The notes beneath the pieces are model-generated. The model had not been told where the DNA came from, searched no databases, and saw only the letters and a list, made by a program, of their open reading frames with translations. A stretch of DNA of 64,000 nucleotides. Source: a bacterium (GTDB lineage Bacteria; Zhuqueibacterota; Zhuqueibacteria; Residuimicrobiales; Krinioviventaceae). The position numbers were made by a program, and so were the translations under genes. Within the stretch, counting starts at the first letter, position 1. The number at the start of each line of letters is the position of its first letter. The stretch lies in NCBI GenBank assembly GCA_029561455.1, contig JAKQIY010000076.1:81838-145837 (forward strand), read 5' to 3'. Positions 1-64,000 of this stretch are shown here, piece by piece.

Positions 1-740
1 TTCGACTCGCCAAGATTATAAATATGGTAACCGTTACATCGGTTAATAGCAGCCTCGATTCCCTGCAGAATATCCGTAATAAAAGTATAATCGCGCCGGC
101 TTTTACCGTCGCCGAACACCGGTATGGGTTTGCCCTTGTCGATCAAATTGGCAAATTTATGTATAGCCATGTCCGGTCGCTGCCTGGGCCCATAAACAGT
201 GAAAAAACGCAGGCAATTAATGGAAATTTTATAGAGTTTATGATAGGTATAACAAACCAGTTCGCCGGCTTTTTTAGTAGCTGCATAAGGCGAAATGGGA
301 TTATCAACGGAATCGCTTTCGCTGAACGGCACTTTTTTATTGGCGCCATAAACCGATGAAGAAGAAGCAAATACAAACCGCGAAATGCCATGCTCGCGGC
401 ACATTTCCAAAAGGTGCATGGTGCCCTGTACGTTTACCCGTTCATATAACAAGGGTTCCAAAATCGAAGGCCGCACCCCGGCACGGGCCGCCAGGTGGAC
501 AATGGCATCAAATTTATGCCCGGTGAATATTTTTTGCAGCAACGGCAGGTCAAGAATATCACCTTCAAGTAATTGATAATTTTTATGCGCAACCAGCCCG
601 GCGATGTTGTTCCGTTTTATGGCAGGATCGTAATAATCATTAAAATTATCAAGACAGACAATTTCATGCCCCTGGTTTACCAAACTTGCACTTAGATGTG
701 AGCCAATAAAACCTGCACCCCCGGTAACCAATAACTTCAT
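1..740 (-). CDS. NAD-dependent epimerase/dehydratase (UDP-sugar 4-epimerase-like), 5'-truncated by the window edge
   Basis: Reverse-complement translation from 740 gives MKLLVTGGAGFIGSHLSASLVNQGHEI... with a GxxGxxG Rossmann motif; the frame stays open to position 1; not in the ORF track because there is no in-window stop. Confidence 0.75.
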   Translation of the reverse strand, partial: MKLLVTGGAGFIGSHLSASLVNQGHEIVCLDNFNDYYDPAIKRNNIAGLVAHKNYQLLEGDILDLPLLQKIFTGHKFDAIVHLAARAGVRPSILEPLLYERVNVQGTMHLLEMCREHGISRFVFASSSSVYGANKKVPFSESDSVDNPISPYAATKKAGELVCYTYHKLYKISINCLRFFTVYGPRQRPDMAIHKFANLIDKGKPIPVFGDGKSRRDYTFITDILQGIEAAINRCNGYHIYNLGES

Positions 741-765
741 CATCAACCCTTATTAAGTCCAAACC

Positions 766-3084
766 CTAATAATGATAGTAACTATATGTATTATTCAATA
801 TCGCTGTTTCCGAACCATTCAGGATAACGCCAATCAGATTCACATTCACATTACCAAAAACTTCCAGTTTTTCCTGGGCTATCTTTCTGTCGGTTTGCCC
901 GGCTTTGACGACTACGGCCACGGCATCGACCTGGGTGCCGATGACAACACAATCGGTCGCCGCTTCCAGGGGTGGGGCATCGAACAGGATAAAATCAAAT
1001 TTCCGGCGCGCTTCATCGAGGAACTGGCGCATTTGCGGCGAACCCAATAATTCCGATGGATTGGGGATCATTGAACCGCAACTGATTATAGATAAATTGG
1101 GAATATGCGTCTGCTGCACCACGCTGGACAAGGTAACCCGGTTATTCAAATAATTGGTAAAGCCGGGATCCTTTTTCATACCAAATGTATTATGCAACAC
1201 ACCGCGCCGTAAATCGGCGTCGACCAGCAGGGTATTGGTACGCTGCTGGGCAAGGATAATCGCCAGGTTGCTGGCGGTAAACGATTTACCTTCTTCGGGG
1301 CTGATGCTGGTGAGCAGCAGGGTATGAATGCGTCCGGTATTTTTGGAAAACATTAAGTGCGTACGCAGGGCGCGATACGATTCACCAATTGGCGTGGGTG
1401 AATAATCGTGAGTGACCAGTTGCCGGTCGATTTGTTTGGCTTTTTCAAAATCCTGGTATTCTTTAATATTGCCGAACTTGACAATGGGAATAGCGCCCAG
1501 CACCGGTAAATTTAACAGCCGTTCCACATCGCTAAAGGAGCGGATTTTATGGTCGGAAATCTCTAAAAGAAGCGCTATGACCACGCCCAGTATCAAACCC
1601 AAGCCACCGCCGAGTAACACCCGCGACATTTTACTGGGATTGATTGGCGAAGTCGGCGTAATAGCCCGGTCCAGAATGGCAATTTCATTTTCTTCAACCA
1701 CATCGGCCAGCTCCATTTTTTGCATTTCCTGCAGCAACAGAAAATATTTATCTTCGGCAATTTTCTTTTTTCGCTCCAGTTCCATAAACCGGTACTGATC
1801 CTGCGGCAGTAAATTCAATTGTGTTTGAATGCCGGATAAATCGGTGCGGGATTCGGATTCCCGTTTTGCCAGGGTGTTGCGAAAGCTGGAGGCAAAATTG
1901 ATAATATCTTTTTGGGTAAGGCGTATGTTATCCCTGACCTGCAGTAATTCCGGGTGATCGGGCGAGAACTGTTGAAAAAGCCGGTCATATTCTTTTTGCA
2001 ATGCCTGTAATTGCTGTTTAAGGATAGCCATTTTGGTTTCGTTAGCAAACATGGAATTATTGGCAATTTCTGTAACAATAAAACTACGGTATTGGTCGGG
2101 GTCGGGCTCGGAATCGGCTTTATCCAACCGATCCAGGTATTCGGTGAGTTGATTACGTTGGCGGGGCAGATCGCGCAGGGCTTTATCATAATCGGTAAGC
2201 CGATCCAGCAAACGCTGCTTTTCGCCATCCAGACTCAGCGGATAACGTGAATAAAAGTTACGTAATTCCGCCTCGACCGCATTCACTTTATTTTCTGCAG
2301 TCTTTAATTGTTTGGAAATAATATCCCGTTTTAAATCAACATCGCGGGTTTTCAAGTTCATACTTTCATCAACATAAACTTCAGCAATACGATTCAGCTT
2401 TTGGGGCAAAAGTTCCGGATCGGTGCCATTCATTTGCAGGATCATATATGAACCGCCGCCAAAAAAATCCACGCTTAAATCGCGGGATATTGCATCGGCA
2501 GCTTTATCAATCGGTACTACTTTAAAACCTATTTCTTTGGGAAACTCAACAGCATGAGGCTGCAACTGGAAGGTAACTCCGTTGCCGCTGCGTTCTTCGG
2601 CTACAGCATCCCACACATTGGCGCTGTCAAGGACTGTTCCACCGGTGCTGTCCATAAAGACAAAATAGTAATTGCCGGCTTCATCGATTGTGATCTTGTA
2701 TTTGCCGGTTACCGGTTCCTCGCTGGTATAGTATTTAAAAAATAGTTCATCGGCGCTTTTAAGAGAAGTATCCTGAAGCACAATCGCCAAACCAAGCTGG
2801 GCCGTTACCCGGTTGATGAACGTACGGCTGCGGATTTCGCCTTTGCGCTCATTATTCCAAAACTGTCCCGCGTCCTGGTCGATCGAACGAATTTTCAAAT
2901 TTACATAAGCCCGGTAAATGGGCACCTGGTTCCTGGCCTTTAAATAAAAAGGAATGGCAACCAGTATCATGCACAAAATAATTAATATTTTTCTTTTCCA
3001 AATACCTTTAATATACTTTTGGAAATCTATTTGCGAAACACTTGCCGTCTCCGCAGGTGTATGCAGGCTATCTAATTCTTCCAT
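766..3084 (-). CDS. Polysaccharide chain-length determinant / BY-kinase (Wzc/GumC-like tyrosine autokinase)
   Basis: 772 aa; N-terminal TM plus Wzz-like coiled-coil region; C-terminal P-loop (SISPEEGKSFTASNLA); Tyr-rich tail NNTYSYYHY. Confidence 0.85.
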   Translation of the reverse strand: MEELDSLHTPAETASVSQIDFQKYIKGIWKRKILIILCMILVAIPFYLKARNQVPIYRAYVNLKIRSIDQDAGQFWNNERKGEIRSRTFINRVTAQLGLAIVLQDTSLKSADELFFKYYTSEEPVTGKYKITIDEAGNYYFVFMDSTGGTVLDSANVWDAVAEERSGNGVTFQLQPHAVEFPKEIGFKVVPIDKAADAISRDLSVDFFGGGSYMILQMNGTDPELLPQKLNRIAEVYVDESMNLKTRDVDLKRDIISKQLKTAENKVNAVEAELRNFYSRYPLSLDGEKQRLLDRLTDYDKALRDLPRQRNQLTEYLDRLDKADSEPDPDQYRSFIVTEIANNSMFANETKMAILKQQLQALQKEYDRLFQQFSPDHPELLQVRDNIRLTQKDIINFASSFRNTLAKRESESRTDLSGIQTQLNLLPQDQYRFMELERKKKIAEDKYFLLLQEMQKMELADVVEENEIAILDRAITPTSPINPSKMSRVLLGGGLGLILGVVIALLLEISDHKIRSFSDVERLLNLPVLGAIPIVKFGNIKEYQDFEKAKQIDRQLVTHDYSPTPIGESYRALRTHLMFSKNTGRIHTLLLTSISPEEGKSFTASNLAIILAQQRTNTLLVDADLRRGVLHNTFGMKKDPGFTNYLNNRVTLSSVVQQTHIPNLSIISCGSMIPNPSELLGSPQMRQFLDEARRKFDFILFDAPPLEAATDCVVIGTQVDAVAVVVKAGQTDRKIAQEKLEVFGNVNVNLIGVILNGSETAILNNTYSYYHY

Positions 3085-3101
3085 AATTCTCTTGATTCAC
3101 A

Positions 3102-3812
3102 TTATTGTTTTAATAGTGTTAAATACAAAATGATCAACGACATACCAAACTGGAAATATCGCATCATACTTCTAAAAGTCGGACGGTTAGCGCGGGGGAC
3201 AACCAATTCGTCTCCCGACTGGAAGCCCAGTTCATAGAGCGAAGTACCCTGCTGAATCGCCTCGACAAAATCTTTGTATATTATCTCATCCTTGCGCATA
3301 ATAAACATATCATTGAGAGCCGACAGAGCATCGAGCCCGCCGACCAGACCGCCGGCCTGTTTAATCATATCCCAAAACGACATATCCAGGCTCATCCGGT
3401 ACATACCGGGTTGCCCGAAATCACCACGCAAAGTTATACGTATTAAAGGCTTGACAACGACCATAGGTTCCCGGGCATAAGGTTTAAACTGTTCCGTCAG
3501 CAATAAACGTATCTCTTCTGCCGTCATTCCGGCGACATGTATACTGCCCAGGGTTAGCAGGTCAACCTGACCAAAGCCGTTTATGACAAACGCTTTATCA
3601 TGAAAATTGGCTACAAATTTGCCCTCGACCGGAGCAAATCCGCCATCGTACACATACAAATGAATAGCATCACCCGGACCGACAATTATTTCTCCCAGAC
3701 GGTCGTCCTGCGAATAGACGCTGCCGGTCAGTATCAAATGCAGTAGAAAACCAATTGCACAACCTTTCAACACTTTCTTCACTCTAAACCTCATACTTGA
3801 GCTGTTAACCAT
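3102..3812 (-). CDS. Polysaccharide export protein (Wza/BexD-like, SLBB domain)
   Basis: 236 aa with signal peptide; sits directly downstream of the Wzc-like gene; sequence is typical of polysaccharide biosynthesis/export family proteins. Confidence 0.7.
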   Translation of the reverse strand: MVNSSSMRFRVKKVLKGCAIGFLLHLILTGSVYSQDDRLGEIIVGPGDAIHLYVYDGGFAPVEGKFVANFHDKAFVINGFGQVDLLTLGSIHVAGMTAEEIRLLLTEQFKPYAREPMVVVKPLIRITLRGDFGQPGMYRMSLDMSFWDMIKQAGGLVGGLDALSALNDMFIMRKDEIIYKDFVEAIQQGTSLYELGFQSGDELVVPRANRPTFRSMMRYFQFGMSLIILYLTLLKQ

Positions 3813-3820
3813 ATAATCTT

Positions 3821-4546
3821 TTAGCGGGAACGGTAAAAACGATACCGTTTAGCTTTGGATTCAAGATTCATTTTCTTTAAAGTTGCCCGTAGTTTGAAAT
3901 AGCCGATTTTGGTAAATCCAAACCGTTGCGATTTCAACTCTTTACAAATACTCATCACTCCCCCCATTGGATTCTCGATAACTATCTTTTTGATCTTTTC
4001 AGTAACAGGCAGATCAGCTTCCTCAATAGCCAGTTTGCGTTTGCTGAAAGAAGCAGATTTGGGTACAGCAATACCTTTTTCATGACGGCGGGCAGCAATA
4101 GCTTCGATTTCATCTTCAGTGGGGGTTGAATCGCTTTCCTGAATTTCTGTTAAGGCGCCATTATGCGGTGAAGTAAATTTTAAACCACGGCAATAATCAA
4201 AATCATCTATTGCCTCTTCCAGAGAGTCATAACTGGTCAGGATGCGGTTGAATTCCAGCATTTCAAACACTTCATAAACATCGGGCGTCATTTGGGTAAT
4301 TTTAAGATCGCCGCCCTTTTCGCGCAAACCGCGAATTTCACCAACAAAGATACCCCACCCTGCGCTGCTGACATAATGCACACCACCCAGATCAATGATA
4401 AACTGGTTATTGCCCTGATTGATCTGTTCAGCCAGGGTCTTTTGCAGATCGGGTGAAGTTGTCGTATCGATATAACCGCTTACACGCAATAATATAATAT
4501 CTTTTAATGCACCTATTCTATATAAACTTTTCTCAATACCTTCCAT
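3821..4546 (-). CDS. STAS-domain protein (anti-sigma-factor antagonist-like) with a basic C-terminal extension
   Basis: N-terminal about 110 aa match the STAS/SpoIIAA fold motifs (LRVSGYIDTTTSPDLQ...FIIDLGGVHYVSSAGWG); the C-terminal 130 aa are unassigned and Lys/Arg-rich. Confidence 0.6.
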   Translation of the reverse strand: MEGIEKSLYRIGALKDIILLRVSGYIDTTTSPDLQKTLAEQINQGNNQFIIDLGGVHYVSSAGWGIFVGEIRGLREKGGDLKITQMTPDVYEVFEMLEFNRILTSYDSLEEAIDDFDYCRGLKFTSPHNGALTEIQESDSTPTEDEIEAIAARRHEKGIAVPKSASFSKRKLAIEEADLPVTEKIKKIVIENPMGGVMSICKELKSQRFGFTKIGYFKLRATLKKMNLESKAKRYRFYRSR

Positions 4547-4862
4547 GCCCTGCCCAAGTACGAATTCTTTATGTTTGTATGTAATTTATTTATTCAAAAA
4601 AAGCAAAGTTAATGCCAGTGATAAAACTGTTAATAATTAATTTATAAAAATTTTAAAATAGATTTCATTTATCATTCTTATTTTTATTGAACTTAGACAA
4701 CCAATCATTACGCCTGTTCATTGCGGTATTGCCCAAAAATCACAAGGGCATAAAAATGCCGTTCTTTTTTACTGATATTGTTATAGCGCGAAACACTTTT
4801 GACTCATACCAAAACAATATCAGTATGACAATAACATCCATCAAGAACGGCGCAAAAATAGT

Positions 4863-6356
4863 CTATTTATGTTTTTTATTATTTACCAGCGATAAATATG
4901 TTTTAACATATTTTTCTGCAGCTACAGACCATGAATAATCGGCGCGCATACCGCGTTTGATCAGCTTTTGCCAGTTCTTTTGATCATTATAAACAGCAAC
5001 AGCACGTTTGATGGCATCTACCATATCTTTTTTATTATATGGTGTAAACGAAAAACCATTACTGTTTTCCGGATCCTGATCATAATCGATTATTGTATCT
5101 TTCAAACCTCCTGTGCTGCGTACAATCGGTACAGTTCCATATTTTAAACTATACATCTGATTCAAGCCGCAGGGTTCATAACGGGACGGCATTAAAAACA
5201 TATCGCTGCCCGCTTCAATCAAATGCGCCAGGTCATTGTCGAACTGTAAAAAGAGCGCAACGTTTTTCGGAAAAGTTTTACAAATCTTTTGCAAGGCGTC
5301 GTGATAAGCCGGTTCACCCAAACCCAATATCACCAGACGAACATCCAGGGCGATAATATCTTTAATAGCAGCCTGAAGTAAATCAAAACCCTTTTGCCCT
5401 GCCAGCCGCGACACCATGCCGATCAGGGGTTTGTTGTCATTGGTCGGGAAATTACATTTTTCCAGTAATTTAAGCTTATTATGAGCCTTGCTTTCCGGTT
5501 TGTTATGGGAATATTTTTCAGCAATCAATGAATCCGTTTCGGGATTCCACTCGGAATAATCGACGCCGTTCAAAATACCTTCAAAATCTTTATTGCGCGA
5601 TTTTAAATAGTCGGTCATTCCAGCGCCAATCTCCGGATCGGTGAGAACTTCATCGGCATACGCCTGGCTGACCGTGACAATTTTATCGGCTGTGAGAATA
5701 CCGGCTTTTAAGAAATTTATACTATTATGATGTTTTAAATCGCTTATTCCATCCTTGTAATTATCACCAATTCCCAGTAATTCCAGGTTATCGGCTGTAA
5801 AGTTACCCTGGTAGGCCATATTATGAATAGATAAAACAGTAGAACAATTGGCATAAAAGGGATCTTTATTGAATTCATGTTTTAAATACCACGGTACAAG
5901 TCCGGTCTGCCAGTCATTACAATGGATAATTTGTGGTTCCCAATGCAGCAATTTTATTGTTTCCAGGGCTGCTTTACAAAACAAACCGAATCTTTCTGCA
6001 TTATCAGGCAGGTCGGTTCCAGTTTCGGGGTCGACATACAAATCATTACCACCGAAAAAAGGTTTGTATTCAAGAAAATAGACCTGTACTTTGGAATCGG
6101 GAATAAAAGCCGATTTGGCGCAGGCAATATGATCGTTTTCCCCCAATTTTATTTTAACCCGTTTCAAACGTATGACTTCACGCAAAACATATTTCCGGTC
6201 GTTAATACAACCATATTTGGGCATAATTACGCGAATATCATGCCCCATATCATAAAGAGCTTTGGGCAGGGCGCTGGAGACATCCGCCAGACCACCTGTC
6301 TTGGCAAAAGGAGCTACTTCGGATGATAAAAATAAAATTCTTAGCCTGGTTTTCAT
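4863..6356 (-). CDS. glgA: Glycogen synthase (ADP-glucose type)
   Basis: MKTRLRILFLSSEVAPFAKTGGLADV... N-terminal KTGGL motif; 497 aa, the typical GlgA length. Confidence 0.9.
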   Translation of the reverse strand: MKTRLRILFLSSEVAPFAKTGGLADVSSALPKALYDMGHDIRVIMPKYGCINDRKYVLREVIRLKRVKIKLGENDHIACAKSAFIPDSKVQVYFLEYKPFFGGNDLYVDPETGTDLPDNAERFGLFCKAALETIKLLHWEPQIIHCNDWQTGLVPWYLKHEFNKDPFYANCSTVLSIHNMAYQGNFTADNLELLGIGDNYKDGISDLKHHNSINFLKAGILTADKIVTVSQAYADEVLTDPEIGAGMTDYLKSRNKDFEGILNGVDYSEWNPETDSLIAEKYSHNKPESKAHNKLKLLEKCNFPTNDNKPLIGMVSRLAGQKGFDLLQAAIKDIIALDVRLVILGLGEPAYHDALQKICKTFPKNVALFLQFDNDLAHLIEAGSDMFLMPSRYEPCGLNQMYSLKYGTVPIVRSTGGLKDTIIDYDQDPENSNGFSFTPYNKKDMVDAIKRAVAVYNDQKNWQKLIKRGMRADYSWSVAAEKYVKTYLSLVNNKKHK

Positions 6357-6469
6357 ACTATACCTTATTTATCATGACAATGGGGCGTATCACTCTATTA
6401 CAGCAGAATTTATATTAATTCCATCAGAACAGATACTTATAATTTAGCAAAATTTCCATCAAAATCAAT

Positions 6470-6500
6470 AAAAAAGGGTAACGCCCGTTACCCTTGAATT
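6470..6500. terminator. Bidirectional rho-independent terminator
   Basis: AAAAAAGGGTAAC-GCCC-GTTACCCTT hairpin flanked by an A-run and a T-rich tract, between convergent/adjacent 3' ends. Confidence 0.6.
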
Positions 6501-6518
6501 ATTTCCATAAAAGACGGT

Positions 6519-7310
6519 TTACAACCGGGATAAATAAGTCTGCGCTCGTGAGACATATTCGCTATCGGGATAATTGGAAATTAATTTTTCGAATTCACTT
6601 CTGGCCCGGTCTTTATTGTCGAGACGTAAATAACATAACCCGACTTTTAATTGCGCGGAATCAAGTTTATTCGATGAACTATAGGTAAATACTTTTTGGA
6701 ATTCCAAAATAGCTTGATTAAAATCGCCCAGGGCATAATAACATTCACCCTTCCAATACTGGCAGTTATCAACCAAAGTATTAGCAGTGTTTCCGGTCAT
6801 TAATTCATCAAAACTCTGAATAGCCTGACGATAACTACGGTTTCTATACAAACTTAAAGCCGCTTCATAACGTCCTTTAAAAGAGTTGTCGGCAGCGCCG
6901 GCAGCGGGTTTGGACGGTGTCGTTGCCATCTGATTTTGCAATTCCTGAATGCGCCGGTCGCGTTCGGCCAACTCGGCTTTTAAAGTTGCCAGTTCTGTTT
7001 CTTTACGTTTAGCTTCAGCTTCTAATTGGTTGACCGGCACGGCGCCAGAATCGGAAAACTCGGTTTGCGGTATAGTTTGAGAGTTGTCGTCCTCGGTTAT
7101 CCCTAATAATCGCAATACTTCAGCCTCATCGGAAGAGGCGTCCAGATCGCTTAATGCCTGGTTATCCAATTCTTCCAGGCTTTCATCGCTAAACAATTCA
7201 TCATCAAAACCCTGGTTGCCGGCACCGGTACTGGCACAGGACCCCAGATATAACATGGAAACGATGCTTAACAGCAAAATGAGCCAGGGCATGTATTTTT
7301 TTGTTTTCAT
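6519..7310 (-). CDS. TPR-repeat lipoprotein with coiled coil (CpoB/YbgF-like)
   Basis: Lipobox LYLGSCAS; coiled coil (EAEAKRKETELATLKAELAERDRRIQELQNQ); C-terminal TPR repeats; architecture of Tol-Pal-associated CpoB. Confidence 0.55.
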   Translation of the reverse strand: MKTKKYMPWLILLLSIVSMLYLGSCASTGAGNQGFDDELFSDESLEELDNQALSDLDASSDEAEVLRLLGITEDDNSQTIPQTEFSDSGAVPVNQLEAEAKRKETELATLKAELAERDRRIQELQNQMATTPSKPAAGAADNSFKGRYEAALSLYRNRSYRQAIQSFDELMTGNTANTLVDNCQYWKGECYYALGDFNQAILEFQKVFTYSSSNKLDSAQLKVGLCYLRLDNKDRARSEFEKLISNYPDSEYVSRAQTYLSRL

Positions 7311-8473
7311 TCTTCACTCCTGCTTTGTTTTCGTAATACCAAAAAAGTTGCTGCGCCCCAGCTGATTGCGGTTAATGCTTTGACAGCAGTCCGCCAAATC
7401 GGGGCATTTTTTATTAAAGTAACTTCTATCGGTCTCTTTGGTAAACCGGAATAACCGATACCTGTTAAATCATCGGTAATTGCGACAATAAAATACTCCA
7501 AACCACCAACATCAATTTGATCTTTATCCAGAACTGCGCTGTAATCGGTGCCCTGGATTGTTTCCATTTTCAATACATTCCAGTTCTTATTTACATCTGT
7601 CCTGAACAGAACAGCGACTATGCGCAAAGGAATTGTGGAAAACACCTGCGCCTTTAATTTCAAGTCGCTTCCCTGCTCCGCCTGGAACACCGGTTTATGC
7701 TTGACCAGCGGCTTTTTATAGTCAAAATCTACCGGCACTCCCCCTTCAGGAATGCCATCATGATCCATATAAGCATTACGGTCTTCCGGGTGCATCGGGT
7801 CAACATCCAGCTTTATCGGTATAAAATCCCGATCCTGATCTTTTTTATTTTCAACCGGTAAATAATAGTTAATGCCGAGTGCAGCGCCGATAATACCATC
7901 ATTTTCATCGCCGCTGATGATCTGATCCAGGCGGTCGGTAAATGTATACTTGTAATCCACTTCAAGCAGGACGCTGAATTTTTCTTCAATACGGAACTCT
8001 AGTCCGCCGCCAAATTTTATAAAAGAGTTGAGTCGCTTTGTTGTTTGGCCATTTATGACAAGCAGTTTATTATCAAAAGTAGTTTGATACCATAAACCCC
8101 CGGCGCCGATAAAGGAATAAGGATTAACACGTTTTAGCGGTAATATATTCATACGCAGCGCCAGATCAAATGGCATTATACTGGTCTTGAATTTCTCTGC
8201 TTCAATGTAACTGCTGTTAAGACGTACCGCATCACGATTGGTGCGCAGAGTATTATAACCGACCTGGCTGCAAAGTAACAGATAGGGATTCGGACTATAC
8301 CCAACAAACAAGGAAATGTCGGGCGTTAATACCGGGCCGTTCCAATCACCTTCAAGCCTTGCCGCCCCAAATTTAAGGCCGGCGCCAAAACGGGGATCAT
8401 AAGCAAATACGATTGAATGATTGTTGTAACAAAATAAAATGAGAATCATTACTATCAGGAGTTTTTTTATCAA
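7307..8473 (-). CDS. Outer-membrane protein (OmpA-like N-terminal beta-barrel plus C-terminal domain)
   Basis: Signal peptide; alternating hydrophobic beta-strand pattern with aromatic turns over the first 200 aa; 4-nt overlap with the downstream TPR gene. Confidence 0.45.
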   Translation of the reverse strand: MIKKLLIVMILILFCYNNHSIVFAYDPRFGAGLKFGAARLEGDWNGPVLTPDISLFVGYSPNPYLLLCSQVGYNTLRTNRDAVRLNSSYIEAEKFKTSIMPFDLALRMNILPLKRVNPYSFIGAGGLWYQTTFDNKLLVINGQTTKRLNSFIKFGGGLEFRIEEKFSVLLEVDYKYTFTDRLDQIISGDENDGIIGAALGINYYLPVENKKDQDRDFIPIKLDVDPMHPEDRNAYMDHDGIPEGGVPVDFDYKKPLVKHKPVFQAEQGSDLKLKAQVFSTIPLRIVAVLFRTDVNKNWNVLKMETIQGTDYSAVLDKDQIDVGGLEYFIVAITDDLTGIGYSGLPKRPIEVTLIKNAPIWRTAVKALTAISWGAATFLVLRKQSRSEE

Positions 8474-8575
8474 TTGATAACTTTCCCTAGCAAGTCTTCA
8501 TGTTATTTTATTAAATTTATTAAAGTTATACTAAAAAGTCAAGAATTTTCTGAAAACAGAAAATTTGTTACTATT

Positions 8576-9391
8576 TCATTCTTTCTTTTTTGTATAACAG
8601 ACAATTAACAGCACAATTCCCAACATAATAAATACAAGGCTAATGCCCTGGTTTAAACTAATGCCCTTTTCACCAACGGTGAAAATAATCATACCGGACT
8701 CGTAAAAGCGGAATAAATCAATAGTAAACCGTTTTATGCCATACAAAATAAAAAACAGATACAATAAAAAGCCGTCAAATCTTTTCCATCTTTCTGCATA
8801 TAACAAAATTCCGAATATGATTAATCCAGCCAGGGAAGAATATAATTGCGTTGGAATGAGGGCGGTATCCGGAAATGTAAAACCTGCGGCGCTGTTGGAT
8901 GGAAAAATAAAGCAGAAATGACCAGGCCCGTGAGCTTCGCATGGTAAACCAAAACAACAGCCATTAAAAAAGCAGCCTATACGGGTTAAAAAGATGCCCA
9001 AACCGACGCTGGGTATGACCACATCGGCAAATTTTAAAAATGGCAGTTTTTTTACTCTTAAAAATATTATCGACGAGATAAAACAAAGGATAACACCGCC
9101 AAGCAGGGTAAGGCCGCCCATCCCGATAGTACCGTCGCTTTGAAACGGACTGATAGCATCAATCCAGTGACCGCGAAATTCTTCCGGGTGATAGACAACA
9201 TACAAAAAACGCGAACCGACTATGGCGCTGATAATCAATATCACCGATAGATCCATAATAGTGTTAGGATCGAGCCCAACTTTTTTTGCCCGACGAATGG
9301 CTAAAAATATTCCAAAAAGAAAAGAAAGCGCCAGCATAACGCCATAAGCACGAATCTCAAATGCGCCGAGTTTAACTAATACCGGGTGCAA
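8576..9391 (-). CDS. lgt: Prolipoprotein diacylglyceryl transferase
   Basis: MHPVLVKLGAFEIRAYGVMLALSFLFGIFLAIRRAKKVGLDP... canonical Lgt N-terminus and multi-TM profile. Confidence 0.9.
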   Translation of the reverse strand: MHPVLVKLGAFEIRAYGVMLALSFLFGIFLAIRRAKKVGLDPNTIMDLSVILIISAIVGSRFLYVVYHPEEFRGHWIDAISPFQSDGTIGMGGLTLLGGVILCFISSIIFLRVKKLPFLKFADVVIPSVGLGIFLTRIGCFFNGCCFGLPCEAHGPGHFCFIFPSNSAAGFTFPDTALIPTQLYSSLAGLIIFGILLYAERWKRFDGFLLYLFFILYGIKRFTIDLFRFYESGMIIFTVGEKGISLNQGISLVFIMLGIVLLIVCYTKKKE

Positions 9392-9407
9392 ATTTTCCTC
9401 CTGTTCT

Positions 9408-10628
9408 TTATTTGTAACGCTGCATTGCTGTATTTACAATCAAACCTATCATGACCATGTTAGTCAACAGCGATGAACCGCCGTAACTGATGAACGGTAA
9501 CGGCATTCCGGTGACCGGCATAATACCCATGGTCATGCCGATATTAACTACTACCTGAAACAAAAAAATGACCATAAAACCGAATGTCATCAGGCCGGCG
9601 AAATCGGTTTTGGCATTATAAGCAACGGTAATGATGCGGAGCAGAAAAATTAGAAATGTAACCAGCACTACCAAAGCGCCCAACAAACCCCACTCTTCCG
9701 CCAGAACCGAAAAAATAAAATCGGTATGCTGGGCCGGTAAAAAACGAAGTTGGGTTTGCGAGCCATGCAAAAAACCCTTGCCAATTATACCACCCGATCC
9801 GATGGCAACTTTGGATTGAATGATCTGATACCCTGATCCCTGTGGGTCAGATACCAGGCCAAGAAAACCAAGGACGCGCTGTTTTTGATAATCATGTAAA
9901 TGATGCCATAAATTGGGCGCGGCTATACCGGCCAGAATATTGACCAGAAATACCGCCCAAAACACAACAGCACGCTGACGACTGAGAATTAATATAGCAC
10001 AAATTATTAACATTATGAAAGAAAAAGTCCAGAAATTAAATGCAGCAACAAAAGTGACAACCGGGAAAAAAATGATCATAATAATAAACAAGCTTAATCC
10101 CTTCCAGTAAAGCATTGGTATTAGTATGACCAGAAATGTCAATGACGTACCTAAATCCGGTTGTTTCATAACTAATATGAATGGTACTAAAACAAGAGCA
10201 AATGCAGCTAAAAGATAACGTATTTTTTTCAAAGAGCAGTTTTGTGAACCAAGTAATGCCGCCAGGGTAATAACCATTACCGGCTTCATGAATTCCGAAG
10301 GCTGAAGCTGAAAACTGCCGATATTAATCCAGCGGCTGGGCTGACCGGTATCGGGCAAAAACAATAAAACAACTAAAAAACATAAATTAATAAAATACAG
10401 ACCACCCGCCGACATATGCACCCAATCGAGCGGGATTTTTGCCGTAAACACCATAATAACCAGGCCGATCATGATCCAGATCACCTGACGGAGAAAATAG
10501 CTCTTCCAGGCGCCGGGGGTTCCGGTCCATGTCGCGCTATATATGGCAACAAGTCCATACAGGCATAGCAGCAGGGTGGTAATGATCAACACCCGGTCAG
10601 TTTTGATTTTTTTTATAACAGTCATCAT
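9408..10628 (-). CDS. rodA: SEDS-family peptidoglycan glycosyltransferase RodA
   Basis: 406 aa polytopic membrane protein of the FtsW/RodA family, immediately downstream of PBP2. Confidence 0.85.
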   Translation of the reverse strand: MMTVIKKIKTDRVLIITTLLLCLYGLVAIYSATWTGTPGAWKSYFLRQVIWIMIGLVIMVFTAKIPLDWVHMSAGGLYFINLCFLVVLLFLPDTGQPSRWINIGSFQLQPSEFMKPVMVITLAALLGSQNCSLKKIRYLLAAFALVLVPFILVMKQPDLGTSLTFLVILIPMLYWKGLSLFIIMIIFFPVVTFVAAFNFWTFSFIMLIICAILILSRQRAVVFWAVFLVNILAGIAAPNLWHHLHDYQKQRVLGFLGLVSDPQGSGYQIIQSKVAIGSGGIIGKGFLHGSQTQLRFLPAQHTDFIFSVLAEEWGLLGALVVLVTFLIFLLRIITVAYNAKTDFAGLMTFGFMVIFLFQVVVNIGMTMGIMPVTGMPLPFISYGGSSLLTNMVMIGLIVNTAMQRYK

Positions 10629-10657
10629 ATTTCAATCAGGAACAAATTTAATTATGA

Positions 10658-12451
10658 TCAATGGGTATAATAAACAATACTATCACTTGCAGCCCTGCTC
10701 CGTGATTTATTAAAATACATTTGTAACAGATCGTGAGCAATAGGAGCGGCCTGGGCGCCGCCGCCGCCGCCATTTTCAATAAAAACACAAAAGGCAACCT
10801 CCGGGCGCTCAAATGGAGCAAAACCGATAAACCAGGCATGATCTTCGCCATGTGGATTTTGTGCGGTGCCGGTTTTTCCGGCAACCTCAATATCCGGCAA
10901 CCGACTGGCTCTGCCTGTGCCCCGGTCGCCATTAACCACCAGGCGCATACCGTTGCGAATAATTGCATAGGTGTGCGCTGATATACTGCCGGTTTGGTAA
11001 ACTTTTACCGAATCGCCAGGAATATCCCGGTTTTGAGTATCGACAAAACGTTTCACCAGGTGAGGAGTATACCACATACCGGAATTGGCCAGGATCATTG
11101 CAAACTGGGCCATTTGCAGGGGTGTGGTCAGTAAATCGCCCTGCCCGATTCCCAGATTCAAAAGCATACCTCTCGTCCAGCCGGTTTTTTGATAGGTATT
11201 ATTCAGGTAGGTACTGTCCGGTACATTACCGGCTTTTTCACCGGGCAGGTCGATGCCGGTTACCCGGCCAAAACCAAATTCGCAGGCAAATCTGGCCCAG
11301 GTATTGACATCAACTCCCAGGCTTACATTATATAAATAAACATTACACGACATTTTAATGGCATCGGTCAGATTATTAGTACCATGCCCGGCATGATTCC
11401 AGCAGTTAAAAGTAGCGGAACCGAAATGAAAATAACCCGGACAAGAATACATGGTATTTTCGGTAATTTTATTTTCCTGTAAAGCCGCTGCCAACATGAC
11501 CAGCTTGAAGGTAGAACCCGGGGGAAATTCCCCCTGGATCATTCTGTCAAACAACGGCTTGGCCGGATCGTTAAGCAGGTTTTGCCAGGTATTGTATGGA
11601 ATATTTCCGGCCAGCAATGCTGGATCATAATCCGGTTTGCTGCACAAAACCAACACTTCTCCGTTGCGGGTATCAATAAAAATAACGCCACCCTGCCGGT
11701 TGCTCAGTAAATCCTCCGCCAGTTTTTGCATGTCCAGATCAATTGTAAGGTAAAGATCATGCCCCGGCGCCGGGTCGCGTTCACCGGCAAAATCTTTATC
11801 GGCTACTTCCCTGCCCAGTGCATTCACTTCAATAAAATTATAACCGGCCAGGCCGCGTAATTTATCATCAAATGCTTTTTCAATACCTTTTTTACCGATA
11901 ATATCGCCCGGCGTAATATCTGCTTGCGGCAGGGTCTCCAACTCTTTTTTAGTCACCTCTGCTAAATATCCCAACAAGTGAGCGGACCAGAGATTATCCA
12001 GATACGTGCGTTTGGGTTCGATCTTGAAAAAAATTCCGGGCAGATTAAGCTTGTTTTCCTCAATACGGATCATGGCCTGGTACTGAATATCATTCCACAA
12101 TTTCACAGGAGTGAAAGGATTTACCGCTGCCGCTAACTTTTTGCGAATAACAGCGCCGGAATCGGCGAGTATGACGGACAATAAATTTATGACACTGTCG
12201 TTACGGCATTCAAATGGTACGGCATATACTGAATATGCAGGCTGATTCTTTACGATCAACTTGCCGTTCCGGTCATAAATATTACCCCGCGAGGGAATTA
12301 TACGAACCCTGCGGATACGATTCTTGTCGGAAAACTCACGATACTTTTGCCGTTCATAAACCTGTAACTGGAACAATTTAATAAACAGCAAAAACAATAA
12401 AAAGCTCACAACAGAAGCGGATAGTATTTTTTTATCTTCAAATAGCGTCAT
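10658..12451 (-). CDS. mrdA: Penicillin-binding protein 2 (elongasome transpeptidase)
   Basis: 597 aa; N-terminal TM, PBP dimerisation domain and transpeptidase domain (STFK, SCN, KTG motifs visible); mreD-mrdA-rodA order. Confidence 0.9.
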   Translation of the reverse strand: MTLFEDKKILSASVVSFLLFLLFIKLFQLQVYERQKYREFSDKNRIRRVRIIPSRGNIYDRNGKLIVKNQPAYSVYAVPFECRNDSVINLLSVILADSGAVIRKKLAAAVNPFTPVKLWNDIQYQAMIRIEENKLNLPGIFFKIEPKRTYLDNLWSAHLLGYLAEVTKKELETLPQADITPGDIIGKKGIEKAFDDKLRGLAGYNFIEVNALGREVADKDFAGERDPAPGHDLYLTIDLDMQKLAEDLLSNRQGGVIFIDTRNGEVLVLCSKPDYDPALLAGNIPYNTWQNLLNDPAKPLFDRMIQGEFPPGSTFKLVMLAAALQENKITENTMYSCPGYFHFGSATFNCWNHAGHGTNNLTDAIKMSCNVYLYNVSLGVDVNTWARFACEFGFGRVTGIDLPGEKAGNVPDSTYLNNTYQKTGWTRGMLLNLGIGQGDLLTTPLQMAQFAMILANSGMWYTPHLVKRFVDTQNRDIPGDSVKVYQTGSISAHTYAIIRNGMRLVVNGDRGTGRASRLPDIEVAGKTGTAQNPHGEDHAWFIGFAPFERPEVAFCVFIENGGGGGAQAAPIAHDLLQMYFNKSRSRAASDSIVYYTH

Positions 12452-12478
12452 AAATTACAAGATCGCAGGCCTCTTTAT

Positions 12479-12979
12479 TCAATAAGAATCAAATGTGTTA
12501 GTCATTGATTTCTTCCAGATCTTCTCAGGCGCAAAAAGAATGACAATACCCATTATGATCAGCGTATACAAAACCCGTGGTAAAATATTTTTCAACATAC
12601 CGGACCAGAATGAGGTCGACATAAAATTGATAAAAAAATGGGCCAGAAAAAAATACAGAAAGATGTAAACCGCAAACACCAACAATAATTCCAGTTTTTT
12701 ATGAAACACTCTTTTACTAAAAAGAGAACCGGCAATAAATCCACAAACAGAGAAAAGTAATGAACCGACGCCGGGAATACCATATCCCAGCACATCACGC
12801 AGGAAACCGGTAAGAAAACCGGCCAGCGTTGCATAATTACGGTTTGTACCCAGGGCTGCTAGTCCCAGCAGGATAATACTCAAATCGGGTATGATAGTGA
12901 ATAGTGCCAGATGATCGACAACAGCAACCTGCAAAATGACCGACAAAAGTAATAAAACTGAATAAATAAAAGCCTTCAT
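12479..12979 (-). CDS. mreD: Rod shape-determining protein MreD
   Basis: 166 aa hydrophobic protein between mreC and mrdA; 4-nt overlap with mreC. Confidence 0.7.
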   Translation of the reverse strand: MKAFIYSVLLLLSVILQVAVVDHLALFTIIPDLSIILLGLAALGTNRNYATLAGFLTGFLRDVLGYGIPGVGSLLFSVCGFIAGSLFSKRVFHKKLELLLVFAVYIFLYFFLAHFFINFMSTSFWSGMLKNILPRVLYTLIIMGIVILFAPEKIWKKSMTNTFDSY

Positions 12980-13773
12980 TGCTGCTCTTCTTTACTTTTA
13001 AGAATCAACACATGCTCAAGCCTGGAATAATCAACCTGGGGTTTGATGACAAGAATATGGAACAGGCGATTAGGGTCGCGCCTGATGCCGGTAACATGGC
13101 CGATGACTATCCCTTCCGGGAAAAACGAACTGGTTCCCGCGGTAATGATCTGTTCGCCGGTTTTTACATGAACCGTTTGCGGCACTCCCCACATGATCGG
13201 TTTTTCTTCGCCGGTGCCTTCAAAAATGCCGGTATAACGTGATTCGGTTAACCGGGCAGCGGCGCGAAAGTTTTTATCGACCAGCAACTGGCCGATGGAA
13301 TAAGAACCGGCAACGCGTATTATTTTCCCCGCCAGTCCGGCGCTGGCTATAAAAGGCATATTTTCTGCTATTCCCTTATCACGCCCGGCGTCCAAAATCA
13401 CTGCTTTAATTCCGCCTGCGCCCTCAAATCCTGTAACCCGCGCGGCGACATTATCGCCGGGCAGGTATTGTTGCAGATCGAGTAATGCCAAAAGCCTTTT
13501 ATTTTCAATTTCAACATTTTGCAATTGCGAATTGTCGTATAAAAGCCTGATGTTTTCTTCATGCAGGCGCTGATTTTCGGTACGCAGATCGTGCACCTGT
13601 CGCAGTTCGGCGACCGGTGATAAAACCTTGCCCAGAATATTCAGAGTAAATGTATATAGTGCGCTTTCTTGTCCGCTTTGGTGGGCGGATATAAGTATGA
13701 TCAATGAAGCGATTATAGTCATCGCCAGGACAAAGAAATCACCCCATGGTATTTTTTTTATGCGATTCGACAA
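12976..13773 (-). CDS. mreC: Rod shape-determining protein MreC
   Basis: The C-terminal two thirds match MreC. The longest ORF (to 13902) overlaps lpxH by 116 nt and its first 45 codons look non-coding. I place the start at TTG 13773 (GGGAA 6 nt upstream, 13 nt after the lpxH stop), which yields (M)SNRIKKIPWGDFFVLAMTIIASLIIL: a short cytoplasmic tail then a TM segment, typical of MreC. ATG 13722 is the alternative. Confidence 0.75.
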   Translation of the reverse strand: MSNRIKKIPWGDFFVLAMTIIASLIILISAHQSGQESALYTFTLNILGKVLSPVAELRQVHDLRTENQRLHEENIRLLYDNSQLQNVEIENKRLLALLDLQQYLPGDNVAARVTGFEGAGGIKAVILDAGRDKGIAENMPFIASAGLAGKIIRVAGSYSIGQLLVDKNFRAAARLTESRYTGIFEGTGEEKPIMWGVPQTVHVKTGEQIITAGTSSFFPEGIVIGHVTGIRRDPNRLFHILVIKPQVDYSRLEHVLILKSKEEQQ

Positions 13774-13786
13774 ATCATATTCCCGG

Positions 13787-14566
13787 TTATTTGCTTTGCA
13801 TATTGCCCGGCGGCAATGTAATTTGGAACCGCTCCCCCGCGCCGTTGCGCCAACGCAACACTTCCGGGACGCCATTTTCAATAACTGCAAAAGTAAAATC
13901 ATCCATCCAGTAACCGGGATTTATATACCATCCATTCCGGTATTGCTGAAGCGCCGGCCAGTGGGTATGTCCGAGTACTACAAAATCATAGCCTTCATCA
14001 ATGCGGGCAAAAGCGAATTCCCGATAATCCATATCGGAATAACCGGAACGGTCTTTGGAGGCTTCCCGGCTCAGATGTGAGCAAAACAGGGCTAAGGGTA
14101 TGCCCAGGTCGGGGTGCAGCATTCGGTACAGGAAGGTGTTCACTGGGCTGCGCAGTGTCTTTTTCATAGCCCGGTAGAGATGATCTTTTTTCAATAATCC
14201 ATCACCGTGTTTAATAAATATTTTATAATTATCATTAGCGATTACGTGGTCATCGGGGTGCAGGCGCAAACCGACCTCATTTTTCATAAACGAACCCAGC
14301 CAGAAATCATGATTCCCGGCCATATAATGAATCTCCTTACCTGACCGGCAAAGGTTAGCCAATAATGAAATAATATGAAAATGCCGTTGCGGTATAGCAT
14401 GCCGATACTCGAACCAGAAATCAAACAGATCGCCAACAATCACCAAAACAGCATTCTGACCGGCATAATATTCTAAAAAGGAAACAAGCTGTTCGGCTTT
14501 GCGGGCTTCTTTTTCCAGGCTCTGGGCGCCCAGGTGAGCATCGGAAAGAAAAAATATTTTACTCAT
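13787..14566 (-). CDS. lpxH: UDP-2,3-diacylglucosamine hydrolase-like metallophosphoesterase
   Basis: MSKIFFLSDAHLG...LVIVGDLFDFWFEY...GNHDFW metallophosphatase motifs typical of LpxH. Start moved to the internal ATG at 14566, which has a better N-terminus. Confidence 0.7.
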   Translation of the reverse strand: MSKIFFLSDAHLGAQSLEKEARKAEQLVSFLEYYAGQNAVLVIVGDLFDFWFEYRHAIPQRHFHIISLLANLCRSGKEIHYMAGNHDFWLGSFMKNEVGLRLHPDDHVIANDNYKIFIKHGDGLLKKDHLYRAMKKTLRSPVNTFLYRMLHPDLGIPLALFCSHLSREASKDRSGYSDMDYREFAFARIDEGYDFVVLGHTHWPALQQYRNGWYINPGYWMDDFTFAVIENGVPEVLRWRNGAGERFQITLPPGNMQSK

Positions 14567-14765
14567 CACATTTATCCATTTTTTTGAACTATTAAAATAA
14601 ACAAACATGGCTTTAAATGCAAGGCCGGAATGCAGTTAGCAAGCCAATTGCTGAAAATAAGCGCCGTGCCAGACCTGGATTACTTAAAAAGAGTTGACAA
14701 ATAATTAAAAGTTTATTACTTTTTAACTTACATACATCAATTTTTTAAAATAGCAGAATAAAAAA

Positions 14766-15068
14766 ATGGAGGCACAATTGACTATGGAAGCATTAGGACT
14801 GGTAGAAACTCGTGGATTTATTCCCGCCATCGAAGCGGCTGATGCAATGGTAAAAGCGGCAAACGTTCAACTGGTTGGCACCGAACGGGTAGGCAGTGGT
14901 TTAGTCACCGTTATTGTCCGTGGAGATGTCGGCGCAGTTAAAGCTGCAACCGATGCCGGCGCAGCTGCTGCTGAAAAAGTTGGCGAACTGGTTTCCGTTC
15001 ATGTCATTCCCAGGCCTCATTCCGATGTTGAACAGATTTTACCCAAAGCCAAAGCTGCTGTAAAATAA
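14766..15068 (+). CDS. Bacterial microcompartment shell protein, BMC-H (PduA/EutM/CcmK family)
   Basis: [86 protein letters not shown] is near-identical in motif content to canonical PduA; possible start at the second Met (14784). Confidence 0.85.
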
Positions 15069-15193
15069 TTATTTAAGGCTCTGAATTATTATTACACTAT
15101 TCAGAATATAACGGCTTGAATGAAATCCCGTCATATAATTATTGTCGGAAATATAATGGTAAACCTATGCCCATGCTGAAAACAGGAATGTGA

Positions 15194-16051
15194 GTGCAAG
15201 TTCAATCTTTTGCCAAAATAAACCTGGGTTTGAGAATTCTGGGAAGACGTAATGACGGCTTTCATGAATTGGAAACAATTTTTCAAACCATCAGCTTGCA
15301 CGACGACCTGGAAATAAACCCGGCGGAAAAAGAGATAACCTTACAAGGGGACTCGCCGGGTTGCACGCCGGAACAAAACCTGGTCTATAAAGCGGCGCTA
15401 TTATTAAAACAATACTGTAATGTCGAACGGGGGTGTGACATTACACTTAAAAAAAGAATTCCGGTCGGCGCCGGTTTGGGCGGCGGCAGCAGCAATGCGG
15501 CAGCAACACTTGTTGCCCTGAACACACTGTGGCATACCGGCCTAAGCACAGCAACACTTTTGCAGCTTGCTGGTAAACTTGGCTCCGATGTTCCTTTCTT
15601 TATTATTAATGGAACGGCTTTGGGTCAAGGCAGAGGGGAAATTTTAACGCCAATCGATCTTGCCCTGCATTATCATGGGGTGCTGGTATGCCCGGATTTA
15701 CATATAATAACAAAAACAGCTTATGAATTGCTTAATTTTAGCTTGACAAAGTCATTTAAAAAAAGTAAATTTAGTGTCTTGACAAGATGGAAAACCGATA
15801 TTAAGATCTGGAATTTAGTACTTGTCAATGATTTTGAACCAGTAATATTTGACGCTTATCCTGAACTGGGTGAGATATTTCAGGAATTAAAAAAGCAGGA
15901 TGCGTTTTATTACCGGATGTCAGGAAGCGGTTCAACACTGTTTGGTTTGTTTGAAAATGAACAAAAGGCATCACAAGCCCAGCAATATTTTCAGAAAAAA
16001 TATCAGACATTTGTTTTTACACCGCGTTACCAACATACAGAAAGTAACTGA
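15194..16051 (+). CDS. ispE: 4-diphosphocytidyl-2-C-methyl-D-erythritol kinase
   Basis: GTG start; FAKINLGLRILGRRNDGFHELETIF...PVGAGLGGGSSNAAA GHMP-kinase motifs. Confidence 0.9.
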   Translation: MQVQSFAKINLGLRILGRRNDGFHELETIFQTISLHDDLEINPAEKEITLQGDSPGCTPEQNLVYKAALLLKQYCNVERGCDITLKKRIPVGAGLGGGSSNAAATLVALNTLWHTGLSTATLLQLAGKLGSDVPFFIINGTALGQGRGEILTPIDLALHYHGVLVCPDLHIITKTAYELLNFSLTKSFKKSKFSVLTRWKTDIKIWNLVLVNDFEPVIFDAYPELGEIFQELKKQDAFYYRMSGSGSTLFGLFENEQKASQAQQYFQKKYQTFVFTPRYQHTESN

Positions 16052-16073
16052 ATCCGGGTTAATAAAATTATTT

Positions 16074-16145
16074 TGGGGCGTCGTCAAGCGGAAAGACTCA
16101 GGATTTTGGATCCTGCATTCGGAGGTTCGAATCCTCCCGCCCCAG
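16074..16145 (+). tRNA. tRNA-Gln (anticodon UUG)
   Basis: Cloverleaf folded by hand: acceptor TGGGGCG/CGCCCCA, U8, 3-bp D-stem GTC/GAC (as in E. coli tRNA-Gln), anticodon arm CAGGA-TTTTGGA-TCCTG (anticodon TTG), T-arm GGAGG-TTCGAAT-CCTCC, discriminator G; CCA not encoded. Confidence 0.85.
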
Positions 16146-16157
16146 CAAGGTTCTTAA

Positions 16158-16188
16158 AATGACGAACGTGTTTATTCGTCATTTTTTC
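16158..16188 (+). terminator. Rho-independent terminator after tRNA-Gln
   Basis: ATGACGAA-CGTGTTTA-TTCGTCAT hairpin followed by TTTTTT. Confidence 0.7.
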
Positions 16189-16281
16189 GTTACACTATAT
16201 TTATTAATGACTTTTTCAATGCCCTGCTGATTAAGGGTATTAATGAACTGATGTTTTGATAATCTTTAAATAACTTTTTGA

Positions 16282-17250
16282 ATGGTGAATTCATCAAAAA
16301 CGCCCGAAATAAAAATTTTTTCGGGGCGCTCAAATCCCGGCCTGGCTGAAAAAATAGCTTCAAGTATGAACAGACCTTTAGACCAGGTGGAAATCAAAAA
16401 TTTCTCCGATGGAGAAATTTGGGTCAAGTATAAAGAAAATATCCGGGGCACCGATGTTTTTATCATTCAACCGACAAATGCTCCGGCAGAGAATCTGCTG
16501 GAATTATTAATAATGATCGATGCGGCGCGGCGTGCATCGGCTTCCTCCATAACGGCGGTTATTCCCTATTTTGGCTATGCCCGTCAGGACAGGAAAGACC
16601 AGCCCAGAGTTGCGATTAGTTCCAAACTGGTAGCGAATCTGCTTACAAAAGCCGGCGTGAACCGGGTATTAACAATGGATTTGCATGCCCCGCAAATCCA
16701 GGGCTTTTTCGATATACCACTGGATCACTTGTATGCTGCAACAATATTTATCGATCATATTAAAAAGCAAAACCTGCCGAATCTGGTGGTAGCCTCGCCG
16801 GATATTGGCGGCATACATCTGGCCCGCGCGTACGCCAGCCGGCTGGGTTCAGACCTGGTCATGATGAACAAACGGCGCATTAAACATAATGTCTGCTGTG
16901 TTACGGAACTGATAGGCGATGTGCGGGATAAAAACGTTCTGGTTGTTGATGATATGATCGATACCGCCGGCACCTTGGTAAACGGGGTAAAAGTTTTAAA
17001 AGAAAAAGGCGCCAATGATATTTATGTAGCATGCACACATGCTCTGTTATCCGGCAACGCAGTGGAACTGATAAAAAATTCAGAGATAACTAAAATATAT
17101 TGCAGTAATTCCACCAATATACCGGAACATAAACAACTTGATAATATGGAAATCCTCTGTATCTCCAGATTATTCGGAGAAGCCATAACACGTATACATG
17201 AAGAGCGATCGATTTCCGATTTGTTTCCACAAAAAGGACCAATGCATTAA
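16282..17250 (+). CDS. prs: Ribose-phosphate pyrophosphokinase
   Basis: IKIFSGRSNPGLAEKIA...; PRPP-binding motif VVDDMIDTAGT. Confidence 0.95.
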   Translation: MVNSSKTPEIKIFSGRSNPGLAEKIASSMNRPLDQVEIKNFSDGEIWVKYKENIRGTDVFIIQPTNAPAENLLELLIMIDAARRASASSITAVIPYFGYARQDRKDQPRVAISSKLVANLLTKAGVNRVLTMDLHAPQIQGFFDIPLDHLYAATIFIDHIKKQNLPNLVVASPDIGGIHLARAYASRLGSDLVMMNKRRIKHNVCCVTELIGDVRDKNVLVVDDMIDTAGTLVNGVKVLKEKGANDIYVACTHALLSGNAVELIKNSEITKIYCSNSTNIPEHKQLDNMEILCISRLFGEAITRIHEERSISDLFPQKGPMH

Positions 17251-17295
17251 AATAAAAATACTGATACAAAGCAGATAAATATATGGAGATATGAA

Positions 17296-17943
17296 ATGTC
17301 ACAACTATCGTTGACGGTAGAAACCCGCAAAGAGACGGGCAAGCAATATGCAAAAAAATTAAAACGGGATGAAAAAATACCCGGCGTCTTTTACTTTCAT
17401 GGCAAGGAAAATATTCCTCTAACTGTAGGTCTGAAAGATGTCCAGGCGCTGGTGGGTAATGAAAGCGGTATAGTCAAAGTGCTGCTGGATGGCAAGCATG
17501 AAAAGAACTGTATCATCAGAGAAATTCAATATCATCCCATCACCGCCAGGCCGATTCATATTGACCTGATGGGTATTCTAATGACGGAAAAAATTCACGT
17601 CAATGTCCCTGTACATTTGACGGGTATAGCCAACGGCGTAAAGAATTTTTCCGGTATCTTGCAGCACAATACCCGCGAACTCGAAGTACTGTGCTTGCCG
17701 GCCGACATTCCCCAATTTATTGAAGTTGATGTAACCAATTTGGGAATTGGCGATTCGATTCATGTGTCGTCAATTAAAATGGATAAAATTGAATTCCTGA
17801 ACGACCCCGATACGGTAATTGCATCAGTCGGCGCTATGCGGGTAACTGAAGAACCTGTTGCTGCCGCTGCATTAACCACAGAAGACGCTGCAAAAGAACC
17901 GGAACTGATTACCAAGGCGCCGCAGGAAGAAAAGAAACCATAA
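17296..17943 (+). CDS. rplY: 50S ribosomal protein L25 / general stress protein Ctc
   Basis: 215 aa L25-Ctc form with a C-terminal acidic/Ala-rich extension; conserved order prs-rplY-pth. Confidence 0.9.
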   Translation: MSQLSLTVETRKETGKQYAKKLKRDEKIPGVFYFHGKENIPLTVGLKDVQALVGNESGIVKVLLDGKHEKNCIIREIQYHPITARPIHIDLMGILMTEKIHVNVPVHLTGIANGVKNFSGILQHNTRELEVLCLPADIPQFIEVDVTNLGIGDSIHVSSIKMDKIEFLNDPDTVIASVGAMRVTEEPVAAAALTTEDAAKEPELITKAPQEEKKP

Positions 17944-17969
17944 TCCGGTGATGCTAAACTGGTAAGTAG

Positions 17970-18551
17970 ATGTCCAATACATATTTGATAACCGGACTTG
18001 GAAACCCCGGACGCCGGTATAGCAAAACCCGTCATAATGCAGGATTCATGGTTATTGATAGAATTATATCAACATTTAATGGTTCTTTGGAAAAAACAGG
18101 CGGACTGGCGGAAGTTGCCCAAGTAACAATTGCCGATGTACCGGTGATGGTTGCAAAGCCGCAAACCTATATGAACAATAGTGGTTTAGCTGTCAAAGCC
18201 CTGTTACAACATCTAAATTCAAGTTACGATCACTTGCTGGTCATATATGATGATATTAATCTTGAATTTGGCCGTTTAAAAATTAAAGGCAAGGGCAGTT
18301 CCGGAGGGCACAATGGAATGGAATCAATTCTGTTCCATTTAGGGACAGATGAATTTGCACGGTTGCGTATCGGCATCGGTCAAACAGCAATGCCGCATGA
18401 TATGGTGCGCTTTGTGTTATCAGGCTTTACCGCAACTGAACGGCGCCAATTGCCTGATTTAATAGATTTTGCAGAAAAGGCCGTTATCAGTTTTTTAACC
18501 ACAGGTCTGGAAAAAACTATGAATACATATAATACAAAATTGAATAAATAA
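17970..18551 (+). CDS. pth: Peptidyl-tRNA hydrolase
   Basis: YLITGLGNPGRRYSKTRHNAGFMVID... canonical Pth. Confidence 0.95.
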   Translation: MSNTYLITGLGNPGRRYSKTRHNAGFMVIDRIISTFNGSLEKTGGLAEVAQVTIADVPVMVAKPQTYMNNSGLAVKALLQHLNSSYDHLLVIYDDINLEFGRLKIKGKGSSGGHNGMESILFHLGTDEFARLRIGIGQTAMPHDMVRFVLSGFTATERRQLPDLIDFAEKAVISFLTTGLEKTMNTYNTKLNK

Positions 18552-18571
18552 TCCTATCAGGAGGAGTAAAC

Positions 18572-19042
18572 TTGCGTAAATACGAAACCATATTTGTAAT
18601 TGATTCGTTATTGAAATCCGACGAGATCGAAAACATAATTACCAAATATGAAAAATTTATCTCAGCAAACGGCGGACAAATTGAAACCCTGGAAAAGTGG
18701 GGTAAAAAAAGATTAGCTTTTGAAATTAAAAAGAGACAATATGGATATTATGTCTTTATACGTTTCGATGGCAGCCCGTCGATGATCAAACCCCTGGAAC
18801 GGGAATATCGCTTGAATGAATCAATTTTACGCTATAAAACGATCATTTTATCTACCATGGCGTTGAAAGCGCTGGCTATACAACAGGCAATGGGATATAC
18901 GAAAAAGCATACGGAAGAACCTGCCGAAACCAGTCCCGCAGCAGCTTCGTCATCAGATAAAAACGATAGCGATATAATTTTACCGCAGGAGAGTGATTCG
19001 TCACGTGCCGATCAATTTGCTGAAGAAAAAACAGAAAATTGA
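18572..19042 (+). CDS. rpsF: 30S ribosomal protein S6 (with acidic C-terminal tail)
   Basis: TTG start after GGAGGAG RBS; MRKYETIFVIDSLL... typical S6; rpsF-ssb-rpsR-rplI operon. Confidence 0.9.
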   Translation: MRKYETIFVIDSLLKSDEIENIITKYEKFISANGGQIETLEKWGKKRLAFEIKKRQYGYYVFIRFDGSPSMIKPLEREYRLNESILRYKTIILSTMALKALAIQQAMGYTKKHTEEPAETSPAAASSSDKNDSDIILPQESDSSRADQFAEEKTEN

Positions 19043-19130
19043 ATGATCGCTTGATATTTGCAGATAAATTTTGTAATATTATTAAATATATCCAAACGGG
19101 TTTTATAAAAAAGGCCATAGGAGCAGGTAT

Positions 19131-19658
19131 ATGTCCGAATTGAAAATGCCTGATATCAATAATGTGCTGATTGCCGGGAATTTAACGAGCGATCCGGTAT
19201 ATAGAAAAACCAATAATGGAACAGCTGTTACAAATTTCTTTATTGCATCTAATCGAAAATACCGTGATAACTCCGGGATATGGCGGGAAAACCTTTGTTT
19301 TGTAGGTGTTGTAGCCTGGCATAGATTAGCGGATACTTGTAATGAAATTTTGAAAAAAGGTAGCGCCGTATTAATTGACGGAGAATTACAGAGCAGAAAC
19401 TGGCGCAACGAAGACGGTACCAGCAGAAATGTAGTAGAGATACGCGCCAGAAGAATCCAATTTCTGGATAAAGCGCTTTCTGCAGAAGTGGAAGAATTTG
19501 CCTCTCAGGAATTGGATGATAAAAATTTAGTATCAAACGATGAACGTGCCAATATATCACACCCGCTCCCGGAAGAGAATCTGCCTGTTGAACCGGTCAA
19601 GGAGATCAAGGTAGAACCAACGGAATTTGATTTTGGTTATAAAAATTTGAATCTATAA
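19131..19658 (+). CDS. ssb: Single-stranded DNA-binding protein
   Basis: OB-fold N-terminus; C-terminal acidic tip ...EPTEFDFGYKNLNL analogous to the DDDIPF tail. Confidence 0.9.
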   Translation: MSELKMPDINNVLIAGNLTSDPVYRKTNNGTAVTNFFIASNRKYRDNSGIWRENLCFVGVVAWHRLADTCNEILKKGSAVLIDGELQSRNWRNEDGTSRNVVEIRARRIQFLDKALSAEVEEFASQELDDKNLVSNDERANISHPLPEENLPVEPVKEIKVEPTEFDFGYKNLNL

Positions 19659-19679
19659 TTTATTATAAAAGGAGTGTTT

Positions 19680-19901
19680 ATGCTCAAAAAGAAAAGGATT
19701 TGCAGGTTTTGTGAAGAAAAAATCTTGTATATCGACTATAAAGACGACAAAAAGCTGCAACGCTTTACAACCGAACAGGGGAAAATAATTCCCCGCAGAA
19801 CATCGGGCACTTGTGCAAAACATCAGCGGCAGTTAGTTACTGCTCTGAAACTGGCCAGAGAAATTGCTTTGATCCCCTATGTTGCAGACTTGACCAAATA
19901 A
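19680..19901 (+). CDS. rpsR: 30S ribosomal protein S18
   Basis: [14 protein letters not shown]...[30 protein letters not shown]; start placed at ATG 19680 (AAAGGAG RBS 5 nt upstream) rather than the GTG at 19674. Confidence 0.9.
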
Positions 19902-19920
19902 AATTTACAGGAAAGGTAAT

Positions 19921-20364
19921 ATGAAAGTTATATTAAAAAAAGATTTTGATACTTTGGGTAAAGCCGGAGATATTATTGAGGTTAAACAAGGTTATGCAAG
20001 GAATTTCCTGATTCCCTCCAAAGTAGCAATAGCCGCCACACCCTCAAACCTGCAATCTTTTAAAGAAGAAAGAAAGTTACTTGAAAAACGCGAATTAAAA
20101 GGGAAAAAAGAAGCCGAGTTATTGGCAGCAAAACTGGATAAAGTATCCCTCACCGCAACTGTTCAGGTTGGTGAAGAAGATAAGGTTTTTGGTTCGGTAA
20201 CAAACCAGAATATCGCCGATATGCTAAAAGATCAGGGTTATGAAATTGATCGTAAAAAAATTCAGTTAGATGAACCCTTGAAGGCATTGGGCGTTTATGA
20301 TATTCCTATAAAGCTGCATCATGAGGTAGAAGCCAAAGTTAAAGTATGGGTGGTTAGAGACTAG
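19921..20364 (+). CDS. rplI: 50S ribosomal protein L9
   Basis: MKVILKKDFDTLGKAGDIIEVKQGYARNFLIP... canonical L9. Confidence 0.95.
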   Translation: MKVILKKDFDTLGKAGDIIEVKQGYARNFLIPSKVAIAATPSNLQSFKEERKLLEKRELKGKKEAELLAAKLDKVSLTATVQVGEEDKVFGSVTNQNIADMLKDQGYEIDRKKIQLDEPLKALGVYDIPIKLHHEVEAKVKVWVVRD

Positions 20365-20639
20365 TTTATTATCTCCGGCAATCAATTGCTGGTATGTGAA
20401 AATCAATTGATTGCCTTGCCGCCGGAAATCATGATAAAATTCTCAATACCATGGGGGGAGAGAACTTGATTCTTTTCTACCCCTTTTTGCATCTTTTAGT
20501 ATTAGTAAGTGTTTTATTATTTCCCCAAAAATCTAGATAAAAAAAGTTGATTTTAATAATCTAAACGATTATTTTAGAATATCATAAACTTGTCTGCCAA
20601 TTAATAAAAAATTTTACTAATATCAAAGAGGGACAAAAA

Positions 20640-20831
20640 GTGGAAGGTAATTTTCCGAAATGCCAGAAATGTAATAGCGGGATTCTTATTCCCCTGTCGG
20701 ATTATGGCCGAGATGGCGCTACCATTAAATACAAAGCGTGGGTATGCACAAATCCATCATGCGGATTTAATATCAGAATCGATAATGGTGAAATCAGCCT
20801 GGGTAAAGAAATTAAAGAATCCACAAAATAA
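20640..20831 (+). CDS. Small zinc-ribbon protein (CxxC...CxnC), hypothetical
   Basis: 63 aa; KCQKCNSG...WVCTNPSCGF gives four Cys in two pairs; AT-rich promoter-like region upstream. Confidence 0.35.
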   Translation: MEGNFPKCQKCNSGILIPLSDYGRDGATIKYKAWVCTNPSCGFNIRIDNGEISLGKEIKESTK

Positions 20832-20867
20832 CGCGGTGGTGGATTTTCCTGAAATTTTAGTGTTGGT

Positions 20868-21842
20868 TTGTATATTTTGAAACTGATAAAAAAAAATATC
20901 CTGTTTACCAGGGAAACAAATTTTTGGACACGACACAAAGTAAAAATTATTTCCACTCTAGTCGCTTTGTTTGTATGGTTCCTGATCGTATCCGGAGGAA
21001 CTTTTGATTACCAGGTGTCGATTCCAATTACCTGTACCAATTCTGAGGATAGTTATATTGTCGTCAATAAATTACCTCAAAACGGTCATGTAATATTACG
21101 GGGACAGGGTATTCATCTGTTAATTTTTTCTTTATTTAAAGAAGGGCGATTAAATATTGATCCGCAATGGGAGCCCGGACAAACCTTTTTTTTCCCATCC
21201 GAAAAAAATATAACTTTATTTGGTAATGCGCAAAAATTACAAATTGTCAAATTTATCGAACCGGATTCTATTGAAATACATGTAGAAAAATTGATCATCC
21301 GCGAAGTGCCGGTTATTAATCAGGTGAATATCGTTCCAACCATTGGTCATACAATTGTTGGCGATATTATTGTCGAGCCCGATATGGCGCTTATTAAAGG
21401 ACCCAAATCTGTAATAGATACGGTGACCAGTATTTATACAAAAAAAGCACAAGTTGAAAATGTGAAATATCCGGTACAAAAGCAAATCGATTTAATCAAA
21501 CCGGATATACTCCATCTTGATCTTTTGAATAAAAATGCACTGGTTTCTGCAGATATTCAAAAATTGATGGAGAAGAAGATTATCAATATCCCGGTAAATA
21601 TTATAAACCTTCCACCCAATGTTTCCGCATTGATTATACCGTCGCATATATCCCTGGTAATACAGGGCGGCGCCAACCTGGTTTTTCCGGTAACTGAAAA
21701 TGATATTGAAGCATATATCGATTATGCCAGACAGCGCCCTTCCAGCCAACAGGATTTTCCTGCCTATATTAAACCGATTACCGGTATTCGTTATCGCGAT
21801 ATTGAACCGAAACGATTCAAGGTAATCCTGGAACGAGAATAA
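20868..21842 (+). CDS. Membrane-anchored protein, YbbR-like repeat domains (tentative)
   Basis: N-terminal TM (IISTLVALFVWFLIVSG), then repeated beta-rich modules with a GP...V..V motif (PDMALIKGPKSVIDTV) reminiscent of YbbR/CdaR; no cdaA adjacent. Confidence 0.4.
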   Translation: MYILKLIKKNILFTRETNFWTRHKVKIISTLVALFVWFLIVSGGTFDYQVSIPITCTNSEDSYIVVNKLPQNGHVILRGQGIHLLIFSLFKEGRLNIDPQWEPGQTFFFPSEKNITLFGNAQKLQIVKFIEPDSIEIHVEKLIIREVPVINQVNIVPTIGHTIVGDIIVEPDMALIKGPKSVIDTVTSIYTKKAQVENVKYPVQKQIDLIKPDILHLDLLNKNALVSADIQKLMEKKIINIPVNIINLPPNVSALIIPSHISLVIQGGANLVFPVTENDIEAYIDYARQRPSSQQDFPAYIKPITGIRYRDIEPKRFKVILERE

Positions 21843-21856
21843 AGATTACAAGAAAA

Positions 21857-22867
21857 ATGAACATACTTGGTATAGAAACATCCTGCGATGAAACAAGCGC
21901 AGCCGTGGTCAACGAACAATCAATTTTGGCCAACATAATCGCAACCCAAAGCATTCATCAAAAATATGGCGGCGTGGTGCCGGAATATGCATCGCGGGCG
22001 CACATTATCAAACTGGCTCCCATTGTACAGGAAGCGCTGCATACTGCCGGAATGGATTTCCGCGATCTGGACGGCCTGGCGGTTACTTTTGGCCCGGGGC
22101 TGGCTGGTTCGCTTCTGGCCGGGTTATGTTTTTGCAAAGGTTTAGCGCTTTCACTAAATATTCCATGGATCGGTATCAATCATATTGAAGGTCACATTGT
22201 AGCCGTCCACGCCAATCAACAGAACATAGATTACCCGGCAATTTGCCTGGTGGCATCCGGCGGTCATACCATATTGGTTTATATCAAAGAACCACTCCAT
22301 TACCGGATTCTTGGCAGGACCATTGATGACGCAGCAGGAGAAGCATTTGATAAAGTCGCCAAAATTCTGGGACTGCCCTACCCCGGTGGGCCATCGGTAG
22401 AAAAATTCGCCCAAACCGGCAATGAAGCGGCAATCCGTTTTCCCCGCGCTCTGCTTGAGAACGATAATTATAATTTCAGTTTCAGTGGTCTCAAAACAGC
22501 AGTGCTTTATTATGTTGAATCGCTACATAAACAGGGCATTGAAGCGCCCATGGCAGATATCTGCGCCAGCTTCCAAAAAGCGGTAATCGATGTCCTGGCG
22601 CAAAAAAGTTTTAATGCGGTAAAGGAATACCGGTGTAAATCGCTTATTTTAGCCGGCGGCGTTGTCCGCAACACCCCCCTGCGGGAAAATTTCCGGGAAC
22701 TTGCCCGGCATTCTCAAGTACACTTTTATGCACCCGCGCCCGATCTGTGTACAGATAATGCAGCTATGATCGCCCGGGCCGGTTATATGCGTCTAATTCA
22801 AAACCAGCGATCTGATTTTATGCTGGATGTTGTTCCCAATCTGTCATTTACCGACAGCCCGAACTAG
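21857..22867 (+). CDS. tsaD: tRNA N6-adenosine threonylcarbamoyltransferase
   Basis: MNILGIETSCDETSAAVV... ; HxxH metal-site motif (GINHIEGHI). Confidence 0.95.
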   Translation: MNILGIETSCDETSAAVVNEQSILANIIATQSIHQKYGGVVPEYASRAHIIKLAPIVQEALHTAGMDFRDLDGLAVTFGPGLAGSLLAGLCFCKGLALSLNIPWIGINHIEGHIVAVHANQQNIDYPAICLVASGGHTILVYIKEPLHYRILGRTIDDAAGEAFDKVAKILGLPYPGGPSVEKFAQTGNEAAIRFPRALLENDNYNFSFSGLKTAVLYYVESLHKQGIEAPMADICASFQKAVIDVLAQKSFNAVKEYRCKSLILAGGVVRNTPLRENFRELARHSQVHFYAPAPDLCTDNAAMIARAGYMRLIQNQRSDFMLDVVPNLSFTDSPN

Positions 22868-23066
22868 CATAATGTATAAAGGTTGTTTTGAACCATCGCC
22901 AAGATACTGGTTTAATTTCAAGACTATAAATCCGGTTTTTGACTAAAACTTTTAACCAATTATATCAAACTTATAAATTGTCCGGTATTTTAAAAATTCC
23001 TGGTTTGATATTTATCATTTTGTTTTATCTATTATATGCCATATTGCCGGCAGGATATATTATTTT

Positions 23067-25241
23067 ATGACTTTATTAAATATTACTCAATTCCATATCG
23101 CAGTTAACAATATAATCTTGTTCCTGCTGTTCTCGCTGGGTGGATTAATATTTTCCTTGTACATATATCGCTATACGCTCCCTCCTGTCTCCAAAACGCT
23201 TAAAAGGATCTTAACCGGACTGCGAATTACTGTGTTGTTTTTATTACTGACCGTTTTGTTTGAATTATCAGTTAACCTGGTCAGAACAATAAAAGAAGAG
23301 GCCCAGTTAGCAGTTGCTATCGATACATCGGCAAGTATGGCGGTTATTGACAATGCCGGGGATCGTGCTGCACTTTTAAAAGAGGTATTACAAAACCCGG
23401 TGTTCGCAAAGCTGCAAAACAACTTTATTACTAATTATTATACCTTTGCCAATACAACACAAAAAATTACAGCCGATGACTCTATAACCTTTGTTGGCGA
23501 TGCTACCAATATAACATCCAGTTTGCAAGTTATTAAAAAAGAGTTGTCGGAAAAAAACCTTTCCGCTATTATTTTGATTTCCGATGGAAATTATAACCGC
23601 GGTGGTAATCCGGTACGATTAGCCGAACAAACGGGAGTTCCGGTCTACACAATTGGTCTGGGTTCCGATACACCGCTAAGGGATCTTGCCATTGCAGAAG
23701 TGGAAAACAATCCTTTCTGTTATCTTGAAGAATCGACTCCGCTAACCGTTACCATTCGCAACAATGGTTATAACCAAATCAGTACACCGGTAACCTTGTC
23801 TGTTAATGATGAGTTGGTAGATTCCCAAATTCTCACTTTACCAGCATCGCCATCAGAAACGATTATAACTTATAATTTTACACCAAAAACAACCGGATTG
23901 AACAGGCTGGTAATTAATTTGCCGGCGCAAAAAAGTGAACTGCTGGTACAAAATAACAGTCGTACGTTTTATATCGATGTTTTAAAATCCCGACTCTATA
24001 TACAAATTTATGCCGGTAGTATAACCCCTGATATTTCGTTTATCAGGAACAGTATAGAGTCATCAAAGCGTTATACTGTAGGTCTCAGGGTTGAAAAAAA
24101 CGGTGGAGGTTTTTATACTAAAGATAATAATAACTTGCAAGATACAGATATTTTGATTTTTATTGACTTTCCATCAGCCGCCACAGACCAGGCTACTTTA
24201 AATCAATTAAAAAGTACTCTGGAAAATAATAATACTCCGCTGTGGGTTATAACCGGGAAAAATACCAATTTAGCAAAATTAGCAAATTTTGAAAACTGGC
24301 TGCCCTTTAAATGTAATGCCAGTTACATAAATGAAATTCAAATATTAGCAGAACCGGATCAAGCCGGTAAAAGTCATCCTATTATGCAACCGGCGGTACC
24401 GGTTACATCCTGGTTTACAAACTGGACGAAACTACCGCCTATTTTTTCAGTACATCAAATAAAAGAATTATGGCCGCAAACCCAAACCCTGGTTTATGCC
24501 AAAACCGTTCGCGGCCAGCAGAGTACAAAACCCACCAATCCGCTTCTGGTGATCAGAAACAATAATAGCCATAAATCCGCTGCGTTTCTGGGTTATGGAT
24601 TATGGCGCTGGGAATTATTGATGTTGGGAACAGGCGACGAAAGTGATATTTACAATACCCTTGTAAATAATATGTTGCGTTGGTTAGAAACAAAACGGGA
24701 GACAAGCGCTTGGCAAATAAAAACCGATAAATCGCACTATCATTTTGGGGAACCAATTAAAATATCGGTCGATATAACTGATAAGACATTGGCAACGCCG
24801 GAAACGAGCGAATTAACCCTGCTGCTCGCTTATGAACAGGTGAGCGAATCAGTTACTGTAACCCGTTCAAGCGATAGGAGTTATACAACAGTATTATACC
24901 TGGATAAAGCCGGCGATTATACACTCTCCCTTAACAGGGATATAATGCCGCAAATTGCATCCGCTCCGGATGAAGCTTTATTTAGCGTTGGTGAGTACAG
25001 TATAGAATTGAACAATACGCAATTACAAAAATCTATATTACAGGATCTGGCAAACAATACAGGCGGCAGATATATAACACCGGACTCGACAGCGATGCTG
25101 GAATCGCTCGTCCATGGAGTAACAAAATCAAGTGTGCAAACCATAAACAAAGAAATATGGAATAATAAATATCTGCTTTTTTTATTGATCATTTTCTTAT
25201 CTCTGGAATGGTTTTTGCGAAAGAAAAAAGGAATGCTGTAA
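23067..25241 (+). CDS. vWA-domain membrane protein (BatA/two-anchor-like; N-terminal double TM plus C-terminal TM anchor)
   Basis: Two N-terminal TM helices, vWA MIDAS-like stretch (AVAIDTSASM...ILISDGNYN), long beta-rich middle, C-terminal TM LLFLLIIFLSLEWFLRKKK. Confidence 0.55.
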   Translation: MTLLNITQFHIAVNNIILFLLFSLGGLIFSLYIYRYTLPPVSKTLKRILTGLRITVLFLLLTVLFELSVNLVRTIKEEAQLAVAIDTSASMAVIDNAGDRAALLKEVLQNPVFAKLQNNFITNYYTFANTTQKITADDSITFVGDATNITSSLQVIKKELSEKNLSAIILISDGNYNRGGNPVRLAEQTGVPVYTIGLGSDTPLRDLAIAEVENNPFCYLEESTPLTVTIRNNGYNQISTPVTLSVNDELVDSQILTLPASPSETIITYNFTPKTTGLNRLVINLPAQKSELLVQNNSRTFYIDVLKSRLYIQIYAGSITPDISFIRNSIESSKRYTVGLRVEKNGGGFYTKDNNNLQDTDILIFIDFPSAATDQATLNQLKSTLENNNTPLWVITGKNTNLAKLANFENWLPFKCNASYINEIQILAEPDQAGKSHPIMQPAVPVTSWFTNWTKLPPIFSVHQIKELWPQTQTLVYAKTVRGQQSTKPTNPLLVIRNNNSHKSAAFLGYGLWRWELLMLGTGDESDIYNTLVNNMLRWLETKRETSAWQIKTDKSHYHFGEPIKISVDITDKTLATPETSELTLLLAYEQVSESVTVTRSSDRSYTTVLYLDKAGDYTLSLNRDIMPQIASAPDEALFSVGEYSIELNNTQLQKSILQDLANNTGGRYITPDSTAMLESLVHGVTKSSVQTINKEIWNNKYLLFLLIIFLSLEWFLRKKKGML

Positions 25242-25405
25242 AATAACGCCGGTATTGCGGAAAAGAAAATATACCGGGGTTATGTTAAAATAAATGTTGC
25301 AATTTATCTTTACTTGTTTTAAATTTAAAACTAAGATGTATAGTGTGTATTGACGATATTGCAATTGCAGATGTTAGTGTAGCAGCAAATTCCGGTTATC
25401 AGAAA

Positions 25406-26443
25406 ATGAAAGGATATACTTTGAAAAAGACAACGTTATTGTTGATAGTAATATTTTTTATTATCCCCTTGCGTTCCTTTTCCCAGGTATCATATTATGG
25501 TGGTAAAGGGCTTTTACGAATAATTGAAGCGGAAACAATTCATCCCGGAGTTCTGGCCATTAATGCGGTTTACAATGGTTACGCTGCAGGCGATAATTAT
25601 GATTTCAGTGAAGATCATTCCATGTATCTGGGCCTCACAGTCGGATTAACCGAGCAATTTGAGATTTTATCACAATTAGTGCCATACCAGGATGATCAAA
25701 AACATACCTGGGGGCCGATTGGCGATACCAAATTAGGCGTAAAATATCATATCCCCAACAACAGCACCTATGTAAAATTTGGAGTTGTTGGTTTTATCAG
25801 TATTCCAACAGCAGTCAATCATAATGTCCCTTTTGAATCATACAGCGATGATGCGATGGGCTGGGGTTTAATGAGTTTAACATCATTTGATCTGAAAAAC
25901 CTCTCATCCTCCATTCCGTTAAAATTAACTATAAATATTGGTTATCGCGATCATAACTGGGGCGATCAGTTCTTTGCAGCCCGTAAAGATCAGTTAATTG
26001 GTGGTATAGGTTTTAAATTTCCGATTCGCTCAAATTTACTTTATTCAGAAGTGAGCGGAGAATATTTTATCAATAACTCCGAAAATGTCAGTCCCAGCCA
26101 AAACTTTATCCGCTTCACCCAGGGGTATCGTTTTGTCGGCCCCTGGCACCTCATTTGTGACCTGGCTGCCGATATTGAATTAGGCGGTTATAAACCCGAT
26201 GCTAAAGACTTGTTCAAAGATTCCTATATTAAAGATTATGCCGATTGGAAAATAATATTTGGTGTTTCATACAGAACCACTCTATTTGCCGGCAAGACCA
26301 AGTCGGAAAAGTTACAGGAAGAAAAAGCCAGGTCTGAGCAACAGGAACTTGATACCATACAGGATAAAAGAGAAAAGGTAATTAAGGATCTTGAAGAATT
26401 AAGGAAACAACTGGAACAGGAAAAAAAGCCGAACGCTGAATAA
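25406..26443 (+). CDS. Outer-membrane beta-barrel-like protein with C-terminal coiled-coil tail, hypothetical
   Basis: Start moved to ATG 25406 (MKGYTLKKTTLLLIVIFFIIPLRSFSQ signal peptide); amphipathic beta-strand pattern; last 60 aa are a charged coiled coil (KLQEEKARSEQQELDTIQDKREKVIKDLEELRKQLEQEKK). Confidence 0.45.
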   Translation: MKGYTLKKTTLLLIVIFFIIPLRSFSQVSYYGGKGLLRIIEAETIHPGVLAINAVYNGYAAGDNYDFSEDHSMYLGLTVGLTEQFEILSQLVPYQDDQKHTWGPIGDTKLGVKYHIPNNSTYVKFGVVGFISIPTAVNHNVPFESYSDDAMGWGLMSLTSFDLKNLSSSIPLKLTINIGYRDHNWGDQFFAARKDQLIGGIGFKFPIRSNLLYSEVSGEYFINNSENVSPSQNFIRFTQGYRFVGPWHLICDLAADIELGGYKPDAKDLFKDSYIKDYADWKIIFGVSYRTTLFAGKTKSEKLQEEKARSEQQELDTIQDKREKVIKDLEELRKQLEQEKKPNAE

Positions 26444-26575
26444 TAATTAAGAATTTTTTACGTATTTTTTATGTTTTGTAGTATAATTTATTATTAACAA
26501 AAATTTAAAAAGGTATTTTCAGGTTTATCAGAAAAATGCCGCTAGTCTGTGATCACAAAGTTATTCCGATAAAAC

Positions 26576-27982
26576 ATGAATTTTGTAATACAAAAATTTT
26601 TTATTTTCATAAATATTCAATATAAATTCCGGGCTGTTCTCCTGGTCCTATGTTTTATATTTTCAATTAATACTTTTGCCTTTACCCCAACAGATTCCCC
26701 GGTAAAGCCAATGAGCCCGCGGCAATATGAGGATTTAGAAAAAGCCTCTGCTAAATTACATGCGGAAGCGCAAAAGTTATTTGAAAGCCAAAACTATTGG
26801 GAAAGCGCCCGCAATCTCATCATTTTACTGGATTTTAACAATAATTACTCCAGGATAGACGAGGTGCTTTTCACCCTGGGTGATTGTCTTTACGAAATTG
26901 GTCTTTATGAAGGTTCCAAAAAAATATTCAAATACCTGGTAAAGAAATTTATCTCCAGTGATCAACTACCCCGTGCATTACTCGGGTTACAACGTATTGA
27001 ATATGATAGTGAGAATTTGATTAAATGTATCGATTTTTATAAAGTAATTACCAGAGGAAGCCCCTCACAGGAAATTCTGGATTGTTCACGCTATTATGCA
27101 GGTCTCAGTTTTTATAAACTGAATGATTATAATAATGCCATAGATATATTGTCGCAAATCAGTAAATCAAATTCTTATTACGCTTTTGGGCAATATACCT
27201 GTGGTTTATCTTATCTGCGATTGAAAAAGGTGCGCAAAGCGGTAGATACCTTAAATGGTATTTTGCGTATTGCTATAGTAAACGATGAAATCCGCAGCAT
27301 TGTAGATGAAACCCATTTAACACTGGGTTATATTTATTATGAACTTGGCTATTATGAACATTCATGGCATCAGTTTAGTGCTGTATCTTCAAAACATACC
27401 AACTATCGCGATGCTTTATTATCGGCTGGATGGGCGGCTACCAAACTTCAGGATTATGAACGGGCCATTAAACCGTTAACACAACTGGTCAGCTTCCAAC
27501 AGGAAGACGAGAAAACCCAGGAAGGATTCTTTTTACTAGGCCAATGTTATTTAAAATTGGGGCTATATGATGATGCCCTAAAAATATATGAATTTTTGGT
27601 CAATATATTACCGAACCGAGAACTTGTGCCGGTAATAATTCAACAAGTTGGCAGCAGTATAGCCCAGGAAGAAAAAAAGATCGAAAAGATCAAAATGGAT
27701 TTGCTGGTTCTCGAAACTAAATTATTAAACCTGATTCAGCTATCACCCGATATGGATACCCCCTTATACCTGCAACAGGAAAAAGAGGGCATAACCCTGA
27801 CCAGAAATAACTTGTTAACTCAGATTCAAACCGAACGTAAATCATTCGAACAGTTCTCCATGCAAATCAAGGATATGAAAGAAAAAATCCAGATTAAAAA
27901 AGAACGTCAGGATTGGAGAGCATTTGCTGAATATGGTAAATCACGAGCCATGTTTCTCAAGAGAACAGAATCACAAAACTAA
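26576..27982 (+). CDS. TPR-repeat protein with N-terminal anchor and C-terminal coiled coil (GltE/GltD-like candidate)
   Basis: Hydrophobic N-terminus, multiple TPR units (YYELGYYEHSWHQF...), C-terminal coiled coil. Confidence 0.55.
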   Translation: MNFVIQKFFIFINIQYKFRAVLLVLCFIFSINTFAFTPTDSPVKPMSPRQYEDLEKASAKLHAEAQKLFESQNYWESARNLIILLDFNNNYSRIDEVLFTLGDCLYEIGLYEGSKKIFKYLVKKFISSDQLPRALLGLQRIEYDSENLIKCIDFYKVITRGSPSQEILDCSRYYAGLSFYKLNDYNNAIDILSQISKSNSYYAFGQYTCGLSYLRLKKVRKAVDTLNGILRIAIVNDEIRSIVDETHLTLGYIYYELGYYEHSWHQFSAVSSKHTNYRDALLSAGWAATKLQDYERAIKPLTQLVSFQQEDEKTQEGFFLLGQCYLKLGLYDDALKIYEFLVNILPNRELVPVIIQQVGSSIAQEEKKIEKIKMDLLVLETKLLNLIQLSPDMDTPLYLQQEKEGITLTRNNLLTQIQTERKSFEQFSMQIKDMKEKIQIKKERQDWRAFAEYGKSRAMFLKRTESQN

Positions 27983-30918
27983 TGTTGCTGATGAAAAACT
28001 GCCTTTTTAATAAAATTTTTTTATTTATAATCCTGTTTCTTTCCACAACCCCCTTTTACCTGCAAACCGGTTTTGCGCAGGAGAGCGCTTTTGTCTCCGC
28101 AATTTTAAAAGAAACCGGCGAAGACCTGGTAAAGCTGAGTGAAATAATCAGAGAACACGAAACCCTGCTGCAAAAATATCCCAAGGGGCCTTTTGCTTCT
28201 ACCATCATGTTCCAGTTAGCCGAGTTGGAAGCGCAAAAAAGTAATATAATCTATCAGCAGGAAATGCGGCTTTATGAAGAAGATTTAAAGAATTTCGACG
28301 CGGGCAAACTTGCCGTTGAACCCGAAATGCCCAAACTGAATATGGATAGAACTATACAATATTGCAATGTCTTACTCAAAGAGTATCCAAATTCAAAATT
28401 TCAGGACAAGATATTATACAAGCTGGGTATTTCATATTTTCAGGAAGGGGATAAATTAAGAGCCAAAGACTATTTTGAAAGTATTGTAGCCAATTACCCT
28501 GAATCTACAGTTTCCCTGGAATCTCATTTCCGTATCGGCGAATATTATTTTGATAAACGTGATCTTGATAACGCCATATTTCATTATAGCAAGTTACTGG
28601 TTGATTGGAATAATCCGTATTTCGATATGTCGTTATATAAACTGGGGTGGTCTTATTATAACCAGAATAATTATAGCAAAGCCATCAGCAGCTTTATTTA
28701 TTTAATTGAAGATATCTCCCTGGTAGAAAAAGCCAAAACTCAGGTGCTGAGTAAAAGTAAGACCGATTTACGGCTGGAATCGATACATTATATTGCGAGT
28801 TGTTTTACGGAATTTGGCGGCCCTAAAGGCGCCAAAGAGTTCCTGCTCAAATATAAAGATAAAGATTATACATTGCCAATTCTGCTGAAAATGAGCGAAC
28901 TGTATCAAAAAAGAAATTATTATGCTGAAGCTATAGAAACCTATAAAGCAATTTTGGAATTATATCCTTATTATTCTGAAGCCCCTGAAATTTATCATAA
29001 TATCATTACAAATTACGAAGCTGGTGAAGATTATTCCGGCGCAAATAAAACCCGTGAAGAATTGGTAGATAAACTGGGGCCGGGCAGCAACTGGATCAGT
29101 CAAAATCCCGATACCCAGGTTCAAAATACCGGGCTTGCAGCAACCCGTGAAACTCTTGTCTATCTTGGCGGATTTTTCCAGGCAGAAGCGCAAACCAACG
29201 GCAATAAAGAAACCTATCTAAAAGCAATAGCCAAATACCTGGACTATTTAAAGAAATTCCCGGATGATGAAAATGTGCCGAAGATTAATTATTACCTGGC
29301 GGAATGTTATTACAATATTCAGGGCTTTACCCAGGCCGCCGATTGTTATTACAATGTTGTAATTAAAGACTTTCTTGACAAGACCGGTTTCCGCGAAGAA
29401 GCAGCCTATAACCGTATTCTGTGCTACTATGAATTAATGGATGCTCCCGGCGCGACAGATGAAAAAATGACCAGCATTGCCAATTTTTTGGGTACCAACG
29501 ATACCCTGGTCATTGTGAACATCAATAAACCAGCCGAGATCAACATATTACAGGCCAGCAATGACTTTTTACTCACTTTTCCCAAAAGTAAGTGGCTGGA
29601 CCAGGTCATGATGAAATATGGTGAAATTCTACACAGTCTCAAATACTTTTTACCGGCAATAGAAGTTTATAAAAAAGTTTTACAATTAGGTAATACCCGA
29701 CCATACTATCTCACTGCGTCCATGAGTGCGGGGCAATGTTATTTTGACGCTGAATTATTCTATGAAGCGGAAATCTGGTTTAATAATATTGCACGAAATT
29801 ATCCCGATTCAACACGCTATACCAAAAGAGCGCAAATACTTGCTTCTTCAGCCAATTTTAAAATTGCCGAACAGCTAAGTGATGCGGGCAAAAACCAGGA
29901 AGCGGCTAAATTGCTAAGCACAGTTGCAGACAAAGCAGTTGAACCGGGTATTCAGGAGCGCGCAATTTTTGAAGCTGCTGCGCAATATCAAAAAGCCGGG
30001 CAACCAGCTCAGGCGGCAACGATCCTGGAAAGATTGATCACTCTGCAACCGTCATCAAAGCTGGCAGACGAAGCACTAAAAAATGCCGCTGAAATCAGGG
30101 AGAATAATAAAGAATCGGCATCGGCTGCTCACAACTACCTGCTTTTGGCCGATAACTATCCCTCCTCCAAATATACCAAACGTTCAATTATAAATGCCGC
30201 AGTATGTTATGAAAACCTGCAAGATTGGTTTTCCGCCAAGGCAACCTTTAACAAGTTTATCACAACATTTCCCGATTCCGGCGATGACTATATCGAATGT
30301 ATGTACAAAGTTGGCGAAATGAATTACAAGCTGAATGATTATTATAATGCTGAAAATTCATTTAAAAATACCATATTGGCGTACGACAGGATGGTTAATA
30401 ACGGACAGGAACTGGATACTTATTTCATAGCCCAGGCGCAGTTTATGCTTGGAGAGATATATTTTATTTCCTATAAACAAATAAATCTAATTCCCCCGCT
30501 GGAAACGAATTTAAAGCTCAAAGTTGCCAGTTTTCAAAAGGTTCTTAAAGCATATAAAGATGCCCTGCTCTACCAGGTAGCCGATTGGAGTACTGCTGCT
30601 ACATTTAAAATTGGCATGACTTTTGAAGAGTTATTTAGAGCATTCATAGAATCACCCCCTCCTGCGGAGTTGACCGGTGATCAGTTAACTGTTTATGTTA
30701 CCGCTTTGAAGGAAAAAGCCGAACCCTATAAACAACAGGCTTTAGAGACATACAAACTCAATGTAGAACAAGCGGCAACTAACAATATTTCAAATAACTG
30801 GATCGATGAAAGCAAAAAAAGGATAGAAGCCCTTTCCGGTGAAGCGGAAATTAATAACGATATATTGAACAGCGCCGACCAGGAAAGTGTAACGCAGGGA
30901 ATTAATGGAAAATCTTGA
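27982..30918 (+). CDS. Large TPR-repeat protein (978 aa), periplasmic
   Basis: Signal peptide/anchor; more than 15 TPR-like repeats throughout; ATGA start/stop overlap with the preceding TPR gene. Confidence 0.6.
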   Translation: MLLMKNCLFNKIFLFIILFLSTTPFYLQTGFAQESAFVSAILKETGEDLVKLSEIIREHETLLQKYPKGPFASTIMFQLAELEAQKSNIIYQQEMRLYEEDLKNFDAGKLAVEPEMPKLNMDRTIQYCNVLLKEYPNSKFQDKILYKLGISYFQEGDKLRAKDYFESIVANYPESTVSLESHFRIGEYYFDKRDLDNAIFHYSKLLVDWNNPYFDMSLYKLGWSYYNQNNYSKAISSFIYLIEDISLVEKAKTQVLSKSKTDLRLESIHYIASCFTEFGGPKGAKEFLLKYKDKDYTLPILLKMSELYQKRNYYAEAIETYKAILELYPYYSEAPEIYHNIITNYEAGEDYSGANKTREELVDKLGPGSNWISQNPDTQVQNTGLAATRETLVYLGGFFQAEAQTNGNKETYLKAIAKYLDYLKKFPDDENVPKINYYLAECYYNIQGFTQAADCYYNVVIKDFLDKTGFREEAAYNRILCYYELMDAPGATDEKMTSIANFLGTNDTLVIVNINKPAEINILQASNDFLLTFPKSKWLDQVMMKYGEILHSLKYFLPAIEVYKKVLQLGNTRPYYLTASMSAGQCYFDAELFYEAEIWFNNIARNYPDSTRYTKRAQILASSANFKIAEQLSDAGKNQEAAKLLSTVADKAVEPGIQERAIFEAAAQYQKAGQPAQAATILERLITLQPSSKLADEALKNAAEIRENNKESASAAHNYLLLADNYPSSKYTKRSIINAAVCYENLQDWFSAKATFNKFITTFPDSGDDYIECMYKVGEMNYKLNDYYNAENSFKNTILAYDRMVNNGQELDTYFIAQAQFMLGEIYFISYKQINLIPPLETNLKLKVASFQKVLKAYKDALLYQVADWSTAATFKIGMTFEELFRAFIESPPPAELTGDQLTVYVTALKEKAEPYKQQALETYKLNVEQAATNNISNNWIDESKKRIEALSGEAEINNDILNSADQESVTQGINGKS

Positions 30919-30929
30919 GGTAATACAAA

Positions 30930-31313
30930 ATGGTAATTAAAAATTTCAAATATGTTATTATGATAGCTGTTTATATAATGCTATCGATTAATGTGTCACT
31001 CAATGCGCAAACACAGGAAAATAATTTAATTGACGGCCAAACTGCACTGAACACTCCGGCAATTGCCAATGATTCTTTAACCATTGATAGCGCCAACATA
31101 AAAATGTTCATTGATAAAATTGAGGTTAATGTCCAGTTGGAAAAACCACAAGCAATGTTTATCCTGCCTGGTTCAACACCCGATATAGATGATATTCAAA
31201 TCGAACATTCATTTTTCAACGAAATTTTCCGACCAGTCGAAAAACGGGGAAGAATTCAATCAAGCTTAACAACAGAGCCTGCCATAGATCGTAAAGACTA
31301 TATTCCCTGGTAA
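30930..31313 (+). CDS. Small secreted hypothetical protein
   Basis: 127 aa with signal peptide (VIMIAVYIMLSINVSLNAQ); 12 nt after the giant TPR gene. Confidence 0.35.
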   Translation: MVIKNFKYVIMIAVYIMLSINVSLNAQTQENNLIDGQTALNTPAIANDSLTIDSANIKMFIDKIEVNVQLEKPQAMFILPGSTPDIDDIQIEHSFFNEIFRPVEKRGRIQSSLTTEPAIDRKDYIPW

Positions 31314-31383
31314 GCCTGAAACTAAAATATTGTATATTTTTTGATCTTAACTTTTTTAACAACAACTGATTAAGGAGGTATCC

Positions 31384-32001
31384 TTGGGTAGCATTATAAG
31401 TTTTTTTGTCAAGGGTGGAACGGTTATGTATCCAATTCTGCTGGCGCTCATATTTGGTATTGTGGTGATAATTGAAAGAGTAATTTTTATACTATTTAAA
31501 AACCGTATAGATTCAGCATTGTTCGTAAACAAAATTGCCGAATTGATTAAAAGCGGTAATATCAACAAAGCAATTGAATATTGCAATATATCCGATGCGG
31601 CGCTGCCAAATATCACCAAAGCCGGATTACAAGAACTCCATTCATCACCGGCAAATGTACAAAACGCCCTGGAATTAGCCGCAATGGTTGAAATACCCAA
31701 ACTGGAAAAAAGAATAAATTACCTGGCGATGATTGCCAACGTAGCAACACTGTTGGGACTGCTCGGTACGATTTTTGGTCTAATCAGTTCATTCGCCGCT
31801 GTTGCCCATGCTGAAGCGGCTGAAAAAGCCACTTTGTTAACCGCCGGTATATCAATAGCTATGAACACAACCGCGTTTGGGTTGGTAGTCGCTATCCCCT
31901 GCCTGATTGGTTATACCTATCTTACGGAAAAAACCAATGAAATTATTGATGAAATAAACGAAAACGTAGCTCGTCTTTACCGGATAATGACTTCGAGGTA
32001 A
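31384..32001 (+). CDS. MotA/TolQ/ExbB proton-channel family protein
   Basis: TTG start 6 nt after AAGGAGG; three TM helices; conserved ExbB/TolQ stretch TLLGLLGTIFGLISSFAAVA...GISIAMNTTAFGLVVAIP. Confidence 0.85.
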   Translation: MGSIISFFVKGGTVMYPILLALIFGIVVIIERVIFILFKNRIDSALFVNKIAELIKSGNINKAIEYCNISDAALPNITKAGLQELHSSPANVQNALELAAMVEIPKLEKRINYLAMIANVATLLGLLGTIFGLISSFAAVAHAEAAEKATLLTAGISIAMNTTAFGLVVAIPCLIGYTYLTEKTNEIIDEINENVARLYRIMTSR

Positions 32002-32004
32002 TGA

Positions 32005-32472
32005 ATGAATCTAAAAGAATCAATGCGGCGCAGGATGAAAGGTCATGCTGAAGATGTTGAATTAAATCTCACTTCAGTTATGAACATCTTTCTGATTCTT
32101 ATTCCTTTTTTATTATTGACTGCCGTTTTCGTTCGTATATCTGTACTTGAGCTCTCTTTGCCAAGCCTCGATTCCGGCAGCCGGGCAGCGCAGGTCAAGC
32201 AACAAAAAACGGCGATTATAAATATTCTTATTATCGATGGCAAGGGTTTTGAACTAAAAAGTCCCGAAATGAAATTTCCTCTAGTATCAAAGAAAGATGC
32301 CAGTTACGATTGGGACAGGTTGGCAATACAATTAAAAGAAATTAAAACTAAATATCCGGATTCGGAAGATATGATCATCTCCCCGGTTGATTCAATCAAA
32401 TACCAAATAATTATCAGTGTTATGGATAAATGCCGGGAATCCGGATTCCCCAATATTTCTATTTCAGGTTAA
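32005..32472 (+). CDS. ExbD/TolR-family biopolymer transport protein (paralogue 1)
   Basis: Single N-terminal TM (LTSVMNIFLILIPFLLL) plus periplasmic ExbD/TolR domain. Confidence 0.8.
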   Translation: MNLKESMRRRMKGHAEDVELNLTSVMNIFLILIPFLLLTAVFVRISVLELSLPSLDSGSRAAQVKQQKTAIINILIIDGKGFELKSPEMKFPLVSKKDASYDWDRLAIQLKEIKTKYPDSEDMIISPVDSIKYQIIISVMDKCRESGFPNISISG

Positions 32473-32484
32473 GAAAGTTAAAAT

Positions 32485-33000
32485 ATGAATATTGACGATA
32501 AAACCCATTTATTAAATTTAGCAAAAAATACCAAACACAGAAAACGTGGTACCGCCAGTTTAAAACTGACCTCCATGATAGACATGTTCACAATTTTATT
32601 GGTATTTTTATTGCACAGGTATAGCGCCGAAGGTCAGATCATGACCCTGACCAAAGATCTGAGTCTTCCGGAATCGACTTCGCAATTGCAGCCCAAGGTT
32701 ACCTCAATTATTTCTATTACCCGGGAATGGGTATTAGTAGATGGTAGACCGATTGAACGGATTGAAAATATTCTAGCGGAAGATAAATTGATTATTGCAC
32801 CGTTGCATACGGAATTGACCAAAATTAAAAGTATTACCCAGGGTATTAGTACAATTTCCGATCAGATGGGCGGCTTTAAAGGAAACATTACAATACAGGG
32901 TAATGAAGATATAACATTTAATTTATTAAAAAAGGTAATGCTTACTTGCGGAACTACCGGATATAATAATATGTTGCTGGCAGTTGCGCAAATCGAATAA
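32485..33000 (+). CDS. ExbD/TolR-family biopolymer transport protein (paralogue 2)
   Basis: SLKLTSMIDMFTILLVFLL TM plus ExbD/TolR periplasmic domain; second copy in tandem. Confidence 0.8.
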   Translation: MNIDDKTHLLNLAKNTKHRKRGTASLKLTSMIDMFTILLVFLLHRYSAEGQIMTLTKDLSLPESTSQLQPKVTSIISITREWVLVDGRPIERIENILAEDKLIIAPLHTELTKIKSITQGISTISDQMGGFKGNITIQGNEDITFNLLKKVMLTCGTTGYNNMLLAVAQIE

Positions 33001-33050
33001 TCCGATAATTAACAATGACGATATTTAAATAATTATAGAAATATATATTA

Positions 33051-34442
33051 ATGGCACATACGCGAAAACATTCAATACTGGCAACGAAAATTGTTCAGGG
33101 TAACAAGGAAATCGAACTGCAAATCAAACCGAACAACAAGTTGACCATTGGTCGTAGTCCTGATAATGATATTGTTATTTACAGCGATGCATACCCTAAA
33201 AAGCATACTCTTATTGAATGTAAAAAAGATACATGTGTTTTAAACATTACCCCGAACATGAGCGGCGCAATTGAATATAAAAATTCAAAACTTGATTTTA
33301 ACGATTTATTTCTGCACAATTTGCTGCCTCGAAAAGGGGAATTTTACAGTCTTGCTTTTGGTCATGGCAGGACCGGCGCAATAAAGATTGCCGATACAAT
33401 AGTATACTTTAATTATGACGGCGCCGGCTTGCAGCCAATAAAAGATATGCCGGGTTATACCTGGAAGCAATCCTTTTCTAAAACTTTTTCCAAAGACCTG
33501 TTGTTCAAATCGCTTTTAACGATCTTTTTCTGTCTGGAGATTTTCCTGGCTATAAAACTAAAGGGTTACCAGGTTCCCGATATTGAACCACCGGATATGG
33601 ATAAAATTCCGCAGCGCTTTGCAAAATTTATTATTAACAAGCCGACGCCCCCTCCTGAATTGGAATTAGCGACCTCATCAGGCGATGGTGATGGTTCCTC
33701 GGAAGAAGAACAGGGCGAGAAAAAAGAAAATGAACCTAAAGCTCAAAAATCAACCGGTGGCTCAGGTGGAGATCAAGGTAATAAACCGGTAGTTGCCCAG
33801 GGCTTATTAGGCCTTATAGGCGGCGCCGGAAGTTCAGATAATGCCAGCGCCACAGCAGACTTTTTAATTGAACAGGGCCTAGTCAAGGAACTGGATGAAT
33901 TGATCGGCAGCCAAAAATTGAATAATACCCGAGCTAACGGCAGAAGAGGCGACGGTTCCGGCTCCGGTTCCGGAACGGGCAGCGGTTCCGGTAGTGGCGA
34001 TGGCTTGGACGATCTTGTAGCATTAGGTCTGTCCGGCATTGATGACTTGCTTCCCGCCGGTGGTGGTGTGGAAAAAGTAGCGTTGCAGAAAAAAGGGAAT
34101 GTTAATATCGAACAACCCAAACAAATGCGCGGTTCGCAGGCAGCGCAGGCTCAACGCACACCCCAATCCGTTATGTCGATCATCAACTCGCAGGAGGGGC
34201 GTATTATGTATACCTATAATAAATACCTGCGCGAAGATCCGAACCTGCGTGGTAAAATCAATATCGATATTACAATTGAAGCGGACGGGTCAGTCAGTAA
34301 TGTTGCCGTTCTGGATACGGATATTCCGGTACAAGAGTTTATCCAGGATATAATCAGTATTTTACGACGCTTGAAATTTCCGGCAATTACCGAAGGGGCA
34401 ATTCAGGTCAACCTCCCCTTTGTGTTTAACCGGGTGAATTAA
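33051..34442 (+). CDS. FHA-like / TM / Gly-Ser linker / TonB C-terminal-like domain protein (GltG/AgmV-like)
   Basis: N-terminal FHA-like motif (KLTIGRSPDNDIVIYSD...KKHTLIE), one TM, Pro-rich and acidic segment, (GSGSGTGSGSGSG) low-complexity linker, C-terminal about 90 aa TonB_C-like (GKINIDITIEADGSVSNVAVL...AITEGAIQVNLPFVF). Confidence 0.6.
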   Translation: MAHTRKHSILATKIVQGNKEIELQIKPNNKLTIGRSPDNDIVIYSDAYPKKHTLIECKKDTCVLNITPNMSGAIEYKNSKLDFNDLFLHNLLPRKGEFYSLAFGHGRTGAIKIADTIVYFNYDGAGLQPIKDMPGYTWKQSFSKTFSKDLLFKSLLTIFFCLEIFLAIKLKGYQVPDIEPPDMDKIPQRFAKFIINKPTPPPELELATSSGDGDGSSEEEQGEKKENEPKAQKSTGGSGGDQGNKPVVAQGLLGLIGGAGSSDNASATADFLIEQGLVKELDELIGSQKLNNTRANGRRGDGSGSGSGTGSGSGSGDGLDDLVALGLSGIDDLLPAGGGVEKVALQKKGNVNIEQPKQMRGSQAAQAQRTPQSVMSIINSQEGRIMYTYNKYLREDPNLRGKINIDITIEADGSVSNVAVLDTDIPVQEFIQDIISILRRLKFPAITEGAIQVNLPFVFNRVN

Positions 34443-34450
34443 ATTAAAAA

Positions 34451-34478
34451 ACCCTGCTTCCGGCAGGGTTTTTTTTGG
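34451..34478. terminator. Bidirectional rho-independent terminator between convergent genes
   Basis: AAAAAA-CCCTGC-TTCCG-GCAGGG-TTTTTTTT. Confidence 0.8.
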
Positions 34479-34491
34479 TTACTTTATTTTC

Positions 34492-35925
34492 TTAAAGATT
34501 ACCATCACCAGGTTTAGTGATGTTTTTATAATCCAGCGGGTTTATTTGATAAATACGAATTTTTTGCTGTAAATATTGACGTTTGATTTCCAGTAATTTC
34601 GCCGCTTTGCTTACATTCCCGGCACTCAGTTTGAGCGCCTGATTGATCATATTCCATTCGAACTCGCGGATGACCAGGTCTTTGGCATTACTAAAAGAGA
34701 CCTCGCCCGGAGAAAGAGATATCCGGGATTGAGGTGATTTAGTTAGCTCCACCGGCAGTAAATCGGTAGTTATAAGCGGTTTATCAGCCAGTACCACACA
34801 TTGTTCCAGAACATGCATAAATTGGCGGACATTGCCGGGCCATTCATAATCCAGCAATTGTTGCATGGCGGCAGATTCAAACCCCTGAATCATTTTGGTA
34901 TGTTTTTCGGCATATAAATGCAGGAAATGGTTTGACAGGATAGGAATATCCGTTTTACGTTCGCGTAGGGAAGGTAATTGAATTTCCACAACTTTGATGC
35001 GGTAATACAGATCCTCCCGGAATCTTCCCTCCTCTATCTCTTTACGTAAATTTTTATTGGTGGCGCTGATCAACCTGACATCGGTTTGTAATACTTTTTT
35101 ACCTCCAAGCCGGGTAAAGGATTTTTCTTCTAGTATCCTTAATATTTTAGCCTGGGTATCGATACTCATATCGGCAATTTCATCCAGAAAAAGAGTGCCG
35201 CCATTGGCAATTTCAAATTTCCCCTGGCGTTGATTGATCGCCCCGGTATAGGCGCCCTTTTCGTGACCGAACAACTCGCTTTCGACCAGGTCTTTGGGAA
35301 TAGCTGCGCAATTCATGGTAATAAACGGGCCGGCAGTCCGGGCGCTGAATGAATGGATCGTTTTGGCGGCCAGTTCTTTGCCGGTGCCGCTTTCGCCGGT
35401 TAGTAATACGGTTATATCGGTCGGCGCTACTTTTTCAATCAATTTAATAACTTCAAGAATTTTAGGGCTTTCACCGATAATAGAGCCCCGATTTTGTCCG
35501 GCCAGTTGCTGGCGTAATAATACATTTTCGCGCCCCAGGGTGATCTTTTCCAGGGCTTTGTTCACTACCAGGCGTAGTTCTTCAATTTCAAAAGGTTTGG
35601 ACAAGTAATCATAAGCTCCGGCTTTCATGGCTTCAACGGCTATTTTTTCAGAACCGAAAGCAGTAAGAACAATGATAAGCGGTAATAGCCCGGTTTCACG
35701 CTCCTGCTTTTGTACCTGGCCGATAAACTCCAGGCCGTTCATTTCCGGCATGTTAATATCGCACAACACTACATCGGGCTTGAATTCAACCAGTTTTTCC
35801 AGGGCAATCCGGCCGTTTTCTGCCTCTTCCAAATGATAGCGTGACTTGCCGAGCGCTTTGCGCATTCCATAACGGGCGGCGTCTTCATCATCAACTATTA
35901 ATATTCGGGACTTTTCAGTATTCAT
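34492..35925 (-). CDS. Sigma-54-dependent two-component response regulator (NtrC family)
   Basis: REC domain (ILIVDDE...D), AAA+ sigma-54 activation domain (GESGTGKE Walker A, GAYTGA variant of GAFTGA, ESELFGHEKGAYTGA), C-terminal Fis-type HTH. Confidence 0.9.
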   Translation of the reverse strand: MNTEKSRILIVDDEDAARYGMRKALGKSRYHLEEAENGRIALEKLVEFKPDVVLCDINMPEMNGLEFIGQVQKQERETGLLPLIIVLTAFGSEKIAVEAMKAGAYDYLSKPFEIEELRLVVNKALEKITLGRENVLLRQQLAGQNRGSIIGESPKILEVIKLIEKVAPTDITVLLTGESGTGKELAAKTIHSFSARTAGPFITMNCAAIPKDLVESELFGHEKGAYTGAINQRQGKFEIANGGTLFLDEIADMSIDTQAKILRILEEKSFTRLGGKKVLQTDVRLISATNKNLRKEIEEGRFREDLYYRIKVVEIQLPSLRERKTDIPILSNHFLHLYAEKHTKMIQGFESAAMQQLLDYEWPGNVRQFMHVLEQCVVLADKPLITTDLLPVELTKSPQSRISLSPGEVSFSNAKDLVIREFEWNMINQALKLSAGNVSKAAKLLEIKRQYLQQKIRIYQINPLDYKNITKPGDGNL

Positions 35926-35971
35926 TTTGATCTCTGACTTTGCAATCTCACTTGTGAAAAATTTAAAACCA

Positions 35972-38116
35972 TCACTTTTTATTCACGGGGAAATAGACTA
36001 AAAATTCAGCGCCAGCATTAACATCGCTTTTAACATCAATAAAGCCACCCAGTTCCTCAACATTTTGTTTTACTATAGCAAGGCCGAGTCCTGTGCCTTT
36101 GGTGCGGGTGGTGAAAAATGGCTCGAATATTTGTTTAATATTCTCTTTGGTTATACCGGGTCCGTTATCTTTGACCTTTAATATAAACCAGTTTTTTACC
36201 TGTACAAGATCAACCCGGCGGGAGGCTTTTTTTATTTTATCAAGTCCTGCTTGTTGTTCAAGAGTGATGACAATTTCCCCCTTTGAACCAACCGACTGTA
36301 TAGCATTTAAAACCAGGTTGTAAATTATTTCACGAAGAGATTGTTTTTTAGCCCAGAAAACCATATTTATCTCCGGGGTCTGAAAAACAATACTTGTTTG
36401 ATTGCGGTTGGCCTGGTATTTAAGCAGGTCGACAACATCCTGAACAATTTCCGCCAGGGAGACTTCCTCGACATTGGCGGTTGAAGGCCGGGCAAAACTC
36501 AGCAATTTTTCCAAAACCGTATGCAGGCGGTTGATTTCTTCAATTACAATTTGCAGATCTTGCGCCTCATCGCCGTTGGCGTTTTCATGTAAAACCTGAA
36601 CAATACTTTTTATAGAAGACAATGGATTTTTGATTTCATGCGACATGGTCGTTGCCAGTTGCCCCAAAGAGTTTAACTTTTCCGCCTGGTAAACCCGCGC
36701 TTCCAGGTTCAACCGTTCCTGCACCAGCCGGGCATTTTCAATTGCCAGGGCAACCTGGTTGGCAAAGGTTTGCAGCATGTCAATCTCTTCTTCAGAAAAG
36801 GGATTTCCCGATTGTTTGCCGGACAGACAGATCATTCCGGTCATCTTTTTCCGATAAAAAATCGGTACGGCCAGTTCCAGTTTGTTATTCTTGAGCGCAT
36901 TGATAACCAGGTGAGTTTTGATCTGTTGGCGCAAGCGCAGGGCGCGGATCGAGGTAAAGGCATCGATAAGGGAGAAAAAATCTTTTAAATCCTGGTTGCC
37001 GATAGTTTTTAAAATTTCCTGCTTTTTGGCAGTTGACTGAAAAACAACAATGGTCAGCGATTTCACCTTGAAAGCAGATTTAAGGGATTCGCTGATGGTA
37101 TTGAGCAATTTTTCCAGATCGACAATGCCGATGATGTTGTCGGATAGTTCACGTAAAATTTGTTGATAAAAATAGCGATCCTTGAAAAAAATCCGGTCGA
37201 GTCGTTTTTGAAAAGCCTCGCGAAACGGCTGAAAAGCAAACACCAGGGCGACCAGCAGTAATCCTTCAATAAAGGTAGAATTGATCTCAGGGAACAGCTT
37301 TAAATATTCGCCCAGCCGGCGGATACCCAGCAAATAAACGGTCATCAGGGCGCCGTAGATGATGGAATAGATGAGACTTGGTTTGATGACCAGGCGGTAA
37401 AAATTATAGCGGTAAACATAATAACCAAGCACCGCCATGGGTAAGGTTGGCGAAAGCAGCATTAAAAGTCCCAGATAATAGCCAATATAAGAAATTTTAT
37501 AAGTCGGTATTATTAAAATAACAATGATGCCAACGCCGATCAGCGCCAGGGTGATACTCAAATCGCGGTAAAAATGCCGATCGGCTTCGTTCTCATGGGT
37601 TCGGGCCAGGTTTTCGGACAAGATCAGGGAAAAAGTGATAGCGAATAACATCCATAAATAATAGGGAAAACGGATCGCTTCGTCCAATTCGACATAAAGA
37701 GAGCGTATTTTCAGGTTATAATAGATGCCGAAATAGAGAAATACAAATACCGGTAAATAGGTGAACACAATTAACAGGGTATGATGGCGAACTATCCATG
37801 GTCTGAGTTTTCTTTTGGCGCGATGAAAGAACGCCGCCAGGGTGTTCATCATTGCAGAAGGGATGAGCGCCAGGCCCAGATACGAAATAACGATGAGGAT
37901 ATTAGTTTCGAGCAAAACAACTTTGCCAAACAACATGCGGTTTATCAGGGAAAGAAAATTTCCTCCCAGCCATAAAGCACAGGCTACCAGCAAGATCACC
38001 AGCGCATAATCGTCATAATGCTTGGGTTTCTTTTTTAAGGTCAGGCTGAAGATGATCACGGTCAGCGCGGTGCCAAAACCAAACCCCAAAGTGTTGATAA
38101 AAGTATACAAGGCCAT
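35972..38116 (-). CDS. Sensor histidine kinase with N-terminal polytopic membrane sensor and GAF domain
   Basis: About 330 aa multi-TM N-terminus, GAF-like region, HisKA H-box (MSHEIKNPL), HATPase_c N/G1/G2 boxes (NLVLNAIQ...DNGPGI...GTGLGLAIV). Confidence 0.85.
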   Translation of the reverse strand: MALYTFINTLGFGFGTALTVIIFSLTLKKKPKHYDDYALVILLVACALWLGGNFLSLINRMLFGKVVLLETNILIVISYLGLALIPSAMMNTLAAFFHRAKRKLRPWIVRHHTLLIVFTYLPVFVFLYFGIYYNLKIRSLYVELDEAIRFPYYLWMLFAITFSLILSENLARTHENEADRHFYRDLSITLALIGVGIIVILIIPTYKISYIGYYLGLLMLLSPTLPMAVLGYYVYRYNFYRLVIKPSLIYSIIYGALMTVYLLGIRRLGEYLKLFPEINSTFIEGLLLVALVFAFQPFREAFQKRLDRIFFKDRYFYQQILRELSDNIIGIVDLEKLLNTISESLKSAFKVKSLTIVVFQSTAKKQEILKTIGNQDLKDFFSLIDAFTSIRALRLRQQIKTHLVINALKNNKLELAVPIFYRKKMTGMICLSGKQSGNPFSEEEIDMLQTFANQVALAIENARLVQERLNLEARVYQAEKLNSLGQLATTMSHEIKNPLSSIKSIVQVLHENANGDEAQDLQIVIEEINRLHTVLEKLLSFARPSTANVEEVSLAEIVQDVVDLLKYQANRNQTSIVFQTPEINMVFWAKKQSLREIIYNLVLNAIQSVGSKGEIVITLEQQAGLDKIKKASRRVDLVQVKNWFILKVKDNGPGITKENIKQIFEPFFTTRTKGTGLGLAIVKQNVEELGGFIDVKSDVNAGAEFLVYFPVNKK

Positions 38117-38117
38117 A

Positions 38118-39137
38118 TTATTCAGCTAATTTGATATTCAAATATCGTAAAACATTGTCAATTGTATTGTAAACCGTAACAAAACCGGAACCGCTGCAGC
38201 ACAAGCCCACGGCCCGATTGTCTTCTGTTAACAGCAGCGACCCGGAATCGCCGGGATCGGCCATATCATTGGTTATGATTTGATCTTTAAAATATGCGGT
38301 GCGTCCGCCTGAATAACCGACTTCGATTTCGGCATTTATTATTTTAATCACACCGGTTGTACATCCGGTAGTTCGGCCGCTTTTTTTAACCTTCATGCCA
38401 ATTTCGGGTGCGGCAATGCCATTCACCTTGCCCAGGTCTCTGATTTCATCCGTCAGCACACCATCGTCATCAGGCTGGGCTAGCGCGGCATCGACAAAAT
38501 TGACCGGGCGCTTTTTTACCGGTTCCAGGCGGGTTTGCGAACCCAATACGGCAGCAACCAGGTTGAAAGGCAAGGCAACAATTTGCGCTATTTTACATTT
38601 CTCATCATTTTCCAGCCAGGTTGAAGAATTGGTATACTTTAAATTGACAAAACGCTCCAGCCTGGCCACACGATCGTTAGCAGGTTTGCCGCCATCGGCA
38701 GGGGCCGGCTGCAACACCGGGTCGCCGATCAGCGCGTCGTTGCCGTTGGCAAGAATGTGATTGTTGGACAGGAGCATTGGTTTGCCGCTATGCCCATCAT
38801 AAACCACCACCCCCAATGTACCGGCGTGCACAGCATAGTGGCCGATAGAAATGCCTGAATATAACGGCCTTGTCCGGGTACGGGTATCATACGCATTGAT
38901 CTTACCGACCTGCAATACATCTACAGGTATTTTATCAAATTGAGGTGGAATCTTGTCCCTTTTCTTTAATAAACTGAGCGGTAACTTTTCCCTGACCATA
39001 ACAATTAGCGCCAGTTCTTTGGTTGCAAGGCTCTGAGTTTCTTTGTATCCAAGACCAAGCCCCAGCACATTTGCTGCTTTGAGTATTGTGCTGCTTATGG
39101 CTTTTTGCAGCAGCATGATGTCTTCTTTTCTGGCCAC
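38118..39137 (-). CDS. Cytoplasmic trypsin-like (S1-fold) serine protease, putative
   Basis: No signal peptide; His context (LLSNNHILANG), Ser context GDSGS(LL) analogous to GDSGGP; stop abuts the HK start codon (operon with the two-component system). Confidence 0.5.
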   Translation of the reverse strand: MARKEDIMLLQKAISSTILKAANVLGLGLGYKETQSLATKELALIVMVREKLPLSLLKKRDKIPPQFDKIPVDVLQVGKINAYDTRTRTRPLYSGISIGHYAVHAGTLGVVVYDGHSGKPMLLSNNHILANGNDALIGDPVLQPAPADGGKPANDRVARLERFVNLKYTNSSTWLENDEKCKIAQIVALPFNLVAAVLGSQTRLEPVKKRPVNFVDAALAQPDDDGVLTDEIRDLGKVNGIAAPEIGMKVKKSGRTTGCTTGVIKIINAEIEVGYSGGRTAYFKDQIITNDMADPGDSGSLLLTEDNRAVGLCCSGSGFVTVYNTIDNVLRYLNIKLAE

Positions 39138-39403
39138 TTACTTCCCCTTACCTGTATTAAATATCTTACAGCTTTTCACAACTCTAATTCTCAGAAGAAA
39201 TATTAGTATTTTGTATTTAATGAAAACAAAAAAGAAGTCAAGTAAAGTTAATTAATATTTCCATATAATCAAGAAAAATTGCCTGTATATGTAATATAAT
39301 AAAAACTGACAATTCTTAAAAAGTAAATAGAGAGTTGAGCGCAACGAATTTTAAATCGGAATTGTATATTAAAATTGATTTTGAATGTTGTATTTTGTAA
39401 TAT

Positions 39404-39982
39404 ATGGGAAAAAAAATAAACACCATTATAAACAGAACTGAAACCATGAAAAGTCGCACAAACTATAATACCAGGTTGGTTATACTGATTTCGCTGACGC
39501 TCATTATTGAACTAATCGGCTTGCCTCAGCCGGCTACCGGGCCGTTGGTGAACATGATGTTATATTTAACCACGCTGCTGCTGGACATCAAAGCCGGGGT
39601 TATCCTCGGCTGCATCAGTCCTCTGGTGGCGGCGATGCGCGGCCAGCTGCCCCCCTTTTTAATACCGATGGTGCCCTTTATCATCGCCGGTAATATTTTG
39701 CTGGTGGTGTTGTTGGGGTTAATCGGTCAGGTGGGCAAATCAACCCGACCGGCGCAAGCCAATCCTATGTATTCATTTACAGTATGGCTGGGTGTGCTGG
39801 TGAGCGCGGTAGTTAAATTTGCATGGTTGTATACATCGGCCAAACTGTTATTACCGGTTTTATTCGGCAAGCATTTGCCGCCGCAGCTGGTGGCGATGAT
39901 GGCAATGCCGCAATTGATTACGGCCATTAGCGGCGGTATATTGGCGGTGATCATTGCCGGTATGTTGAAAAAAAGAACCTGA
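39404..39982 (+). CDS. Small polytopic membrane protein, ECF-transporter S-component-like (tentative)
   Basis: 5-6 TM helices; stretch LPQPATGPLVNMMLYLTTLLL resembles the IP..PVPITLQT motif of BioY/QueT-type S components; the true start may be Met15 (39446). Confidence 0.35.
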   Translation: MGKKINTIINRTETMKSRTNYNTRLVILISLTLIIELIGLPQPATGPLVNMMLYLTTLLLDIKAGVILGCISPLVAAMRGQLPPFLIPMVPFIIAGNILLVVLLGLIGQVGKSTRPAQANPMYSFTVWLGVLVSAVVKFAWLYTSAKLLLPVLFGKHLPPQLVAMMAMPQLITAISGGILAVIIAGMLKKRT

Positions 39983-40156
39983 GCATAACCAAAATAGAAG
40001 GACTGCTTGTTATAAATAAAATTATTTAAAATGGATCTCCTCGTTCCTAATTTCTGATCAGGAATGAGAGTGGTCAGGAATCTCCGATTCCCTACAAGCA
40101 GTTATTTTACTTTTAATATGTTCTTTGCATTTCAAATCAGAGAATTTATTCAAGCG

Positions 40157-40182
40157 GGTTCCCAATCGGGAGATTGGGAACC
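40157..40182 (+). promoter_or_regulatory. Perfect 11-bp inverted repeat (GGTTCCCAATC-GGGA-GATTGGGAACC) about 50 bp upstream of the aldolase start
   Basis: Read directly; candidate operator or leader hairpin. Confidence 0.4.
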
Positions 40183-40229
40183 GGAAGCTAAACAATAGCC
40201 GGAACACCATACACGAAAGAGAAAATACC

Positions 40230-41084
40230 ATGCCGCTAACCCCTTATAACATTTTATTGCAGGACGCCCGTAAAGGCAATTACGCCGTCGGTGCATTTAA
40301 TATATTCGGAATGGAATTTTTGCCCGCCATTCTGGACGTTGCCGAGGAGGAAAAAGCGCCGGTGATTTTGCAAATTGCGCCGCTGCATTTTTATTTATCC
40401 GATTTGCCCGAATACATCAAATACGTCAAATCGCAAATTGTTAAAGTAAAAGTTCCGGTGGCGCTGAACCTCGATCACGGCAAAACCCGGGAAATTATTA
40501 TCAAAGGCATTCGCAACGGCTTTCCTGCGGTGATGTTCGACGCCTCGCGGCTGCCGTTTACGCAGAACCTGGCGCAAACCAAAGAGATTGTCGAATTGTG
40601 CAAACCGCTGGGCATGACGGTGGAAGCGGAACTGGGCAGCCTGAATGACGAGGGTGCGGAATTGACGGCGGAAACTAAAGACAAGCTGTTTACCAATCCC
40701 GAACAGGCGGCAAAATTTGTCACGGAAACCGGCATCGACGCCCTGGCGGTCTCCATCGGTAATGCGCACGGTTTTTACAAGGGCGAACCGAAACTGGATT
40801 TTGCGCGCTTGCAGCAAATACGGGACAAGGTCCCTGTGCCGCTGGTGCTGCACGGCGGTTCGGGCATCAAAACGGATGATTTTAAAAAAGCCATTACCCT
40901 GGGCATTAACAAGATCAATATCTATACGGAAATGAGCGCGTCCGCCTCGCTGATGATGAAATCACTATTGAACGCCCACGATACCCCGGCGGACTTTCCC
41001 GCCACCCTGTACCAGGTGCGCCTGGCGGTGAAGGAAGTGGTACGCGAAAAGATGCACGTGTTTGGGAGCTGCGGGAAGGGGTGA
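40230..41084 (+). CDS. Class II fructose/tagatose-bisphosphate aldolase family protein
   Basis: Start at internal ATG 40230 (MPLTPYNILLQDARKGNYAVGAFNIFGMEF...); metal-site His motifs (LDHG, LHGGSG); notably GC-rich versus flanks. Confidence 0.85.
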   Translation: MPLTPYNILLQDARKGNYAVGAFNIFGMEFLPAILDVAEEEKAPVILQIAPLHFYLSDLPEYIKYVKSQIVKVKVPVALNLDHGKTREIIIKGIRNGFPAVMFDASRLPFTQNLAQTKEIVELCKPLGMTVEAELGSLNDEGAELTAETKDKLFTNPEQAAKFVTETGIDALAVSIGNAHGFYKGEPKLDFARLQQIRDKVPVPLVLHGGSGIKTDDFKKAITLGINKINIYTEMSASASLMMKSLLNAHDTPADFPATLYQVRLAVKEVVREKMHVFGSCGKG

Positions 41085-41092
41085 GGTATGGT

Positions 41093-41125
41093 TGCAGGAT
41101 GGGGTTTATGCCTCATCCTGCTATA
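41093..41125. terminator. Hairpin between convergent aldolase and hsdR 3' ends
   Basis: GCAGGATG-(12 nt loop)-CATCCTGC. Confidence 0.45.
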
Positions 41126-41128
41126 TAA

Positions 41129-44128
41129 TTAACCTACATCTGTTCTTACTTTATCAAACAACCAATCCAGTAAATACCTTGCAAAATTGCGATCATCGGT
41201 AAAGCGTTTGTACAAGTTAAAATTTGATTCAACAAACTCCTGCATACGTTCCTTGACCACATTATCAAAGGTAAGCCTGGCATTTTCCGGTGTATTCGCT
41301 TTAAGGCTGGCATGGATAACCGGATTTTCAACAAATTCCTGTTTAAGCTGTTGAAAAATAATTGTGTCTTTATCCGTAAAATTCGTACCGAACCGTTCAT
41401 TTAATTGTTTGATGATTTGCGACAAGGGTTCGATATCCTCATCCAACGGTTTGTGGGATTTTTCTTCATCTTCCGGGTTTAATACGCTCTGTTCCTGTTT
41501 TAATTTAATTGCTACACTTTTACCTTTTTTCACCCGGTAAGTAGCCATATCCACCATGCCCTGGATTTCCCGGGGCAGTTCATCTTTTAAAGGCGGTAGA
41601 TAACGAAGCAGCAACCGGGCGAATACATACATTTTTTCCAGATCGGCATCGACAAAGGTGATGATCTGGGATAAAAACGAATACAGCCGCACATAATCCT
41701 GCAGTTGTCCGCGCAAATCGGTTTGTTCTTCTGTGATTAAAAGTTTAAAGCGGTCGCTAAATGGGGCTAAAAAATGGTAAAGTTTATTCAGCTTGGCATT
41801 AGGCACAAAATATATTTGCGCGAATTTCTGCAAATCCATTTCGGAAATCAAGTGAAAATCCAAAATCCGCCGATACAGATCGTACAAGAGTTGTGGGTCG
41901 GTGGATTCGGAAAGAATTGTTTTTTCATAATAAGGCTGAAAGGCTTTTTGGATGTCATCCGCTTCATTACAAAAATCCAGTATCATGGTTTCGTGTTTAT
42001 CCGGGGGACAGATACGGTTCAGGCGGGATAAGGTTTGTACAGCATTCACCCCGCTAATTCGCTTGTCCACATACATGGTATGCAAAAGTGGTTGGTCAAA
42101 GCCGGTCTGGAATTTTTCCGCCACAATCATAAACCGATATTCCAGGCTTTTAAAAGTTCTGGCTGTCTGCGTTTCCGAAATACTATTCATATTGCCTTCA
42201 GTATATTCTTTTCCATCTAGAGGTATTGAACCTGAAAAAGCTACCAGCGCCTTGTATGGGTATCCCATTTCCTGAAAATATTGATCTATTGTTAATTTGT
42301 ATTGAACAGCATTAGCGCGAGACCTGGTTACGATCATTGCTTTTGCTTTATTTTGAATGCGATACGCTACGTTTTCATGAAAATGCTCGACCATAATTTC
42401 AAGTTTTTGCCGTATAGCATCGGGATGTCCCTCGACAAAGCGTTTTAATAAACTCGAAGCCTTGTTACGGTCAAACTTGGGGTCATCCTTAATTTTTTTC
42501 AGTAATTTCCAATAAGTTTTATAGGTAGTATAATTTTCCAATACGTCCAATATAAACCCCTCTTCTATGGCCTGGCGCATACTGTACAAACTGAAAGGTT
42601 CAAACGAGCCATCCGGTTGTTTAGCGCCAAAAAGTTCCAGGGTTTTAGGCTTGGGCGTGGCGGTAAAGGCAAAAAAGCTGACATTCGGTTGTCGACCCCG
42701 CGCCTTGATCTCGGCAACTATACGATCCTGCACGTCTGCCGCTTCTACCTCATCCTCTTGTTCGTTATCTTCACTGGTTGGGGAGGATAAAACTTTTTTC
42801 AGACTTTTGGTGGCCTCGCCGGTTTGGGAGGAATGGGCTTCATCGATGATTACCGCAAAGCGATGTCCGTCCATTTCTTTCATGTCATCTGCAATAACCG
42901 GGTATTTTTGCAAGGTGGACACAATAATATTTTTACCTTCTTCAAGGGCTTTTTTAAGTTGTTGGGCGGTACTGGTGATATTTTCCACAACTCCGAGCGT
43001 CTGTTCAAATTGCCGCATTGTGCTTTGTAATTGCCGGTCCAACACCCGCCGGTCGGTAATAACGACAATTGTATTAAATACCCGTTGATCCGCCTCGTCA
43101 TGCAGCACTGCAAGCTGGTGCGCCAGCCAGGCAATGGAATTGGATTTACCGCTACCCGCCGAGTGCTGGATCAAGTATCGGTGACCCGGTCCATGTTGCC
43201 GGGCATGATCTACAAGCCGCCGTACGCAGTCCAGTTGATGGTAGCGTGGAAAGATGATGGATTTTTCCCCGGTGAGTCTGCCGTCTTCATCTTCCATTTC
43301 GATTTCCGTTATAAACTGCTGGACAAGATTGAGCACACTATCCCGGGTCCAAATCTCATCCCATAAATATGAGGTGGCAAATCCCTGCATAGCCGGAGGA
43401 TTGCCGGCGCCGCCGAACTTGCCGCGATTAAATGGTAAAAACCGCGTGCGTTTCCCTTCCAGTTTTGTCGTTACATAAACCAGGTCGGGATCGATGGCAA
43501 AATGCGCCAGGCAGCGGCGGAAAGCGAATAATAACTCTTTGGGATCGCGGTCATTTTGGTATTGCTGAATAGCGTGCTTGACGTTCTGACCGGTTAACGG
43601 ATTTTTAAGTTCGGCGGTAATTATAGGTATGCCATTGAGAAACAACACCATATCCAGACAATTTTCGTTTTTGAGGCTGTATTTCAACTGACGAACGATA
43701 CTGAACTGGTTGGCAAGGTACAGCCGTCGGGTATCCTCGTTCAGGCCGGAGGAAGGTTTATAGTATGCCATTTGAAATTTACAGCCGTAACTACGCAAGC
43801 CGGAACGCAGTACTTTGAGCGCGCCGTATTTATCCAGATCCCGGCTCAGTAATTTCGCAAACTGGTTTTTGGCTTGCTCGCGGTGCTGATCGCAAAATTT
43901 CTGCCAGTCCTGCGGCTGGGTGGCGCGGATAAAGTTTATGGCGTCCTCCGCAATGATGCCCAGAGTACGGTCATAGTCTTCCGGTTGGCGTTTGATGTAC
44001 CCCTTGCTGTGCGGTATATTATAAGGAACGTCGGTCTCTTTAAAACGAGTATCGCTGCCGGTTTGTGGAACAGGATTAGTCAGAGACTCTTCAATTGAAT
44101 TTTCAAACGCTTTTTCAGAAATATTCAT
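41129..44128 (-). CDS. hsdR: Type I restriction enzyme R subunit
   Basis: 999 aa; SF2 helicase motifs (SAGSGKSNSIAWLAHQL Walker A; VIIDEAHSS DEAH box); N-terminal nuclease region; typical HsdR length. Confidence 0.95.
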   Translation of the reverse strand: MNISEKAFENSIEESLTNPVPQTGSDTRFKETDVPYNIPHSKGYIKRQPEDYDRTLGIIAEDAINFIRATQPQDWQKFCDQHREQAKNQFAKLLSRDLDKYGALKVLRSGLRSYGCKFQMAYYKPSSGLNEDTRRLYLANQFSIVRQLKYSLKNENCLDMVLFLNGIPIITAELKNPLTGQNVKHAIQQYQNDRDPKELLFAFRRCLAHFAIDPDLVYVTTKLEGKRTRFLPFNRGKFGGAGNPPAMQGFATSYLWDEIWTRDSVLNLVQQFITEIEMEDEDGRLTGEKSIIFPRYHQLDCVRRLVDHARQHGPGHRYLIQHSAGSGKSNSIAWLAHQLAVLHDEADQRVFNTIVVITDRRVLDRQLQSTMRQFEQTLGVVENITSTAQQLKKALEEGKNIIVSTLQKYPVIADDMKEMDGHRFAVIIDEAHSSQTGEATKSLKKVLSSPTSEDNEQEDEVEAADVQDRIVAEIKARGRQPNVSFFAFTATPKPKTLELFGAKQPDGSFEPFSLYSMRQAIEEGFILDVLENYTTYKTYWKLLKKIKDDPKFDRNKASSLLKRFVEGHPDAIRQKLEIMVEHFHENVAYRIQNKAKAMIVTRSRANAVQYKLTIDQYFQEMGYPYKALVAFSGSIPLDGKEYTEGNMNSISETQTARTFKSLEYRFMIVAEKFQTGFDQPLLHTMYVDKRISGVNAVQTLSRLNRICPPDKHETMILDFCNEADDIQKAFQPYYEKTILSESTDPQLLYDLYRRILDFHLISEMDLQKFAQIYFVPNAKLNKLYHFLAPFSDRFKLLITEEQTDLRGQLQDYVRLYSFLSQIITFVDADLEKMYVFARLLLRYLPPLKDELPREIQGMVDMATYRVKKGKSVAIKLKQEQSVLNPEDEEKSHKPLDEDIEPLSQIIKQLNERFGTNFTDKDTIIFQQLKQEFVENPVIHASLKANTPENARLTFDNVVKERMQEFVESNFNLYKRFTDDRNFARYLLDWLFDKVRTDVG

Positions 44129-44213
44129 ACCGTACTACCCCTTTAATCAGTTTATTTGCTCTTTAACCAGCTTCTATTTACAATTTAAGTGATTCCTGGA
44201 TATATTACAATAC

Positions 44214-44666
44214 TCAATTCGGTGTAAACAACTGTACATTAACCTCCGGTAGTTCCTGGAATACTTTTAAGATCATTTCATTAACCTTGTTCCAATTCAA
44301 GCCGCCCAGGCCGCAGCCAAGCGGCGTGATAGCAATGGAGCAAATCCCGTATTCTTTTATCACTGTTACCAGGTCTTGCAGGCCGGTTTGAATATCTTCA
44401 TATCGACTGTCCGATTTCCAGTGTTTTTTGGTCGGGAAATTAATAATATAACGGGGATTGATTAAGGTGTGCCGATCAAACACAAACATTTTACCTAATT
44501 GCAGTTCGTTTTGTATACAAGCATTTTCATAGGCATTAAAATTATCGGGAAATGCTTTTTTGAACTGCAAAGCTAATCCTTTACCCATAGTACCAACAGT
44601 ATTAACTGTATTGACCAATGCTTCCGCATCGGCTTTTAATATATCACCAGTTATAGATACAATCAT
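44214..44666 (-). CDS. Macrodomain protein, TARG1/DarG-type ADP-ribose glycohydrolase-like (150 aa, macrodomain only)
   Basis: GDILKADAEALVNTVNTVGTMGKGLALQFKKAFP...ITPLGCGLGGLNWNKVNEMILKVF parallels the TARG1/DarG macrodomain (catalytic Lys in the MGKG context; GCGLGGL phosphate-binding loop); ATGA overlap with the hsdS stop. Confidence 0.75.
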   Translation of the reverse strand: MIVSITGDILKADAEALVNTVNTVGTMGKGLALQFKKAFPDNFNAYENACIQNELQLGKMFVFDRHTLINPRYIINFPTKKHWKSDSRYEDIQTGLQDLVTVIKEYGICSIAITPLGCGLGGLNWNKVNEMILKVFQELPEVNVQLFTPN

Positions 44667-46015
44667 TCTACCATTTCCCGCACATCTATCTTGCCGGTAA
44701 CCGCCGCAGAGATAAGCGCCGCGCGGTATTCCTGCAATTTTTCAATACTGGCTTGGATTTTTCCGACAAGATTATCAATTTTAGCTGTTTCGTAATCAAG
44801 GTATTCTGCAATAGCGCGTTGTTCAAGATAGGGTGGAATTGGAATTTTAATATTTTTTAACTCAAAAGGGGTAATCGCTGGATAACTAACTCCGTTCGAT
44901 AGAGCAACAACTTTCTGAATAAAATATTCTGATTGAGCAAGTCTAAATAAATATTTCGGAAAAAGGTATATAGGTTGAAAAACAGCAAAACCAGTAGACA
45001 CTATAATTGTATCAGCATTATTAGTGATAAAAGAAATTGCTTTTAAATAAGTTCTAACAGTTGATAAGATAGTATCACCGATTTTAACACATCTTCTTGC
45101 TCTTGAAGGTGCTTCTTTAAAAGTTAGGGTATTACTAATATAATTTCCAATATTATCAACACTACTTATATCGATGTATTGGAATTCAAAATCTTGATAT
45201 GTTAATTCAGGTAATTCTTTATTGTTCACTAAAGCAATATATTTAACCTTTTTCACCTCCCACCCCTCCGGAATTTCTCCCAGCCACTCAATGCCGGAAT
45301 CTTTCATGGGCGCGGCGGGGTTCAGACCTTTGGTTACAGCGCGGGTAATGAGCGCGGCGCGTTTCTCCCGCAGCAGATCGATGAGCCGCTGCTTTTTTTC
45401 GATTAGCGCGTCCAGTCGGGCAGTTTCGTGGTCCAGGAAAGCGGCAATAGCGTTTTGTTCGGGGAGAGGAGGACATATTACATAAAGCTCCCGAAGTTCG
45501 GATTGATTAAATGTATTATTAACACCAGCCTTCACTGATTTAAAAAAACCAGTATATCTAAGATTATTAATAAACTGATGAAAATAATTTGAAGAATACA
45601 AAGTGTAATCAAATCTTATTCGTAATAAAAATGAAACATGTGTATATTTATCATTACTATAAAATACAGCTGTTTTCCCAACATGTTCTGAACTTCCATT
45701 ACGCCAATTAAATAATAAATCCCCATTTTGTAAAATTAATGATTTTTCAATATTTTCTTCAATTATTCCAGAAAAGGCAACCTCTTGTAAGTTCAAGTTC
45801 CCATCAATTAGAACATTAGGTAAACTTATAATAGGGATTCCAGTACTAATAGTTCTATCTAATTCTGTGCCTATTCCGTAGGATATGTTGGCGATTCTTT
45901 TTAATTTTAATGTTATCCAATGAACCGGAATTTTCCCCAGCCAGTCAATTCCGGAGTTCTTGTAAGCCGGACAAGGCCGGTGTTTATATAATGTATGGAG
46001 ATTTATGGCTGCCAT
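44663..46015 (-). CDS. hsdS: Type I R-M specificity subunit
   Basis: Two target-recognition domains separated by a conserved central coiled region; duplicated N-terminus/mid motif (GIDWLGKIPVHW / GIEWLGEIPEGW). Confidence 0.9.
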   Translation of the reverse strand: MAAINLHTLYKHRPCPAYKNSGIDWLGKIPVHWITLKLKRIANISYGIGTELDRTISTGIPIISLPNVLIDGNLNLQEVAFSGIIEENIEKSLILQNGDLLFNWRNGSSEHVGKTAVFYSNDKYTHVSFLLRIRFDYTLYSSNYFHQFINNLRYTGFFKSVKAGVNNTFNQSELRELYVICPPLPEQNAIAAFLDHETARLDALIEKKQRLIDLLREKRAALITRAVTKGLNPAAPMKDSGIEWLGEIPEGWEVKKVKYIALVNNKELPELTYQDFEFQYIDISSVDNIGNYISNTLTFKEAPSRARRCVKIGDTILSTVRTYLKAISFITNNADTIIVSTGFAVFQPIYLFPKYLFRLAQSEYFIQKVVALSNGVSYPAITPFELKNIKIPIPPYLEQRAIAEYLDYETAKIDNLVGKIQASIEKLQEYRAALISAAVTGKIDVREMVE

Positions 46016-48054
46016 TATTGATTCATCTCCCCCAGCATATCCAATATCTCTTTTTCAATCTTTTTAATATCCGCCTCGATCTCTTCCAGTGGGCGCGGCG
46101 GGGTATAGCGGTAAAAATAACGGTTAAAGTTGATCTCGTATCCCACCTTGCCCACCTCGCCATCCTTGTGATCGACAATGGCGGTATTGATCCAGGCGTC
46201 GGCGACAAACGGTTTGACTTCGCGGTCAAAATAATCATACACGGATTCGGACAGCGGTACGCTCTCGGTATCGCGTAGTTCCAGGTCCGCTTCGGGGTTG
46301 CCGTGGCTGTCCAGGCAGACATCGGCCGTTTCATCCCGCTCCGCCAGGGCGTTAAGTATGGCTTTTTTCAAAGGCGCTGCTGGTTTGACCGGTTTCAGAG
46401 CAGTGTCAATCAGTTCGCTGAATTCATCGCGGTTTTTATATAATGTATCCGGCAGGATGCGCAACAGGGCAAGTATCTGTTCCTGTAAATCTCGTCCGGT
46501 CTTTTCCTCCTGCTCTTTAATTTTCTTTTCTTTCTTTTTGCTGACGGCCAGGTTAATAAAGGCATTTTCACTACCCAGCCGTTGCAGGCGTTCTTCCGTC
46601 ACCTGAAAATTAAGGCGCAGCGGTCGTTCCACGGTGATTTTGCGAAAGCCGAAAAAGGTGGTCGGCACAATTTTACAATATTCATTTTCTTTAAAAAGTT
46701 GGTAGAGTTTTAATATTTCGGCAGCTTTTTCCGCAGGGATTTCCCGTCGTTTATCGCCCATGCTTTTGCGCATTTGCGTCCAGAAGGAAGAAGCGTCGAT
46801 CAATTGCACTTTACCAAGGCGTTGTTTTTCTTTGCGGTTACTTAATATCCAGATATAGGTAGAAATACCCGTATTATAAAATAATTGTTCCGGCATAGCA
46901 ATCAGCGCTTCCAGCCGGTCATTTTCCAGAATCCAGCGGCGGATTTCACTTTCACCGCTGCCGGCGTCGCCGGTAAACAATGGCGAGCCATTCATAATAA
47001 TTGCCACCCGGCTTTTATCATGTTCCGGGTTGTGAATATGGGACAACATGTGTTGCAAAAACAATAACTGGCCGTCGCTGATGCGGGGCAGACCGGCGCC
47101 AAATCGCCCTGCATAACCTTTTTCATATTCCTCCTGCACCGCGTCTTCATCCCGTTTCCAGTCCTTGCCGTACGGCGGGTTGGCGATGAGGTAATCAAAG
47201 TGTTTGCCGAGGTGACAATCATGGGCCAGGGTACTGCCGAAACGAATGTTTTCCGCATCACGTCCATCGGCAGATTTGATGTATAAATCGGATTTACAGA
47301 TGGCATACGTTTCAGGATTGACTTCCTGACCAAACAAGTAAATATCCGCCTGTGGATTGAGACCCGGTCGCCCGTCGCCGAGAATGTGGTCTTTGGCTAT
47401 AGTCAACATGCCGCCGGAGCCGCAGCAGGGATCGTAAACGGTAAGGGTCTTGCCGGGAATTGTAATTCGTTCCTCATCCCCGGCCAGTAACAGGTCCACC
47501 ATCAGGTGCACTACATCGCGCGGGGTAAAATGTTCGCCGGGGTTTTCGTTAAGCGATTCGTTAAACTTGCGAATCAATTCTTCGAATATAGTGCCCATCA
47601 TGACGTTGGAAACCTGGTCGGGTTGTAACCTGGCATTTTTAAAACGTTCCAGGACTTTAAATAACAAACCCGCATCATCCAGTTTATGAATGGTATTATC
47701 AAAATCGAATTTTTCCAAAACTTCGCGCATATTGGGAGAAAAGCCGTTGATGTAATTGCGCAGGTTGGCGGCCAGTCCTGAAGAATCATCTAATAATTTG
47801 CTAAAATCATATTGCGAGGTATTGTAAAATGCATATCCCGAAGCCTTGCGTAACAGTTGATCGGGATTATCCAGCTTACCGGCGTATTGGGCATTGGTCG
47901 CCAGGACTTGACGTTTTGTGGCTTCCAGCACACAATCCAGACGCCGCAATACGGTCAGGGGTAAAATAACATCCTGGTATTTACCGCGTTTAAAAGTATC
48001 ACGGATAAGATCCGCTACTCCCCAGATAAAACTGACAATTTCACTGTGATTCAT
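46015..48054 (-). CDS. hsdM: Type I R-M N6-adenine DNA methyltransferase subunit
   Basis: N-terminal HsdM_N domain; SAM motif I (DPCCGSGGML); motif IV NPPYG (ANPPYGKDW); 1-nt overlap with hsdS. Confidence 0.95.
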   Translation of the reverse strand: MNHSEIVSFIWGVADLIRDTFKRGKYQDVILPLTVLRRLDCVLEATKRQVLATNAQYAGKLDNPDQLLRKASGYAFYNTSQYDFSKLLDDSSGLAANLRNYINGFSPNMREVLEKFDFDNTIHKLDDAGLLFKVLERFKNARLQPDQVSNVMMGTIFEELIRKFNESLNENPGEHFTPRDVVHLMVDLLLAGDEERITIPGKTLTVYDPCCGSGGMLTIAKDHILGDGRPGLNPQADIYLFGQEVNPETYAICKSDLYIKSADGRDAENIRFGSTLAHDCHLGKHFDYLIANPPYGKDWKRDEDAVQEEYEKGYAGRFGAGLPRISDGQLLFLQHMLSHIHNPEHDKSRVAIIMNGSPLFTGDAGSGESEIRRWILENDRLEALIAMPEQLFYNTGISTYIWILSNRKEKQRLGKVQLIDASSFWTQMRKSMGDKRREIPAEKAAEILKLYQLFKENEYCKIVPTTFFGFRKITVERPLRLNFQVTEERLQRLGSENAFINLAVSKKKEKKIKEQEEKTGRDLQEQILALLRILPDTLYKNRDEFSELIDTALKPVKPAAPLKKAILNALAERDETADVCLDSHGNPEADLELRDTESVPLSESVYDYFDREVKPFVADAWINTAIVDHKDGEVGKVGYEINFNRYFYRYTPPRPLEEIEADIKKIEKEILDMLGEMNQ

Positions 48055-48185
48055 AAATTCCCTGTTTAGAATTCCCTGACAGAATATAATTTTTCATTGT
48101 AACAATATTAAATATTAAACGCCGGAAATATATAATTAAGAAATAAATATTAATTATCCAACATCTTTCTCATATCTCCCAACAA

Positions 48186-48210
48186 AAAAAGGCAGCTTGT
48201 GCTGCCTTTT
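48186..48210. terminator. Rho-independent terminator (strongest on the minus strand, end of the esterase transcript)
   Basis: AAAAAAA-GGCAGC-TTGT-GCTGCC-TTTT. Confidence 0.7.
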
Positions 48211-48253
48211 CATTACTTGAAAATTTTTAGAACTAAATGTCCTGCCTTTTTTG

Positions 48254-48368
48254 CGCCCTGGGATGGGATTCCCAGGGCGAGCAAATCACGGTTTTTAAAG
48301 AAATGGTGGGATAAAATCCCACCCTACATTTTTTTATGTAAATCGCGCCGGGTAATGAAACCCGGCGC
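48254..48368. repeat. Three consecutive GC-rich REP-like hairpins in the esterase 3' region
   Basis: CGCCCTGGGA-TGGGAT-TCCCAGGGCG (48254-48279); GGTGGGAT-AAA-ATCCCACC (48305-48323); GCGCCGGGT-AATGAA-ACCCGGCGC (48345-48368). The third shares the CCGGGT-ATGAA-ACCCGG core with a hairpin at 58946-58965. Confidence 0.5.
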
Positions 48369-48384
48369 TATCTGGAGTAATTTT

Positions 48385-50037
48385 TTATTTCTGCAATGTC
48401 ATCATCTTGCTGGAAACAAAATCCCCGGCGGTGATGCGGTAAATATACGTTCCCGATGCCAGGCCGGCGCCGTCAAAGGTCACCTGGTTCAAGCCCGCAC
48501 CTCTTTTGCCTTTGCACAAATCGCGGACTTTTTGTCCCTGAATATTAAACAACTCGATTTTCACTTCCAGCGGTTTGCTGAGAGAAAACTCGATGGTGGT
48601 AACGGGATTGAACGGATTTGGATAATTCTGCCGCAACTGGATGGAACTGACCGTTGCCGCGGCATTGTCATCAATCCGCACCGGTTCGGGATTGTTCAGC
48701 TTGTTCTGCGCAAACACCCAGGGGAACAGGTACGGATAATCATACGATTCCGCCCACATCACATGACTCTTGTTTTCCCATTCGGTATACAGCAGCCGGG
48801 CGCCGCCTTCGGTAACCGCCTGCACTTCGGCGTCGCTCATGCCGGTGCAGTCGCCATAATTGCAATGCGTGTACACGCAATCCAGGCCCTGGCGTTCCAG
48901 CGCTTCAATCATCTTGCGCGATTCCGAAACCGGTACGGTATTATCCACTTCGCCATGGAAATTCCAGATGGGAATGTGTTTGATGCGCTGCACCTGGGTG
49001 GAATCGCCGCCGCCGCTCATGGGAATGGCGCAGGCAAATTTATCCGGAAAACGCTGTATGGCGTCCCATGTGCCATAACCGCCCAGGGACAGTCCGGTAA
49101 CATATAGCCGGTTTTCATCGACCGGGAACTCGCGGATCAGCGAATCGAGCATATCCATGACGCAGGTCATTTCATTGCTGATCGGCACTTCAAAGATGCG
49201 ATATGAATCGCGATTGTTAAAGTCATAATCATTCCAGGCGCCATCGGTCGGGCATTGCGGCACCACCACAAAGCAGGGATAATTTTTCTGGTTGGCGCTA
49301 TCCGCCCAACTGGTTGCCAGGCGATGCACGGAAATCGGCAGTTCATTATCCGTACCGCATTCCCCGGAGCCATGCAGCGCCAGCACTAACGGATAGGATT
49401 GATTCGGATCATATCCATCCGGAATGCACAGGCGATATGGCAGGGTGGTTTCGGTAAAGGTGTGCGAGCGATAATGGAATTTCTCTTCGATACGGATATG
49501 ATTGGGATCATCAGTTTCCGTTAATACAATAGCGTCCAGGTTCACTGTAACGCCACTTGTACCACCCAGGTTAAACTGTACCCGGTAATTCTGGTCAGAG
49601 CCATAATAATTAAGAGTGTATGGGCCAAAGGTTTGCGGGGTAGTGGTAAGAACAAGTTCCGGAGAACTCCATATAACAGTGTAATCGCCTGAACTTTCCA
49701 TGAACATGGCATGAATGGGATGTTCCATACTGGCGGAAGCCATAAAGCTGAATTGATATATCCGACCTTGTTCAAAAGGCCGGGATTGGTATACGATAAC
49801 ATCGCCTTCTGCTGACCCACCATTGGTAATAGATATTGCAAGGTAATTGGGGCCGGAAAGTAACCCATCACTATTTACAACGCTGGTATAAGCAGCTGGA
49901 TTGATTTTTTTCATCAGCCAACCGGTTTTACCGGAATCGAATTCGGGATTGGAAATGATATTATCCTGCGCCCACAAGATAATGGGAGTTAAAAATAAAA
50001 GGACAAACAGAATGATTCTTTTCATATCATGCTCCAT
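48385..50037 (-). CDS. Secreted alpha/beta-hydrolase (PHB-depolymerase/feruloyl-esterase-like) with C-terminal T9SS (Por_Secre_tail) sorting domain
   Basis: Signal peptide; esterase nucleophile elbow GLSLGGYG with LALHGSGE oxyanion-region motif; C-terminal 80 aa carry the hallmark NYPNPFNPVTTIEFSL...GTYIYRITAGDFVSSKMMTLQK. Confidence 0.8.
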   Translation of the reverse strand: MEHDMKRIILFVLLFLTPIILWAQDNIISNPEFDSGKTGWLMKKINPAAYTSVVNSDGLLSGPNYLAISITNGGSAEGDVIVYQSRPFEQGRIYQFSFMASASMEHPIHAMFMESSGDYTVIWSSPELVLTTTPQTFGPYTLNYYGSDQNYRVQFNLGGTSGVTVNLDAIVLTETDDPNHIRIEEKFHYRSHTFTETTLPYRLCIPDGYDPNQSYPLVLALHGSGECGTDNELPISVHRLATSWADSANQKNYPCFVVVPQCPTDGAWNDYDFNNRDSYRIFEVPISNEMTCVMDMLDSLIREFPVDENRLYVTGLSLGGYGTWDAIQRFPDKFACAIPMSGGGDSTQVQRIKHIPIWNFHGEVDNTVPVSESRKMIEALERQGLDCVYTHCNYGDCTGMSDAEVQAVTEGGARLLYTEWENKSHVMWAESYDYPYLFPWVFAQNKLNNPEPVRIDDNAAATVSSIQLRQNYPNPFNPVTTIEFSLSKPLEVKIELFNIQGQKVRDLCKGKRGAGLNQVTFDGAGLASGTYIYRITAGDFVSSKMMTLQK

Positions 50038-50232
50038 TTGTTTAAAAAGGTGATTTCCGGGAATGCTGCATCAAAATACATTAAATTTTGAAAAGAACCA
50101 AAAGAAAATTTTTTAAAAATAAATGCAGGAATCATCAAAAAATAGTGGTTGGTTACAAATGCAAACAAGCGGGCCACGGAAAAGCTGCCCGCCGCGTAAG
50201 GTTACTGAAAAGATTAGCAATATAGGGTGAGA

Positions 50233-51231
50233 TCAGGCGGATTGACGAATTATAAATTCAAGTTCGAATTTACGCTTTTCGACAGGTTTGGTTTTATCCT
50301 GAATACGGGCAATTAGCAGATCAATGGCGACATCGACCATATCGTCCAGCGGTTGGCGTATCGTCGTCAACTGGGGTTCCAACAGCGACGCAAACCACAG
50401 GTCGTCAAAACCGACAATTGCAAAATCATCCGGCACTTTATAGCCCAGGAGTTTGATACGGGATAAAAATCCGGAAGCGACATAATCGCCGCATACCACA
50501 AAAACTGCGGAGGGTTTATCGGCAAGGCTGTGGAAATAATCGGCGGCTTTAATTCCTTCCTGCGGTGAATAACTGGAACCGATATAAACATGCTGTGGAT
50601 TCATCTCCAGGCCAAATTCCCTCATGGTTTCGGTTACAGCCCCAATACGGCTGTCGATTAAATTCTTGTTTATTGAGCAACTTACCGCGCCGATTTTTTT
50701 GTGGCCCTTGCGAATCAAATACTTGGTGGCAACTTTGACGCTGTTTTTATTGTCAATTGCCACACAATCGATCCAGTCCAGATCGTTTTCAAAGATCACA
50801 ATCGGCAGATTCATACGCGCAACCAACTCCCGGTCGTCATCGGTCATATCGATGGCTTTATGCAGAATACCATCCAGCCGGCCTTCGCTGTTGAGTTGGT
50901 GATACAGGTGCGAGCGCCAATCCTCGCCCTTGTAGGCGCCATAGAGGATAATGTCGTAACCGGTATTGGCTATTTTACGGGTTACCGCTTTAATGGTGGC
51001 GGCATTGATCGGTTCGGAGAGGCCGGAGATGAGCACACCCAGGGTGTTGGTCTTGGAATGTACCAAGCCGCGCGCAGAGATATTGGGGACATAATTATAT
51101 TCCCGCGCCAGGGCCAGAATTTTTTCCCGGGTTTCGGCGCTGATCTTGGCTTTATTGTTAAGTACCATGGAAACAGTTGCCGGAGTAACTTTGGCCATTT
51201 CAGCAATATCTTTGATGGTAATTCTTTTCAT
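50233..51231 (-). CDS. LacI-family transcriptional regulator
   Basis: N-terminal HTH (IKDIAEMAKVTPATVSMVLNN) plus periplasmic-binding-protein-like sugar-binding core. Confidence 0.9.
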   Translation of the reverse strand: MKRITIKDIAEMAKVTPATVSMVLNNKAKISAETREKILALAREYNYVPNISARGLVHSKTNTLGVLISGLSEPINAATIKAVTRKIANTGYDIILYGAYKGEDWRSHLYHQLNSEGRLDGILHKAIDMTDDDRELVARMNLPIVIFENDLDWIDCVAIDNKNSVKVATKYLIRKGHKKIGAVSCSINKNLIDSRIGAVTETMREFGLEMNPQHVYIGSSYSPQEGIKAADYFHSLADKPSAVFVVCGDYVASGFLSRIKLLGYKVPDDFAIVGFDDLWFASLLEPQLTTIRQPLDDMVDVAIDLLIARIQDKTKPVEKRKFELEFIIRQSA

Positions 51232-51786
51232 AATTGTCCTGCACAGTTTAAACGCTTAATCATGATAATGATCTTTTATGGGTATTTTAACAGTTATTTT
51301 CTTGCCAGCGATGATATTCAGATTCATGTAACAAATTGATGAACCGGTTTATAATGGTAAACCGTTTAATTAACCATCCGGATTCCTTGCAAAGGCGAGT
51401 TTTCCTGATATATTTATCATTCCGGTATTGAAATATATAAAGATTATCCGGCATTATGCAAGTAATTATTAACCAAAATCATTTTAAATTGTATAAATGG
51501 CAGGGATTGGTGAATGAAAATTGCAAACGATTGCAAAAAAATATCTTTAACAGTATCTACATCCGGTTACGGGAGAGGGGTATGATGGAGCCCTGACCAG
51601 TCATTTTCAAATCTTTCTAAAAGATGGGACAAAACTCCATTCCACGCCTTGCATAAAATGAATTATCCGCAGATCAACGCAGATGGGAAATGCAGATTAA
51701 TGAGATTATAATAATGCAGGGATTCAAATATCGATGCATTATTGTGCAATAATCCTTTTCACTTTTATGTATTTCGCCGGGCACAC

Positions 51787-54700
51787 CTAATCCCTGACCA
51801 GACGAACTGAAAGGCCAAAATGCGTACTGTCGCCGATACGGTTCACAACTGAAAGACCATAACTCAGTGAGCGCTGCCAGGAGTAATCAGTATGGTACTC
51901 ACTAGCAGTCCAAAAGTAAGCAAAGGAATAAATATTAAAAAAACCGCCAAACATGTCACGTTGGCCGCCAGGCCGTGCTGTAAAACCACTGTAATTGGTA
52001 GCGCCGGTATTGGGCTCTCTCCAATGCCTAGTTCCGGTTTCTTTCAACTTGCCGCCTTCAGTGACCCCGCGGTGGCCGCTTCTGTCCGCTTCATACTGGT
52101 TCATGCCCAATGTAATTTCAAGCAGTTTCCATTCCGCTTCCGTGGGTACATGCCAGCCAACCGGGGCTAAATTGCTACTGTCGTTTACCGCGAACCAGTT
52201 ATACAGAACGCCGTAATCTGCGGCATTAGCGATGTCATTATTATAATAACACCAGGCGCCGGTTGAAGAATTAAACCATTCTGAATCGTCTGTAATATTC
52301 GGTATAGCATCTCCGTTACGGTAATGCGTTACCTGCAGGTTTTCCGCCATCCACCACTGGTCGCCGATTTTTACAGTTTGATAGACATTACCGTCAATAT
52401 CGGTAACTGTTCCTCTTTCATATGTAATAGTTGTAAAACGCCAGTTTTGGGACCAAGCGCTTGTTCCGGCAGCATTAGTAGCATTAACACGCCAGTAATA
52501 AGTAGTATCTTCAGACAGATTGGTAAGCTGGAAACTGGTTGTTACCAGACCGTTTTCCTCCAGAACCGGGGTGGTAAAAAGCGAATCGTTTGCTACCTGT
52601 AAATTATAAAAATCTACATTAGCAACTTCACTCCAGATCAGATATGTATTTAGATCAATATTGGCAGACCCATTAACGGGTGAAACCAGACCGGGGGGAT
52701 TGGGTATAATATGAGGCACAGTATTTCTGACACATCGAACAGAAAATCCATAATGCTTATTCAGGTTACCACGTCCAATATCTGAACCGTTATAAACCAG
52801 CTTGCGGCGCCAGGCGTTATTGGCGTCACCCTCGGTTGCGGACCAATAGTGGGCATCGGTTCCCATTTTCGAGTACCCGCCGGTATTGCTGTCCCGGAAA
52901 CCGCCTGGCCGCGCTGTAAAACCGCTTTCATTGGTAGCGCCGGTGTTGGGACTGTTCCAGTGCGCCTCGCCGGCCTCTTTTAATTTGCCACCCTCGGTTG
53001 TGCCGCGCCAGCCTACCTTGTCCGCATCAGTCTGACTCATGCCAAGGGCCATCTCCAGTTGCTTCCATTCCGTATCTGTCGGCACATGCCAGCCGTCCGG
53101 AGCGATATTGTTGCTATCAATCAGCGCAAACCAGTTATACAACAAGCCGTAATCGGCGGCGTAATTATTATCGTTTTGATAACAGCCGTAGGCGCCGCTC
53201 GTTAATCCTGCCCACTGCGTACTGTCTGTTATACCGGCTATTTCTTCGCCATTACAGTAATGCGTAACTCGCAGGTTCTCCGCCATCCACCACTGATCGC
53301 CGATCTTGACGGTGTGATAAACATTGCCGTCGATATCGGTAAGAAAACCTTGTGCAGTTGTGGTAAAACTCCAAACAGCCGACCAATCGCTTACGCCAAC
53401 CGCATTGATCGCATTTACACGCCAGTAAAAAGTAGTCCCTTCGGTAAGATTAGTGAGCTGGAAAGTGGTAGTTATCAGGCTATTTTCCTCAACAACCGGA
53501 GTGGTAAAAATCGAATCGGTTGCCACCTGCAAATTATAAAAATCTACATTGGACACTTCATTCCAGGATAAATATGTATTGACCTCAATATTGGCAGCAC
53601 CGTTTACAGGTGCAACCAGGCTGGGGGGATTGGGAATAATTTGCGGCGCGGTATTTCTGACACAACGAACTGAAAATCCATAATGCTTATCGAGATTGCC
53701 GCGTGCGATATCTGCACCATTATAAACCAGCTTGCGGCGCCAGGCGGTATTGGCGTCGCTTTCTGTGGCGCTCCAATAGTGGGCGTCGGTTCCCATTTTT
53801 GTGTACCCGCCGGTATTGCAGTCCCGGAAACCGCTTGGCCGCGCCGCAAAACCGCTTTCATTGGTAGCGCCGCTATTGGGACTGTTCCAGTGCGCCTCGC
53901 CGCTCTCTTTCAACTTGCCGCCTTCGGTTGTGCCTCGCCAGCCGATTTTATCCGCATCGGCCTGACTCATACCCAGAGTCATCTCCAGTTGCTTCCATTC
54001 CGCATCCGTCGGCACATGCCAGCCGGCCGGGGCAATGTTGTTGCTATCAATCAGCGCATACCAGTTATACAACAAGCCGTAATCGGTGGCGTAATTGTCA
54101 TCGTTATGATAACAGCCGTACGCGCCGGTGAATAAATCGGCCCATTGAGTGCTGTCGGTTATACCGGCTATTACAGCGCCGTTATTATAATGTGTTACCC
54201 GCAGGTTTTCCGCCATCCACCACTGGTCGCGGATCTTGACGGTGTGGTATACATTACCATCAAAATCGGTAACGGTGCGCAGCACAGTGATATCATTGGT
54301 CATATTTGAAATAATTTGCAGATCATGTTGAATTATAGTCTCGATATCCGCGCCGCTCACCCGCAGCAGGTACAGGTCGGATGCAGTTTTACCCAACCCG
54401 ATTGACCCGCCCGGCGCCGATGCCGTGGTAGATTGTCCGACAGTTTCAATGACACCCGTATGGCCGTCCAGCAGCAGCATTTTGCGGGTGAGACGGGTAT
54501 CACCAGCAATTAATGAATAGATATAAACCCCGGCGGAGACACCCTGGCCCTGTTCATTAGTACCGTTCCATACAATCCGTCCGTAAAGCCCGGACTGATA
54601 GCCGTCAAACAAGGTTTTGATCTTTTGTCCCAGCACATTATAGATTTCAAGGCGAATAGGGGACGGCCTGGCTAGCTCATAACTGATGACTGTTGATGGA

Positions 54701-55002
54701 TTGAAGGGATTGGGGTAATTTTGATACAAAATGAAAGAACCGGGCTGCCGGGTGATGACGTCGCCAATGCCGGTGGGGATGATTTGAAGCGAGTATTCGC
54801 CCTGGTCATTGGTCACATTACTGAATACCCGTGTCGAATCCGCCTGGTCGATCAGTTCCACCAGGGCGCCTTCTACCGGTTCATTGCCATTATCTCGTAC
54901 CACGCCGGTGACAATAATGTTCGCGAACAGGGTTTGACAAAACATAGCCACAAATCCAGCTATGAGATAAAAACGCGCGCTGTTAAACATAAAACCTCCC
55001 AC
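51787..55002 (-). CDS. Secreted multidomain protein: CarboxypepD_reg-like, Por_Secre_tail-like (N-proximal), Fn3 domains and three FISUMP (Fibrobacter succinogenes major paralogous, TIGR02145-like) domains
   Basis: Signal peptide; QNYPNPFNPSTVISYEL...VWNGTNEQGQGVSAGVYIY...KMLLLDG at aa 90-180; three repeats of the FISUMP signature (W)WMAENL...LYNW.A...APxGWHVPTDxEW..LE..LG...GG.LKE.G..HW..PN.GATN.SGF.A.P.G.R......G..A.YWS.T......A........GFSVRCVRN. Confidence 0.8.
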   Translation of the reverse strand: MGGFMFNSARFYLIAGFVAMFCQTLFANIIVTGVVRDNGNEPVEGALVELIDQADSTRVFSNVTNDQGEYSLQIIPTGIGDVITRQPGSFILYQNYPNPFNPSTVISYELARPSPIRLEIYNVLGQKIKTLFDGYQSGLYGRIVWNGTNEQGQGVSAGVYIYSLIAGDTRLTRKMLLLDGHTGVIETVGQSTTASAPGGSIGLGKTASDLYLLRVSGADIETIIQHDLQIISNMTNDITVLRTVTDFDGNVYHTVKIRDQWWMAENLRVTHYNNGAVIAGITDSTQWADLFTGAYGCYHNDDNYATDYGLLYNWYALIDSNNIAPAGWHVPTDAEWKQLEMTLGMSQADADKIGWRGTTEGGKLKESGEAHWNSPNSGATNESGFAARPSGFRDCNTGGYTKMGTDAHYWSATESDANTAWRRKLVYNGADIARGNLDKHYGFSVRCVRNTAPQIIPNPPSLVAPVNGAANIEVNTYLSWNEVSNVDFYNLQVATDSIFTTPVVEENSLITTTFQLTNLTEGTTFYWRVNAINAVGVSDWSAVWSFTTTAQGFLTDIDGNVYHTVKIGDQWWMAENLRVTHYCNGEEIAGITDSTQWAGLTSGAYGCYQNDNNYAADYGLLYNWFALIDSNNIAPDGWHVPTDTEWKQLEMALGMSQTDADKVGWRGTTEGGKLKEAGEAHWNSPNTGATNESGFTARPGGFRDSNTGGYSKMGTDAHYWSATEGDANNAWRRKLVYNGSDIGRGNLNKHYGFSVRCVRNTVPHIIPNPPGLVSPVNGSANIDLNTYLIWSEVANVDFYNLQVANDSLFTTPVLEENGLVTTSFQLTNLSEDTTYYWRVNATNAAGTSAWSQNWRFTTITYERGTVTDIDGNVYQTVKIGDQWWMAENLQVTHYRNGDAIPNITDDSEWFNSSTGAWCYYNNDIANAADYGVLYNWFAVNDSSNLAPVGWHVPTEAEWKLLEITLGMNQYEADRSGHRGVTEGGKLKETGTRHWREPNTGATNYSGFTARPGGQRDMFGGFFNIYSFAYFWTASEYHTDYSWQRSLSYGLSVVNRIGDSTHFGLSVRLVRD
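52200..54060 (-). repeat. Intragenic tandem duplication (about 930-bp unit, two copies at roughly 90% nt identity, plus partial third) inside the FISUMP gene
   Basis: For example 52591-53130 aligns with 53521-54060 base-for-base with scattered substitutions (...ccaggcgttattggcgtcaccctcggttgcggaccaatagtgggcatcggttcccatttt... versus ...ccaggcggtattggcgtcgctttctgtggcgctccaatagtgggcgtcggttcccatttt...). Confidence 0.8.
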
Positions 55003-55394
55003 AAGAAATATAAATTTTATGAGAAATCACATTTTGCAAGGAGCAGCCATGTCATAATGGAAGGGGAATGATTAAATATCGTAAAGTTCCCGGTTGTTTG
55101 CAAGGGGAATTTGGCAAAACAGAAACTTTTTTATCTTTACGGTTGCGCCGGGATTCATATAGCGGGGCTGGAAATGGGTAGGATGAGATTCTATCCCACC
55201 ATTACAAAAACCAAAGTGTTCTGTATAAAATGATTTATCCGCAGATGACGCAGATTAACGCAGATTTGATTCTCAGAAACCTTGAAGTATATATAACAAT
55301 TACTTATGTAGAGACAAGGCATACCTTGTCTCTACAAAGAAGATCTTTTACGAACCGTGATATGAAACCCGGCCCGTTTGGTTAATAAAATAGC

Positions 55395-57623
55395 TTAATC
55401 CTTTACACAACGTATTGAAAAACCATTTAACTTGTAGTAATTGGCCCGATTTGTAGACGTGCTATTATAGGATAAAAGACGACCCTTGGCATAATACTTA
55501 TTGCTCCCGGTAACAGACCAAAAGTAAGCATAATTTCCCAAATTATTGAAACCACCAGGTCCATAACGATAACCGGCCGGTAATGCTGTAAAACCACTTT
55601 CATTATCAGCGCCGGTATTAGGACTCGTCCAATGTAACGTACCGGTTTCCTTTAACAACCCGCCGGCAACACTATTTCCGCCCAGGAAATCTACCAGGGT
55701 TTGCCATTCCGCATCTGTTGGTATATGCCAGCCTTCCGGGGCAAGATTGCGTTTGTCAACCACAGCATACCAGTTGTATAATTCACCAAAAGTATATGAA
55801 AGGCTAATGTCATTGTTGTAACTACAATACGCACCGGTACTGAGATTCGACCATTCCTTGTTATTTGTCACATTAGGAATTGGATCACCATTGCGGTAAT
55901 GGGTTACCCTTAAATTTTCCGCCATCCAAACCTGGTCGCCAATTTTAATAATCTTGTATTTATTTCCATCGATATCGGTTATGGTTTCAGAAGTATCCAC
56001 AAGAACAGAAAAACTCCAGGCTTCCGACCAGTCGCTTGAACCCGCAATATTGGAGGCATTGACATGCCAGTAATAGGTTACACCTGCAATGAGATTGACA
56101 AGCTGGTACTGGGTGGCAAAAATGCTGGTTTCATCCAACACCAGAGAGGTAAAATCAGAATCACTGGCAACCTGTATACCATAGTAATCGGTATTTTCTA
56201 CATTATTCCAGGACAGTAATGGATTTATATTAAAATCTATTGTTCCATCTTTAGGCAGCGCCAGTGTTGGCACAGAGGGTTTTACTGGTGGTTCTGTATA
56301 TTCCCGAACACATCGAACGGAAAAACCATTAAGTTTATAGTTATTGTTTCGATTTATCATCGTATTATTAAAGTATAATAGGCGACCTTTGGCGTAATAC
56401 TTGTTACTCCCAGTAATAGACCAAAAGTAAGCGTAATTTCCCATATTGTAGAAATTACCCGGGCCATAACGATAACCGCCCGGCAGCGCTGCAAAACCAC
56501 TGGTATTGGTAGCGCCTGAGTTAGGACTAGTCCAATGTTCCGTACCGGTTTCCTTTAACTTGCCACCGGCCACATCTTTTCCTCCCAGGAAATCGACCAG
56601 GGTTTGCCATTCCGCGTCCGTAGGTATATGCCAGCCGGCCGGGGCAAGATTGCGCTTGTCTGCCACAGCATACCAGTTATAAAGCGCACCAAAAGTTTGA
56701 GCGTAACTATTATCATTATTATAAAAGCTATATGCACCACTGGTAAGATTCGACCATTCCGTTTTATTTGTTACATTAGGAATTGGATCACCATTGCTGT
56801 AATGGGTTACTTTTAAATTTTCTACCATCCATTCCTGGTTGCCAATTCGTACTGTCTTGTATATGTTGCCGTCAATGTCGGTCATACTACCGGCAACGCG
56901 GATAATGGTTACATCCTGTTTCATATTTGCAGCTAGTAATACATTTTCCAGTTCTGTGCTTAAACAATCCACTCCGCTCACTCGCAACCGGTACAAGCTG
57001 GCAGTTGCTTTGCCCAAACCGGTTGGCCCGCCGGGCGCTGCTCCCGCAGCAGATGTTCCGGTTGACCCGGTTAAACCCAAATGCCCGTCGAGCAGCAACA
57101 TCTTGCGGCTCAATCTGATGCCATCAGCGGACAAGCAATAGATATATACACCGGCAGCCACTCCCTGGTTTTGCTCATTGGTCGCGTCCCAAACAACCCG
57201 GTTAAACAGGTTAGATTGAAAACCATCAAATAAAGTCCTGATCTTTTGCCCCAGCACATTATAGATTTCAATGCGGATATACGATGGACGTGGTAACTCG
57301 TAACTGATTACTGTAGAGGGATTAAATGGGTTGGGATAATTCTGAAGCAGATTAAAGGCGCCGGGTTGTTGTGTGGTAATATTACCAATGCCGGTTGCAG
57401 TGATTTGAATAGAATATTCACCCTGGGTATTTGTAACAGCGCTGAATACTAGTGTTGGATCTGTTTGATCTATCAACTCGACTACTGCGCCGGCAACAGG
57501 TTCGTTGCCAGTATCCCGAATTGTGCCGGTTACAATAGATTGCGAAAATAGATTTTGAGATAATAAAACCAGAGCGATGATAATGACATAAACACGTTTG
57601 CCGGTTAACATATACCCTCCCAC
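55395..57623 (-). CDS. Secreted FISUMP-family paralogue (742 aa): CarboxypepD_reg-like, N-proximal Por_Secre_tail-like domain, Fn3 and two FISUMP domains
   Basis: Same architecture as 51787..55002; LLQNYPNPFNPSTVISYELPRPSYIRIEIYNVLGQKIRTLFDG...GVAAGVYIYCLSADGIRLSRKMLLLDG; two GFSVRCV(K/R)(D/E)-terminated FISUMP repeats. Confidence 0.8.
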   Translation of the reverse strand: MGGYMLTGKRVYVIIIALVLLSQNLFSQSIVTGTIRDTGNEPVAGAVVELIDQTDPTLVFSAVTNTQGEYSIQITATGIGNITTQQPGAFNLLQNYPNPFNPSTVISYELPRPSYIRIEIYNVLGQKIRTLFDGFQSNLFNRVVWDATNEQNQGVAAGVYIYCLSADGIRLSRKMLLLDGHLGLTGSTGTSAAGAAPGGPTGLGKATASLYRLRVSGVDCLSTELENVLLAANMKQDVTIIRVAGSMTDIDGNIYKTVRIGNQEWMVENLKVTHYSNGDPIPNVTNKTEWSNLTSGAYSFYNNDNSYAQTFGALYNWYAVADKRNLAPAGWHIPTDAEWQTLVDFLGGKDVAGGKLKETGTEHWTSPNSGATNTSGFAALPGGYRYGPGNFYNMGNYAYFWSITGSNKYYAKGRLLYFNNTMINRNNNYKLNGFSVRCVREYTEPPVKPSVPTLALPKDGTIDFNINPLLSWNNVENTDYYGIQVASDSDFTSLVLDETSIFATQYQLVNLIAGVTYYWHVNASNIAGSSDWSEAWSFSVLVDTSETITDIDGNKYKIIKIGDQVWMAENLRVTHYRNGDPIPNVTNNKEWSNLSTGAYCSYNNDISLSYTFGELYNWYAVVDKRNLAPEGWHIPTDAEWQTLVDFLGGNSVAGGLLKETGTLHWTSPNTGADNESGFTALPAGYRYGPGGFNNLGNYAYFWSVTGSNKYYAKGRLLSYNSTSTNRANYYKLNGFSIRCVKD

Positions 57624-58229
57624 AAAAAATTATTTATTTTTAAAAAAAATGGATTGCCTGGTTAAGCTACGTCAAATTTAGCGAATAATAAAACAATATA
57701 GAAAAAATAATGATATATGCAAGAGAAAAATTGGGTGGAATATGGTTTTTTCCAGAAGAGATATAGAAAAACATAGGCAGAAGCGAGTTCTGCCCCTAAA
57801 TCATATCCCACCGTAATTGTAATCCCGTTTGTTCTTTATTAGCGTTCATTTGCGTGCATTCGTGGTTTAAATAACATGAAACGAAAGTTAATTGCGAAAG
57901 GACGCTAATAAACGCAAATGATAAATATAATATTGATCGCATCGGGATTCATATAGCAGGGCGGGAAACGGGTTTGGATGGGGCCACTGTCACATCATCA
58001 CAAAAAGATTGCCCTGAGTATTTGTGCCTCGCGTAAAATCAACAGGGATTTCAATTCTGGCTCATTTTTACAAACTGCAGGATAAATATCATACTCTATT
58101 GCCCGAACCGGACAGATGGCTGGCACGAATATTATTATATTATAAAATCAAATTGAGTGGTCGTTACCCCTTGTCCATAAATAATATATCGGAATTTGCA
58201 TAATAAAGCGGATTAATAGCACTGTTATA

Positions 58230-58445
58230 TTACACAAACTCAAACACCGGGGTTTTGATCGTTTTAACAGGTTTTAGTTGACTGTGAATAATATTATGAA
58301 TTTTTTCTACAGTGCCTGGTGAAAAATATTGCTCCCCGGTCTCCGGGTTCACGCGCGCCGGGACATTTTCAATGATATAAAATTTATCATCCATGAAAAT
58401 AGAGTAGGTCACTTTTTGTTCTACTAATTTCTCTTCCCGGAACAT
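58230..58445 (-). CDS. Small protein, putative partner (antitoxin-like) of the upstream DUF4258-like gene
   Basis: Abuts the stop of the upstream gene (1-nt gap if it starts at Met19, MFREEKLVEQ...); the longer ORF to 58499 would overlap by 53 nt; no recognisable domain. Confidence 0.35.
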   Translation of the reverse strand: MFREEKLVEQKVTYSIFMDDKFYIIENVPARVNPETGEQYFSPGTVEKIHNIIHSQLKPVKTIKTPVFEFV

Positions 58446-58446
58446 T

Positions 58447-58755
58447 TTATTTCTTCCTTTTCTTTTTATCATCACTCCATTCCTGAGCGGACGGCTCATA
58501 AATGGTTACAATTTTTATTATACTGCGACTCGGATAACTACAATGAATATGCAGCGCTCTGTTATTATTCGTATAGCCGAGAATCAGGCAGCTTGGGTCG
58601 TATTTGTCGTTTGGATAATCTTCTATTATTTCGCCATTCGATATAGCTTGACGAACTTCATCTACCTTAATATTACGTAAAACAGATTGATCCGTAGCAT
58701 GTTTGTAAAATTCAAATTCATCATTATTGATCTTATTTCTAATTGCAACAATCAT
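58447..58755 (-). CDS. DUF4258-family (RelE-fold toxin-like) small protein
   Basis: Start moved to ATG 58755 (AGGA 8 nt upstream): MIVAIRNKINNDEFEFYKHATDQ...NGEIIEDYPNDKYDPSCLILGYTNNNRALHIHCSY...IKIVTIYEPSAQEW matches the DUF4258 pattern (H...NGEIIE.YP.D...PS.LI.G.T...LH.V......I.I.T.YEP....W). Confidence 0.5.
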   Translation of the reverse strand: MIVAIRNKINNDEFEFYKHATDQSVLRNIKVDEVRQAISNGEIIEDYPNDKYDPSCLILGYTNNNRALHIHCSYPSRSIIKIVTIYEPSAQEWSDDKKKRKK

Positions 58756-58980
58756 AATATATCCTGAATTCCGAAATAAAATAAGTTGATTTATACAAAT
58801 TTGCAAGTAAAACTTGCTCGCGCCGGGTTTCACATGGAGGTGCGGGAAACGGGCCGGGGGTTTCCAATCCTGGATTGAAAGCATGATTGGCCGCAATGTC
58901 AATCCAGAGTGAACAATGGGTTTGAAACCCATTTCAAAATTACGCACCGGGTTATGAAACCCGGTTCGCTCCGGGGGCGC

Positions 58981-61900
58981 TCACACCCCGCTCGGCCACA
59001 GCGCCAGCTTGTCGCCGTCGAGTTCATAGCCTTTGGCGGTAAAAGCAGCCGCCAGGGCATGCTGGCTGGCCGGGGCGGCGTCGATACTCTCGATCTCCAG
59101 CTTTTTGCGGGGACGGTACATGTCCGGCAGGCGCAGCCAGATTTTCAGCGCTTCCGGCAGTACGGCATCGACATTCTGATTGTAATCCGCGCACAAGAAC
59201 AACCGCGCACCATAGTTTTCGCAATAGACGACCGGTCGGCCATTGTAAAACAACAGGTGATTGGACGCCGCCCGCGTAACGGCGATCCGCTCCCCCGCTT
59301 TATTGGCAATGCCCCAGTCGATAACTCCGCCGTACGGCAGCGCCGGGTCGATGGTCGCCAGCAGGCAGGAGGCGCCGGACTCGAACCCCGCGCCGGACTG
59401 GATTTTTTCCAGCAGCGTCACGGCATTGGGTAGCGCAAACTGCACACCGGACAAGCCCTGCACAAAATAGCCGCGCCTTATTTCGCCGCTCCACTCCATT
59501 TTACGCAGGGACTGGAATATCCTGGCCCAGGGCAGCAGTCCGCCTTCGAGCCGGTAAAATTCCTTGACCAAAATGCCGTAACGCTGCAACAGCAGTCTGG
59601 CCTGTTTATCGGCGCGGTCGTGGTCGTTCATTTCCTTACCATGCACGGCAAACGAGGTGGTCAAATACCAGCGGCCCTCGTGGCGTTGCTGCTTGTCGCG
59701 CAGTTCGCTGCGGGTGGGGCGTTGCCCCGCTCCTTTTCGCATGCCCGCGCTCCAGGCGGGACGGATTTGCTCATGCCAGTCCGGCACAGTTTCTTCTTCA
59801 CCTGCCTTTACGGTCATCCCAAGCAGGCGCAAAAAGGTATCGTAACGGTCGCAGCCGGCCAGACCGCTCAGGGCCAGGCGCCACAAGCCGGTTTCCGCCT
59901 GCAAAGCGGACAGTCCCGCGCCGTCGAGAATATCCTGGTAATGGCTGGCGCCATTGTCGCGTAAAAATTCGAGCACAGCGCGGGCGTCTTTATCCAGGTC
60001 ATCCACCCCGGCGAGCAGGCCGTCCTTGTCCGACAAAATATGCCCGTCGCCGCGCGCGGTAAAGTACAGACGGGTGCGACTCGCATCGCTGTCGCGTCCG
60101 GCGCGGACATTAATATCGCCGCTTTTGATATAGGCGTTCATGGCGTCGAGCAGTCCGGCCGCGCTTTGCTTGTCACCAAGAATGCGGCAGCGCAACAGTT
60201 CGCGCTCAAACACCCGCGGCGGCAAACCGAGGCCGCTGTACTGGCGCAGCAAATCCTGCACGGATTTTTGCGGTTGATTGATATGATGCCATGCAAACAA
60301 AAACTGCTGAAACGCCGGTCGCTCCGCCGGCCGGGCGGCTTCGCGGCGCAGCACAATCGCCTGGCGGTACAGTTGCGCAAAATTGGCCCGGTCGCAATAA
60401 AACTCGCCCTCCTCGCCTTCCACCAAAGAACCGCGTACAATTTCTTTGTCCGCCAGCAGTTTAACCAGCGCCGCTTCGGTTTCATCAACGGACAAGCCGG
60501 TACATGCCTGAATGAATGAAACCGTTACCGGGCCATGGGCGCGTAAAAAACGCTGCACAATGCGCAGGGAGTTATCCGGCTCGTGCAGGCTGCCAAACAT
60601 GGCGCTTTCCCCGGCGGCGATCCAGCCGCTCACTGCGCCCCGGTGAAGGACAATGCGCTTGTCCTTTTGTAGCATATCAAGCCACTGCTGCGGCTCCTGG
60701 CGGGAGCGTTCCTGCAACTGGACGTTATCTATCGGCCCCAGTTGTTCGATGACGGCGAACAGATCTTCTACATCCTTGGCGCGGGTTTCCGGCAGGGTGT
60801 GCTGCCAGCGCGCCTCCGCTTTTTCAATCACGGCGCGGGTAACGATGGCGGGGATGGTTTCTTTGAGCAGCACCTCGGCCAGCAATTCATTGCTCACCTC
60901 GGCGGCAAAGCCGATGGCGCGGGCCTTGTCATAATCGTACATATATTCCGCCAGCAGCCGGAACAGCAATCCCGACGCCATAGGCGAAGGCGTCGGCGTA
61001 TTCACATATTCTATCGTAATCTCGCCGTCCAGGATATGACGCAATACCAGGGCCAGGTTTTGCACATCGTACACCTCCTGCAGGCAATCGCGCACGGTTT
61101 CGATGACGATGGGGAATTCCGGTTCATTGCGGACGGCCTGCAGCAGGTCGGCGGCGCGCAGCCGTTGCAGCCACAACGGAATCCGTAAATTGGCGCGGGA
61201 ACGCGGCAGCAGCAGCGCGCGGGCGGCGTTATGCCGGAACCGTACGGCAAACAGGGGCGTCGATAACAATCGCTCTGCCAGTATCTTTTCCGCTTCTTCC
61301 GGCACCAGCGACAGCAGTTTATCTAGCGGCGGCGGTTCGGTAACATCCAGCAGCCGGAAGAGGATACCGTCCTCGTCGAAAGAGAACTGGGCCTGCACAT
61401 TATAGCGGTTTTCCAAAACCGCGCCCAGTACCACCGCCCAGGCGCCCAGCACCTTGCCGCCAAACGGCGCATGGATGACAAATTGCGGCTCACCCACCGA
61501 GTCCCGAAAAAATTCAACAATAATGCGGTTATGCACAGGAATATTGCCGGTGAGTTCCTGTTGCCGTTGCAAATAATCCATCAGGTTTTGCGCTGTGTCC
61601 GCGTCGGCATGGCAGGCGCGTGTCAGCCAATGGCCGGGATCGGGACGGCTGAGCAGGTCGGCGCGGAATTCGCCGGTTCTGATACTGGTGTAAAAATCGC
61701 GGTACAGGGGTTCGCTCTTCCAGAACGGTGGCCGGGCTTTGCCGGCGTTAAGCGGCGTAACCAGCAGCCGGTCGCGGGTAATGGCGTCGATGCGCCATTC
61801 GTTATTGCCGAGGAAAAATACATCGCCGACATTAGATTCAAAGACAAACTCTTCTTCCACCTCGCCAAGCCGGGCACCGGAATCCTGCAAATACACGCCA

Positions 61901-63489
61901 TAATAAGCGCGGTCGGCTATGGTGCCGCCGTTCATCACCGCCATCAAGCGGGAACCGCGACGGCTTATGAGCTTGTCGTTGACACGATCCCATGCCAGTC
62001 GCGGTTGCAGGGCGCGCATGGGGTTATCGGCAAACCGTCCCGCCAGCATATCGACAACCGAATTGAACACATTTTCGGAAAGATGGCGGTAACAATAACT
62101 CTGCGTATATAATTGAAATAATTCCAAACGCGACCAGTCGCGCATGGCCACTTCGGCGACGATCTGCTGCGCCAGCACATCCAGGCAGTTTTCCGGAATA
62201 TGGGTTTCTTCAATATCGCTGTCCAGCATAAAACGGGTAAAGGCAACGGCGTCGTCCATATCCGCCTGGTACAGGGGAATGATGCGGCCCTTGCTGGTGG
62301 CTTTGAGCAAGTGCCCGCTGCGGCCGACGCGCTGCAATGCGGAAGAGACGGTTTTGGGCGTTTCCACCTGCACCACCAGGTCGATGCTGCCGATGTCGAT
62401 GCCCAGTTCCAGCGAGGCGGTGGCGATCACCGCTGGGATGCGGCCATTTTTCAGGGTGTCTTCTATTTGGTAACGCACATCGCGGGAGATACTGCCGTGA
62501 TGCGCCAGGGCAATTTGGCTGCTATCGGGGTCGCCGATCCGTTCCCGGTGTAGTTCGTTAAGCTGCCGGGCGATCTTTTCCGTCTGCGCCCGCATATTGA
62601 CAAACACCAGCGTGGTTTTGTGCGCCATGATCAGATCATACAGCTTGTCGATCAGCGCCGGCCAGACGCTGGCATCCGGCAGATCGGTAAAGTCCGCCAC
62701 CGGGGAAATGACCTGCAAATCCAAATCCTTGCGCTGGCCGCAGTCCACAATGGTGACCGGCCGCGGCGCGGGACTGGTAACATTCGGCAGCCATTGCTGT
62801 CCCCCCAGAAAAGCGGCAATGCGTTCCAGGGGTCGCTGCGTAGCGGACAAGCCGATGCGCACCGGTTCCCGATCACACAACGACATCAAGCGTTCCAGCG
62901 ACAAGCTGAGGTGTACGCCGCGCTTGTTGTTGCAAACCGCATGAATTTCATCGACAATAATATAGCGCAGGTTGTGGAATATAGCCCGGCCTTTTTCCGA
63001 GGTCAGCAGCAGGTACAGCGATTCCGGCGTGGTGATGAGAATATGCGGCGGTTTTTTAACCATGGACTGCCGGACATTGGCGGGTGTATCGCCGGTGCGC
63101 ACTGCGGTGCGAATGAGCGGCGCCGCCAGGTTCATTTCCTGCGCAGTGCGGGCAATACCTTGCAGCGGCACCTGCAGGTTGACGTGAATATCGTTATTCA
63201 GCGCCTTGAGCGGCGAAATGTACAGGGTATGCACCCCGCCGGAATTTTTAGTATCCTTGCTGTATTGCAAAGAGCGAAACAGGTCGTCGATGCACCACAA
63301 GAACGCCGCCAGGGTTTTACCGGACCCGGTGGGCGCGAGAATGAGCGAATGTTTGCCTGAGGCAATCACCGGCCAGCCCTGCACCTGCGGGGGACTCGGC
63401 GCACCGAATTTATTGCTAAACCAGGTTGATACTACCGGGTGAAAATCCTGTAATATAGACAGGCCCGTTTTCTCTGTCCCCTCACTCAT
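58981..63489 (-). CDS. lhr: Lhr-family large ATP-dependent helicase (1502 aa)
   Basis: SF2 motifs LILAPTGSGKTLAAFL (Walker A) and IIVDEIHAV (DEIH); length and domain order of full-length Lhr (helicase core plus long C-terminal extension); markedly GC-rich. Confidence 0.9.
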   Translation of the reverse strand: MSEGTEKTGLSILQDFHPVVSTWFSNKFGAPSPPQVQGWPVIASGKHSLILAPTGSGKTLAAFLWCIDDLFRSLQYSKDTKNSGGVHTLYISPLKALNNDIHVNLQVPLQGIARTAQEMNLAAPLIRTAVRTGDTPANVRQSMVKKPPHILITTPESLYLLLTSEKGRAIFHNLRYIIVDEIHAVCNNKRGVHLSLSLERLMSLCDREPVRIGLSATQRPLERIAAFLGGQQWLPNVTSPAPRPVTIVDCGQRKDLDLQVISPVADFTDLPDASVWPALIDKLYDLIMAHKTTLVFVNMRAQTEKIARQLNELHRERIGDPDSSQIALAHHGSISRDVRYQIEDTLKNGRIPAVIATASLELGIDIGSIDLVVQVETPKTVSSALQRVGRSGHLLKATSKGRIIPLYQADMDDAVAFTRFMLDSDIEETHIPENCLDVLAQQIVAEVAMRDWSRLELFQLYTQSYCYRHLSENVFNSVVDMLAGRFADNPMRALQPRLAWDRVNDKLISRRGSRLMAVMNGGTIADRAYYGVYLQDSGARLGEVEEEFVFESNVGDVFFLGNNEWRIDAITRDRLLVTPLNAGKARPPFWKSEPLYRDFYTSIRTGEFRADLLSRPDPGHWLTRACHADADTAQNLMDYLQRQQELTGNIPVHNRIIVEFFRDSVGEPQFVIHAPFGGKVLGAWAVVLGAVLENRYNVQAQFSFDEDGILFRLLDVTEPPPLDKLLSLVPEEAEKILAERLLSTPLFAVRFRHNAARALLLPRSRANLRIPLWLQRLRAADLLQAVRNEPEFPIVIETVRDCLQEVYDVQNLALVLRHILDGEITIEYVNTPTPSPMASGLLFRLLAEYMYDYDKARAIGFAAEVSNELLAEVLLKETIPAIVTRAVIEKAEARWQHTLPETRAKDVEDLFAVIEQLGPIDNVQLQERSRQEPQQWLDMLQKDKRIVLHRGAVSGWIAAGESAMFGSLHEPDNSLRIVQRFLRAHGPVTVSFIQACTGLSVDETEAALVKLLADKEIVRGSLVEGEEGEFYCDRANFAQLYRQAIVLRREAARPAERPAFQQFLFAWHHINQPQKSVQDLLRQYSGLGLPPRVFERELLRCRILGDKQSAAGLLDAMNAYIKSGDINVRAGRDSDASRTRLYFTARGDGHILSDKDGLLAGVDDLDKDARAVLEFLRDNGASHYQDILDGAGLSALQAETGLWRLALSGLAGCDRYDTFLRLLGMTVKAGEEETVPDWHEQIRPAWSAGMRKGAGQRPTRSELRDKQQRHEGRWYLTTSFAVHGKEMNDHDRADKQARLLLQRYGILVKEFYRLEGGLLPWARIFQSLRKMEWSGEIRRGYFVQGLSGVQFALPNAVTLLEKIQSGAGFESGASCLLATIDPALPYGGVIDWGIANKAGERIAVTRAASNHLLFYNGRPVVYCENYGARLFLCADYNQNVDAVLPEALKIWLRLPDMYRPRKKLEIESIDAAPASQHALAAAFTAKGYELDGDKLALWPSGV

Positions 63490-64000
63490 CGGTTAAAGCT
63501 CTGACCGATAAATTTCAGGCCGTCGGTAATACCGGTGCGCCAATACAGCCAGTTATGCTCGCCGTCGCGCACGCGGAATTCGTGAGGGATGTTGCGGTCT
63601 TTGAGAACCAGGTGCAGGGCGCAGTTGCCTTTGATGAGGAAATCGTCATCGCCGCAATCCATGTAAATGCGCACTTTTTTCAGGGATTCTACCGGCAGGG
63701 ATTTCGCCAGGTCCAGGGAATGGCGTTCTTGCCAATGTTTGGTTAAACGTTCTTTTCCTTTTAAATTTTTACCGAGCAGATCGGTGAACATAAAATTGTA
63801 ATCATTATCATTCCAGGCAATCATTTCTTCATCCGTCCATATAGCGCTGCTGAATGCGGCGCAGGCAGCGAACATGTCCGGGTAGCGCAGGGCATATAAC
63901 AATGTGCCGAATCCGCCCATAGAAAGACCGGCCACGCCGCGGTATTCCTTGCCGCCGCGAATGCGGTATTCTTTTTCAATGTAGGGAATGAATTCCTTGA
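63486..64000 (-). CDS. Esterase-family alpha/beta hydrolase (putative esterase / S-formylglutathione-hydrolase-like), truncated at the window edge
   Basis: Reverse-strand frame stays open to the window end: ...KEFIPYIEKEYRIRGGKEYRGVAGLSMGGFGTLLYALRYPDMFAACAAFS... (GLSMGG nucleophile elbow); 4-nt overlap with the lhr start. Confidence 0.75.
   Translation of the reverse strand, partial: KEFIPYIEKEYRIRGGKEYRGVAGLSMGGFGTLLYALRYPDMFAACAAFSSAIWTDEEMIAWNDNDYNFMFTDLLGKNLKGKERLTKHWQERHSLDLAKSLPVESLKKVRIYMDCGDDDFLIKGNCALHLVLKDRNIPHEFRVRDGEHNWLYWRTGITDGLKFIGQSFNR

Follow-up and report, generated by a model that had tools for sequence, protein, structure and literature searches.

A solitary BMC-H shell-protein gene kept at one chromosomal position in low-GC KSB1 bacteria, a probable piece of a dispersed microcompartment gene set

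What is a single gene for a canonical microcompartment (BMC) shell hexamer doing between a metallophosphoesterase gene and ispE, where no other microcompartment gene is found nearby? We approached this question in a 64-kb stretch of DNA, referred to throughout as the window, and in related loci from other genomes and metagenomes. Selection and synteny argue that the gene is functional and that its chromosomal position is conserved within a low-GC clade of KSB1 (Zhuqueibacterota). With moderate confidence, we favour the reading that it belongs to a dispersed microcompartment gene set, FRAG-like or satellite-like in its organization, and that it is expressed constitutively. The features on which the argument depends are the following.

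13787..14608, minus strand: LpxH-like metallophosphoesterase gene (Pfam Metallophos), divergent from the BMC-H gene
14686..14722, plus strand: conserved 37-nt upstream block, AAAAAGAGTTGACAAATAATTAAAAGTTTATTACTTT, a likely core promoter and possibly also an operator
14694-14699, plus strand: TTGACA, putative -35 element, inside the 37-nt block
14717-14722, plus strand: TACTTT, putative -10 element, separated from TTGACA by a 17-nt spacer
14768-14772, plus strand: Shine-Dalgarno sequence GGAGG, 11 nt upstream of ATG 14784, invariant across a five-lineage alignment
14784..15068, plus strand: BMC-H shell protein gene (PF00936), canonical PduA/EutM-type single-domain hexamer subunit of 94 aa
15194..16051, plus strand: ispE (TIGR00154, 236 bits against a cut-off of 139), the next gene downstream of BMC-H
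16074-16146, plus strand: tRNA-Gln (anticodon TTG), between ispE and prs
16074..20364, plus strand: housekeeping string of tRNA-Gln(TTG), prs, L25, pth, S6, ssb, S18 and L9

The original prediction placed the gene alone between lpxH, on the opposite strand, and ispE. The position holds and the identity of ispE is firm, its score lying above the cut-off, but the left neighbour could be confirmed only as LpxH-like. The LpxH equivalogs are its best NCBIfam matches at 98 bits against a cut-off of 134 bits, and because the score lies below that cut-off we keep the looser name. The string that continues leftward from this gene comprises mreC, mreD, PBP2, rodA, lgt, an outer-membrane protein, a TPR protein and glgA. 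At the other end, a YbbR protein gene and tsaD come after L9 on the same strand.

The longest open reading frame of the BMC-H gene (14766..15068, plus strand) encodes 100 aa, the length first given for the protein. It matches PF00936 (BMC) with an E value of 7.2e-31 (106 bits) over residues 9-84 and model positions 1-75 of 75, and this single domain covers most of the frame, as is characteristic of single-domain BMC-H proteins. The frame of 100 aa exists, but a shorter product is likelier. In an upstream alignment of five lineages ATG 14784 is conserved and ATG 14766 is not, which together with the conserved GGAGG favours the downstream start, and the product is most likely the 94-aa protein beginning MEALGLVE. 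Most relatives are annotated with a start of this type.

The PduA/EutM-like motifs quoted in the original prediction are indeed present. Over its full length the protein is about 80% identical to both C. difficile EutM (4AXJ) and S. enterica PduA (3NGK), and its alignment with the two structures is collinear (non-permuted). The edge residues K24, N27 and R77 (PduA K26, N29 and R79), the PRPH motif and the pore loop G37-S38-G39 are all retained, and clade-specific differences are limited to T33 and R35, beside the pore loop, and to the C-terminal tail. The score against the NCBIfam EutM equivalog, 131.9 bits, falls under the cut-off of 133 bits. Judged by these residues, the protein is a standard shell hexamer subunit with almost no clade-specific change, and we infer that it would assemble into hexamers able to tile as sheets or shell facets. 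It is like PduA and EutM (3NGK, 4AXJ, 3I6P) in its single PF00936 domain, its length, its edge K, N and R residues, PRPH and the GSG pore. It differs from them in its surroundings, since the gene lies outside any pdu or eut operon, with no signature enzyme, BMC-P, BMC-T or regulator nearby, and in its host, an uncultured FCB-group bacterium.

Two variations were seen among the relatives. One KSB1 lineage (P0010; L089:10001-10285 and L090:5387-5671) carries IPHPH, not IPRPH, a His replacing the edge Arg that corresponds to PduA R79 and matters for the contacts between hexamers. At the position of ispE, L090 is called as two short open reading frames (165 and 118 aa), possibly a frameshift or an assembly error.

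The isolation of the gene was examined at several levels. In Pfam scans of all large open reading frames of the window, BMC-P, BMC-T, aldehyde dehydrogenase, PduL and signature enzymes were all absent. The window was also scanned in six frames, with filters off, using a BMC-H profile and a BMC-P profile built from 63 loci of other bacteria, and this BMC-H domain was the sole match. Both results bear out the earlier statement that the window holds no BMC-P, BMC-T or signature enzyme. The 10 kb past the left window edge contain an exopolysaccharide gene cluster and no BMC genes. This excludes, on the near side, a complete BMC locus just outside the window, the arrangement that had been named as one that would make the gene ordinary. 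In all, no other BMC gene comes within about 24 kb of the BMC-H gene on its left or about 49 kb on its right, and the gene therefore does not lie at the edge of a BMC locus. The locus contains one shell-gene class only (PF00936, no PF03319), which is one of the marks of a satellite locus (Axen 2014; Sutter 2021). The components that would identify a PDU or EUT metabolosome, namely diol dehydratase, ethanolamine ammonia-lyase, AldDh, PTAC and BMC-P, are absent from the window and its left flank.

Several other features of the window are of separate interest. A complete type I restriction-modification system occupies 41129-48054 on the minus strand (HsdR of 999 aa, HsdS of 450 aa, HsdM of 679 aa), and between its hsdR and hsdS genes lies one for a macro-domain protein of 150 aa. 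Also on the minus strand, 51787-57623 and 48385-50037 encode two large proteins in which Fib_succ_major domains are repeated and a peptidase that bears a Por_Secre_tail domain (T9SS sorting); such Fib_succ_major and Por_Secre_tail proteins fit an organism of the FCB superphylum. At 58447-63489, again on the minus strand, a large helicase of the Lhr type (1502 aa, with an AlkZ-like C-terminal region) adjoins a DUF4258 protein (166 aa).

The gene order, with a divergent LpxH-like gene followed by BMC-H, ispE, prs, L25, pth, S6, ssb, S18 and L9, is identical in every KSB1-type relative retrieved, and the LpxH-like neighbour is present in all KSB1 loci. The loci with this order, which include L001-L006, L087 and L089, come from a 6.5-Mb circular contig and a 3.6-Mb contig from ENA (L001/L002), from GCA_964399735.1 (L003), from GCA_016934825.1 (L087), whose NCBI name is 'candidate division KSB1', and from JGI and Logan contigs. 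The closest BMC-H homologues, at 87-99% identity, form a distinct group, the next of the best 120 matches listed being at most 85% identical. The window's species is abundant, and assembles well, in anaerobic digesters (JGI 3300009780 and 3300025882; the ERZ795059 study).

Within this block BMC-H is the most conserved gene, with 93% protein identity between the window and L001 as against 38-80% for its neighbours (Prs 78%, L9 72%). Four comparisons gave it a dN/dS of 0.025-0.07, and its dN is the lowest in the block. Its synonymous divergence is the lowest as well (pS 0.36 versus 0.46-0.69 in the comparison with L003; L087 and L089 were also compared), which may reflect either codon constraint from high expression or an exchange among KSB1 lineages more recent than that of the neighbours. 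The gene is intact in every relative and under strong purifying selection, which excludes the frameshifted, decaying remnant that the original prediction had allowed for. That prediction had also singled out the gene as GC-richer than its neighbours. This is correct for total GC, which at 0.498 is the highest in the block (neighbours 0.36-0.49), but it does not mark an unusual gene, as GC3 is 0.337 and among the lowest. The excess comes from an Ala/Gly/Val-rich composition and so is not evidence of foreign origin. A foreign origin argued from GC was rejected, GC3 being host-like.

Conservation extends upstream of the gene. The 37-nt block has 0-3 substitutions in 13 of 13 orthologous KSB1 loci, and the remainder of the intergenic region is unalignable. 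No other copy of the block occurs in the window, and it is absent from every non-orthologous locus fetched. It is likely a core sigma-70-like promoter, maybe with an operator. The TTGACA box that had been noticed at 14693 is there and is invariant in all orthologous KSB1 loci, though its first base is one position further on. A promoter consensus scan did not call the block because the -10 element matches at only 3 of 6 positions.

Neither a terminator-like site nor a stable hairpin was found in the 125-nt gap from BMC-H to ispE, nor after the stop codon in any lineage. Because no terminator follows the stop codon, transcription of BMC-H may run on into ispE and beyond, with BMC-H as the first cistron. 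An Rfam scan of 13500-16500 returned the tRNA-Gln only, with no riboswitch or leader. The conserved promoter block and Shine-Dalgarno sequence, the place of the gene at the head of a housekeeping string and the lack of a terminator suggest that expression of BMC-H is probably constitutive and strong. It could also be that the block is conserved for the sake of ispE and the ribosomal genes rather than for the shell gene.

Loci of a similar kind were found in other phyla. Two Gemmatimonadota-like contigs (L091:589-3307 and L093:8656-11400; their relatives are named Gemmatimonadota) carry an LpxH-like gene divergent from BMC-H, which is followed by a gene for a 175-aa BMC protein and by PduL. Their BMC-H is 81-83% identical to that of the window, and the LpxH-like neighbour 38% identical. 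No BMC-P was found within 10 kb of the Gemmatimonadota-like BMC-H, and the surroundings are housekeeping genes. This FRAG8-like fragment is thus like the window locus in its divergent LpxH-like neighbour, its housekeeping setting and the lack of BMC-P within 10 kb. It differs in having a second, C-terminally extended BMC and PduL, where the window has neither and carries ispE instead, and it does not share the 37-nt promoter block of the KSB1 loci. The Gemmatimonadota-like PduL carries an N-terminal extension. The pairing of an LpxH-like gene with BMC-H thus recurs in two phyla, without explanation.

A third contig has the order YfhO, BMC-H, a 170-aa BMC protein, YbbR and PdxJ. On four chromosomes of Candidatus Poribacteria (L043, L049, L052 and L053) a BMC-H gene whose product is 74-77% identical to that of the window is the sole BMC gene within 10 kb on either side. 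The solitary BMC-H of Poribacteria agrees with the description of FRAG2, and the chromosomes are closed. Scattered BMC pieces were seen in related FCB lineages.

Satellite loci and the 'FRAG' types were defined in the BMC catalogue of Sutter 2021 (PMC8217296). In FRAG organisms shell genes lie in up to six places, remote from the enzymes, together with a BMC-P triplet, and the hosts belong to Ignavibacteriae-related and candidate phyla (PMC8217296). FRAG3 includes LCP-89 and a candidate-division member printed as 'KB1' in the supplement (PMC8217296), which we read as KSB1. The same catalogue gives the KSB1 MAG 4484_87 a MIC4 main locus, and describes satellite loci as common and proposed to tune permeability (PMC8217296). 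Satellite-like loci may stem from constitutive expression of BMCs, for which clustering would be unneeded (Axen 2014, PMC4207490).

Our locus is like FRAG, especially FRAG3, and like the satellite-like loci of Poribacteria and BRC1, in consisting of a lone BMC-H with standard interfaces, remote from enzymes and from other shell genes, in a candidate phylum related to the FCB group. FRAG types are defined by a BMC-P triplet and comprise further scattered pieces; in the genome of the window, the solitary BMC-H is the one piece located. The fixed site heading the ispE/ribosomal string, the promoter block with its invariance and the lpxH-like neighbour that recurs do not figure in the FRAG descriptions in the portions of PMC8217296 considered here. 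The beta-carboxysome satellites CcmK3 and CcmK4 and the BMC of Haliangium ochraceum are likewise cases of functional shell genes away from the main locus. In those systems, however, the main locus and cargo are known, and CcmK3 and CcmK4 are divergent paralogues, unlike the standard-type gene of the window.

Where could the partners of such a protein be encoded? Of 44 KSB1 MAGs, 33 have K04028 (eutN, BMC-P), usually at 2-3 copies, and the other 11 lack it (PMC9012183 supplement); these counts apply at the level of the phylum. fucA occurs in most of the KSB1 MAGs and the PduL-type K15024 in a few (PMC9012183 supplement). The supplements of the Zhuqueibacterota paper contain no BMC KOs.

Candidate cargo genes exist in other members of the phylum. 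In higher-GC KSB1 lineages (L095:915-11560, GCA_034505895.1; L103-L126) genes for an isolated acylating AldDh, PduL and a 261-aa protein lie in conserved order. The AldDh, of 533 aa and above the cut-off of TIGR02518, has a C-terminal tail of 70-80 aa that closes with an amphipathic helix and ends SGEQVDKIVSEFVKTRRK. The neighbouring PduL, of 250 aa, has a 50-aa C-terminal extension, likewise amphipathic, containing ITENDVRRAILEKRRI, and the third protein, of 261 aa, matches no family. About 7 kb from these genes is one for a class II aldolase that also carries a tail. From their form, the tails of the AldDh, PduL and aldolase look like encapsulation peptides. No shell genes were found within 10 kb of these loci in more than 20 populations.

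These loci were nevertheless rejected as part of the BMC-H clade, as their composition assigns them to other, higher-GC lineages: their GC is about 0.52, and their tetranucleotide correlation (r) with the window is 0.5-0.56, compared with 0.86-0.97 for true relatives. By protein accessions, no MAG was common to the AldDh-PduL locus and the solitary BMC-H; P0242 and P0236 come from other MAGs. A short PduL from the same metagenome as the window's species (L158) was likewise rejected as a partner, its composition being unlike that of the window.

A query with PduL returned KSB1 PduLs, none of them on the 6.5-Mb or 3.6-Mb contigs among the best 120 matches listed. The 175-aa BMC protein had 19 homologues in 5.8 billion sequences, none on KSB1 contigs. 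No BMC-H paralogue from the same long KSB1 contigs was among the best 120 BMC-H matches listed. In a BMC-H search of a genome collection, KSB1 genomes were absent from the matches listed, most of which were PDU, EUT and GRM loci of Firmicutes.

According to the reading we favour, the BMC-H hexamer would be a facet-forming shell tile, inherited vertically at one chromosomal site in the low-GC KSB1 clade. Its own sigma-70-like promoter block would drive constitutive, strong expression, with read-through into ispE and the housekeeping string. Unlinked sites elsewhere in the genome would hold the BMC-P genes, typically three in number, as well as those for any cargo enzymes, and the hexamers would co-assemble with the products of these genes into a shell. 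Both the partner genes elsewhere in the genome and the assembly of a shell are what we infer. The evidence for partners is at the level of the phylum, consisting of eutN in KSB1 MAGs and AldDh-PduL in other KSB1 lineages. Counting against a dispersed gene set, no BMC-P, second shell or cargo gene was found in the stretches examined around the solitary BMC-H. The original suggestion of a satellite shell gene is favoured here in the form of a FRAG-like or satellite-like fragmented organization; the locus does not resemble a satellite of a conventional PDU or EUT locus.

A rather unlikely alternative is that the low-GC KSB1 clade lacks BMC-P and encapsulated cargo, and that BMC-H stands alone, forming sheets, tubes or pentamer-less cages, for example as a cytoplasmic scaffold or other housekeeping structure. 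That no partner is encoded in the roughly 24 kb on the left or 49 kb on the right, or within 10 kb in any relative, is consistent with this, as is the failure of the PduL and 175-aa BMC queries to match the clade's long contigs among the matches listed, although absence among the best 120 matches listed is weak evidence. A quarter of the published KSB1 MAGs are without eutN, but most carry two to three BMC-P genes. The gene heads a housekeeping string with no terminator, and the conservation of protein and promoter is extreme, above that of the ribosomal proteins of the same block. However, BMC-H is highly conserved everywhere, and its conservation here is therefore not special to a stand-alone role. 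Moreover, all residues for normal shell tiling are kept, with almost no clade-specific change. We know of no natural BMC-H-only system, and a search of the literature found none. The more specific proposal, that the clade's BMC-H is a housekeeping protein without pentamers or cargo, co-expressed with ispE and the ribosomal genes in a structural or scaffolding role, strikes us as distinctly improbable.

We also doubt that the gene is an ordinary satellite of a conventional main BMC locus elsewhere, such as a MIC4-type locus as in KSB1 4484_87, with the BMC-H copy tuning shell composition or abundance in the manner of CcmK3 and CcmK4. Satellite loci are common and tuning of permeability has been proposed for them, and our locus has the 'insufficient shell complement' by which they are recognized. 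A tuning paralogue would, however, be expected to differ at the pore or the edges, and the BMC-H of the window is standard; nor did the best 120 BMC-H matches listed include a paralogue from the same long contigs. In related FCB lineages, furthermore, the enzymes and the shell genes are themselves scattered.

A recent transfer, or a decaying remnant of a lost BMC locus with no current function, might be read from the total GC above that of the neighbours and from the missing second BMC and PduL of the Gemmatimonadota-like lineage, which is compatible with past loss of neighbours, but we consider it extremely improbable and effectively refuted by selection and synteny, as BMC-H is intact in every lineage sampled with the low dN/dS given above, GC3 matches the host, the promoter block and Shine-Dalgarno sequence are conserved, and the position is the same in lineages that share only 38-80% identity in the neighbouring proteins.

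Among bacteria of the FCB group and of candidate phyla, fragmented BMC loci are common and have been called 'enigmatic', their signature enzyme, regulation and function being unknown. The locus in the window is a clean case of this kind, a standard hexamer gene at a fixed site, with a near-invariant promoter block, at the head of essential genes. The pattern fits the older suggestion of a constitutive, rather than induced, production of such compartments. The fixed position, the promoter block and the LpxH-like neighbour in two phyla are a useful handle on the expression of fragmented BMCs. If the partners are absent, the shell protein would have a non-compartment role, and a housekeeping BMC-H, if that reading is true, would be the first natural BMC-H-only system.

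Follow-up and report, generated by a model that had tools for sequence, protein, structure and literature searches.

At positions 23067–34442 of the 64,000-nucleotide stretch of bacterial DNA analysed here (the window), nine genes combine a TolQ-type channel subunit and two TolR-type proteins with TPR proteins, an outer membrane barrel and a putative transducer. The locus raises the question whether such a set of genes represents a Tol-Pal or Ton system, a Bat aerotolerance operon or, as proposed in an earlier note on this DNA, a relative of the Agl/Glt core complex.

Gene content and boundaries of the cluster

The nine open reading frames (p1 to p9) are all located on the plus strand and were found exactly at the coordinates given in the earlier note, which had described them as co-directional and tightly spaced or overlapping; the intergenic distances range from -1 to 164 nt. 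The list of components in its title is accurate for eight of the genes and leaves out the ninth, p5. The neighbours of the cluster are housekeeping genes (rpsF, ssb, rplI, tsaD). A hairpin with a 12-bp stem (34446..34474, assigned to neither strand; AAAAAACCCTGCCGGAAGCAGGGTTTTTT) lies between p9 and a convergent gene encoding a sigma-54 response regulator; the A- and T-runs on either side allow it to terminate transcription on both strands. The host lineage is KSB1-like, KSB1 being a candidate division of uncultured bacteria, and does not belong to the Fibrobacterota.

A domain scan of the genes in the window, covering all but a few short open reading frames, detected no TonB-dependent receptor, TolA, TolB, Pal, MoxR or DUF58 protein.

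The first gene, p1 (23067..25241, +), encodes a membrane protein of 724 aa that has a vWA domain and transmembrane segments at both ends. Pfam detects the vWA domain weakly (E 0.004), with marginal VWA and BatD-domain matches, but the MIDAS motif D86-x-S88-x-S90 (DxSxS) is invariant among 52 homologues, several of which contain PF00092 or PF07090. The gene precedes p2 in a subset of the related loci only; distant loci have housekeeping genes in its place, and homologues in Flavobacteriia and Gemmatimonadota occur in unrelated gene contexts. Hence, the vWA protein is indeed co-encoded here, as the earlier note had it, but while p1 adjoins the cluster and shares its direction, it is probably not a conserved component of the machine. 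Its designation as BatA-like holds loosely, in the sense of a membrane vWA protein, and not in any stricter one. The locus is distinct from a Bat aerotolerance operon (MoxR, DUF58, BatA-E): YbbR and TsaD are encoded upstream of p1, MoxR and DUF58 are missing from the scanned genes, and the BatC matches of p3 and p4 are weak and reflect generic TPR similarity.

The GltG-like transducer and its partner proteins

The last gene of the cluster, p9 (33051..34442, +), encodes a GltG-like transducer. Its family placement is based on NCBIfam profile scores and on second-tier relatives. The top NCBIfam match is gliding_GltG (NF033760; 77.9 bits, E 6e-22), with residues 26-460 being collinear with model positions 223-646, from the FHA domain through to the C-terminus. 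Since the equivalog cut-off of this model is 650, p9 is considered a family relative of GltG rather than an orthologue. The periplasmic domain at its C-terminus belongs to the AgmX/PglI type (myxo_SS_tail, NF033768; 70.8 bits, cut-off 40), whereas tonB_Cterm (TIGR01352) remains below its cut-off (20.1 against 27.1 bits). In Pfam the FHA and TonB_C domains are marginal at most, TonB_C going undetected. The AlphaFold model, searched with Foldseek, comprises an FHA-like sandwich (residues 10-122), a transmembrane helix (150-171), a disordered Gly/Ser/Asp-rich linker of ~150 residues (200-345) and a TonB-CTD fold (349-461). A profile search returned 245 representatives below 1e-30, and the same scoring pattern was obtained for all ten relatives tested, including Chitinispirillales proteins and proteins from MAGs labelled Myxococcota and Pseudomonadota; p9 is a full-length relative of the Myxococcota GltG-like protein. 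The GltG architecture recognised in the earlier note is thereby borne out.

An FHA domain followed by a transmembrane helix, a long linker and a TonB-CTD-like domain is likewise found in the transducer of Myxococcus xanthus Agl-Glt, although Myxococcus GltG has two FHA domains and p9 has one. In contrast to p9, the homologues listed for gammaproteobacteria and Fibrobacter, at about 310-370 aa, and the Chitinispirillales transducer (336 aa) are too short to contain the cytoplasmic FHA-like domain.

The two secreted TPR proteins are p3 (26576..27982, +; 468 aa), which has a coiled-coil region at its C-terminus and occupies the GltC/GltE position, and p4 (27982..30918, +; 978 aa), which has the position and size of GltD. 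Both match TPR families in Pfam (p4: TPR_6, E 4e-32), and p4 exceeds the cut-off of the tol_pal_ybgF model (116.9 against 90.1 bits) over 8-9 stretches of YbgF/CpoB-type repeats. The match of p3 to the GltC model (E 7e-10, 38 bits, cut-off 450) is weak and non-specific, being no better than those to MamA, PorW and YbgF, and no GltD model was matched by either protein in NCBIfam. In size, position and TPR content the pair fits a GltC-like and a large GltD-like protein (about 940-1300 aa). Furthermore, p4 is homologous to TPR proteins of 974 and 1129 aa in a Chitinispirillales cluster, and almost its full length (residues 40-948) aligns with a 1691-aa protein encoded in a MAG labelled Pseudomonadota (E 4e-76). 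Residues 218-531 of the latter align with p3, so that at this locus a single fusion protein corresponds to both p3 and p4. The relation of the TPR proteins to GltD and GltE is thus suggested by synteny and by their homologues in the Fibrobacterota and Pseudomonadota-labelled clusters, and not by profiles. Of the profile comparison with Glt, Agl and Bat families recommended in the earlier note, the link between p9 and GltG stood, while its assignment of the TPR proteins to GltD and GltE found support in position, synteny and homologous cluster proteins but none in sequence profiles.

The small secreted protein p5 (30930..31313, +; 127 aa) matched nothing in Pfam or NCBIfam. It carries the conserved motif DKIEV.G.LEKPQA.FI.PG...IDDI.I.RSFF.EIFR.VEK and is kept in every related locus with enough flanking sequence. 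An HMM of its family detected an 87-aa protein of a Myxococcota MAG (E 6e-11), a 103-aa Chitinispirillales protein (E 5.5e-5) and a 241-aa protein of the Pseudomonadota-labelled locus (E 0.013), with no further match up to E=10 among 12,379 open reading frames. The Myxococcota homologue is encoded directly upstream of the GltG-like gene, which is the position of GltF; a small gene also directly precedes the GltG-like gene in M. xanthus Agl-Glt. By position and sequence p5 is classified as GltF-like.

The outer membrane protein p2 (25406..26443, +) is a beta-barrel of 12 strands whose C-terminus forms a periplasmic helix or coiled coil of ~40 residues. Its longest reading frame starts at a GTG at 25343, but the ATG at 25406 is favoured by the lengths of the homologues. 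In sequence p2 resembles none of the NCBIfam models, and the counterpart in Chitinispirillales is weakly similar (hhalign probability 10%). According to a structure search its closest folds are the 12-stranded gated or oligosaccharide-specific channels FapF, KdgM and NanC, and the structure model contains no plug domain.

The motor genes follow p5. A TolQ/ExbB/AglR-type proton-channel subunit of 205 aa with a TTG start is encoded by p6 (31384..32001, +), which matches MotA_ExbB in Pfam (E 9e-30) and scores higher with the tolQ model (82 bits, cut-off 221) than with exbB (52 bits), both scores lying under the equivalog cut-offs. From residue 1 onwards it is 40-51% identical to its homologues in the Chitinispirillales and Pseudomonadota-labelled clusters. 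After 3 nt it is followed by p7 (32005..32472, +; 155 aa) and, after a further 12 nt, by p8 (32485..33000, +; 171 aa), two distinct TolR/ExbD paralogues (ExbD in Pfam, E 2e-21 and E 2e-11; tolR model 29.5 bits, cut-off 127). In the transmembrane segment p8 has an Asp (D33), whereas p7 has Asn27 where TolR and ExbD have their essential membrane Asp. The Asn is conserved in 64/64 readable orthologues of p7 and the Asp in 66/66 orthologues of p8, and both are also present in the Chitinispirillales and Pseudomonadota-labelled clusters. In Myxococcus the exchange D28N in AglQ abolishes function (PMC3858216). The asymmetry between p7 and p8 fits the predicted AglR5:AglQ:AglS heteromeric motor.

Conservation of the operon and likeness to the core complex

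The genes p2 to p9 are syntenic in ~60 independent GTDB genomes labelled KSB1 or Calditrichota, with the identity of p9 falling to ~30%, and the cluster was found in all genomes of related species sampled. Because the order is kept in this many independent genomes, the arrangement is not due to chance. The Chitinispirillales (Fibrobacterota) locus is collinear, with homologues of all genes from p4 to p9, and so is the Pseudomonadota-labelled one. The comparison of gene neighbourhoods suggested in the earlier note thus turned out in its favour, and from the conserved gene order p2 to p9 (25406-34442) are regarded as one conserved eight-gene operon. In six KSB1-type loci p1 to p5 and a p9-like gene are present without the motor genes in between, and therefore the structural part can be encoded without a motor of its own.

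The core complex (Group B: gltC, gltD, gltE, gltG, aglR, aglQ, aglS and one extra gene) is known from gamma-, beta- and deltaproteobacteria as well as Fibrobacter, and the gliding and spore-coat machines of Myxococcus evolved from it (Luciano et al. 2011, PLoS Genet 7:e1002268). In that study the order is GltC-GltD-GltE-X-AglR-AglQ-AglS-GltG, and in F. succinogenes GltC-GltD-AglR-(TolR)-AglS-GltG (Fisuc_1892-1897 = FSU_2397-2403). The cluster likewise encodes, at a single co-directional locus, a TPR protein, a large TPR protein, a small protein, a TolQ-like, two TolR-like proteins and a GltG-like protein, the transducer with its AgmX/PglI-type C-terminal domain being encoded directly after the motor genes. 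It shares with M. xanthus Agl-Glt and Agl-Nfs the TolQ-like protein with two different TolR-like proteins, the TPR scaffold and, presumably, the coupling to outer membrane beta-barrels. It differs from the core complex in the conserved in-cluster barrel p2 with its coiled-coil tail, in the lack of a separate small GltE-like TPR protein and in its GltF-like protein, GltF having been placed in Myxococcales and Bdellovibrionales only in the 2011 study.

The GltG match, the gene order, the collinear clusters and the Myxococcota relative agree with the proposal of the earlier note that a TolQR-type motor is combined here with the GltD/E/G-like core known outside gliding bacteria. We consider it likely that the Agl/Glt core complex is represented in KSB1 by p2 to p9, and that they encode an envelope-spanning machine which is powered by the proton motive force and works as outlined below.

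Proposed working and alternative explanations

For the stoichiometry, contacts and output of the machine we infer a working modelled on TolQRA and on the 2025 structural model of Agl-Glt. Five copies of p6 would form a ring around a heterodimer of p7 and p8, with p8 contributing the only protonatable Asp opposite the Asn of p7. The proton flow would drive p9, which may be held at the motor by its transmembrane helix and the membrane-proximal cytoplasmic FHA-like domain. The long flexible linker would span the peptidoglycan and allow the AgmX/PglI domain to dock on the periplasmic TPR scaffold formed by p4 with p3, and p5 may link this C-terminal domain to the TPR proteins. In the model for Agl-Glt GltG wraps GltD, GltF bridges the C-terminal domain of GltG to GltC, and GltC binds outer membrane barrels (PMC11761067). 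The barrel p2 would tie the scaffold to the outer membrane, perhaps through coiled coils at the C-termini of this barrel and of p3, and the output would be mechanical work on the outer membrane or a surface component instead of TonB-type nutrient import.

An expected output of force on the outer membrane rather than transport is shared with Tol-Pal, as are the TolQ-like channel, a transducer that, like TolA, crosses the membrane once and has a long linker in the periplasm, and the CpoB/YbgF-type repeats of p4. The cluster might hence be the Tol-Pal equivalent of its lineage, in which the motor pulls an outer membrane-linked complex via a TolA-like protein for attachment and constriction at division, and the TPR modules would coordinate this with cell wall synthesis. 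The scores of p6 and p4, the presence in every related species genome sampled amid housekeeping genes and the explicit comparison of GltG with TolA (PMC11761067) are consistent with this. Nonetheless, it appears improbable, as neither the cluster nor the scanned window genes encode TolA, TolB, Pal or an OmpA-like (peptidoglycan-binding) domain, in line with the rejection of Tol-Pal in the earlier note. Moreover, two distinct TolR paralogues are typical of Agl and not of Tol, the pair encoded here includes an Asn-bearing subunit, TolA lacks both the AgmX/PglI and the FHA domain, and the TPR proteins are very large. Gammaproteobacterial carriers of the core complex also have a normal Tol-Pal system. 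The complex has been described as separate from Tol and Exb (Luciano et al. 2011).

Somewhat less probable still is an energised outer membrane channel, in which the motor-driven C-terminal domain of p9 gates p2 for the import or export of a substrate. The folds nearest to p2, the TonB-CTD fold of p9 and the strand-like motif of p5, which could conceivably act as a TonB-box-like partner, would suit such a channel. ExbB-ExbD-TonB systems, which include the ExbB-ExbD-ExbD-TonB operons of FCB-group bacteria, share with the cluster a MotA/ExbB-family channel, two tandem ExbD-family genes and the TonB-CTD fold. A Ton-like uptake of cellodextrin has been proposed for FSU_2400-2403, a hypothesis derived from proteomic up-regulation only (Raut et al.). 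But, as the earlier note had argued against a Ton system, no linked 22-stranded, plug-containing receptor or TonB-box-bearing barrel was found among the scanned genes, and TonB_C models score under cut-off. The p9 linker is not a rigid Pro-rich spacer, and in contrast to ExbB-ExbD-TonB the cluster conserves TPR, barrel and GltF-like partners; ~1,450 residues of TPR scaffold would stand idle in simple gating. A complete gliding machine of KSB1 bacteria, working like the focal adhesions of Myxococcus Agl-Glt, is very unlikely. The common core, the FHA domain of p9 and, in some genomes, a neighbouring vWA gene reminiscent of the vWA adhesin CglB recall gliding motility. Yet the core genes are insufficient for motility and present in non-gliders (Luciano et al. 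2011). In the NCBIfam search of the nine proteins no Glt model was matched except GltG by p9 and GltC generically. GltJ reached 23.6 bits (cut-off 450), and neither the further myxobacterial additions GltA/B/H/K/I, CglB and AglZ/MglA coupling nor any other motility component appeared among the matches. Furthermore, p1, an inner membrane protein with transmembrane anchors that is not conserved with the cluster, differs from CglB, which is an outer membrane lipoprotein.

With the core-complex reading preferred, our best guess for the role of the machine is the placing or moving of a surface polymer or adhesive material, by analogy with Agl-Nfs and the spore-coat polysaccharide, a polymer exported via a Wza-like translocon (PMC3858216). 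One locus, that of Chitinispirillales, in which a Wza/Wzc/glycosyltransferase block lies downstream of the cluster on the same strand, together with this analogy hints at a link to polysaccharides. In F. succinogenes the core homologues are induced on cellulose, and one TPR homologue has been reported in an outer membrane vesicle complex with cellulases.

While the core complex itself has already been described, the cluster extends it to KSB1/Calditrichota-type hosts, a lineage not listed in the 2011 study. New here are the homology of p5 to a protein in the GltF position and the invariant Asn/Asp split of the TolR paralogues.

Layout of the cluster and extent of the conserved unit

The nine co-directional plus-strand ORFs described in an earlier note on this DNA were found precisely where it had placed them. 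The gene encoding the membrane vWA protein p1 (23067-25241, 724 aa) is followed by that of the outer-membrane barrel protein p2, the longest ORF of which spans 25343-26443 and for which the ATG at 25406 is favoured by the length of its homologues (320-390 aa), resulting in a protein of 345 aa. Next are the genes for the TPR proteins p3 (26576-27982, 468 aa) and p4 (27982-30918, 978 aa), the stop codon of the former and the start codon of the latter having one base in common, and for the small protein p5 (30930-31313, 127 aa), which carries a signal peptide. The TolQ-like p6 (31384-32001, 205 aa; Pfam MotA_ExbB, 9e-30), the TolR-like p7 (32005-32472, 155 aa; Pfam ExbD, 2e-21) and p8 (32485-33000, 171 aa; ExbD, 2e-11) and the transducer p9 (33051-34442, 463 aa) complete the cluster, in which all intergenic gaps from p3 to p9 are 70 nt or shorter. 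A hairpin with a 12-bp stem and A- and T-runs on its flanks (34446-34474) separates p9 from a convergent gene. Since ORF coordinates, Pfam and NCBIfam domains as well as AlphaFold and Foldseek folds agree, every component listed in the earlier note was borne out; p5 had been left undescribed, and the term "BatA-like" applies to p1 only loosely.

The cluster is preceded by rpsF, ssb, rplI, a YbbR protein gene and tsaD. The convergent genes on the minus strand (34492-39137) are predicted to encode a sigma-54 response regulator together with a GAF histidine kinase, and also a 339-aa protein for which NAL1-like matches were weak. Closer relatives keep this trio beside the operon, and the gene for the 339-aa protein adjoins it even without the two-component pair (L020, L025, L032, L035, L043, L044, L053). 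In one metagenome assembly (L001, JGI 3300009780 contig, 11442-12875) the response regulator is called as two genes of 370 and 106 aa, compared to 477 aa in the window, which probably reflects a frameshift or faulty assembly. The convergent regulator and kinase raised the idea of a sigma-54 promoter for the operon; however, a motif scan detected 27 matches versus 34.7 expected, with none in the relevant intergenic regions or upstream of the operon.

Contigs identical to the DNA of the window originate from anaerobic-digester and other metagenomes, and nearly all named relatives of p9 and p2 belong to candidate division KSB1. A scan of GTDB species genomes with a 33-sequence alignment revealed 79 loci labelled as KSB1, Calditrichota, Caldithrix or as mislabelled "Cytophagia"/"Deferribacteres" MAGs. 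According to tblastn searches with the window proteins, essentially all loci with enough flank share the order p2-p3-p4-p5-p6-p7-p8-p9 and its spacing. This synteny persists where identity has fallen to about 30% for p9 and to 56-80% for p6; at such divergence it far exceeds chance, and p2-p9 are therefore defined as the conserved unit. In six loci (L062, L063, L066-L068, L070; e.g. L063:1225-10663) the series tsaD-p1-p2-p3-p4-p5 is followed by a gene for a 423-aa p9-like protein, the C-terminal half of which is 44% identical to p9 while its N-terminal half is unrelated, and no TolQ or TolR genes were detected between p5 and this gene. These genomes must encode the motor elsewhere or be able to dispense with it.

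The earlier note had furthermore regarded p1 as the vWA anchor of the machine; as a conserved component it was rejected. All 52 homologues compared share the MIDAS motif D86-x-S88-x-S90 of p1, and some of them bear PF00092 and a GATase1-like PF07090 domain. Preceded by tsaD, p1 is present only in a subset of the related loci; a PAP2 phosphatase, an aldehyde dehydrogenase or a deoxynucleoside kinase is encoded directly upstream of p2 in more distant ones. Homologues of p1 also occur in a Psychroserpens genome and a Gemmatimonadota MAG; their surroundings are unrelated and contain neither motor nor Bat genes. Due to this patchy presence and the unrelated contexts p1 is a neighbour rather than a demonstrated component. 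A Bat operon was likewise rejected, the cluster containing neither MoxR nor DUF58 and the relatives of p1 occurring in unrelated contexts.

Several other features of the window were recorded, all of them on the minus strand. A Wzc-like protein (GNVR and AAA_31 domains, 772 aa), a Wza-like Poly_export protein (236 aa) and a STAS-domain protein are encoded at 766-4546, the polysaccharide-export pair thus lying about 20 kb from the operon. At 6519-13902 a 263-aa TPR protein and a 388-aa OMP_b-brl protein form a second pair of TPR and outer-membrane barrel proteins, adjoining the cell-wall elongation genes lgt, rodA (FtsW/RodA family), mreC and that of a PBP2-type transpeptidase. A type I restriction-modification system (HsdR with 999 aa, a Macro-domain protein, HsdS and HsdM) occupies 41129-48054. 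The region 48385-57623 comprises the genes for an S9 peptidase that is a T9SS cargo protein (domains CBM_4_9 and Por_Secre_tail), for a LacI-family regulator and for two large proteins with Fib_succ_major domains (1071 and 742 aa); this set fits an organism of the FCB superphylum with a type IX secretion system. Finally, the stretch 58447-63935, spanning the gene of an Lhr-type helicase (1502 aa) with a DUF4258 gene before it, has a G+C content of 0.55-0.59 versus about 0.40 elsewhere in the window and may represent foreign DNA or just a compositionally atypical gene.

Transducer, motor and periplasmic proteins

The best NCBIfam match of p9 is gliding_GltG (E 6e-22, 77.9 bits), residues 26-460 being collinear with positions 223-646 of the model. 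The protein also passes the AgmX/PglI C-terminal domain model (70.8, curated cut-off 40) and fails tonB_Cterm (20.1, cut-off 27.1). These GltG and AgmX/PglI models were the top two NCBIfam matches, in either order, in all ten p9 relatives tested. An AlphaFold model based on an alignment of 52 sequences contains a confident beta-sandwich (10-122), a transmembrane helix (150-171), a disordered Gly/Ser/Asp-rich linker (200-345) and an alpha/beta domain (349-461). According to Foldseek the sandwich resembles FHA domains, which Pfam detects only marginally, and the C-terminal domain resembles those of TonB, FusB and HasB. Since the family consensus does not preserve the Arg of the Gly-Arg pair that is canonical for FHA domains, phosphothreonine binding seems doubtful.

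When 1.84 billion representatives were searched with a profile of the p9 family, 245 proteins scored below 1e-30 and 4173 below 1e-10; the second tier has members from a Chitinispirillales (Fibrobacterota) genome, from a Myxococcota MAG and from a MAG labelled as Pseudomonadota. A tblastn search of p9 against plasmids gave no match. Loci of Fermentibacteria from the genome scan were discarded, having only the C-terminal domain of p9 in common and neither motor nor TPR neighbours.

The two TolR-like proteins differ at one position of their transmembrane motif, which reads N-L-T-S-V-M-N27 in p7 and K-L-T-S-M-I-D33 in p8. In E. coli an essential Asp is found at D25 of ExbD and D23 of TolR, and we take the last position of the motif to be this site. 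The alignment relies on direct reading of the N-(L/V)-T-(S/P)-x-x-(D/N) motif together with the textbook residues, a PDB sequence search with p7 and p8 having been uninformative. Asn occupies the site in all 64 readable p7 orthologues and Asp in all 66 p8 orthologues, and the same asymmetry is present in the Chitinispirillales (L086) and Pseudomonadota-labelled (L088) clusters. The pair would be compatible with a heteromeric plug by analogy to the motor AglR5:AglQ:AglS predicted for Myxococcus (PMC11761067), where the exchange D28N in AglQ paralysed the motor (PMC3858216).

No match to p5 was found in Pfam or NCBIfam. An HMM of the KSB1 family, with the core motif DKIEV.G.LEKPQA.FI.PG...IDDI.I.RSFF.EIFR.VEK, was searched against the 12,379 ORFs of all loci collected and matched only three outside its own family: the 87-aa protein of the Myxococcota MAG (L087; E 6e-11), more weakly the 103-aa protein of Chitinispirillales (5.5e-5) and marginally the 241-aa protein of L088 (0.013). 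As all three have the TPR genes on one side and the motor or GltG gene on the other, p5 is, judged from sequence and position, assigned as a GltF-position homologue. GltF has been listed as confined to Myxococcales and Bdellovibrionales, and the extra gene of the core complex as lacking a myxobacterial homologue (PMC3169522); both may belong to one family, with MXAN_4868 as the Myxococcus reference. Most p5 homologues end in (K/R)-D-(Y/V)-I-(P/E/Q)-W (e.g. 31290-31310), a tail which could anchor the protein to the TPR proteins similar to the C-terminal helix of GltF docking in GltC.

Numerous TPR families were detected in p3 and p4 by Pfam. The 1691-aa protein of L088 aligns with p3 43-342 over residues 218-531 and, nearly end to end, with p4 40-948 over residues 708-1580 (E 4e-76), and this occurrence of both equivalents in a single polypeptide argues that p3 and p4 may work together. 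Sequence similarity of p2 to NCBIfam models was not found. In Chitinispirillales its slot holds a 382-aa protein that is collinear with the p2 family; homology is not claimed since the match is too weak (hhalign probability 10%, E 0.003).

Relation to the Glt/Agl core and alternative roles

The core complex of gltC, gltD, gltE, gltG, aglR, aglQ, aglS and one extra gene forms a single locus in gamma- and betaproteobacteria, Geobacter and F. succinogenes (PMC3169522). The gene order is GltC (550-690 aa), GltD (~950), GltE (160-260), X, AglR, AglQ, AglS and GltG (~325) in gamma- and betaproteobacteria and Fisuc_1892 (GltC), 1893 (GltD), 1894 (AglR), 1895, 1896 (AglS) and 1897 (GltG) in F. succinogenes (Table S3 therein). 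The order in the window, i.e. TPR, large TPR, small protein, TolQ-like, two TolR-like and GltG-like, is identical to that of this core, which together with the best match of p9 substantiates the parallel drawn in the earlier note. However, the KSB1 variant differs by its in-cluster barrel with a coiled-coil tail, the FHA-bearing transducer, the GltF-like protein and the lack of a separate small GltE. Among the NCBIfam models GltD/E/F/A/B/H/K and GltC searched against p2-p5 (E up to 10) the sole match was the generic GltC on p3.

The Chitinispirillales locus (GCA_029688955.1) encodes the 382-aa protein, TPR proteins of 1129 and 974 aa, the 103-aa protein, ExbB, two ExbD and a TonB_C protein (336 aa), and p4 to p9 each match their own positional counterpart. 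In L088 the order is TPR (1691 aa), TPR (332), the 241-aa protein, ExbB, two ExbD and an FHA-containing GltG-like protein (488 aa). In the Myxococcota MAG the 87-aa gene directly precedes a GltG-like gene (GltG model 176.6 bits), as in the gltF-gltG arrangement. This kind of system has been known since 2011, including a Fibrobacter example from the same superphylum, and KSB1 adds a new member with some variant traits to it. Judging by title and abstract, no literature retrieved for KSB1 and "gliding" dealt with the Glt/Agl core, and no link to KSB1 was found.

The main alternative is an envelope-integrity role similar to that of Tol-Pal, with which the TolQ-like p6, the YbgF/CpoB-type repeats of p4 exceeding the model cut-off and the ubiquity of the operon in the lineage, set among housekeeping genes, would agree; however, TolB, Pal and any OmpA-like domain are absent from the cluster. 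It is also possible that p2 acts as a Ton-like gated channel, considering its fold relatives FapF, KdgM and NanC, but this would leave the conserved TPR mass unexplained, and every hallmark of a Ton system is missing. A full gliding machine seems unlikely, although the cluster shares its core, since that core alone is insufficient in Myxococcus (PMC3169522) and the myxobacterial additions were not detected by NCBIfam among the cluster proteins.

Proposed working and implications

The Agl-Glt model of 2025 predicts that the transmembrane helix of GltG sits on the AglR pentamer, that its disordered periplasmic segment wraps a groove of GltD, on which its TonB-like C-terminal domain docks, that GltF adds a strand to this domain and inserts a helix into GltC, and that GltC binds periplasmic segments of outer-membrane barrels (PMC11761067). 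By homology and position p6 would correspond to AglR, p7/p8 to AglQ/S, p9 to GltG, p4 to GltD, p3 to GltC/E and p5 to GltF, while p2, despite lacking similarity to NCBIfam models, would take the role of the barrel. Based on this mapping we propose that a stator driven by the proton motive force, with a presumed 5:1:1 stoichiometry, acts on p9 and that force would pass via its linker of about 150 residues to a TPR shaft beneath the outer membrane, which in turn would be tied to p2.

Three weak hints suggest that the output might concern surface polymer or adhesion. The Agl-Nfs machine acts on spore-coat polysaccharide, which is exported via a Wza-like translocon. In the Chitinispirillales locus (L086:11021-18123) same-strand genes for a Wza-like protein (Poly_export/SLBB), a Wzc-like protein (GNVR and tyrosine-kinase ATPase) and three glycosyltransferases directly follow the cluster, possibly indicating, at this one locus, a functional link to surface polysaccharide export. 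In F. succinogenes the homologues (TPR proteins FSU_2397/2398 and FSU_2400-2403) are up-regulated on cellulose, and FSU_2397 and the adjacent OmpA-family FSU_2396 have been reported in a vesicle complex with cellulases.

Since 2011 it has been asked what the non-motile core common to the gliding and sporulation machines of Myxococcus does. The locus shows this core to be a conserved, apparently single-locus feature of a further large lineage of uncultured bacteria, KSB1 and its relatives, in which it has a dedicated outer-membrane barrel. Its value lies in the comparative reconstruction of the Agl/Glt family; for specialists it is unsurprising, and the gain is incremental because the function cannot be read off the locus and the uncultured host allows no direct test. 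Two regularities, the GltF-like small protein and the invariant Asn/Asp TolR pair, are testable in Cellvibrio, Shewanella, Fibrobacter and Myxococcus. A rather improbable reading, which we put forward tentatively, is that p2-p9 constitute a self-contained minimal envelope-spanning Glt-type machine, consisting of motor, transducer, GltF-like bridge, TPR shaft and its own barrel, close to the ancestral state of the Agl/Glt/Nfs family. If this were true, GltF-like proteins and the heteromeric Asn/Asp TolR pair would date back to the ancestral core and not have been added in myxobacteria, and the native job of the machine in several phyla would be an undescribed cell-surface activity driven by the proton motive force, e.g. 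moving or laying down surface polymer or adhesins.

Follow-up and report, generated by a model that had tools for sequence, protein, structure and literature searches.

The gene at 33051-34442 raises the question of what a membrane protein that joins an FHA-like head to a TonB-like periplasmic tail is for. In the initial annotation, its product was taken to couple cytoplasmic phospho-threonine signalling to a periplasmic energy-transducing arm. The ORF and its layout proved real (exact bounds 33051..34442 on the + strand, 463 aa). An all-beta domain of FHA fold on the cytoplasmic side is followed by a single TM helix, some 200 aa of largely disordered periplasmic sequence and a C-terminus with the TonB-CTD fold. 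The protein is a membrane protein of the GltG/PglI family, a previously undescribed member from the KSB1 phylum. It is likely to transduce force, as a GltG/PglI-type subunit functionally akin to TolA/TonB, in a trans-envelope machine that is driven by the proton-motive force and encoded by the operon at 25403-34442. The following features were recognized in the window (the whole 64-kb stretch of DNA that was analysed).

25403..26443, +, 12-stranded outer-membrane beta-barrel with a ~40-aa C-terminal helix (AF2, Foldseek; start given by the ORF caller as GTG 25343)
26576..27982, +, 468-aa TPR protein (TPR468) with a C-terminal coiled coil, weakly GltC-like (NCBIfam gliding_GltC, E=7e-10)
27982..30918, +, 978-aa exported TPR protein (TPR978; TPR families), counterpart of a 1213-aa TPR protein in a Myxococcales locus
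30930..31313, +, small exported protein of 127 aa (s127) in the GltF position (synteny, where this part of the contig is present)
31384..32001, +, MotA/TolQ/ExbB-family proton-channel subunit, AglR-like (Pfam MotA_ExbB, E=9e-30)
32005..32472, +, ExbD/TolR paralog 1 (ExbD1; Pfam ExbD, E=2e-21), with an invariant Asn27 at the TM proton-acceptor position
32485..33000, +, ExbD/TolR paralog 2 (ExbD2; Pfam ExbD, E=2e-11), with an invariant TM Asp33
33051..34442, +, the target ORF (463 aa), coding for a bitopic transducer of the inner membrane that resembles GltG/PglI
33078..33416, +, cytoplasmic domain of FHA fold (aa 10-122) in which the phosphothreonine-binding positions are degenerate (AF2, Foldseek, residue counts)
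33498..33563, +, single TM helix (aa 150-171) with the mid-membrane polar residue Glu163 (hydropathy; AF2 helix 138-171)
33576..34157, +, periplasmic linker (aa 176-369), Pro-rich/acidic and mostly disordered (AF2 pLDDT, conserved columns)
33609..33635, +, conserved juxtamembrane periplasmic motif P-Q-R-F-A-K-F-I-I (aa 187-195), in which R189 is invariant
33948..34004, +, (Gly-X)n run G300-G318 (GDGSGSGSGTGSGSGSGDG); underlying DNA imperfect, with mixed codons
34158..34430, +, C-terminal domain of AgmX/PglI type (aa 370-460), TonB-CTD fold (NF033768, Foldseek)
34446..34474, strandless, hairpin with a 12-bp stem, flanked by an A-run and a T-run, resembling a bidirectional terminator and closing the operon

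The architecture of the target is already known, being that of Myxococcus GltG/PglI (PMC3169522). Hydropathy, AF2 and Foldseek recovered each of its elements (FHA fold, single TM, long periplasmic linker and TonB-CTD-like domain), and the topology is N-in bitopic. The exact protein is held at NCBI under the name "AgmX/PglI C-terminal domain-containing protein", and the two names returned by a cluster look-up of distant representatives (one from Pseudomonadota, the other from an unclassified bacterium) were both the same. The NCBIfam gliding_GltG model (NF033760) matched collinearly, aa 26-460 aligning with profile positions 223-646 of 650 (E=6e-22), although the score of 77.9 bits lies far below the equivalog cut-off of 650 bits. 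When the target family was aligned by hhalign with its Myxococcota/Pseudomonadota relatives, the match extended over the whole length (442 columns, probability 100%, E=6e-70). A profile search returned 295 representative clusters at E<=1e-30, many of them full-length proteins of 440-495 aa. By these sequence comparisons the target is a full-length homologue of the Myxococcota GltG-like proteins; the link to GltG is made through the NCBIfam GltG HMM and a Myxococcales MAG bridge locus, not through the M. xanthus GltG sequence itself.

The last ~90 aa had been described as TonB_C-like. The profile behind that name fails on the target (Pfam TonB_C, 14.4 bits against a threshold of 24.6), as does TIGR01352 tonB_Cterm (20.1 / 24.3 bits, threshold 27.1), while the fold is that of a TonB CTD. 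AF2 modeled the domain (aa 349-461) with pLDDT of 87-96, Foldseek retrieved the TonB CTDs 6sly, 7zc8, 2gsk and 1u07, and a PF03544 match is precomputed for many relatives. The model that does recognize the domain is NCBIfam NF033768 (myxo_SS_tail, the AgmX/PglI C-terminal domain), with 70.8 bits for the whole protein and 75.1 for aa 370-463 against a cut-off of 40. Together with the GltG-type full-length homology and the ExbB/TolQ gene and two ExbD/TolR genes directly upstream, the fold supports the proposal of a periplasmic energy-transducing arm.

The one TM helix was likewise confirmed, as a single hydrophobic helix at aa 150-170 (Kyte-Doolittle maximum 2.26) within an AF2 helix spanning residues 138-171. 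Its position 163 is occupied by E in 22, N in 6, H in 5 and G in 1 of 34 family members. In the alignment with Myxococcota/Pseudomonadota relatives, Glu163 of the target falls on the His of their S-x3-H motif, and the corresponding SHLS position of TonB/TolA contacts ExbB/TolQ (PMC12215075). The motif as such (SHLS) is lacking in the KSB1 proteins, which carry E, N or H at the His position and F or L at i-4, whereas the distant relatives have S-x3-H. Beyond the membrane, the Pro-rich acidic stretch that had been noted is present (aa 176-235), and the juxtamembrane motif recurs in distant relatives as IPERFA(R/K)LII. Most of residues 189-345 were modeled with pLDDT below 50, with short helices, and three conserved islands stand out in the linker: GLLGLIGG (aa 251-258), DFLIEQGLVKELDEL (aa 270-284) and GIDDL (aa 329-333). 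The conserved columns include G251, L253, G254, L255, L272 and G276, and a GLLG-type linker motif is common to several phyla.

The run GDGSGSGSGTGSGSGSGDG is present in the target as reported, and most of the closer relatives have related (Gly-X) runs, 6-22 residues long, which a distant clade lacks. Its DNA had been described as near-perfect repeats prone to slippage, a description that does not hold. TRF detected 3.5 copies of a 6-bp unit at 86% match (score 35), and perfect tandem repetition extends over at most 21 nt, with a period of 12, i.e., 1.75 copies. In the closest relative (81% identity) the run has the same length with different synonymous codons. A comparison of linker lengths, which had been proposed as a check, revealed no length variant in the 90% cluster; the three independent assemblies compared at the DNA level carry it without a single difference over 1392 nt (100% identity), and the exact protein is present on 12 contigs from several metagenomes. 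A slippage-prone repeat was rejected on the basis of the TRF score, the fewer than two perfect copies, the synonymous codon change and the identity across assemblies and contigs.

The target gene is the last of a conserved operon (25403-34442). Among the loci of 74 species-level KSB1/Calditrichota genomes, the genes keep the order barrel-TPR-TPR-small-ExbB-ExbD-ExbD-target as far as the contig reaches, the barrel being syntenic in most. Both TPR proteins are of the exported kind. The terminator-like hairpin sits between the target stop codon and a convergent response-regulator gene. An adjacent NtrC-type regulator had suggested a sigma-54 promoter upstream of the operon; this was rejected, as -24/-12 matches numbered 27 versus 34.7 expected and none was well placed. 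In L043, L051, L062 and L066, a second ExbB/TonB-like set lies immediately downstream, and the L066 copy of the target gene carries an in-frame stop at its start.

The operon matches, one-to-one by homology, a Glt-like locus of a Myxococcales MAG (L075), the proteins of which were themselves matched by the gliding models for GltC (1e-19), GltE (2e-25) and GltG (1.7e-54). The ExbB protein is 47% identical to its counterpart there and is syntenic in related loci where the contig reaches. TPR978 aligns with the 1213-aa TPR protein, which corresponds to GltD in position and size, at 27% identity over 1011 columns (280 bits, E=2e-82), and none of the NCBIfam gliding models of GltD type matches it. 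For two other neighbors, the GltC and GltF assignments combine weak scores with position: within the Myxococcales locus, TPR468 matches the GltC-like protein best (E=6e-10, a weak score), and s127, which has no family match in the Pfam/NCBIfam scans, weakly matches an 86-aa protein at the same position (28.5 bits, E=1.4e-4 in a 10-protein database). The barrel was modeled by AF2 with pLDDT 84.9 and pTM 0.75 (12 strands plus a helix at 300-341), and Foldseek matched it to FapF (E=5e-7) and other outer-membrane barrels. The two ExbD paralogs are asymmetric, N27 being present in 66/66 ExbD1 and D33 in 68/68 ExbD2 sequences. This Asn/Asp pair matches the concept of the AglQ/AglS heterodimer (PMC11761067). 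Among the operon genes scanned, there was no clear GltE counterpart, and none matched the gliding-specific Group A families (GltA/B/H/I/J/K, CglB), the TonB-dependent-receptor family, or the TolB or Pal/OmpA-like families.

In M. xanthus, GltG combines FHA, TM and TonB_C and binds AglR (PMC3169522), as does NfsG (PMC3858216). GltG (PglI, MXAN_4867) and its paralog NfsG, the transducers of Agl-Glt gliding and of the Agl-Nfs spore-coat system, resemble the target in being N-in bitopic proteins with FHA, TM, disordered segment and AgmX/PglI tail, encoded with TPR proteins and served by a TolQ-like motor with two different TolR-like subunits. The differences are several. GltG has 640 aa compared with the 463 aa of the target, which carries one FHA-like domain only and lacks the extra N-terminal canonical FHA of GltG (residues 1-114; Pfam FHA E=5e-13; predicted binder of GltI). 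The motor genes belong to the target's own operon, whereas in M. xanthus they occupy a separate locus; the Group A families of Agl/Glt are not found among the operon genes scanned; and the host is an uncultured KSB1-type bacterium instead of Myxococcus.

A further likeness is offered by the "core complex" of Luciano et al. 2011, consisting of the Group B genes gltC, D, E and G plus aglR, Q and S (PMC3169522), which was found as a single cluster in Gamma-, Beta- and Deltaproteobacteria and in Fibrobacter, with no function assigned (PMC3169522). Its defining clustering with one TolQ-like and two TolR-like genes is reproduced here, with MotA_ExbB and two ExbD genes immediately upstream of the target, and like the core complex (PMC3169522) the cluster brings these together with GltG-like and TPR genes in organisms without known Glt gliding. 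In contrast to the core complex, the cluster has no clear GltE, adds a 12-strand outer-membrane barrel with a C-terminal coiled coil, and places the small TPR gene before the large one. The KSB1/Calditrichota genomes that carry it (74 at the species level) belong to phyla absent from the list in PMC3169522, and the carriers include MAGs labelled Caldithrix sp. (L031, L035, L054).

The N-terminal motif that had suggested an FHA domain (TIGRSPDNDIVI...KKHTLIE) is present in the target. Pfam FHA (PF00498) stays below its GA of 20.7 (17.6 bits when the whole protein is scanned, with a match over aa 32-64 only, and 19.9 for the isolated domain), and a family profile compared with PDB sequences found no relevant solved FHA domain at E<=1. 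The fold, however, is that of an FHA beta-sandwich. AF2 gave 11 strands with pLDDT of 85-91 for aa 10-122, and the Foldseek matches, led by 3gqs (E=1.5e-3) and followed by Ki67, Dun1 and Rv1747, all with a probability of ~1.0, include 1r21, 2jqj, 6ccd, 3po8 and 7rj3, with TM-scores (target) of 0.5-0.6. Among the N-domains of 24 relatives, 9 matched Pfam FHA (E<=0.1; best E=2e-5) and 15 matched Yop-YscD_cpl, a model that scored the target itself at 19.2 bits, under its cut-off of 33.2. Judged by the refuting condition set in the initial annotation, the target sequence fails with the FHA and the TonB_C HMMs alike; evidence at the levels of family and fold rescues both assignments. Within the GltG profile the head aligns with positions 223-303, i.e., the central, membrane-proximal second FHA of GltG (PMC11761067), although taken alone it matched the GltG model at only E=0.13. 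An FHA fold directly preceding the single TM of a bitopic envelope-machine protein is also found in SctD (YscD/MxiG/PrgH/PscD) of the T3SS inner ring, the periplasmic part and machine context of which are unrelated to those of the target. The FHA-like domains of SctD lack the canonical pThr-binding residues and act as phospho-independent docking modules (bioRxiv 10.1101/2020.09.22.308627).

A functional head that reads the phospho-threonine marks of a Ser/Thr kinase and thereby gates a TonB-like periplasmic arm, as in the initial annotation, appears quite improbable. Binding of pThr by FHA domains requires the beta3-beta4 Arg and the beta4-beta5 Ser (bioRxiv 10.1101/2020.09.22.308627), and the full set (beta3-beta4 Arg, beta4-beta5 Ser/His, beta6-beta7 Asn) is not preserved in the target family. 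In 32/34 family members the phosphate-contacting Ser is replaced by Pro49; Arg35, next to the invariant G34, is kept in 13/34 and lost in 21/34; 27/34 retain H52; and the Asn-loop position varies. Besides the fold and the Pfam FHA matches among relatives, this reading can draw on the Gly-Arg pair and His52, retained in the target and its 12 closest relatives, and on the bona fide Pfam FHA of M. xanthus GltG, but the latter is the extra N-terminal one, while the head of the target aligns with the central FHA, a predicted structural module for docking on the stator. Moreover, the YscD FHA-like family, which does not bind pThr, matches more relatives than Pfam FHA does, and solved FHA domains were not reached by the family profile at the sequence level. 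The kinase that had been suggested as a check was not encountered: a crude regex for the Hanks-kinase catalytic-loop motif matched nothing across the 64-kb window, nor in the +-10 kb around the target gene in the 74 related genomes (7224 ORFs), and Pfam/NCBIfam scans of most window ORFs returned no kinase or PP2C families. Since most of the phosphothreonine-binding residues are lost in the head, the protein is better regarded as an ordinary member of a core machine than as a new signalling device. The target itself nevertheless retains Gly34-Arg35 and His52, so that some residual interaction dependent on phosphorylation may be possible for it.

Turning to the periplasmic side, the gene order exbB-exbD-exbD-tonB is familiar from the TonB loci of Bacteroidota and Xanthomonas. 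Such a layout, the TonB fold of the CTD and the annotation of several relatives as "energy transducer TonB" or "TonB family protein", some with PF03544, would fit a genuine TonB paralog, energised by ExbB-ExbD-ExbD, whose CTD engages the TonB boxes of TonB-dependent transporters for nutrient uptake. This we consider very unlikely: the TonB_C models are sub-threshold and the AgmX/PglI model above threshold, the sole outer-membrane protein of the operon is a 12-strand barrel without a plug and no TonB-dependent-receptor match was obtained among the operon genes scanned, the gene is strictly linked to two large TPR proteins, the cytoplasmic domain has 145 aa in contrast to the short tail of TonB, and all genes match the Glt-like locus one-to-one. 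A further reading, in which the target plays the part of TolA in a divergent Tol-Pal-like system acting in outer-membrane tethering, lipid homeostasis or constriction rather than in Glt/Nfs-type surface transport, is unlikely as well. The best family scores of the ExbB gene and ExbD1 are to TolQ and TolR, TPR978 exceeds the cut-off of the YbgF/CpoB TPR model (116.9 vs 90.1 bits, in 8 stretches), and the published core complex, having no assigned function, is compatible with a role in envelope integrity. Against it, TolB and Pal/OmpA-like families are unmatched among the operon genes scanned, two non-equivalent TolR paralogs take the place of a homodimer, the C-terminal domain is of the AgmX/PglI type, and the second ExbB/TonB-like set found downstream at some loci could be the real Tol or Ton system. 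The target does share with E. coli TonB and TolA one N-terminal-proximal TM helix, adjoining ExbB/TolQ and ExbD/TolR genes, a polar residue where SHLS has its His, an extended spacer in the periplasm and the same C-terminal fold; it differs in its 145-aa FHA-fold cytoplasmic domain, in having Glu for His with no Ser at i-4, in its sub-threshold TonB_C scores, in the heteromeric TolR/ExbD pair, and in the lack of TBDT, TolB and Pal among the operon genes scanned.

For a force-transducing GltG/PglI-type subunit, a working mechanism can be outlined by analogy, the contacts being taken from cryo-EM of TonB-ExbBD and TolAQR and from AglR-GltG of M. xanthus (an AlphaFold model and two-hybrid data), all of them distant homologues. 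The ExbB/TolQ-like pentamer would enclose an ExbD1/ExbD2 heterodimer, with the protonatable Asp on ExbD2 only, and the TM helix of the target would dock outside the pentamer. The FHA-like head would cap the stator on its cytoplasmic side independently of phosphorylation, in the manner of the FHA-like domains of SctD/YscD. Predictions for M. xanthus place the central FHA of GltG on AglR5 and wrap the GltG linker around GltD (PMC11761067). Proton flux would alter the conformation of the TM and linker; the linker would traverse the peptidoglycan and wrap the large GltD-like TPR protein, to which, together with the small protein in the GltF position, the C-terminal domain would bind. These two proteins may in turn be linked, via the second TPR protein, to the outer-membrane barrel. 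Candidate outputs are the surface or periplasmic movement of a polymer or outer-membrane component, or outer-membrane tethering, and the output is probably the same as that of the published Agl/Glt core complex.

The locus thus bears on the role of the Agl/Glt core complex outside the myxobacteria, a question dating from 2011. In KSB1/Zhuqueibacterota and Calditrichota, which are uncultured or poorly cultured phyla, the core module is a strictly conserved single-operon trait, and the version found there comes with an outer-membrane barrel of its own and a pared-down transducer whose single FHA is degenerate. The interface between stator and transducer can thus be approached, by structure prediction or cryo-EM, in a simpler system. 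Comparative clues are provided by the Asn/Asp asymmetry of the TolR pair, the Glu/Asn/His alternation at the SHLS His position and the linker islands. For annotation, "FHA" in these proteins should not be read to imply Ser/Thr-kinase signalling, and the label "TonB family protein" on genes of the target type is probably misleading. Tentatively, the operon could represent a compact, self-contained motor of the Agl-Glt type (a TolQ-like pentamer, an obligate Asn/Asp TolR-like heterodimer, an FHA-capped Glu transducer, a TPR scaffold and its own barrel with a periplasmic coiled coil) with a function new to the Ton, Tol and Agl systems. If so, it would drive, for example, the PMF-dependent movement of a surface polymer or outer-membrane protein in a non-gliding lineage, and would serve as a minimal model of what the myxobacterial gliding motor originally did.

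A single ORF of exactly 463 aa occupies positions 33051..34442 (+), bearing out both the coordinates and the peptides quoted in the initial annotation. The sole strongly hydrophobic segment in a hydropathy scan lies at aa 150-170 (maximum 2.26). In an AlphaFold2 model built on 34 homologues, a confident all-beta domain (aa 10-122, pLDDT 85-91) is followed by a long helix (aa 138-171), a mainly disordered region with three short helices (aa 189-345) and a confident alpha/beta domain (aa 349-461, pLDDT 87-96). Foldseek searches of the PDB matched the first domain with FHA domains (3gqs, E=1.5e-3; also Ki67, Dun1, Rv1747 and GarA, all with probability ~1.0) and the last with TonB C-terminal domains (H. 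pylori 6sly, FusB 7zc8, and E. coli TonB 2gsk and 1u07). On account of this model and these matches, the proposed FHA, TM and TonB_C layout is right at the level of fold. The curated HMMs were weaker than had been claimed: Pfam FHA reached 17.6 bits (GA 20.7), covering only aa 32-64, and TonB_C 14.4 bits (GA 24.6), while the NCBIfam 'AgmX/PglI C-terminal domain' passed its curated threshold (70.8 bits, cut-off 40).

This architecture has been known since 2011 as that of GltG/PglI, and the NCBI pipeline label that the protein already bears in NCBI, 'AgmX/PglI C-terminal domain-containing protein', accords with it. Its relatives, from MAGs of candidate division KSB1 and Calditrichota, are variously labelled 'TonB family protein'. 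The NCBIfam model for GltG, a gliding protein of Myxococcus, matched in one stretch (E=6e-22; aa 26-460 against profile 223-646 of 650), with 45.9 bits from the C-terminus, 10.8 bits from the N-domain (profile 223-303, E=0.13) and the remainder from the TM/linker. Assignment as a GltG equivalog was rejected (77.9 versus 650 bits, and no N-terminal FHA), as was assignment as a TonB, for which the protein fell below HMM thresholds; no TBDT, TolB or Pal partner was found among the operon genes scanned.

A search with the KSB1-family profile against 1.84 billion representatives yielded 295 clusters at E<=1e-30 and 4973 at E<=1e-10, and full-length matches (440-495 aa) were numerous. Headless homologues of ~340-355 aa begin at the TM helix (P0117, P0122, P0126 and others), and long forms carry up to three tandem FHA-like copies (P0178, 925 aa; P0128/P0161, 585-588 aa). 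The FHA-like head is therefore a module gained or lost within the family. Eight distant representatives, when re-searched, proved to be chiefly from Myxococcota (Myxococcales, Polyangia, Bradymonadia), and another distant representative was from a Pseudomonadota MAG. Profile-profile alignment of the KSB1 and distant groups was end-to-end (probability 100%, E=6e-70, 442 columns).

The gene for the 463-aa protein ends a cluster of genes on the same strand, where it is preceded by genes for an outer-membrane (OM) barrel, two TPR proteins (TPR468 and TPR978), an exported protein of 127 aa without a family (s127), a MotA/TolQ/ExbB protein and two ExbD/TolR paralogs. The main features are as follows.

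25403-26443, OM beta-barrel of 12 strands with a C-terminal helix of ~40 aa, first conserved operon gene
32005-32472, ExbD/TolR paralog 1, Asn at the TM proton-acceptor position
32485-33000, ExbD/TolR paralog 2, Asp at the TM proton-acceptor position
33948-34004 (+), (Gly-X)n run, G300-G318 of the 463-aa protein
34446-34474, bidirectional terminator-like hairpin closing the operon

With one genome taken per GTDB species, 74 loci were found, every one in KSB1/Calditrichota-type MAGs, and the order barrel-TPR-TPR-small-ExbB-ExbD-ExbD-target was constant wherever the contig was long enough. The barrel gene is unannotated ('hypothetical'). Its AF2 model (pLDDT 84.9, pTM 0.75) gave top Foldseek matches to FapF, an amyloid secretion channel, and to further OM barrels; the C-terminal helix would be periplasmic. 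Where TolR/ExbD have their proton-accepting TM Asp, the residue is Asn in paralog 1 (66/66 loci) and Asp in paralog 2 (68/68). To judge from these sequences, such asymmetry implies a putative obligate heterodimeric 'axle', which would carry a single protonatable Asp.

Directly upstream of the operon (23067-25241) is encoded a 724-aa membrane protein with TM segments at its ends, a DTSAS (MIDAS-like) motif and sub-threshold Pfam matches to VWA (19.8 bits), CARDB and BatD; it was seen upstream in only ~12 of the closest loci. With a vWA protein beside a Glt-like core, the arrangement would recall CglB. Convergent on the operon (34492-38116, -) are genes for a sigma-54 NtrC-type response regulator and a GAF-containing histidine kinase, a pair kept at that place in ~20 of the closest relatives; in the metagenome assembly L077 the regulator was called as two ORFs (370 and 106 aa). 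A search for sigma-54 promoters upstream of the operon gave no signal beyond chance. In some KSB1 genomes (L043, L051, L062, L066) a second ExbB and 1-2 more TonB/GltG-like genes lie directly downstream of the target homologue, and this set may be the genuine Ton or Tol system.

Elsewhere in the window, the hsdR and hsdS genes of a type I restriction-modification system (41129-48054, -; HsdR of 999 aa, HsdS, HsdM) are separated by an inserted gene for a Macro-domain protein (44214-44666). In keeping with an FCB-superphylum host, 48385-57623 (-) encodes a protein sorted by T9SS (Por_Secre_tail) and a pair of large ones bearing Fibrobacter succinogenes major domains. GC content is 0.57 at 60001-64000, versus 0.37-0.47 elsewhere, the jump spanning the upstream half of an Lhr-type helicase gene (1502 aa; 58981-63489, -) and an adjoining esterase fragment.

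A bridge to the myxobacterial systems is provided by L075, a Myxococcales MAG locus encoding a 472-aa homologue (P0215). Its order is TPR (706+ aa), TPR (1213), TPR (463), small (86), ExbB, ExbD, ExbD and the homologue, followed by a 202-aa protein, a 431-aa barrel-like protein and then Wza/Wzc/Wzy-type genes. NCBIfam matches were to GltC (1e-19), GltE (2e-25) and GltG (1.7e-54, profile 224-649), and the sizes 1213/463/86/202 parallel those of M. xanthus GltD/E/F/H, 1191/471/89/209 (PMC3169522). The window proteins correspond to those of L075 one-to-one, and the Asn/Asp asymmetry of the ExbD pair recurs there.

Window proteins and their L075 counterparts (E-values refer to a database of 10 proteins, so that weight should be given to the bit scores of the first rows only)
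TPR978 and TPR1213: 27% identity, 1011 columns, 280 bits
ExbB and ExbB: 47% identity, 139 bits
ExbD1 and ExbD1: positional match, reciprocal
ExbD2 and ExbD2: positional match, reciprocal
463-aa protein, aa 1-203, and homologue: 32% identity, 99 bits
s127 and s86: weak, 28.5 bits
TPR468 and GltC-like protein: weak

The operon probably represents the 'core complex' described by Luciano et al. 2011, defined as gltC/D/E/G plus aglR/Q/S in a single cluster and reported, with no function assigned, in Gamma-, Beta- and Deltaproteobacteria and Fibrobacter (PMC3169522), a statement repeated by Wartel et al. 2013 (PMC3858216). The polysaccharide export genes of L075 (13926-21419) directly follow its Glt-like core locus; in the window, a Wzc-like gene (GNVR + AAA_31) and a Poly_export gene (766-3812) lie 30 kb away from the operon.

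M. xanthus GltG/PglI, with FHA, TM and TonB_C, binds the TolQ-like AglR in two-hybrid assays (PMC3169522), and likewise its paralog NfsG (PMC3858216). Structure predictions for GltG with an AglR5-AglQ-AglS stator dock its TM helix and membrane-proximal 'central' FHA on AglR, wrap its disordered periplasmic segment around GltD, and seat its TonB-CTD on GltD, touching GltF (PMC11761067). The 463-aa protein aligns to the same part of GltG, starting with the central FHA, but has no counterpart of the additional canonical FHA at the GltG N-terminus, for which binding to the gliding-specific GltI is predicted. Its TM helix bears a mid-membrane polar residue, Glu163 (in the family E 22, N 6, H 5, G 1), aligned with the His of the S-x3-H motif of Myxococcota/Pseudomonadota relatives; the Ser-His pair of TonB/TolA contacts TM1 of ExbB/TolQ in cryo-EM structures (PMC12215075). 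From the GltG data and predictions, the alignment and the polar residue, we read the protein as a probable TolA/TonB-like output arm of a PMF-driven stator, with the FHA-like head as a putative structural cap. The conserved juxtamembrane motif P-x-R-F-A-K/R-F-I (R189 invariant) and linker islands GLLGLIGG, DFLxxxGLVxELD and GIDDL may be contact sites for the TPR scaffold.

The initial annotation had instead coupled the head to phospho-Thr signalling. Canonical pThr binding requires a beta3-beta4 Arg and a beta4-beta5 Ser (bioRxiv 10.1101/2020.09.22.308627). Among 34 family members, Gly34 is invariant and His52 is kept in 27, Arg35 in only 13 (others Q10, H5, L5, K1); Pro occupies the Ser position in 32, and the Asn-loop position is unconserved. 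The relatives' Pfam matches were more commonly to Yop-YscD_cpl, the FHA-like domain that works independently of phosphorylation in SctD proteins of T3SS (15/24, versus 9/24 for FHA), and no solved FHA domain was found by sequence with the family profile. Moreover, the Ser/Thr kinase that the proposal called for did not appear: no kinase or PP2C family was found among the scanned window ORFs, and a Hanks catalytic-loop regex had no match in either the window or any of the 74 neighbourhoods. All of this argues against phospho-Thr signalling. Since the protein itself retains Arg35 and His52, a residual phospho-dependent contact of its head is conceivable.

The Gly-Ser run had likewise been taken as near-perfect, slippage-prone repeats. 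Its codons include three different ones for Gly and three for Ser; TRF gave a 6-bp unit in only 3.5 copies (86% match, score 35), and perfect tandem tracts reach no more than 21 nt (period 12, 1.75 copies). In L001, the nearest relative (protein 81% identical), the run has equal length with different synonymous codons. As to metagenome variants, 12 contigs, drawn from several metagenomes, encode exactly this protein, its cluster at 90% identity holds one sequence only, and the gene is identical across all 1392 nt in three independent assemblies. A contingency repeat was thus rejected, the DNA being imperfect and no length variant occurring in the assemblies compared. In the family comparison, related (Gly-X) runs of 6-22 residues were present in most closer relatives and none in the distant clade. 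The run is a low-complexity spacer whose length evolves slowly.

What is new, then, is the phyletic extension of the system to KSB1/Calditrichota, its packing into one compact operon that includes an OM barrel of its own, and the details of the Asn/Asp TolR asymmetry, the Glu at the His position of SHLS and the headless variants. More speculatively, and with a likelihood that we would place on the low side, the compact machine could serve a function that is not that of Ton, Tol, Glt or Nfs, and might offer a minimal model of the ancestral motor.
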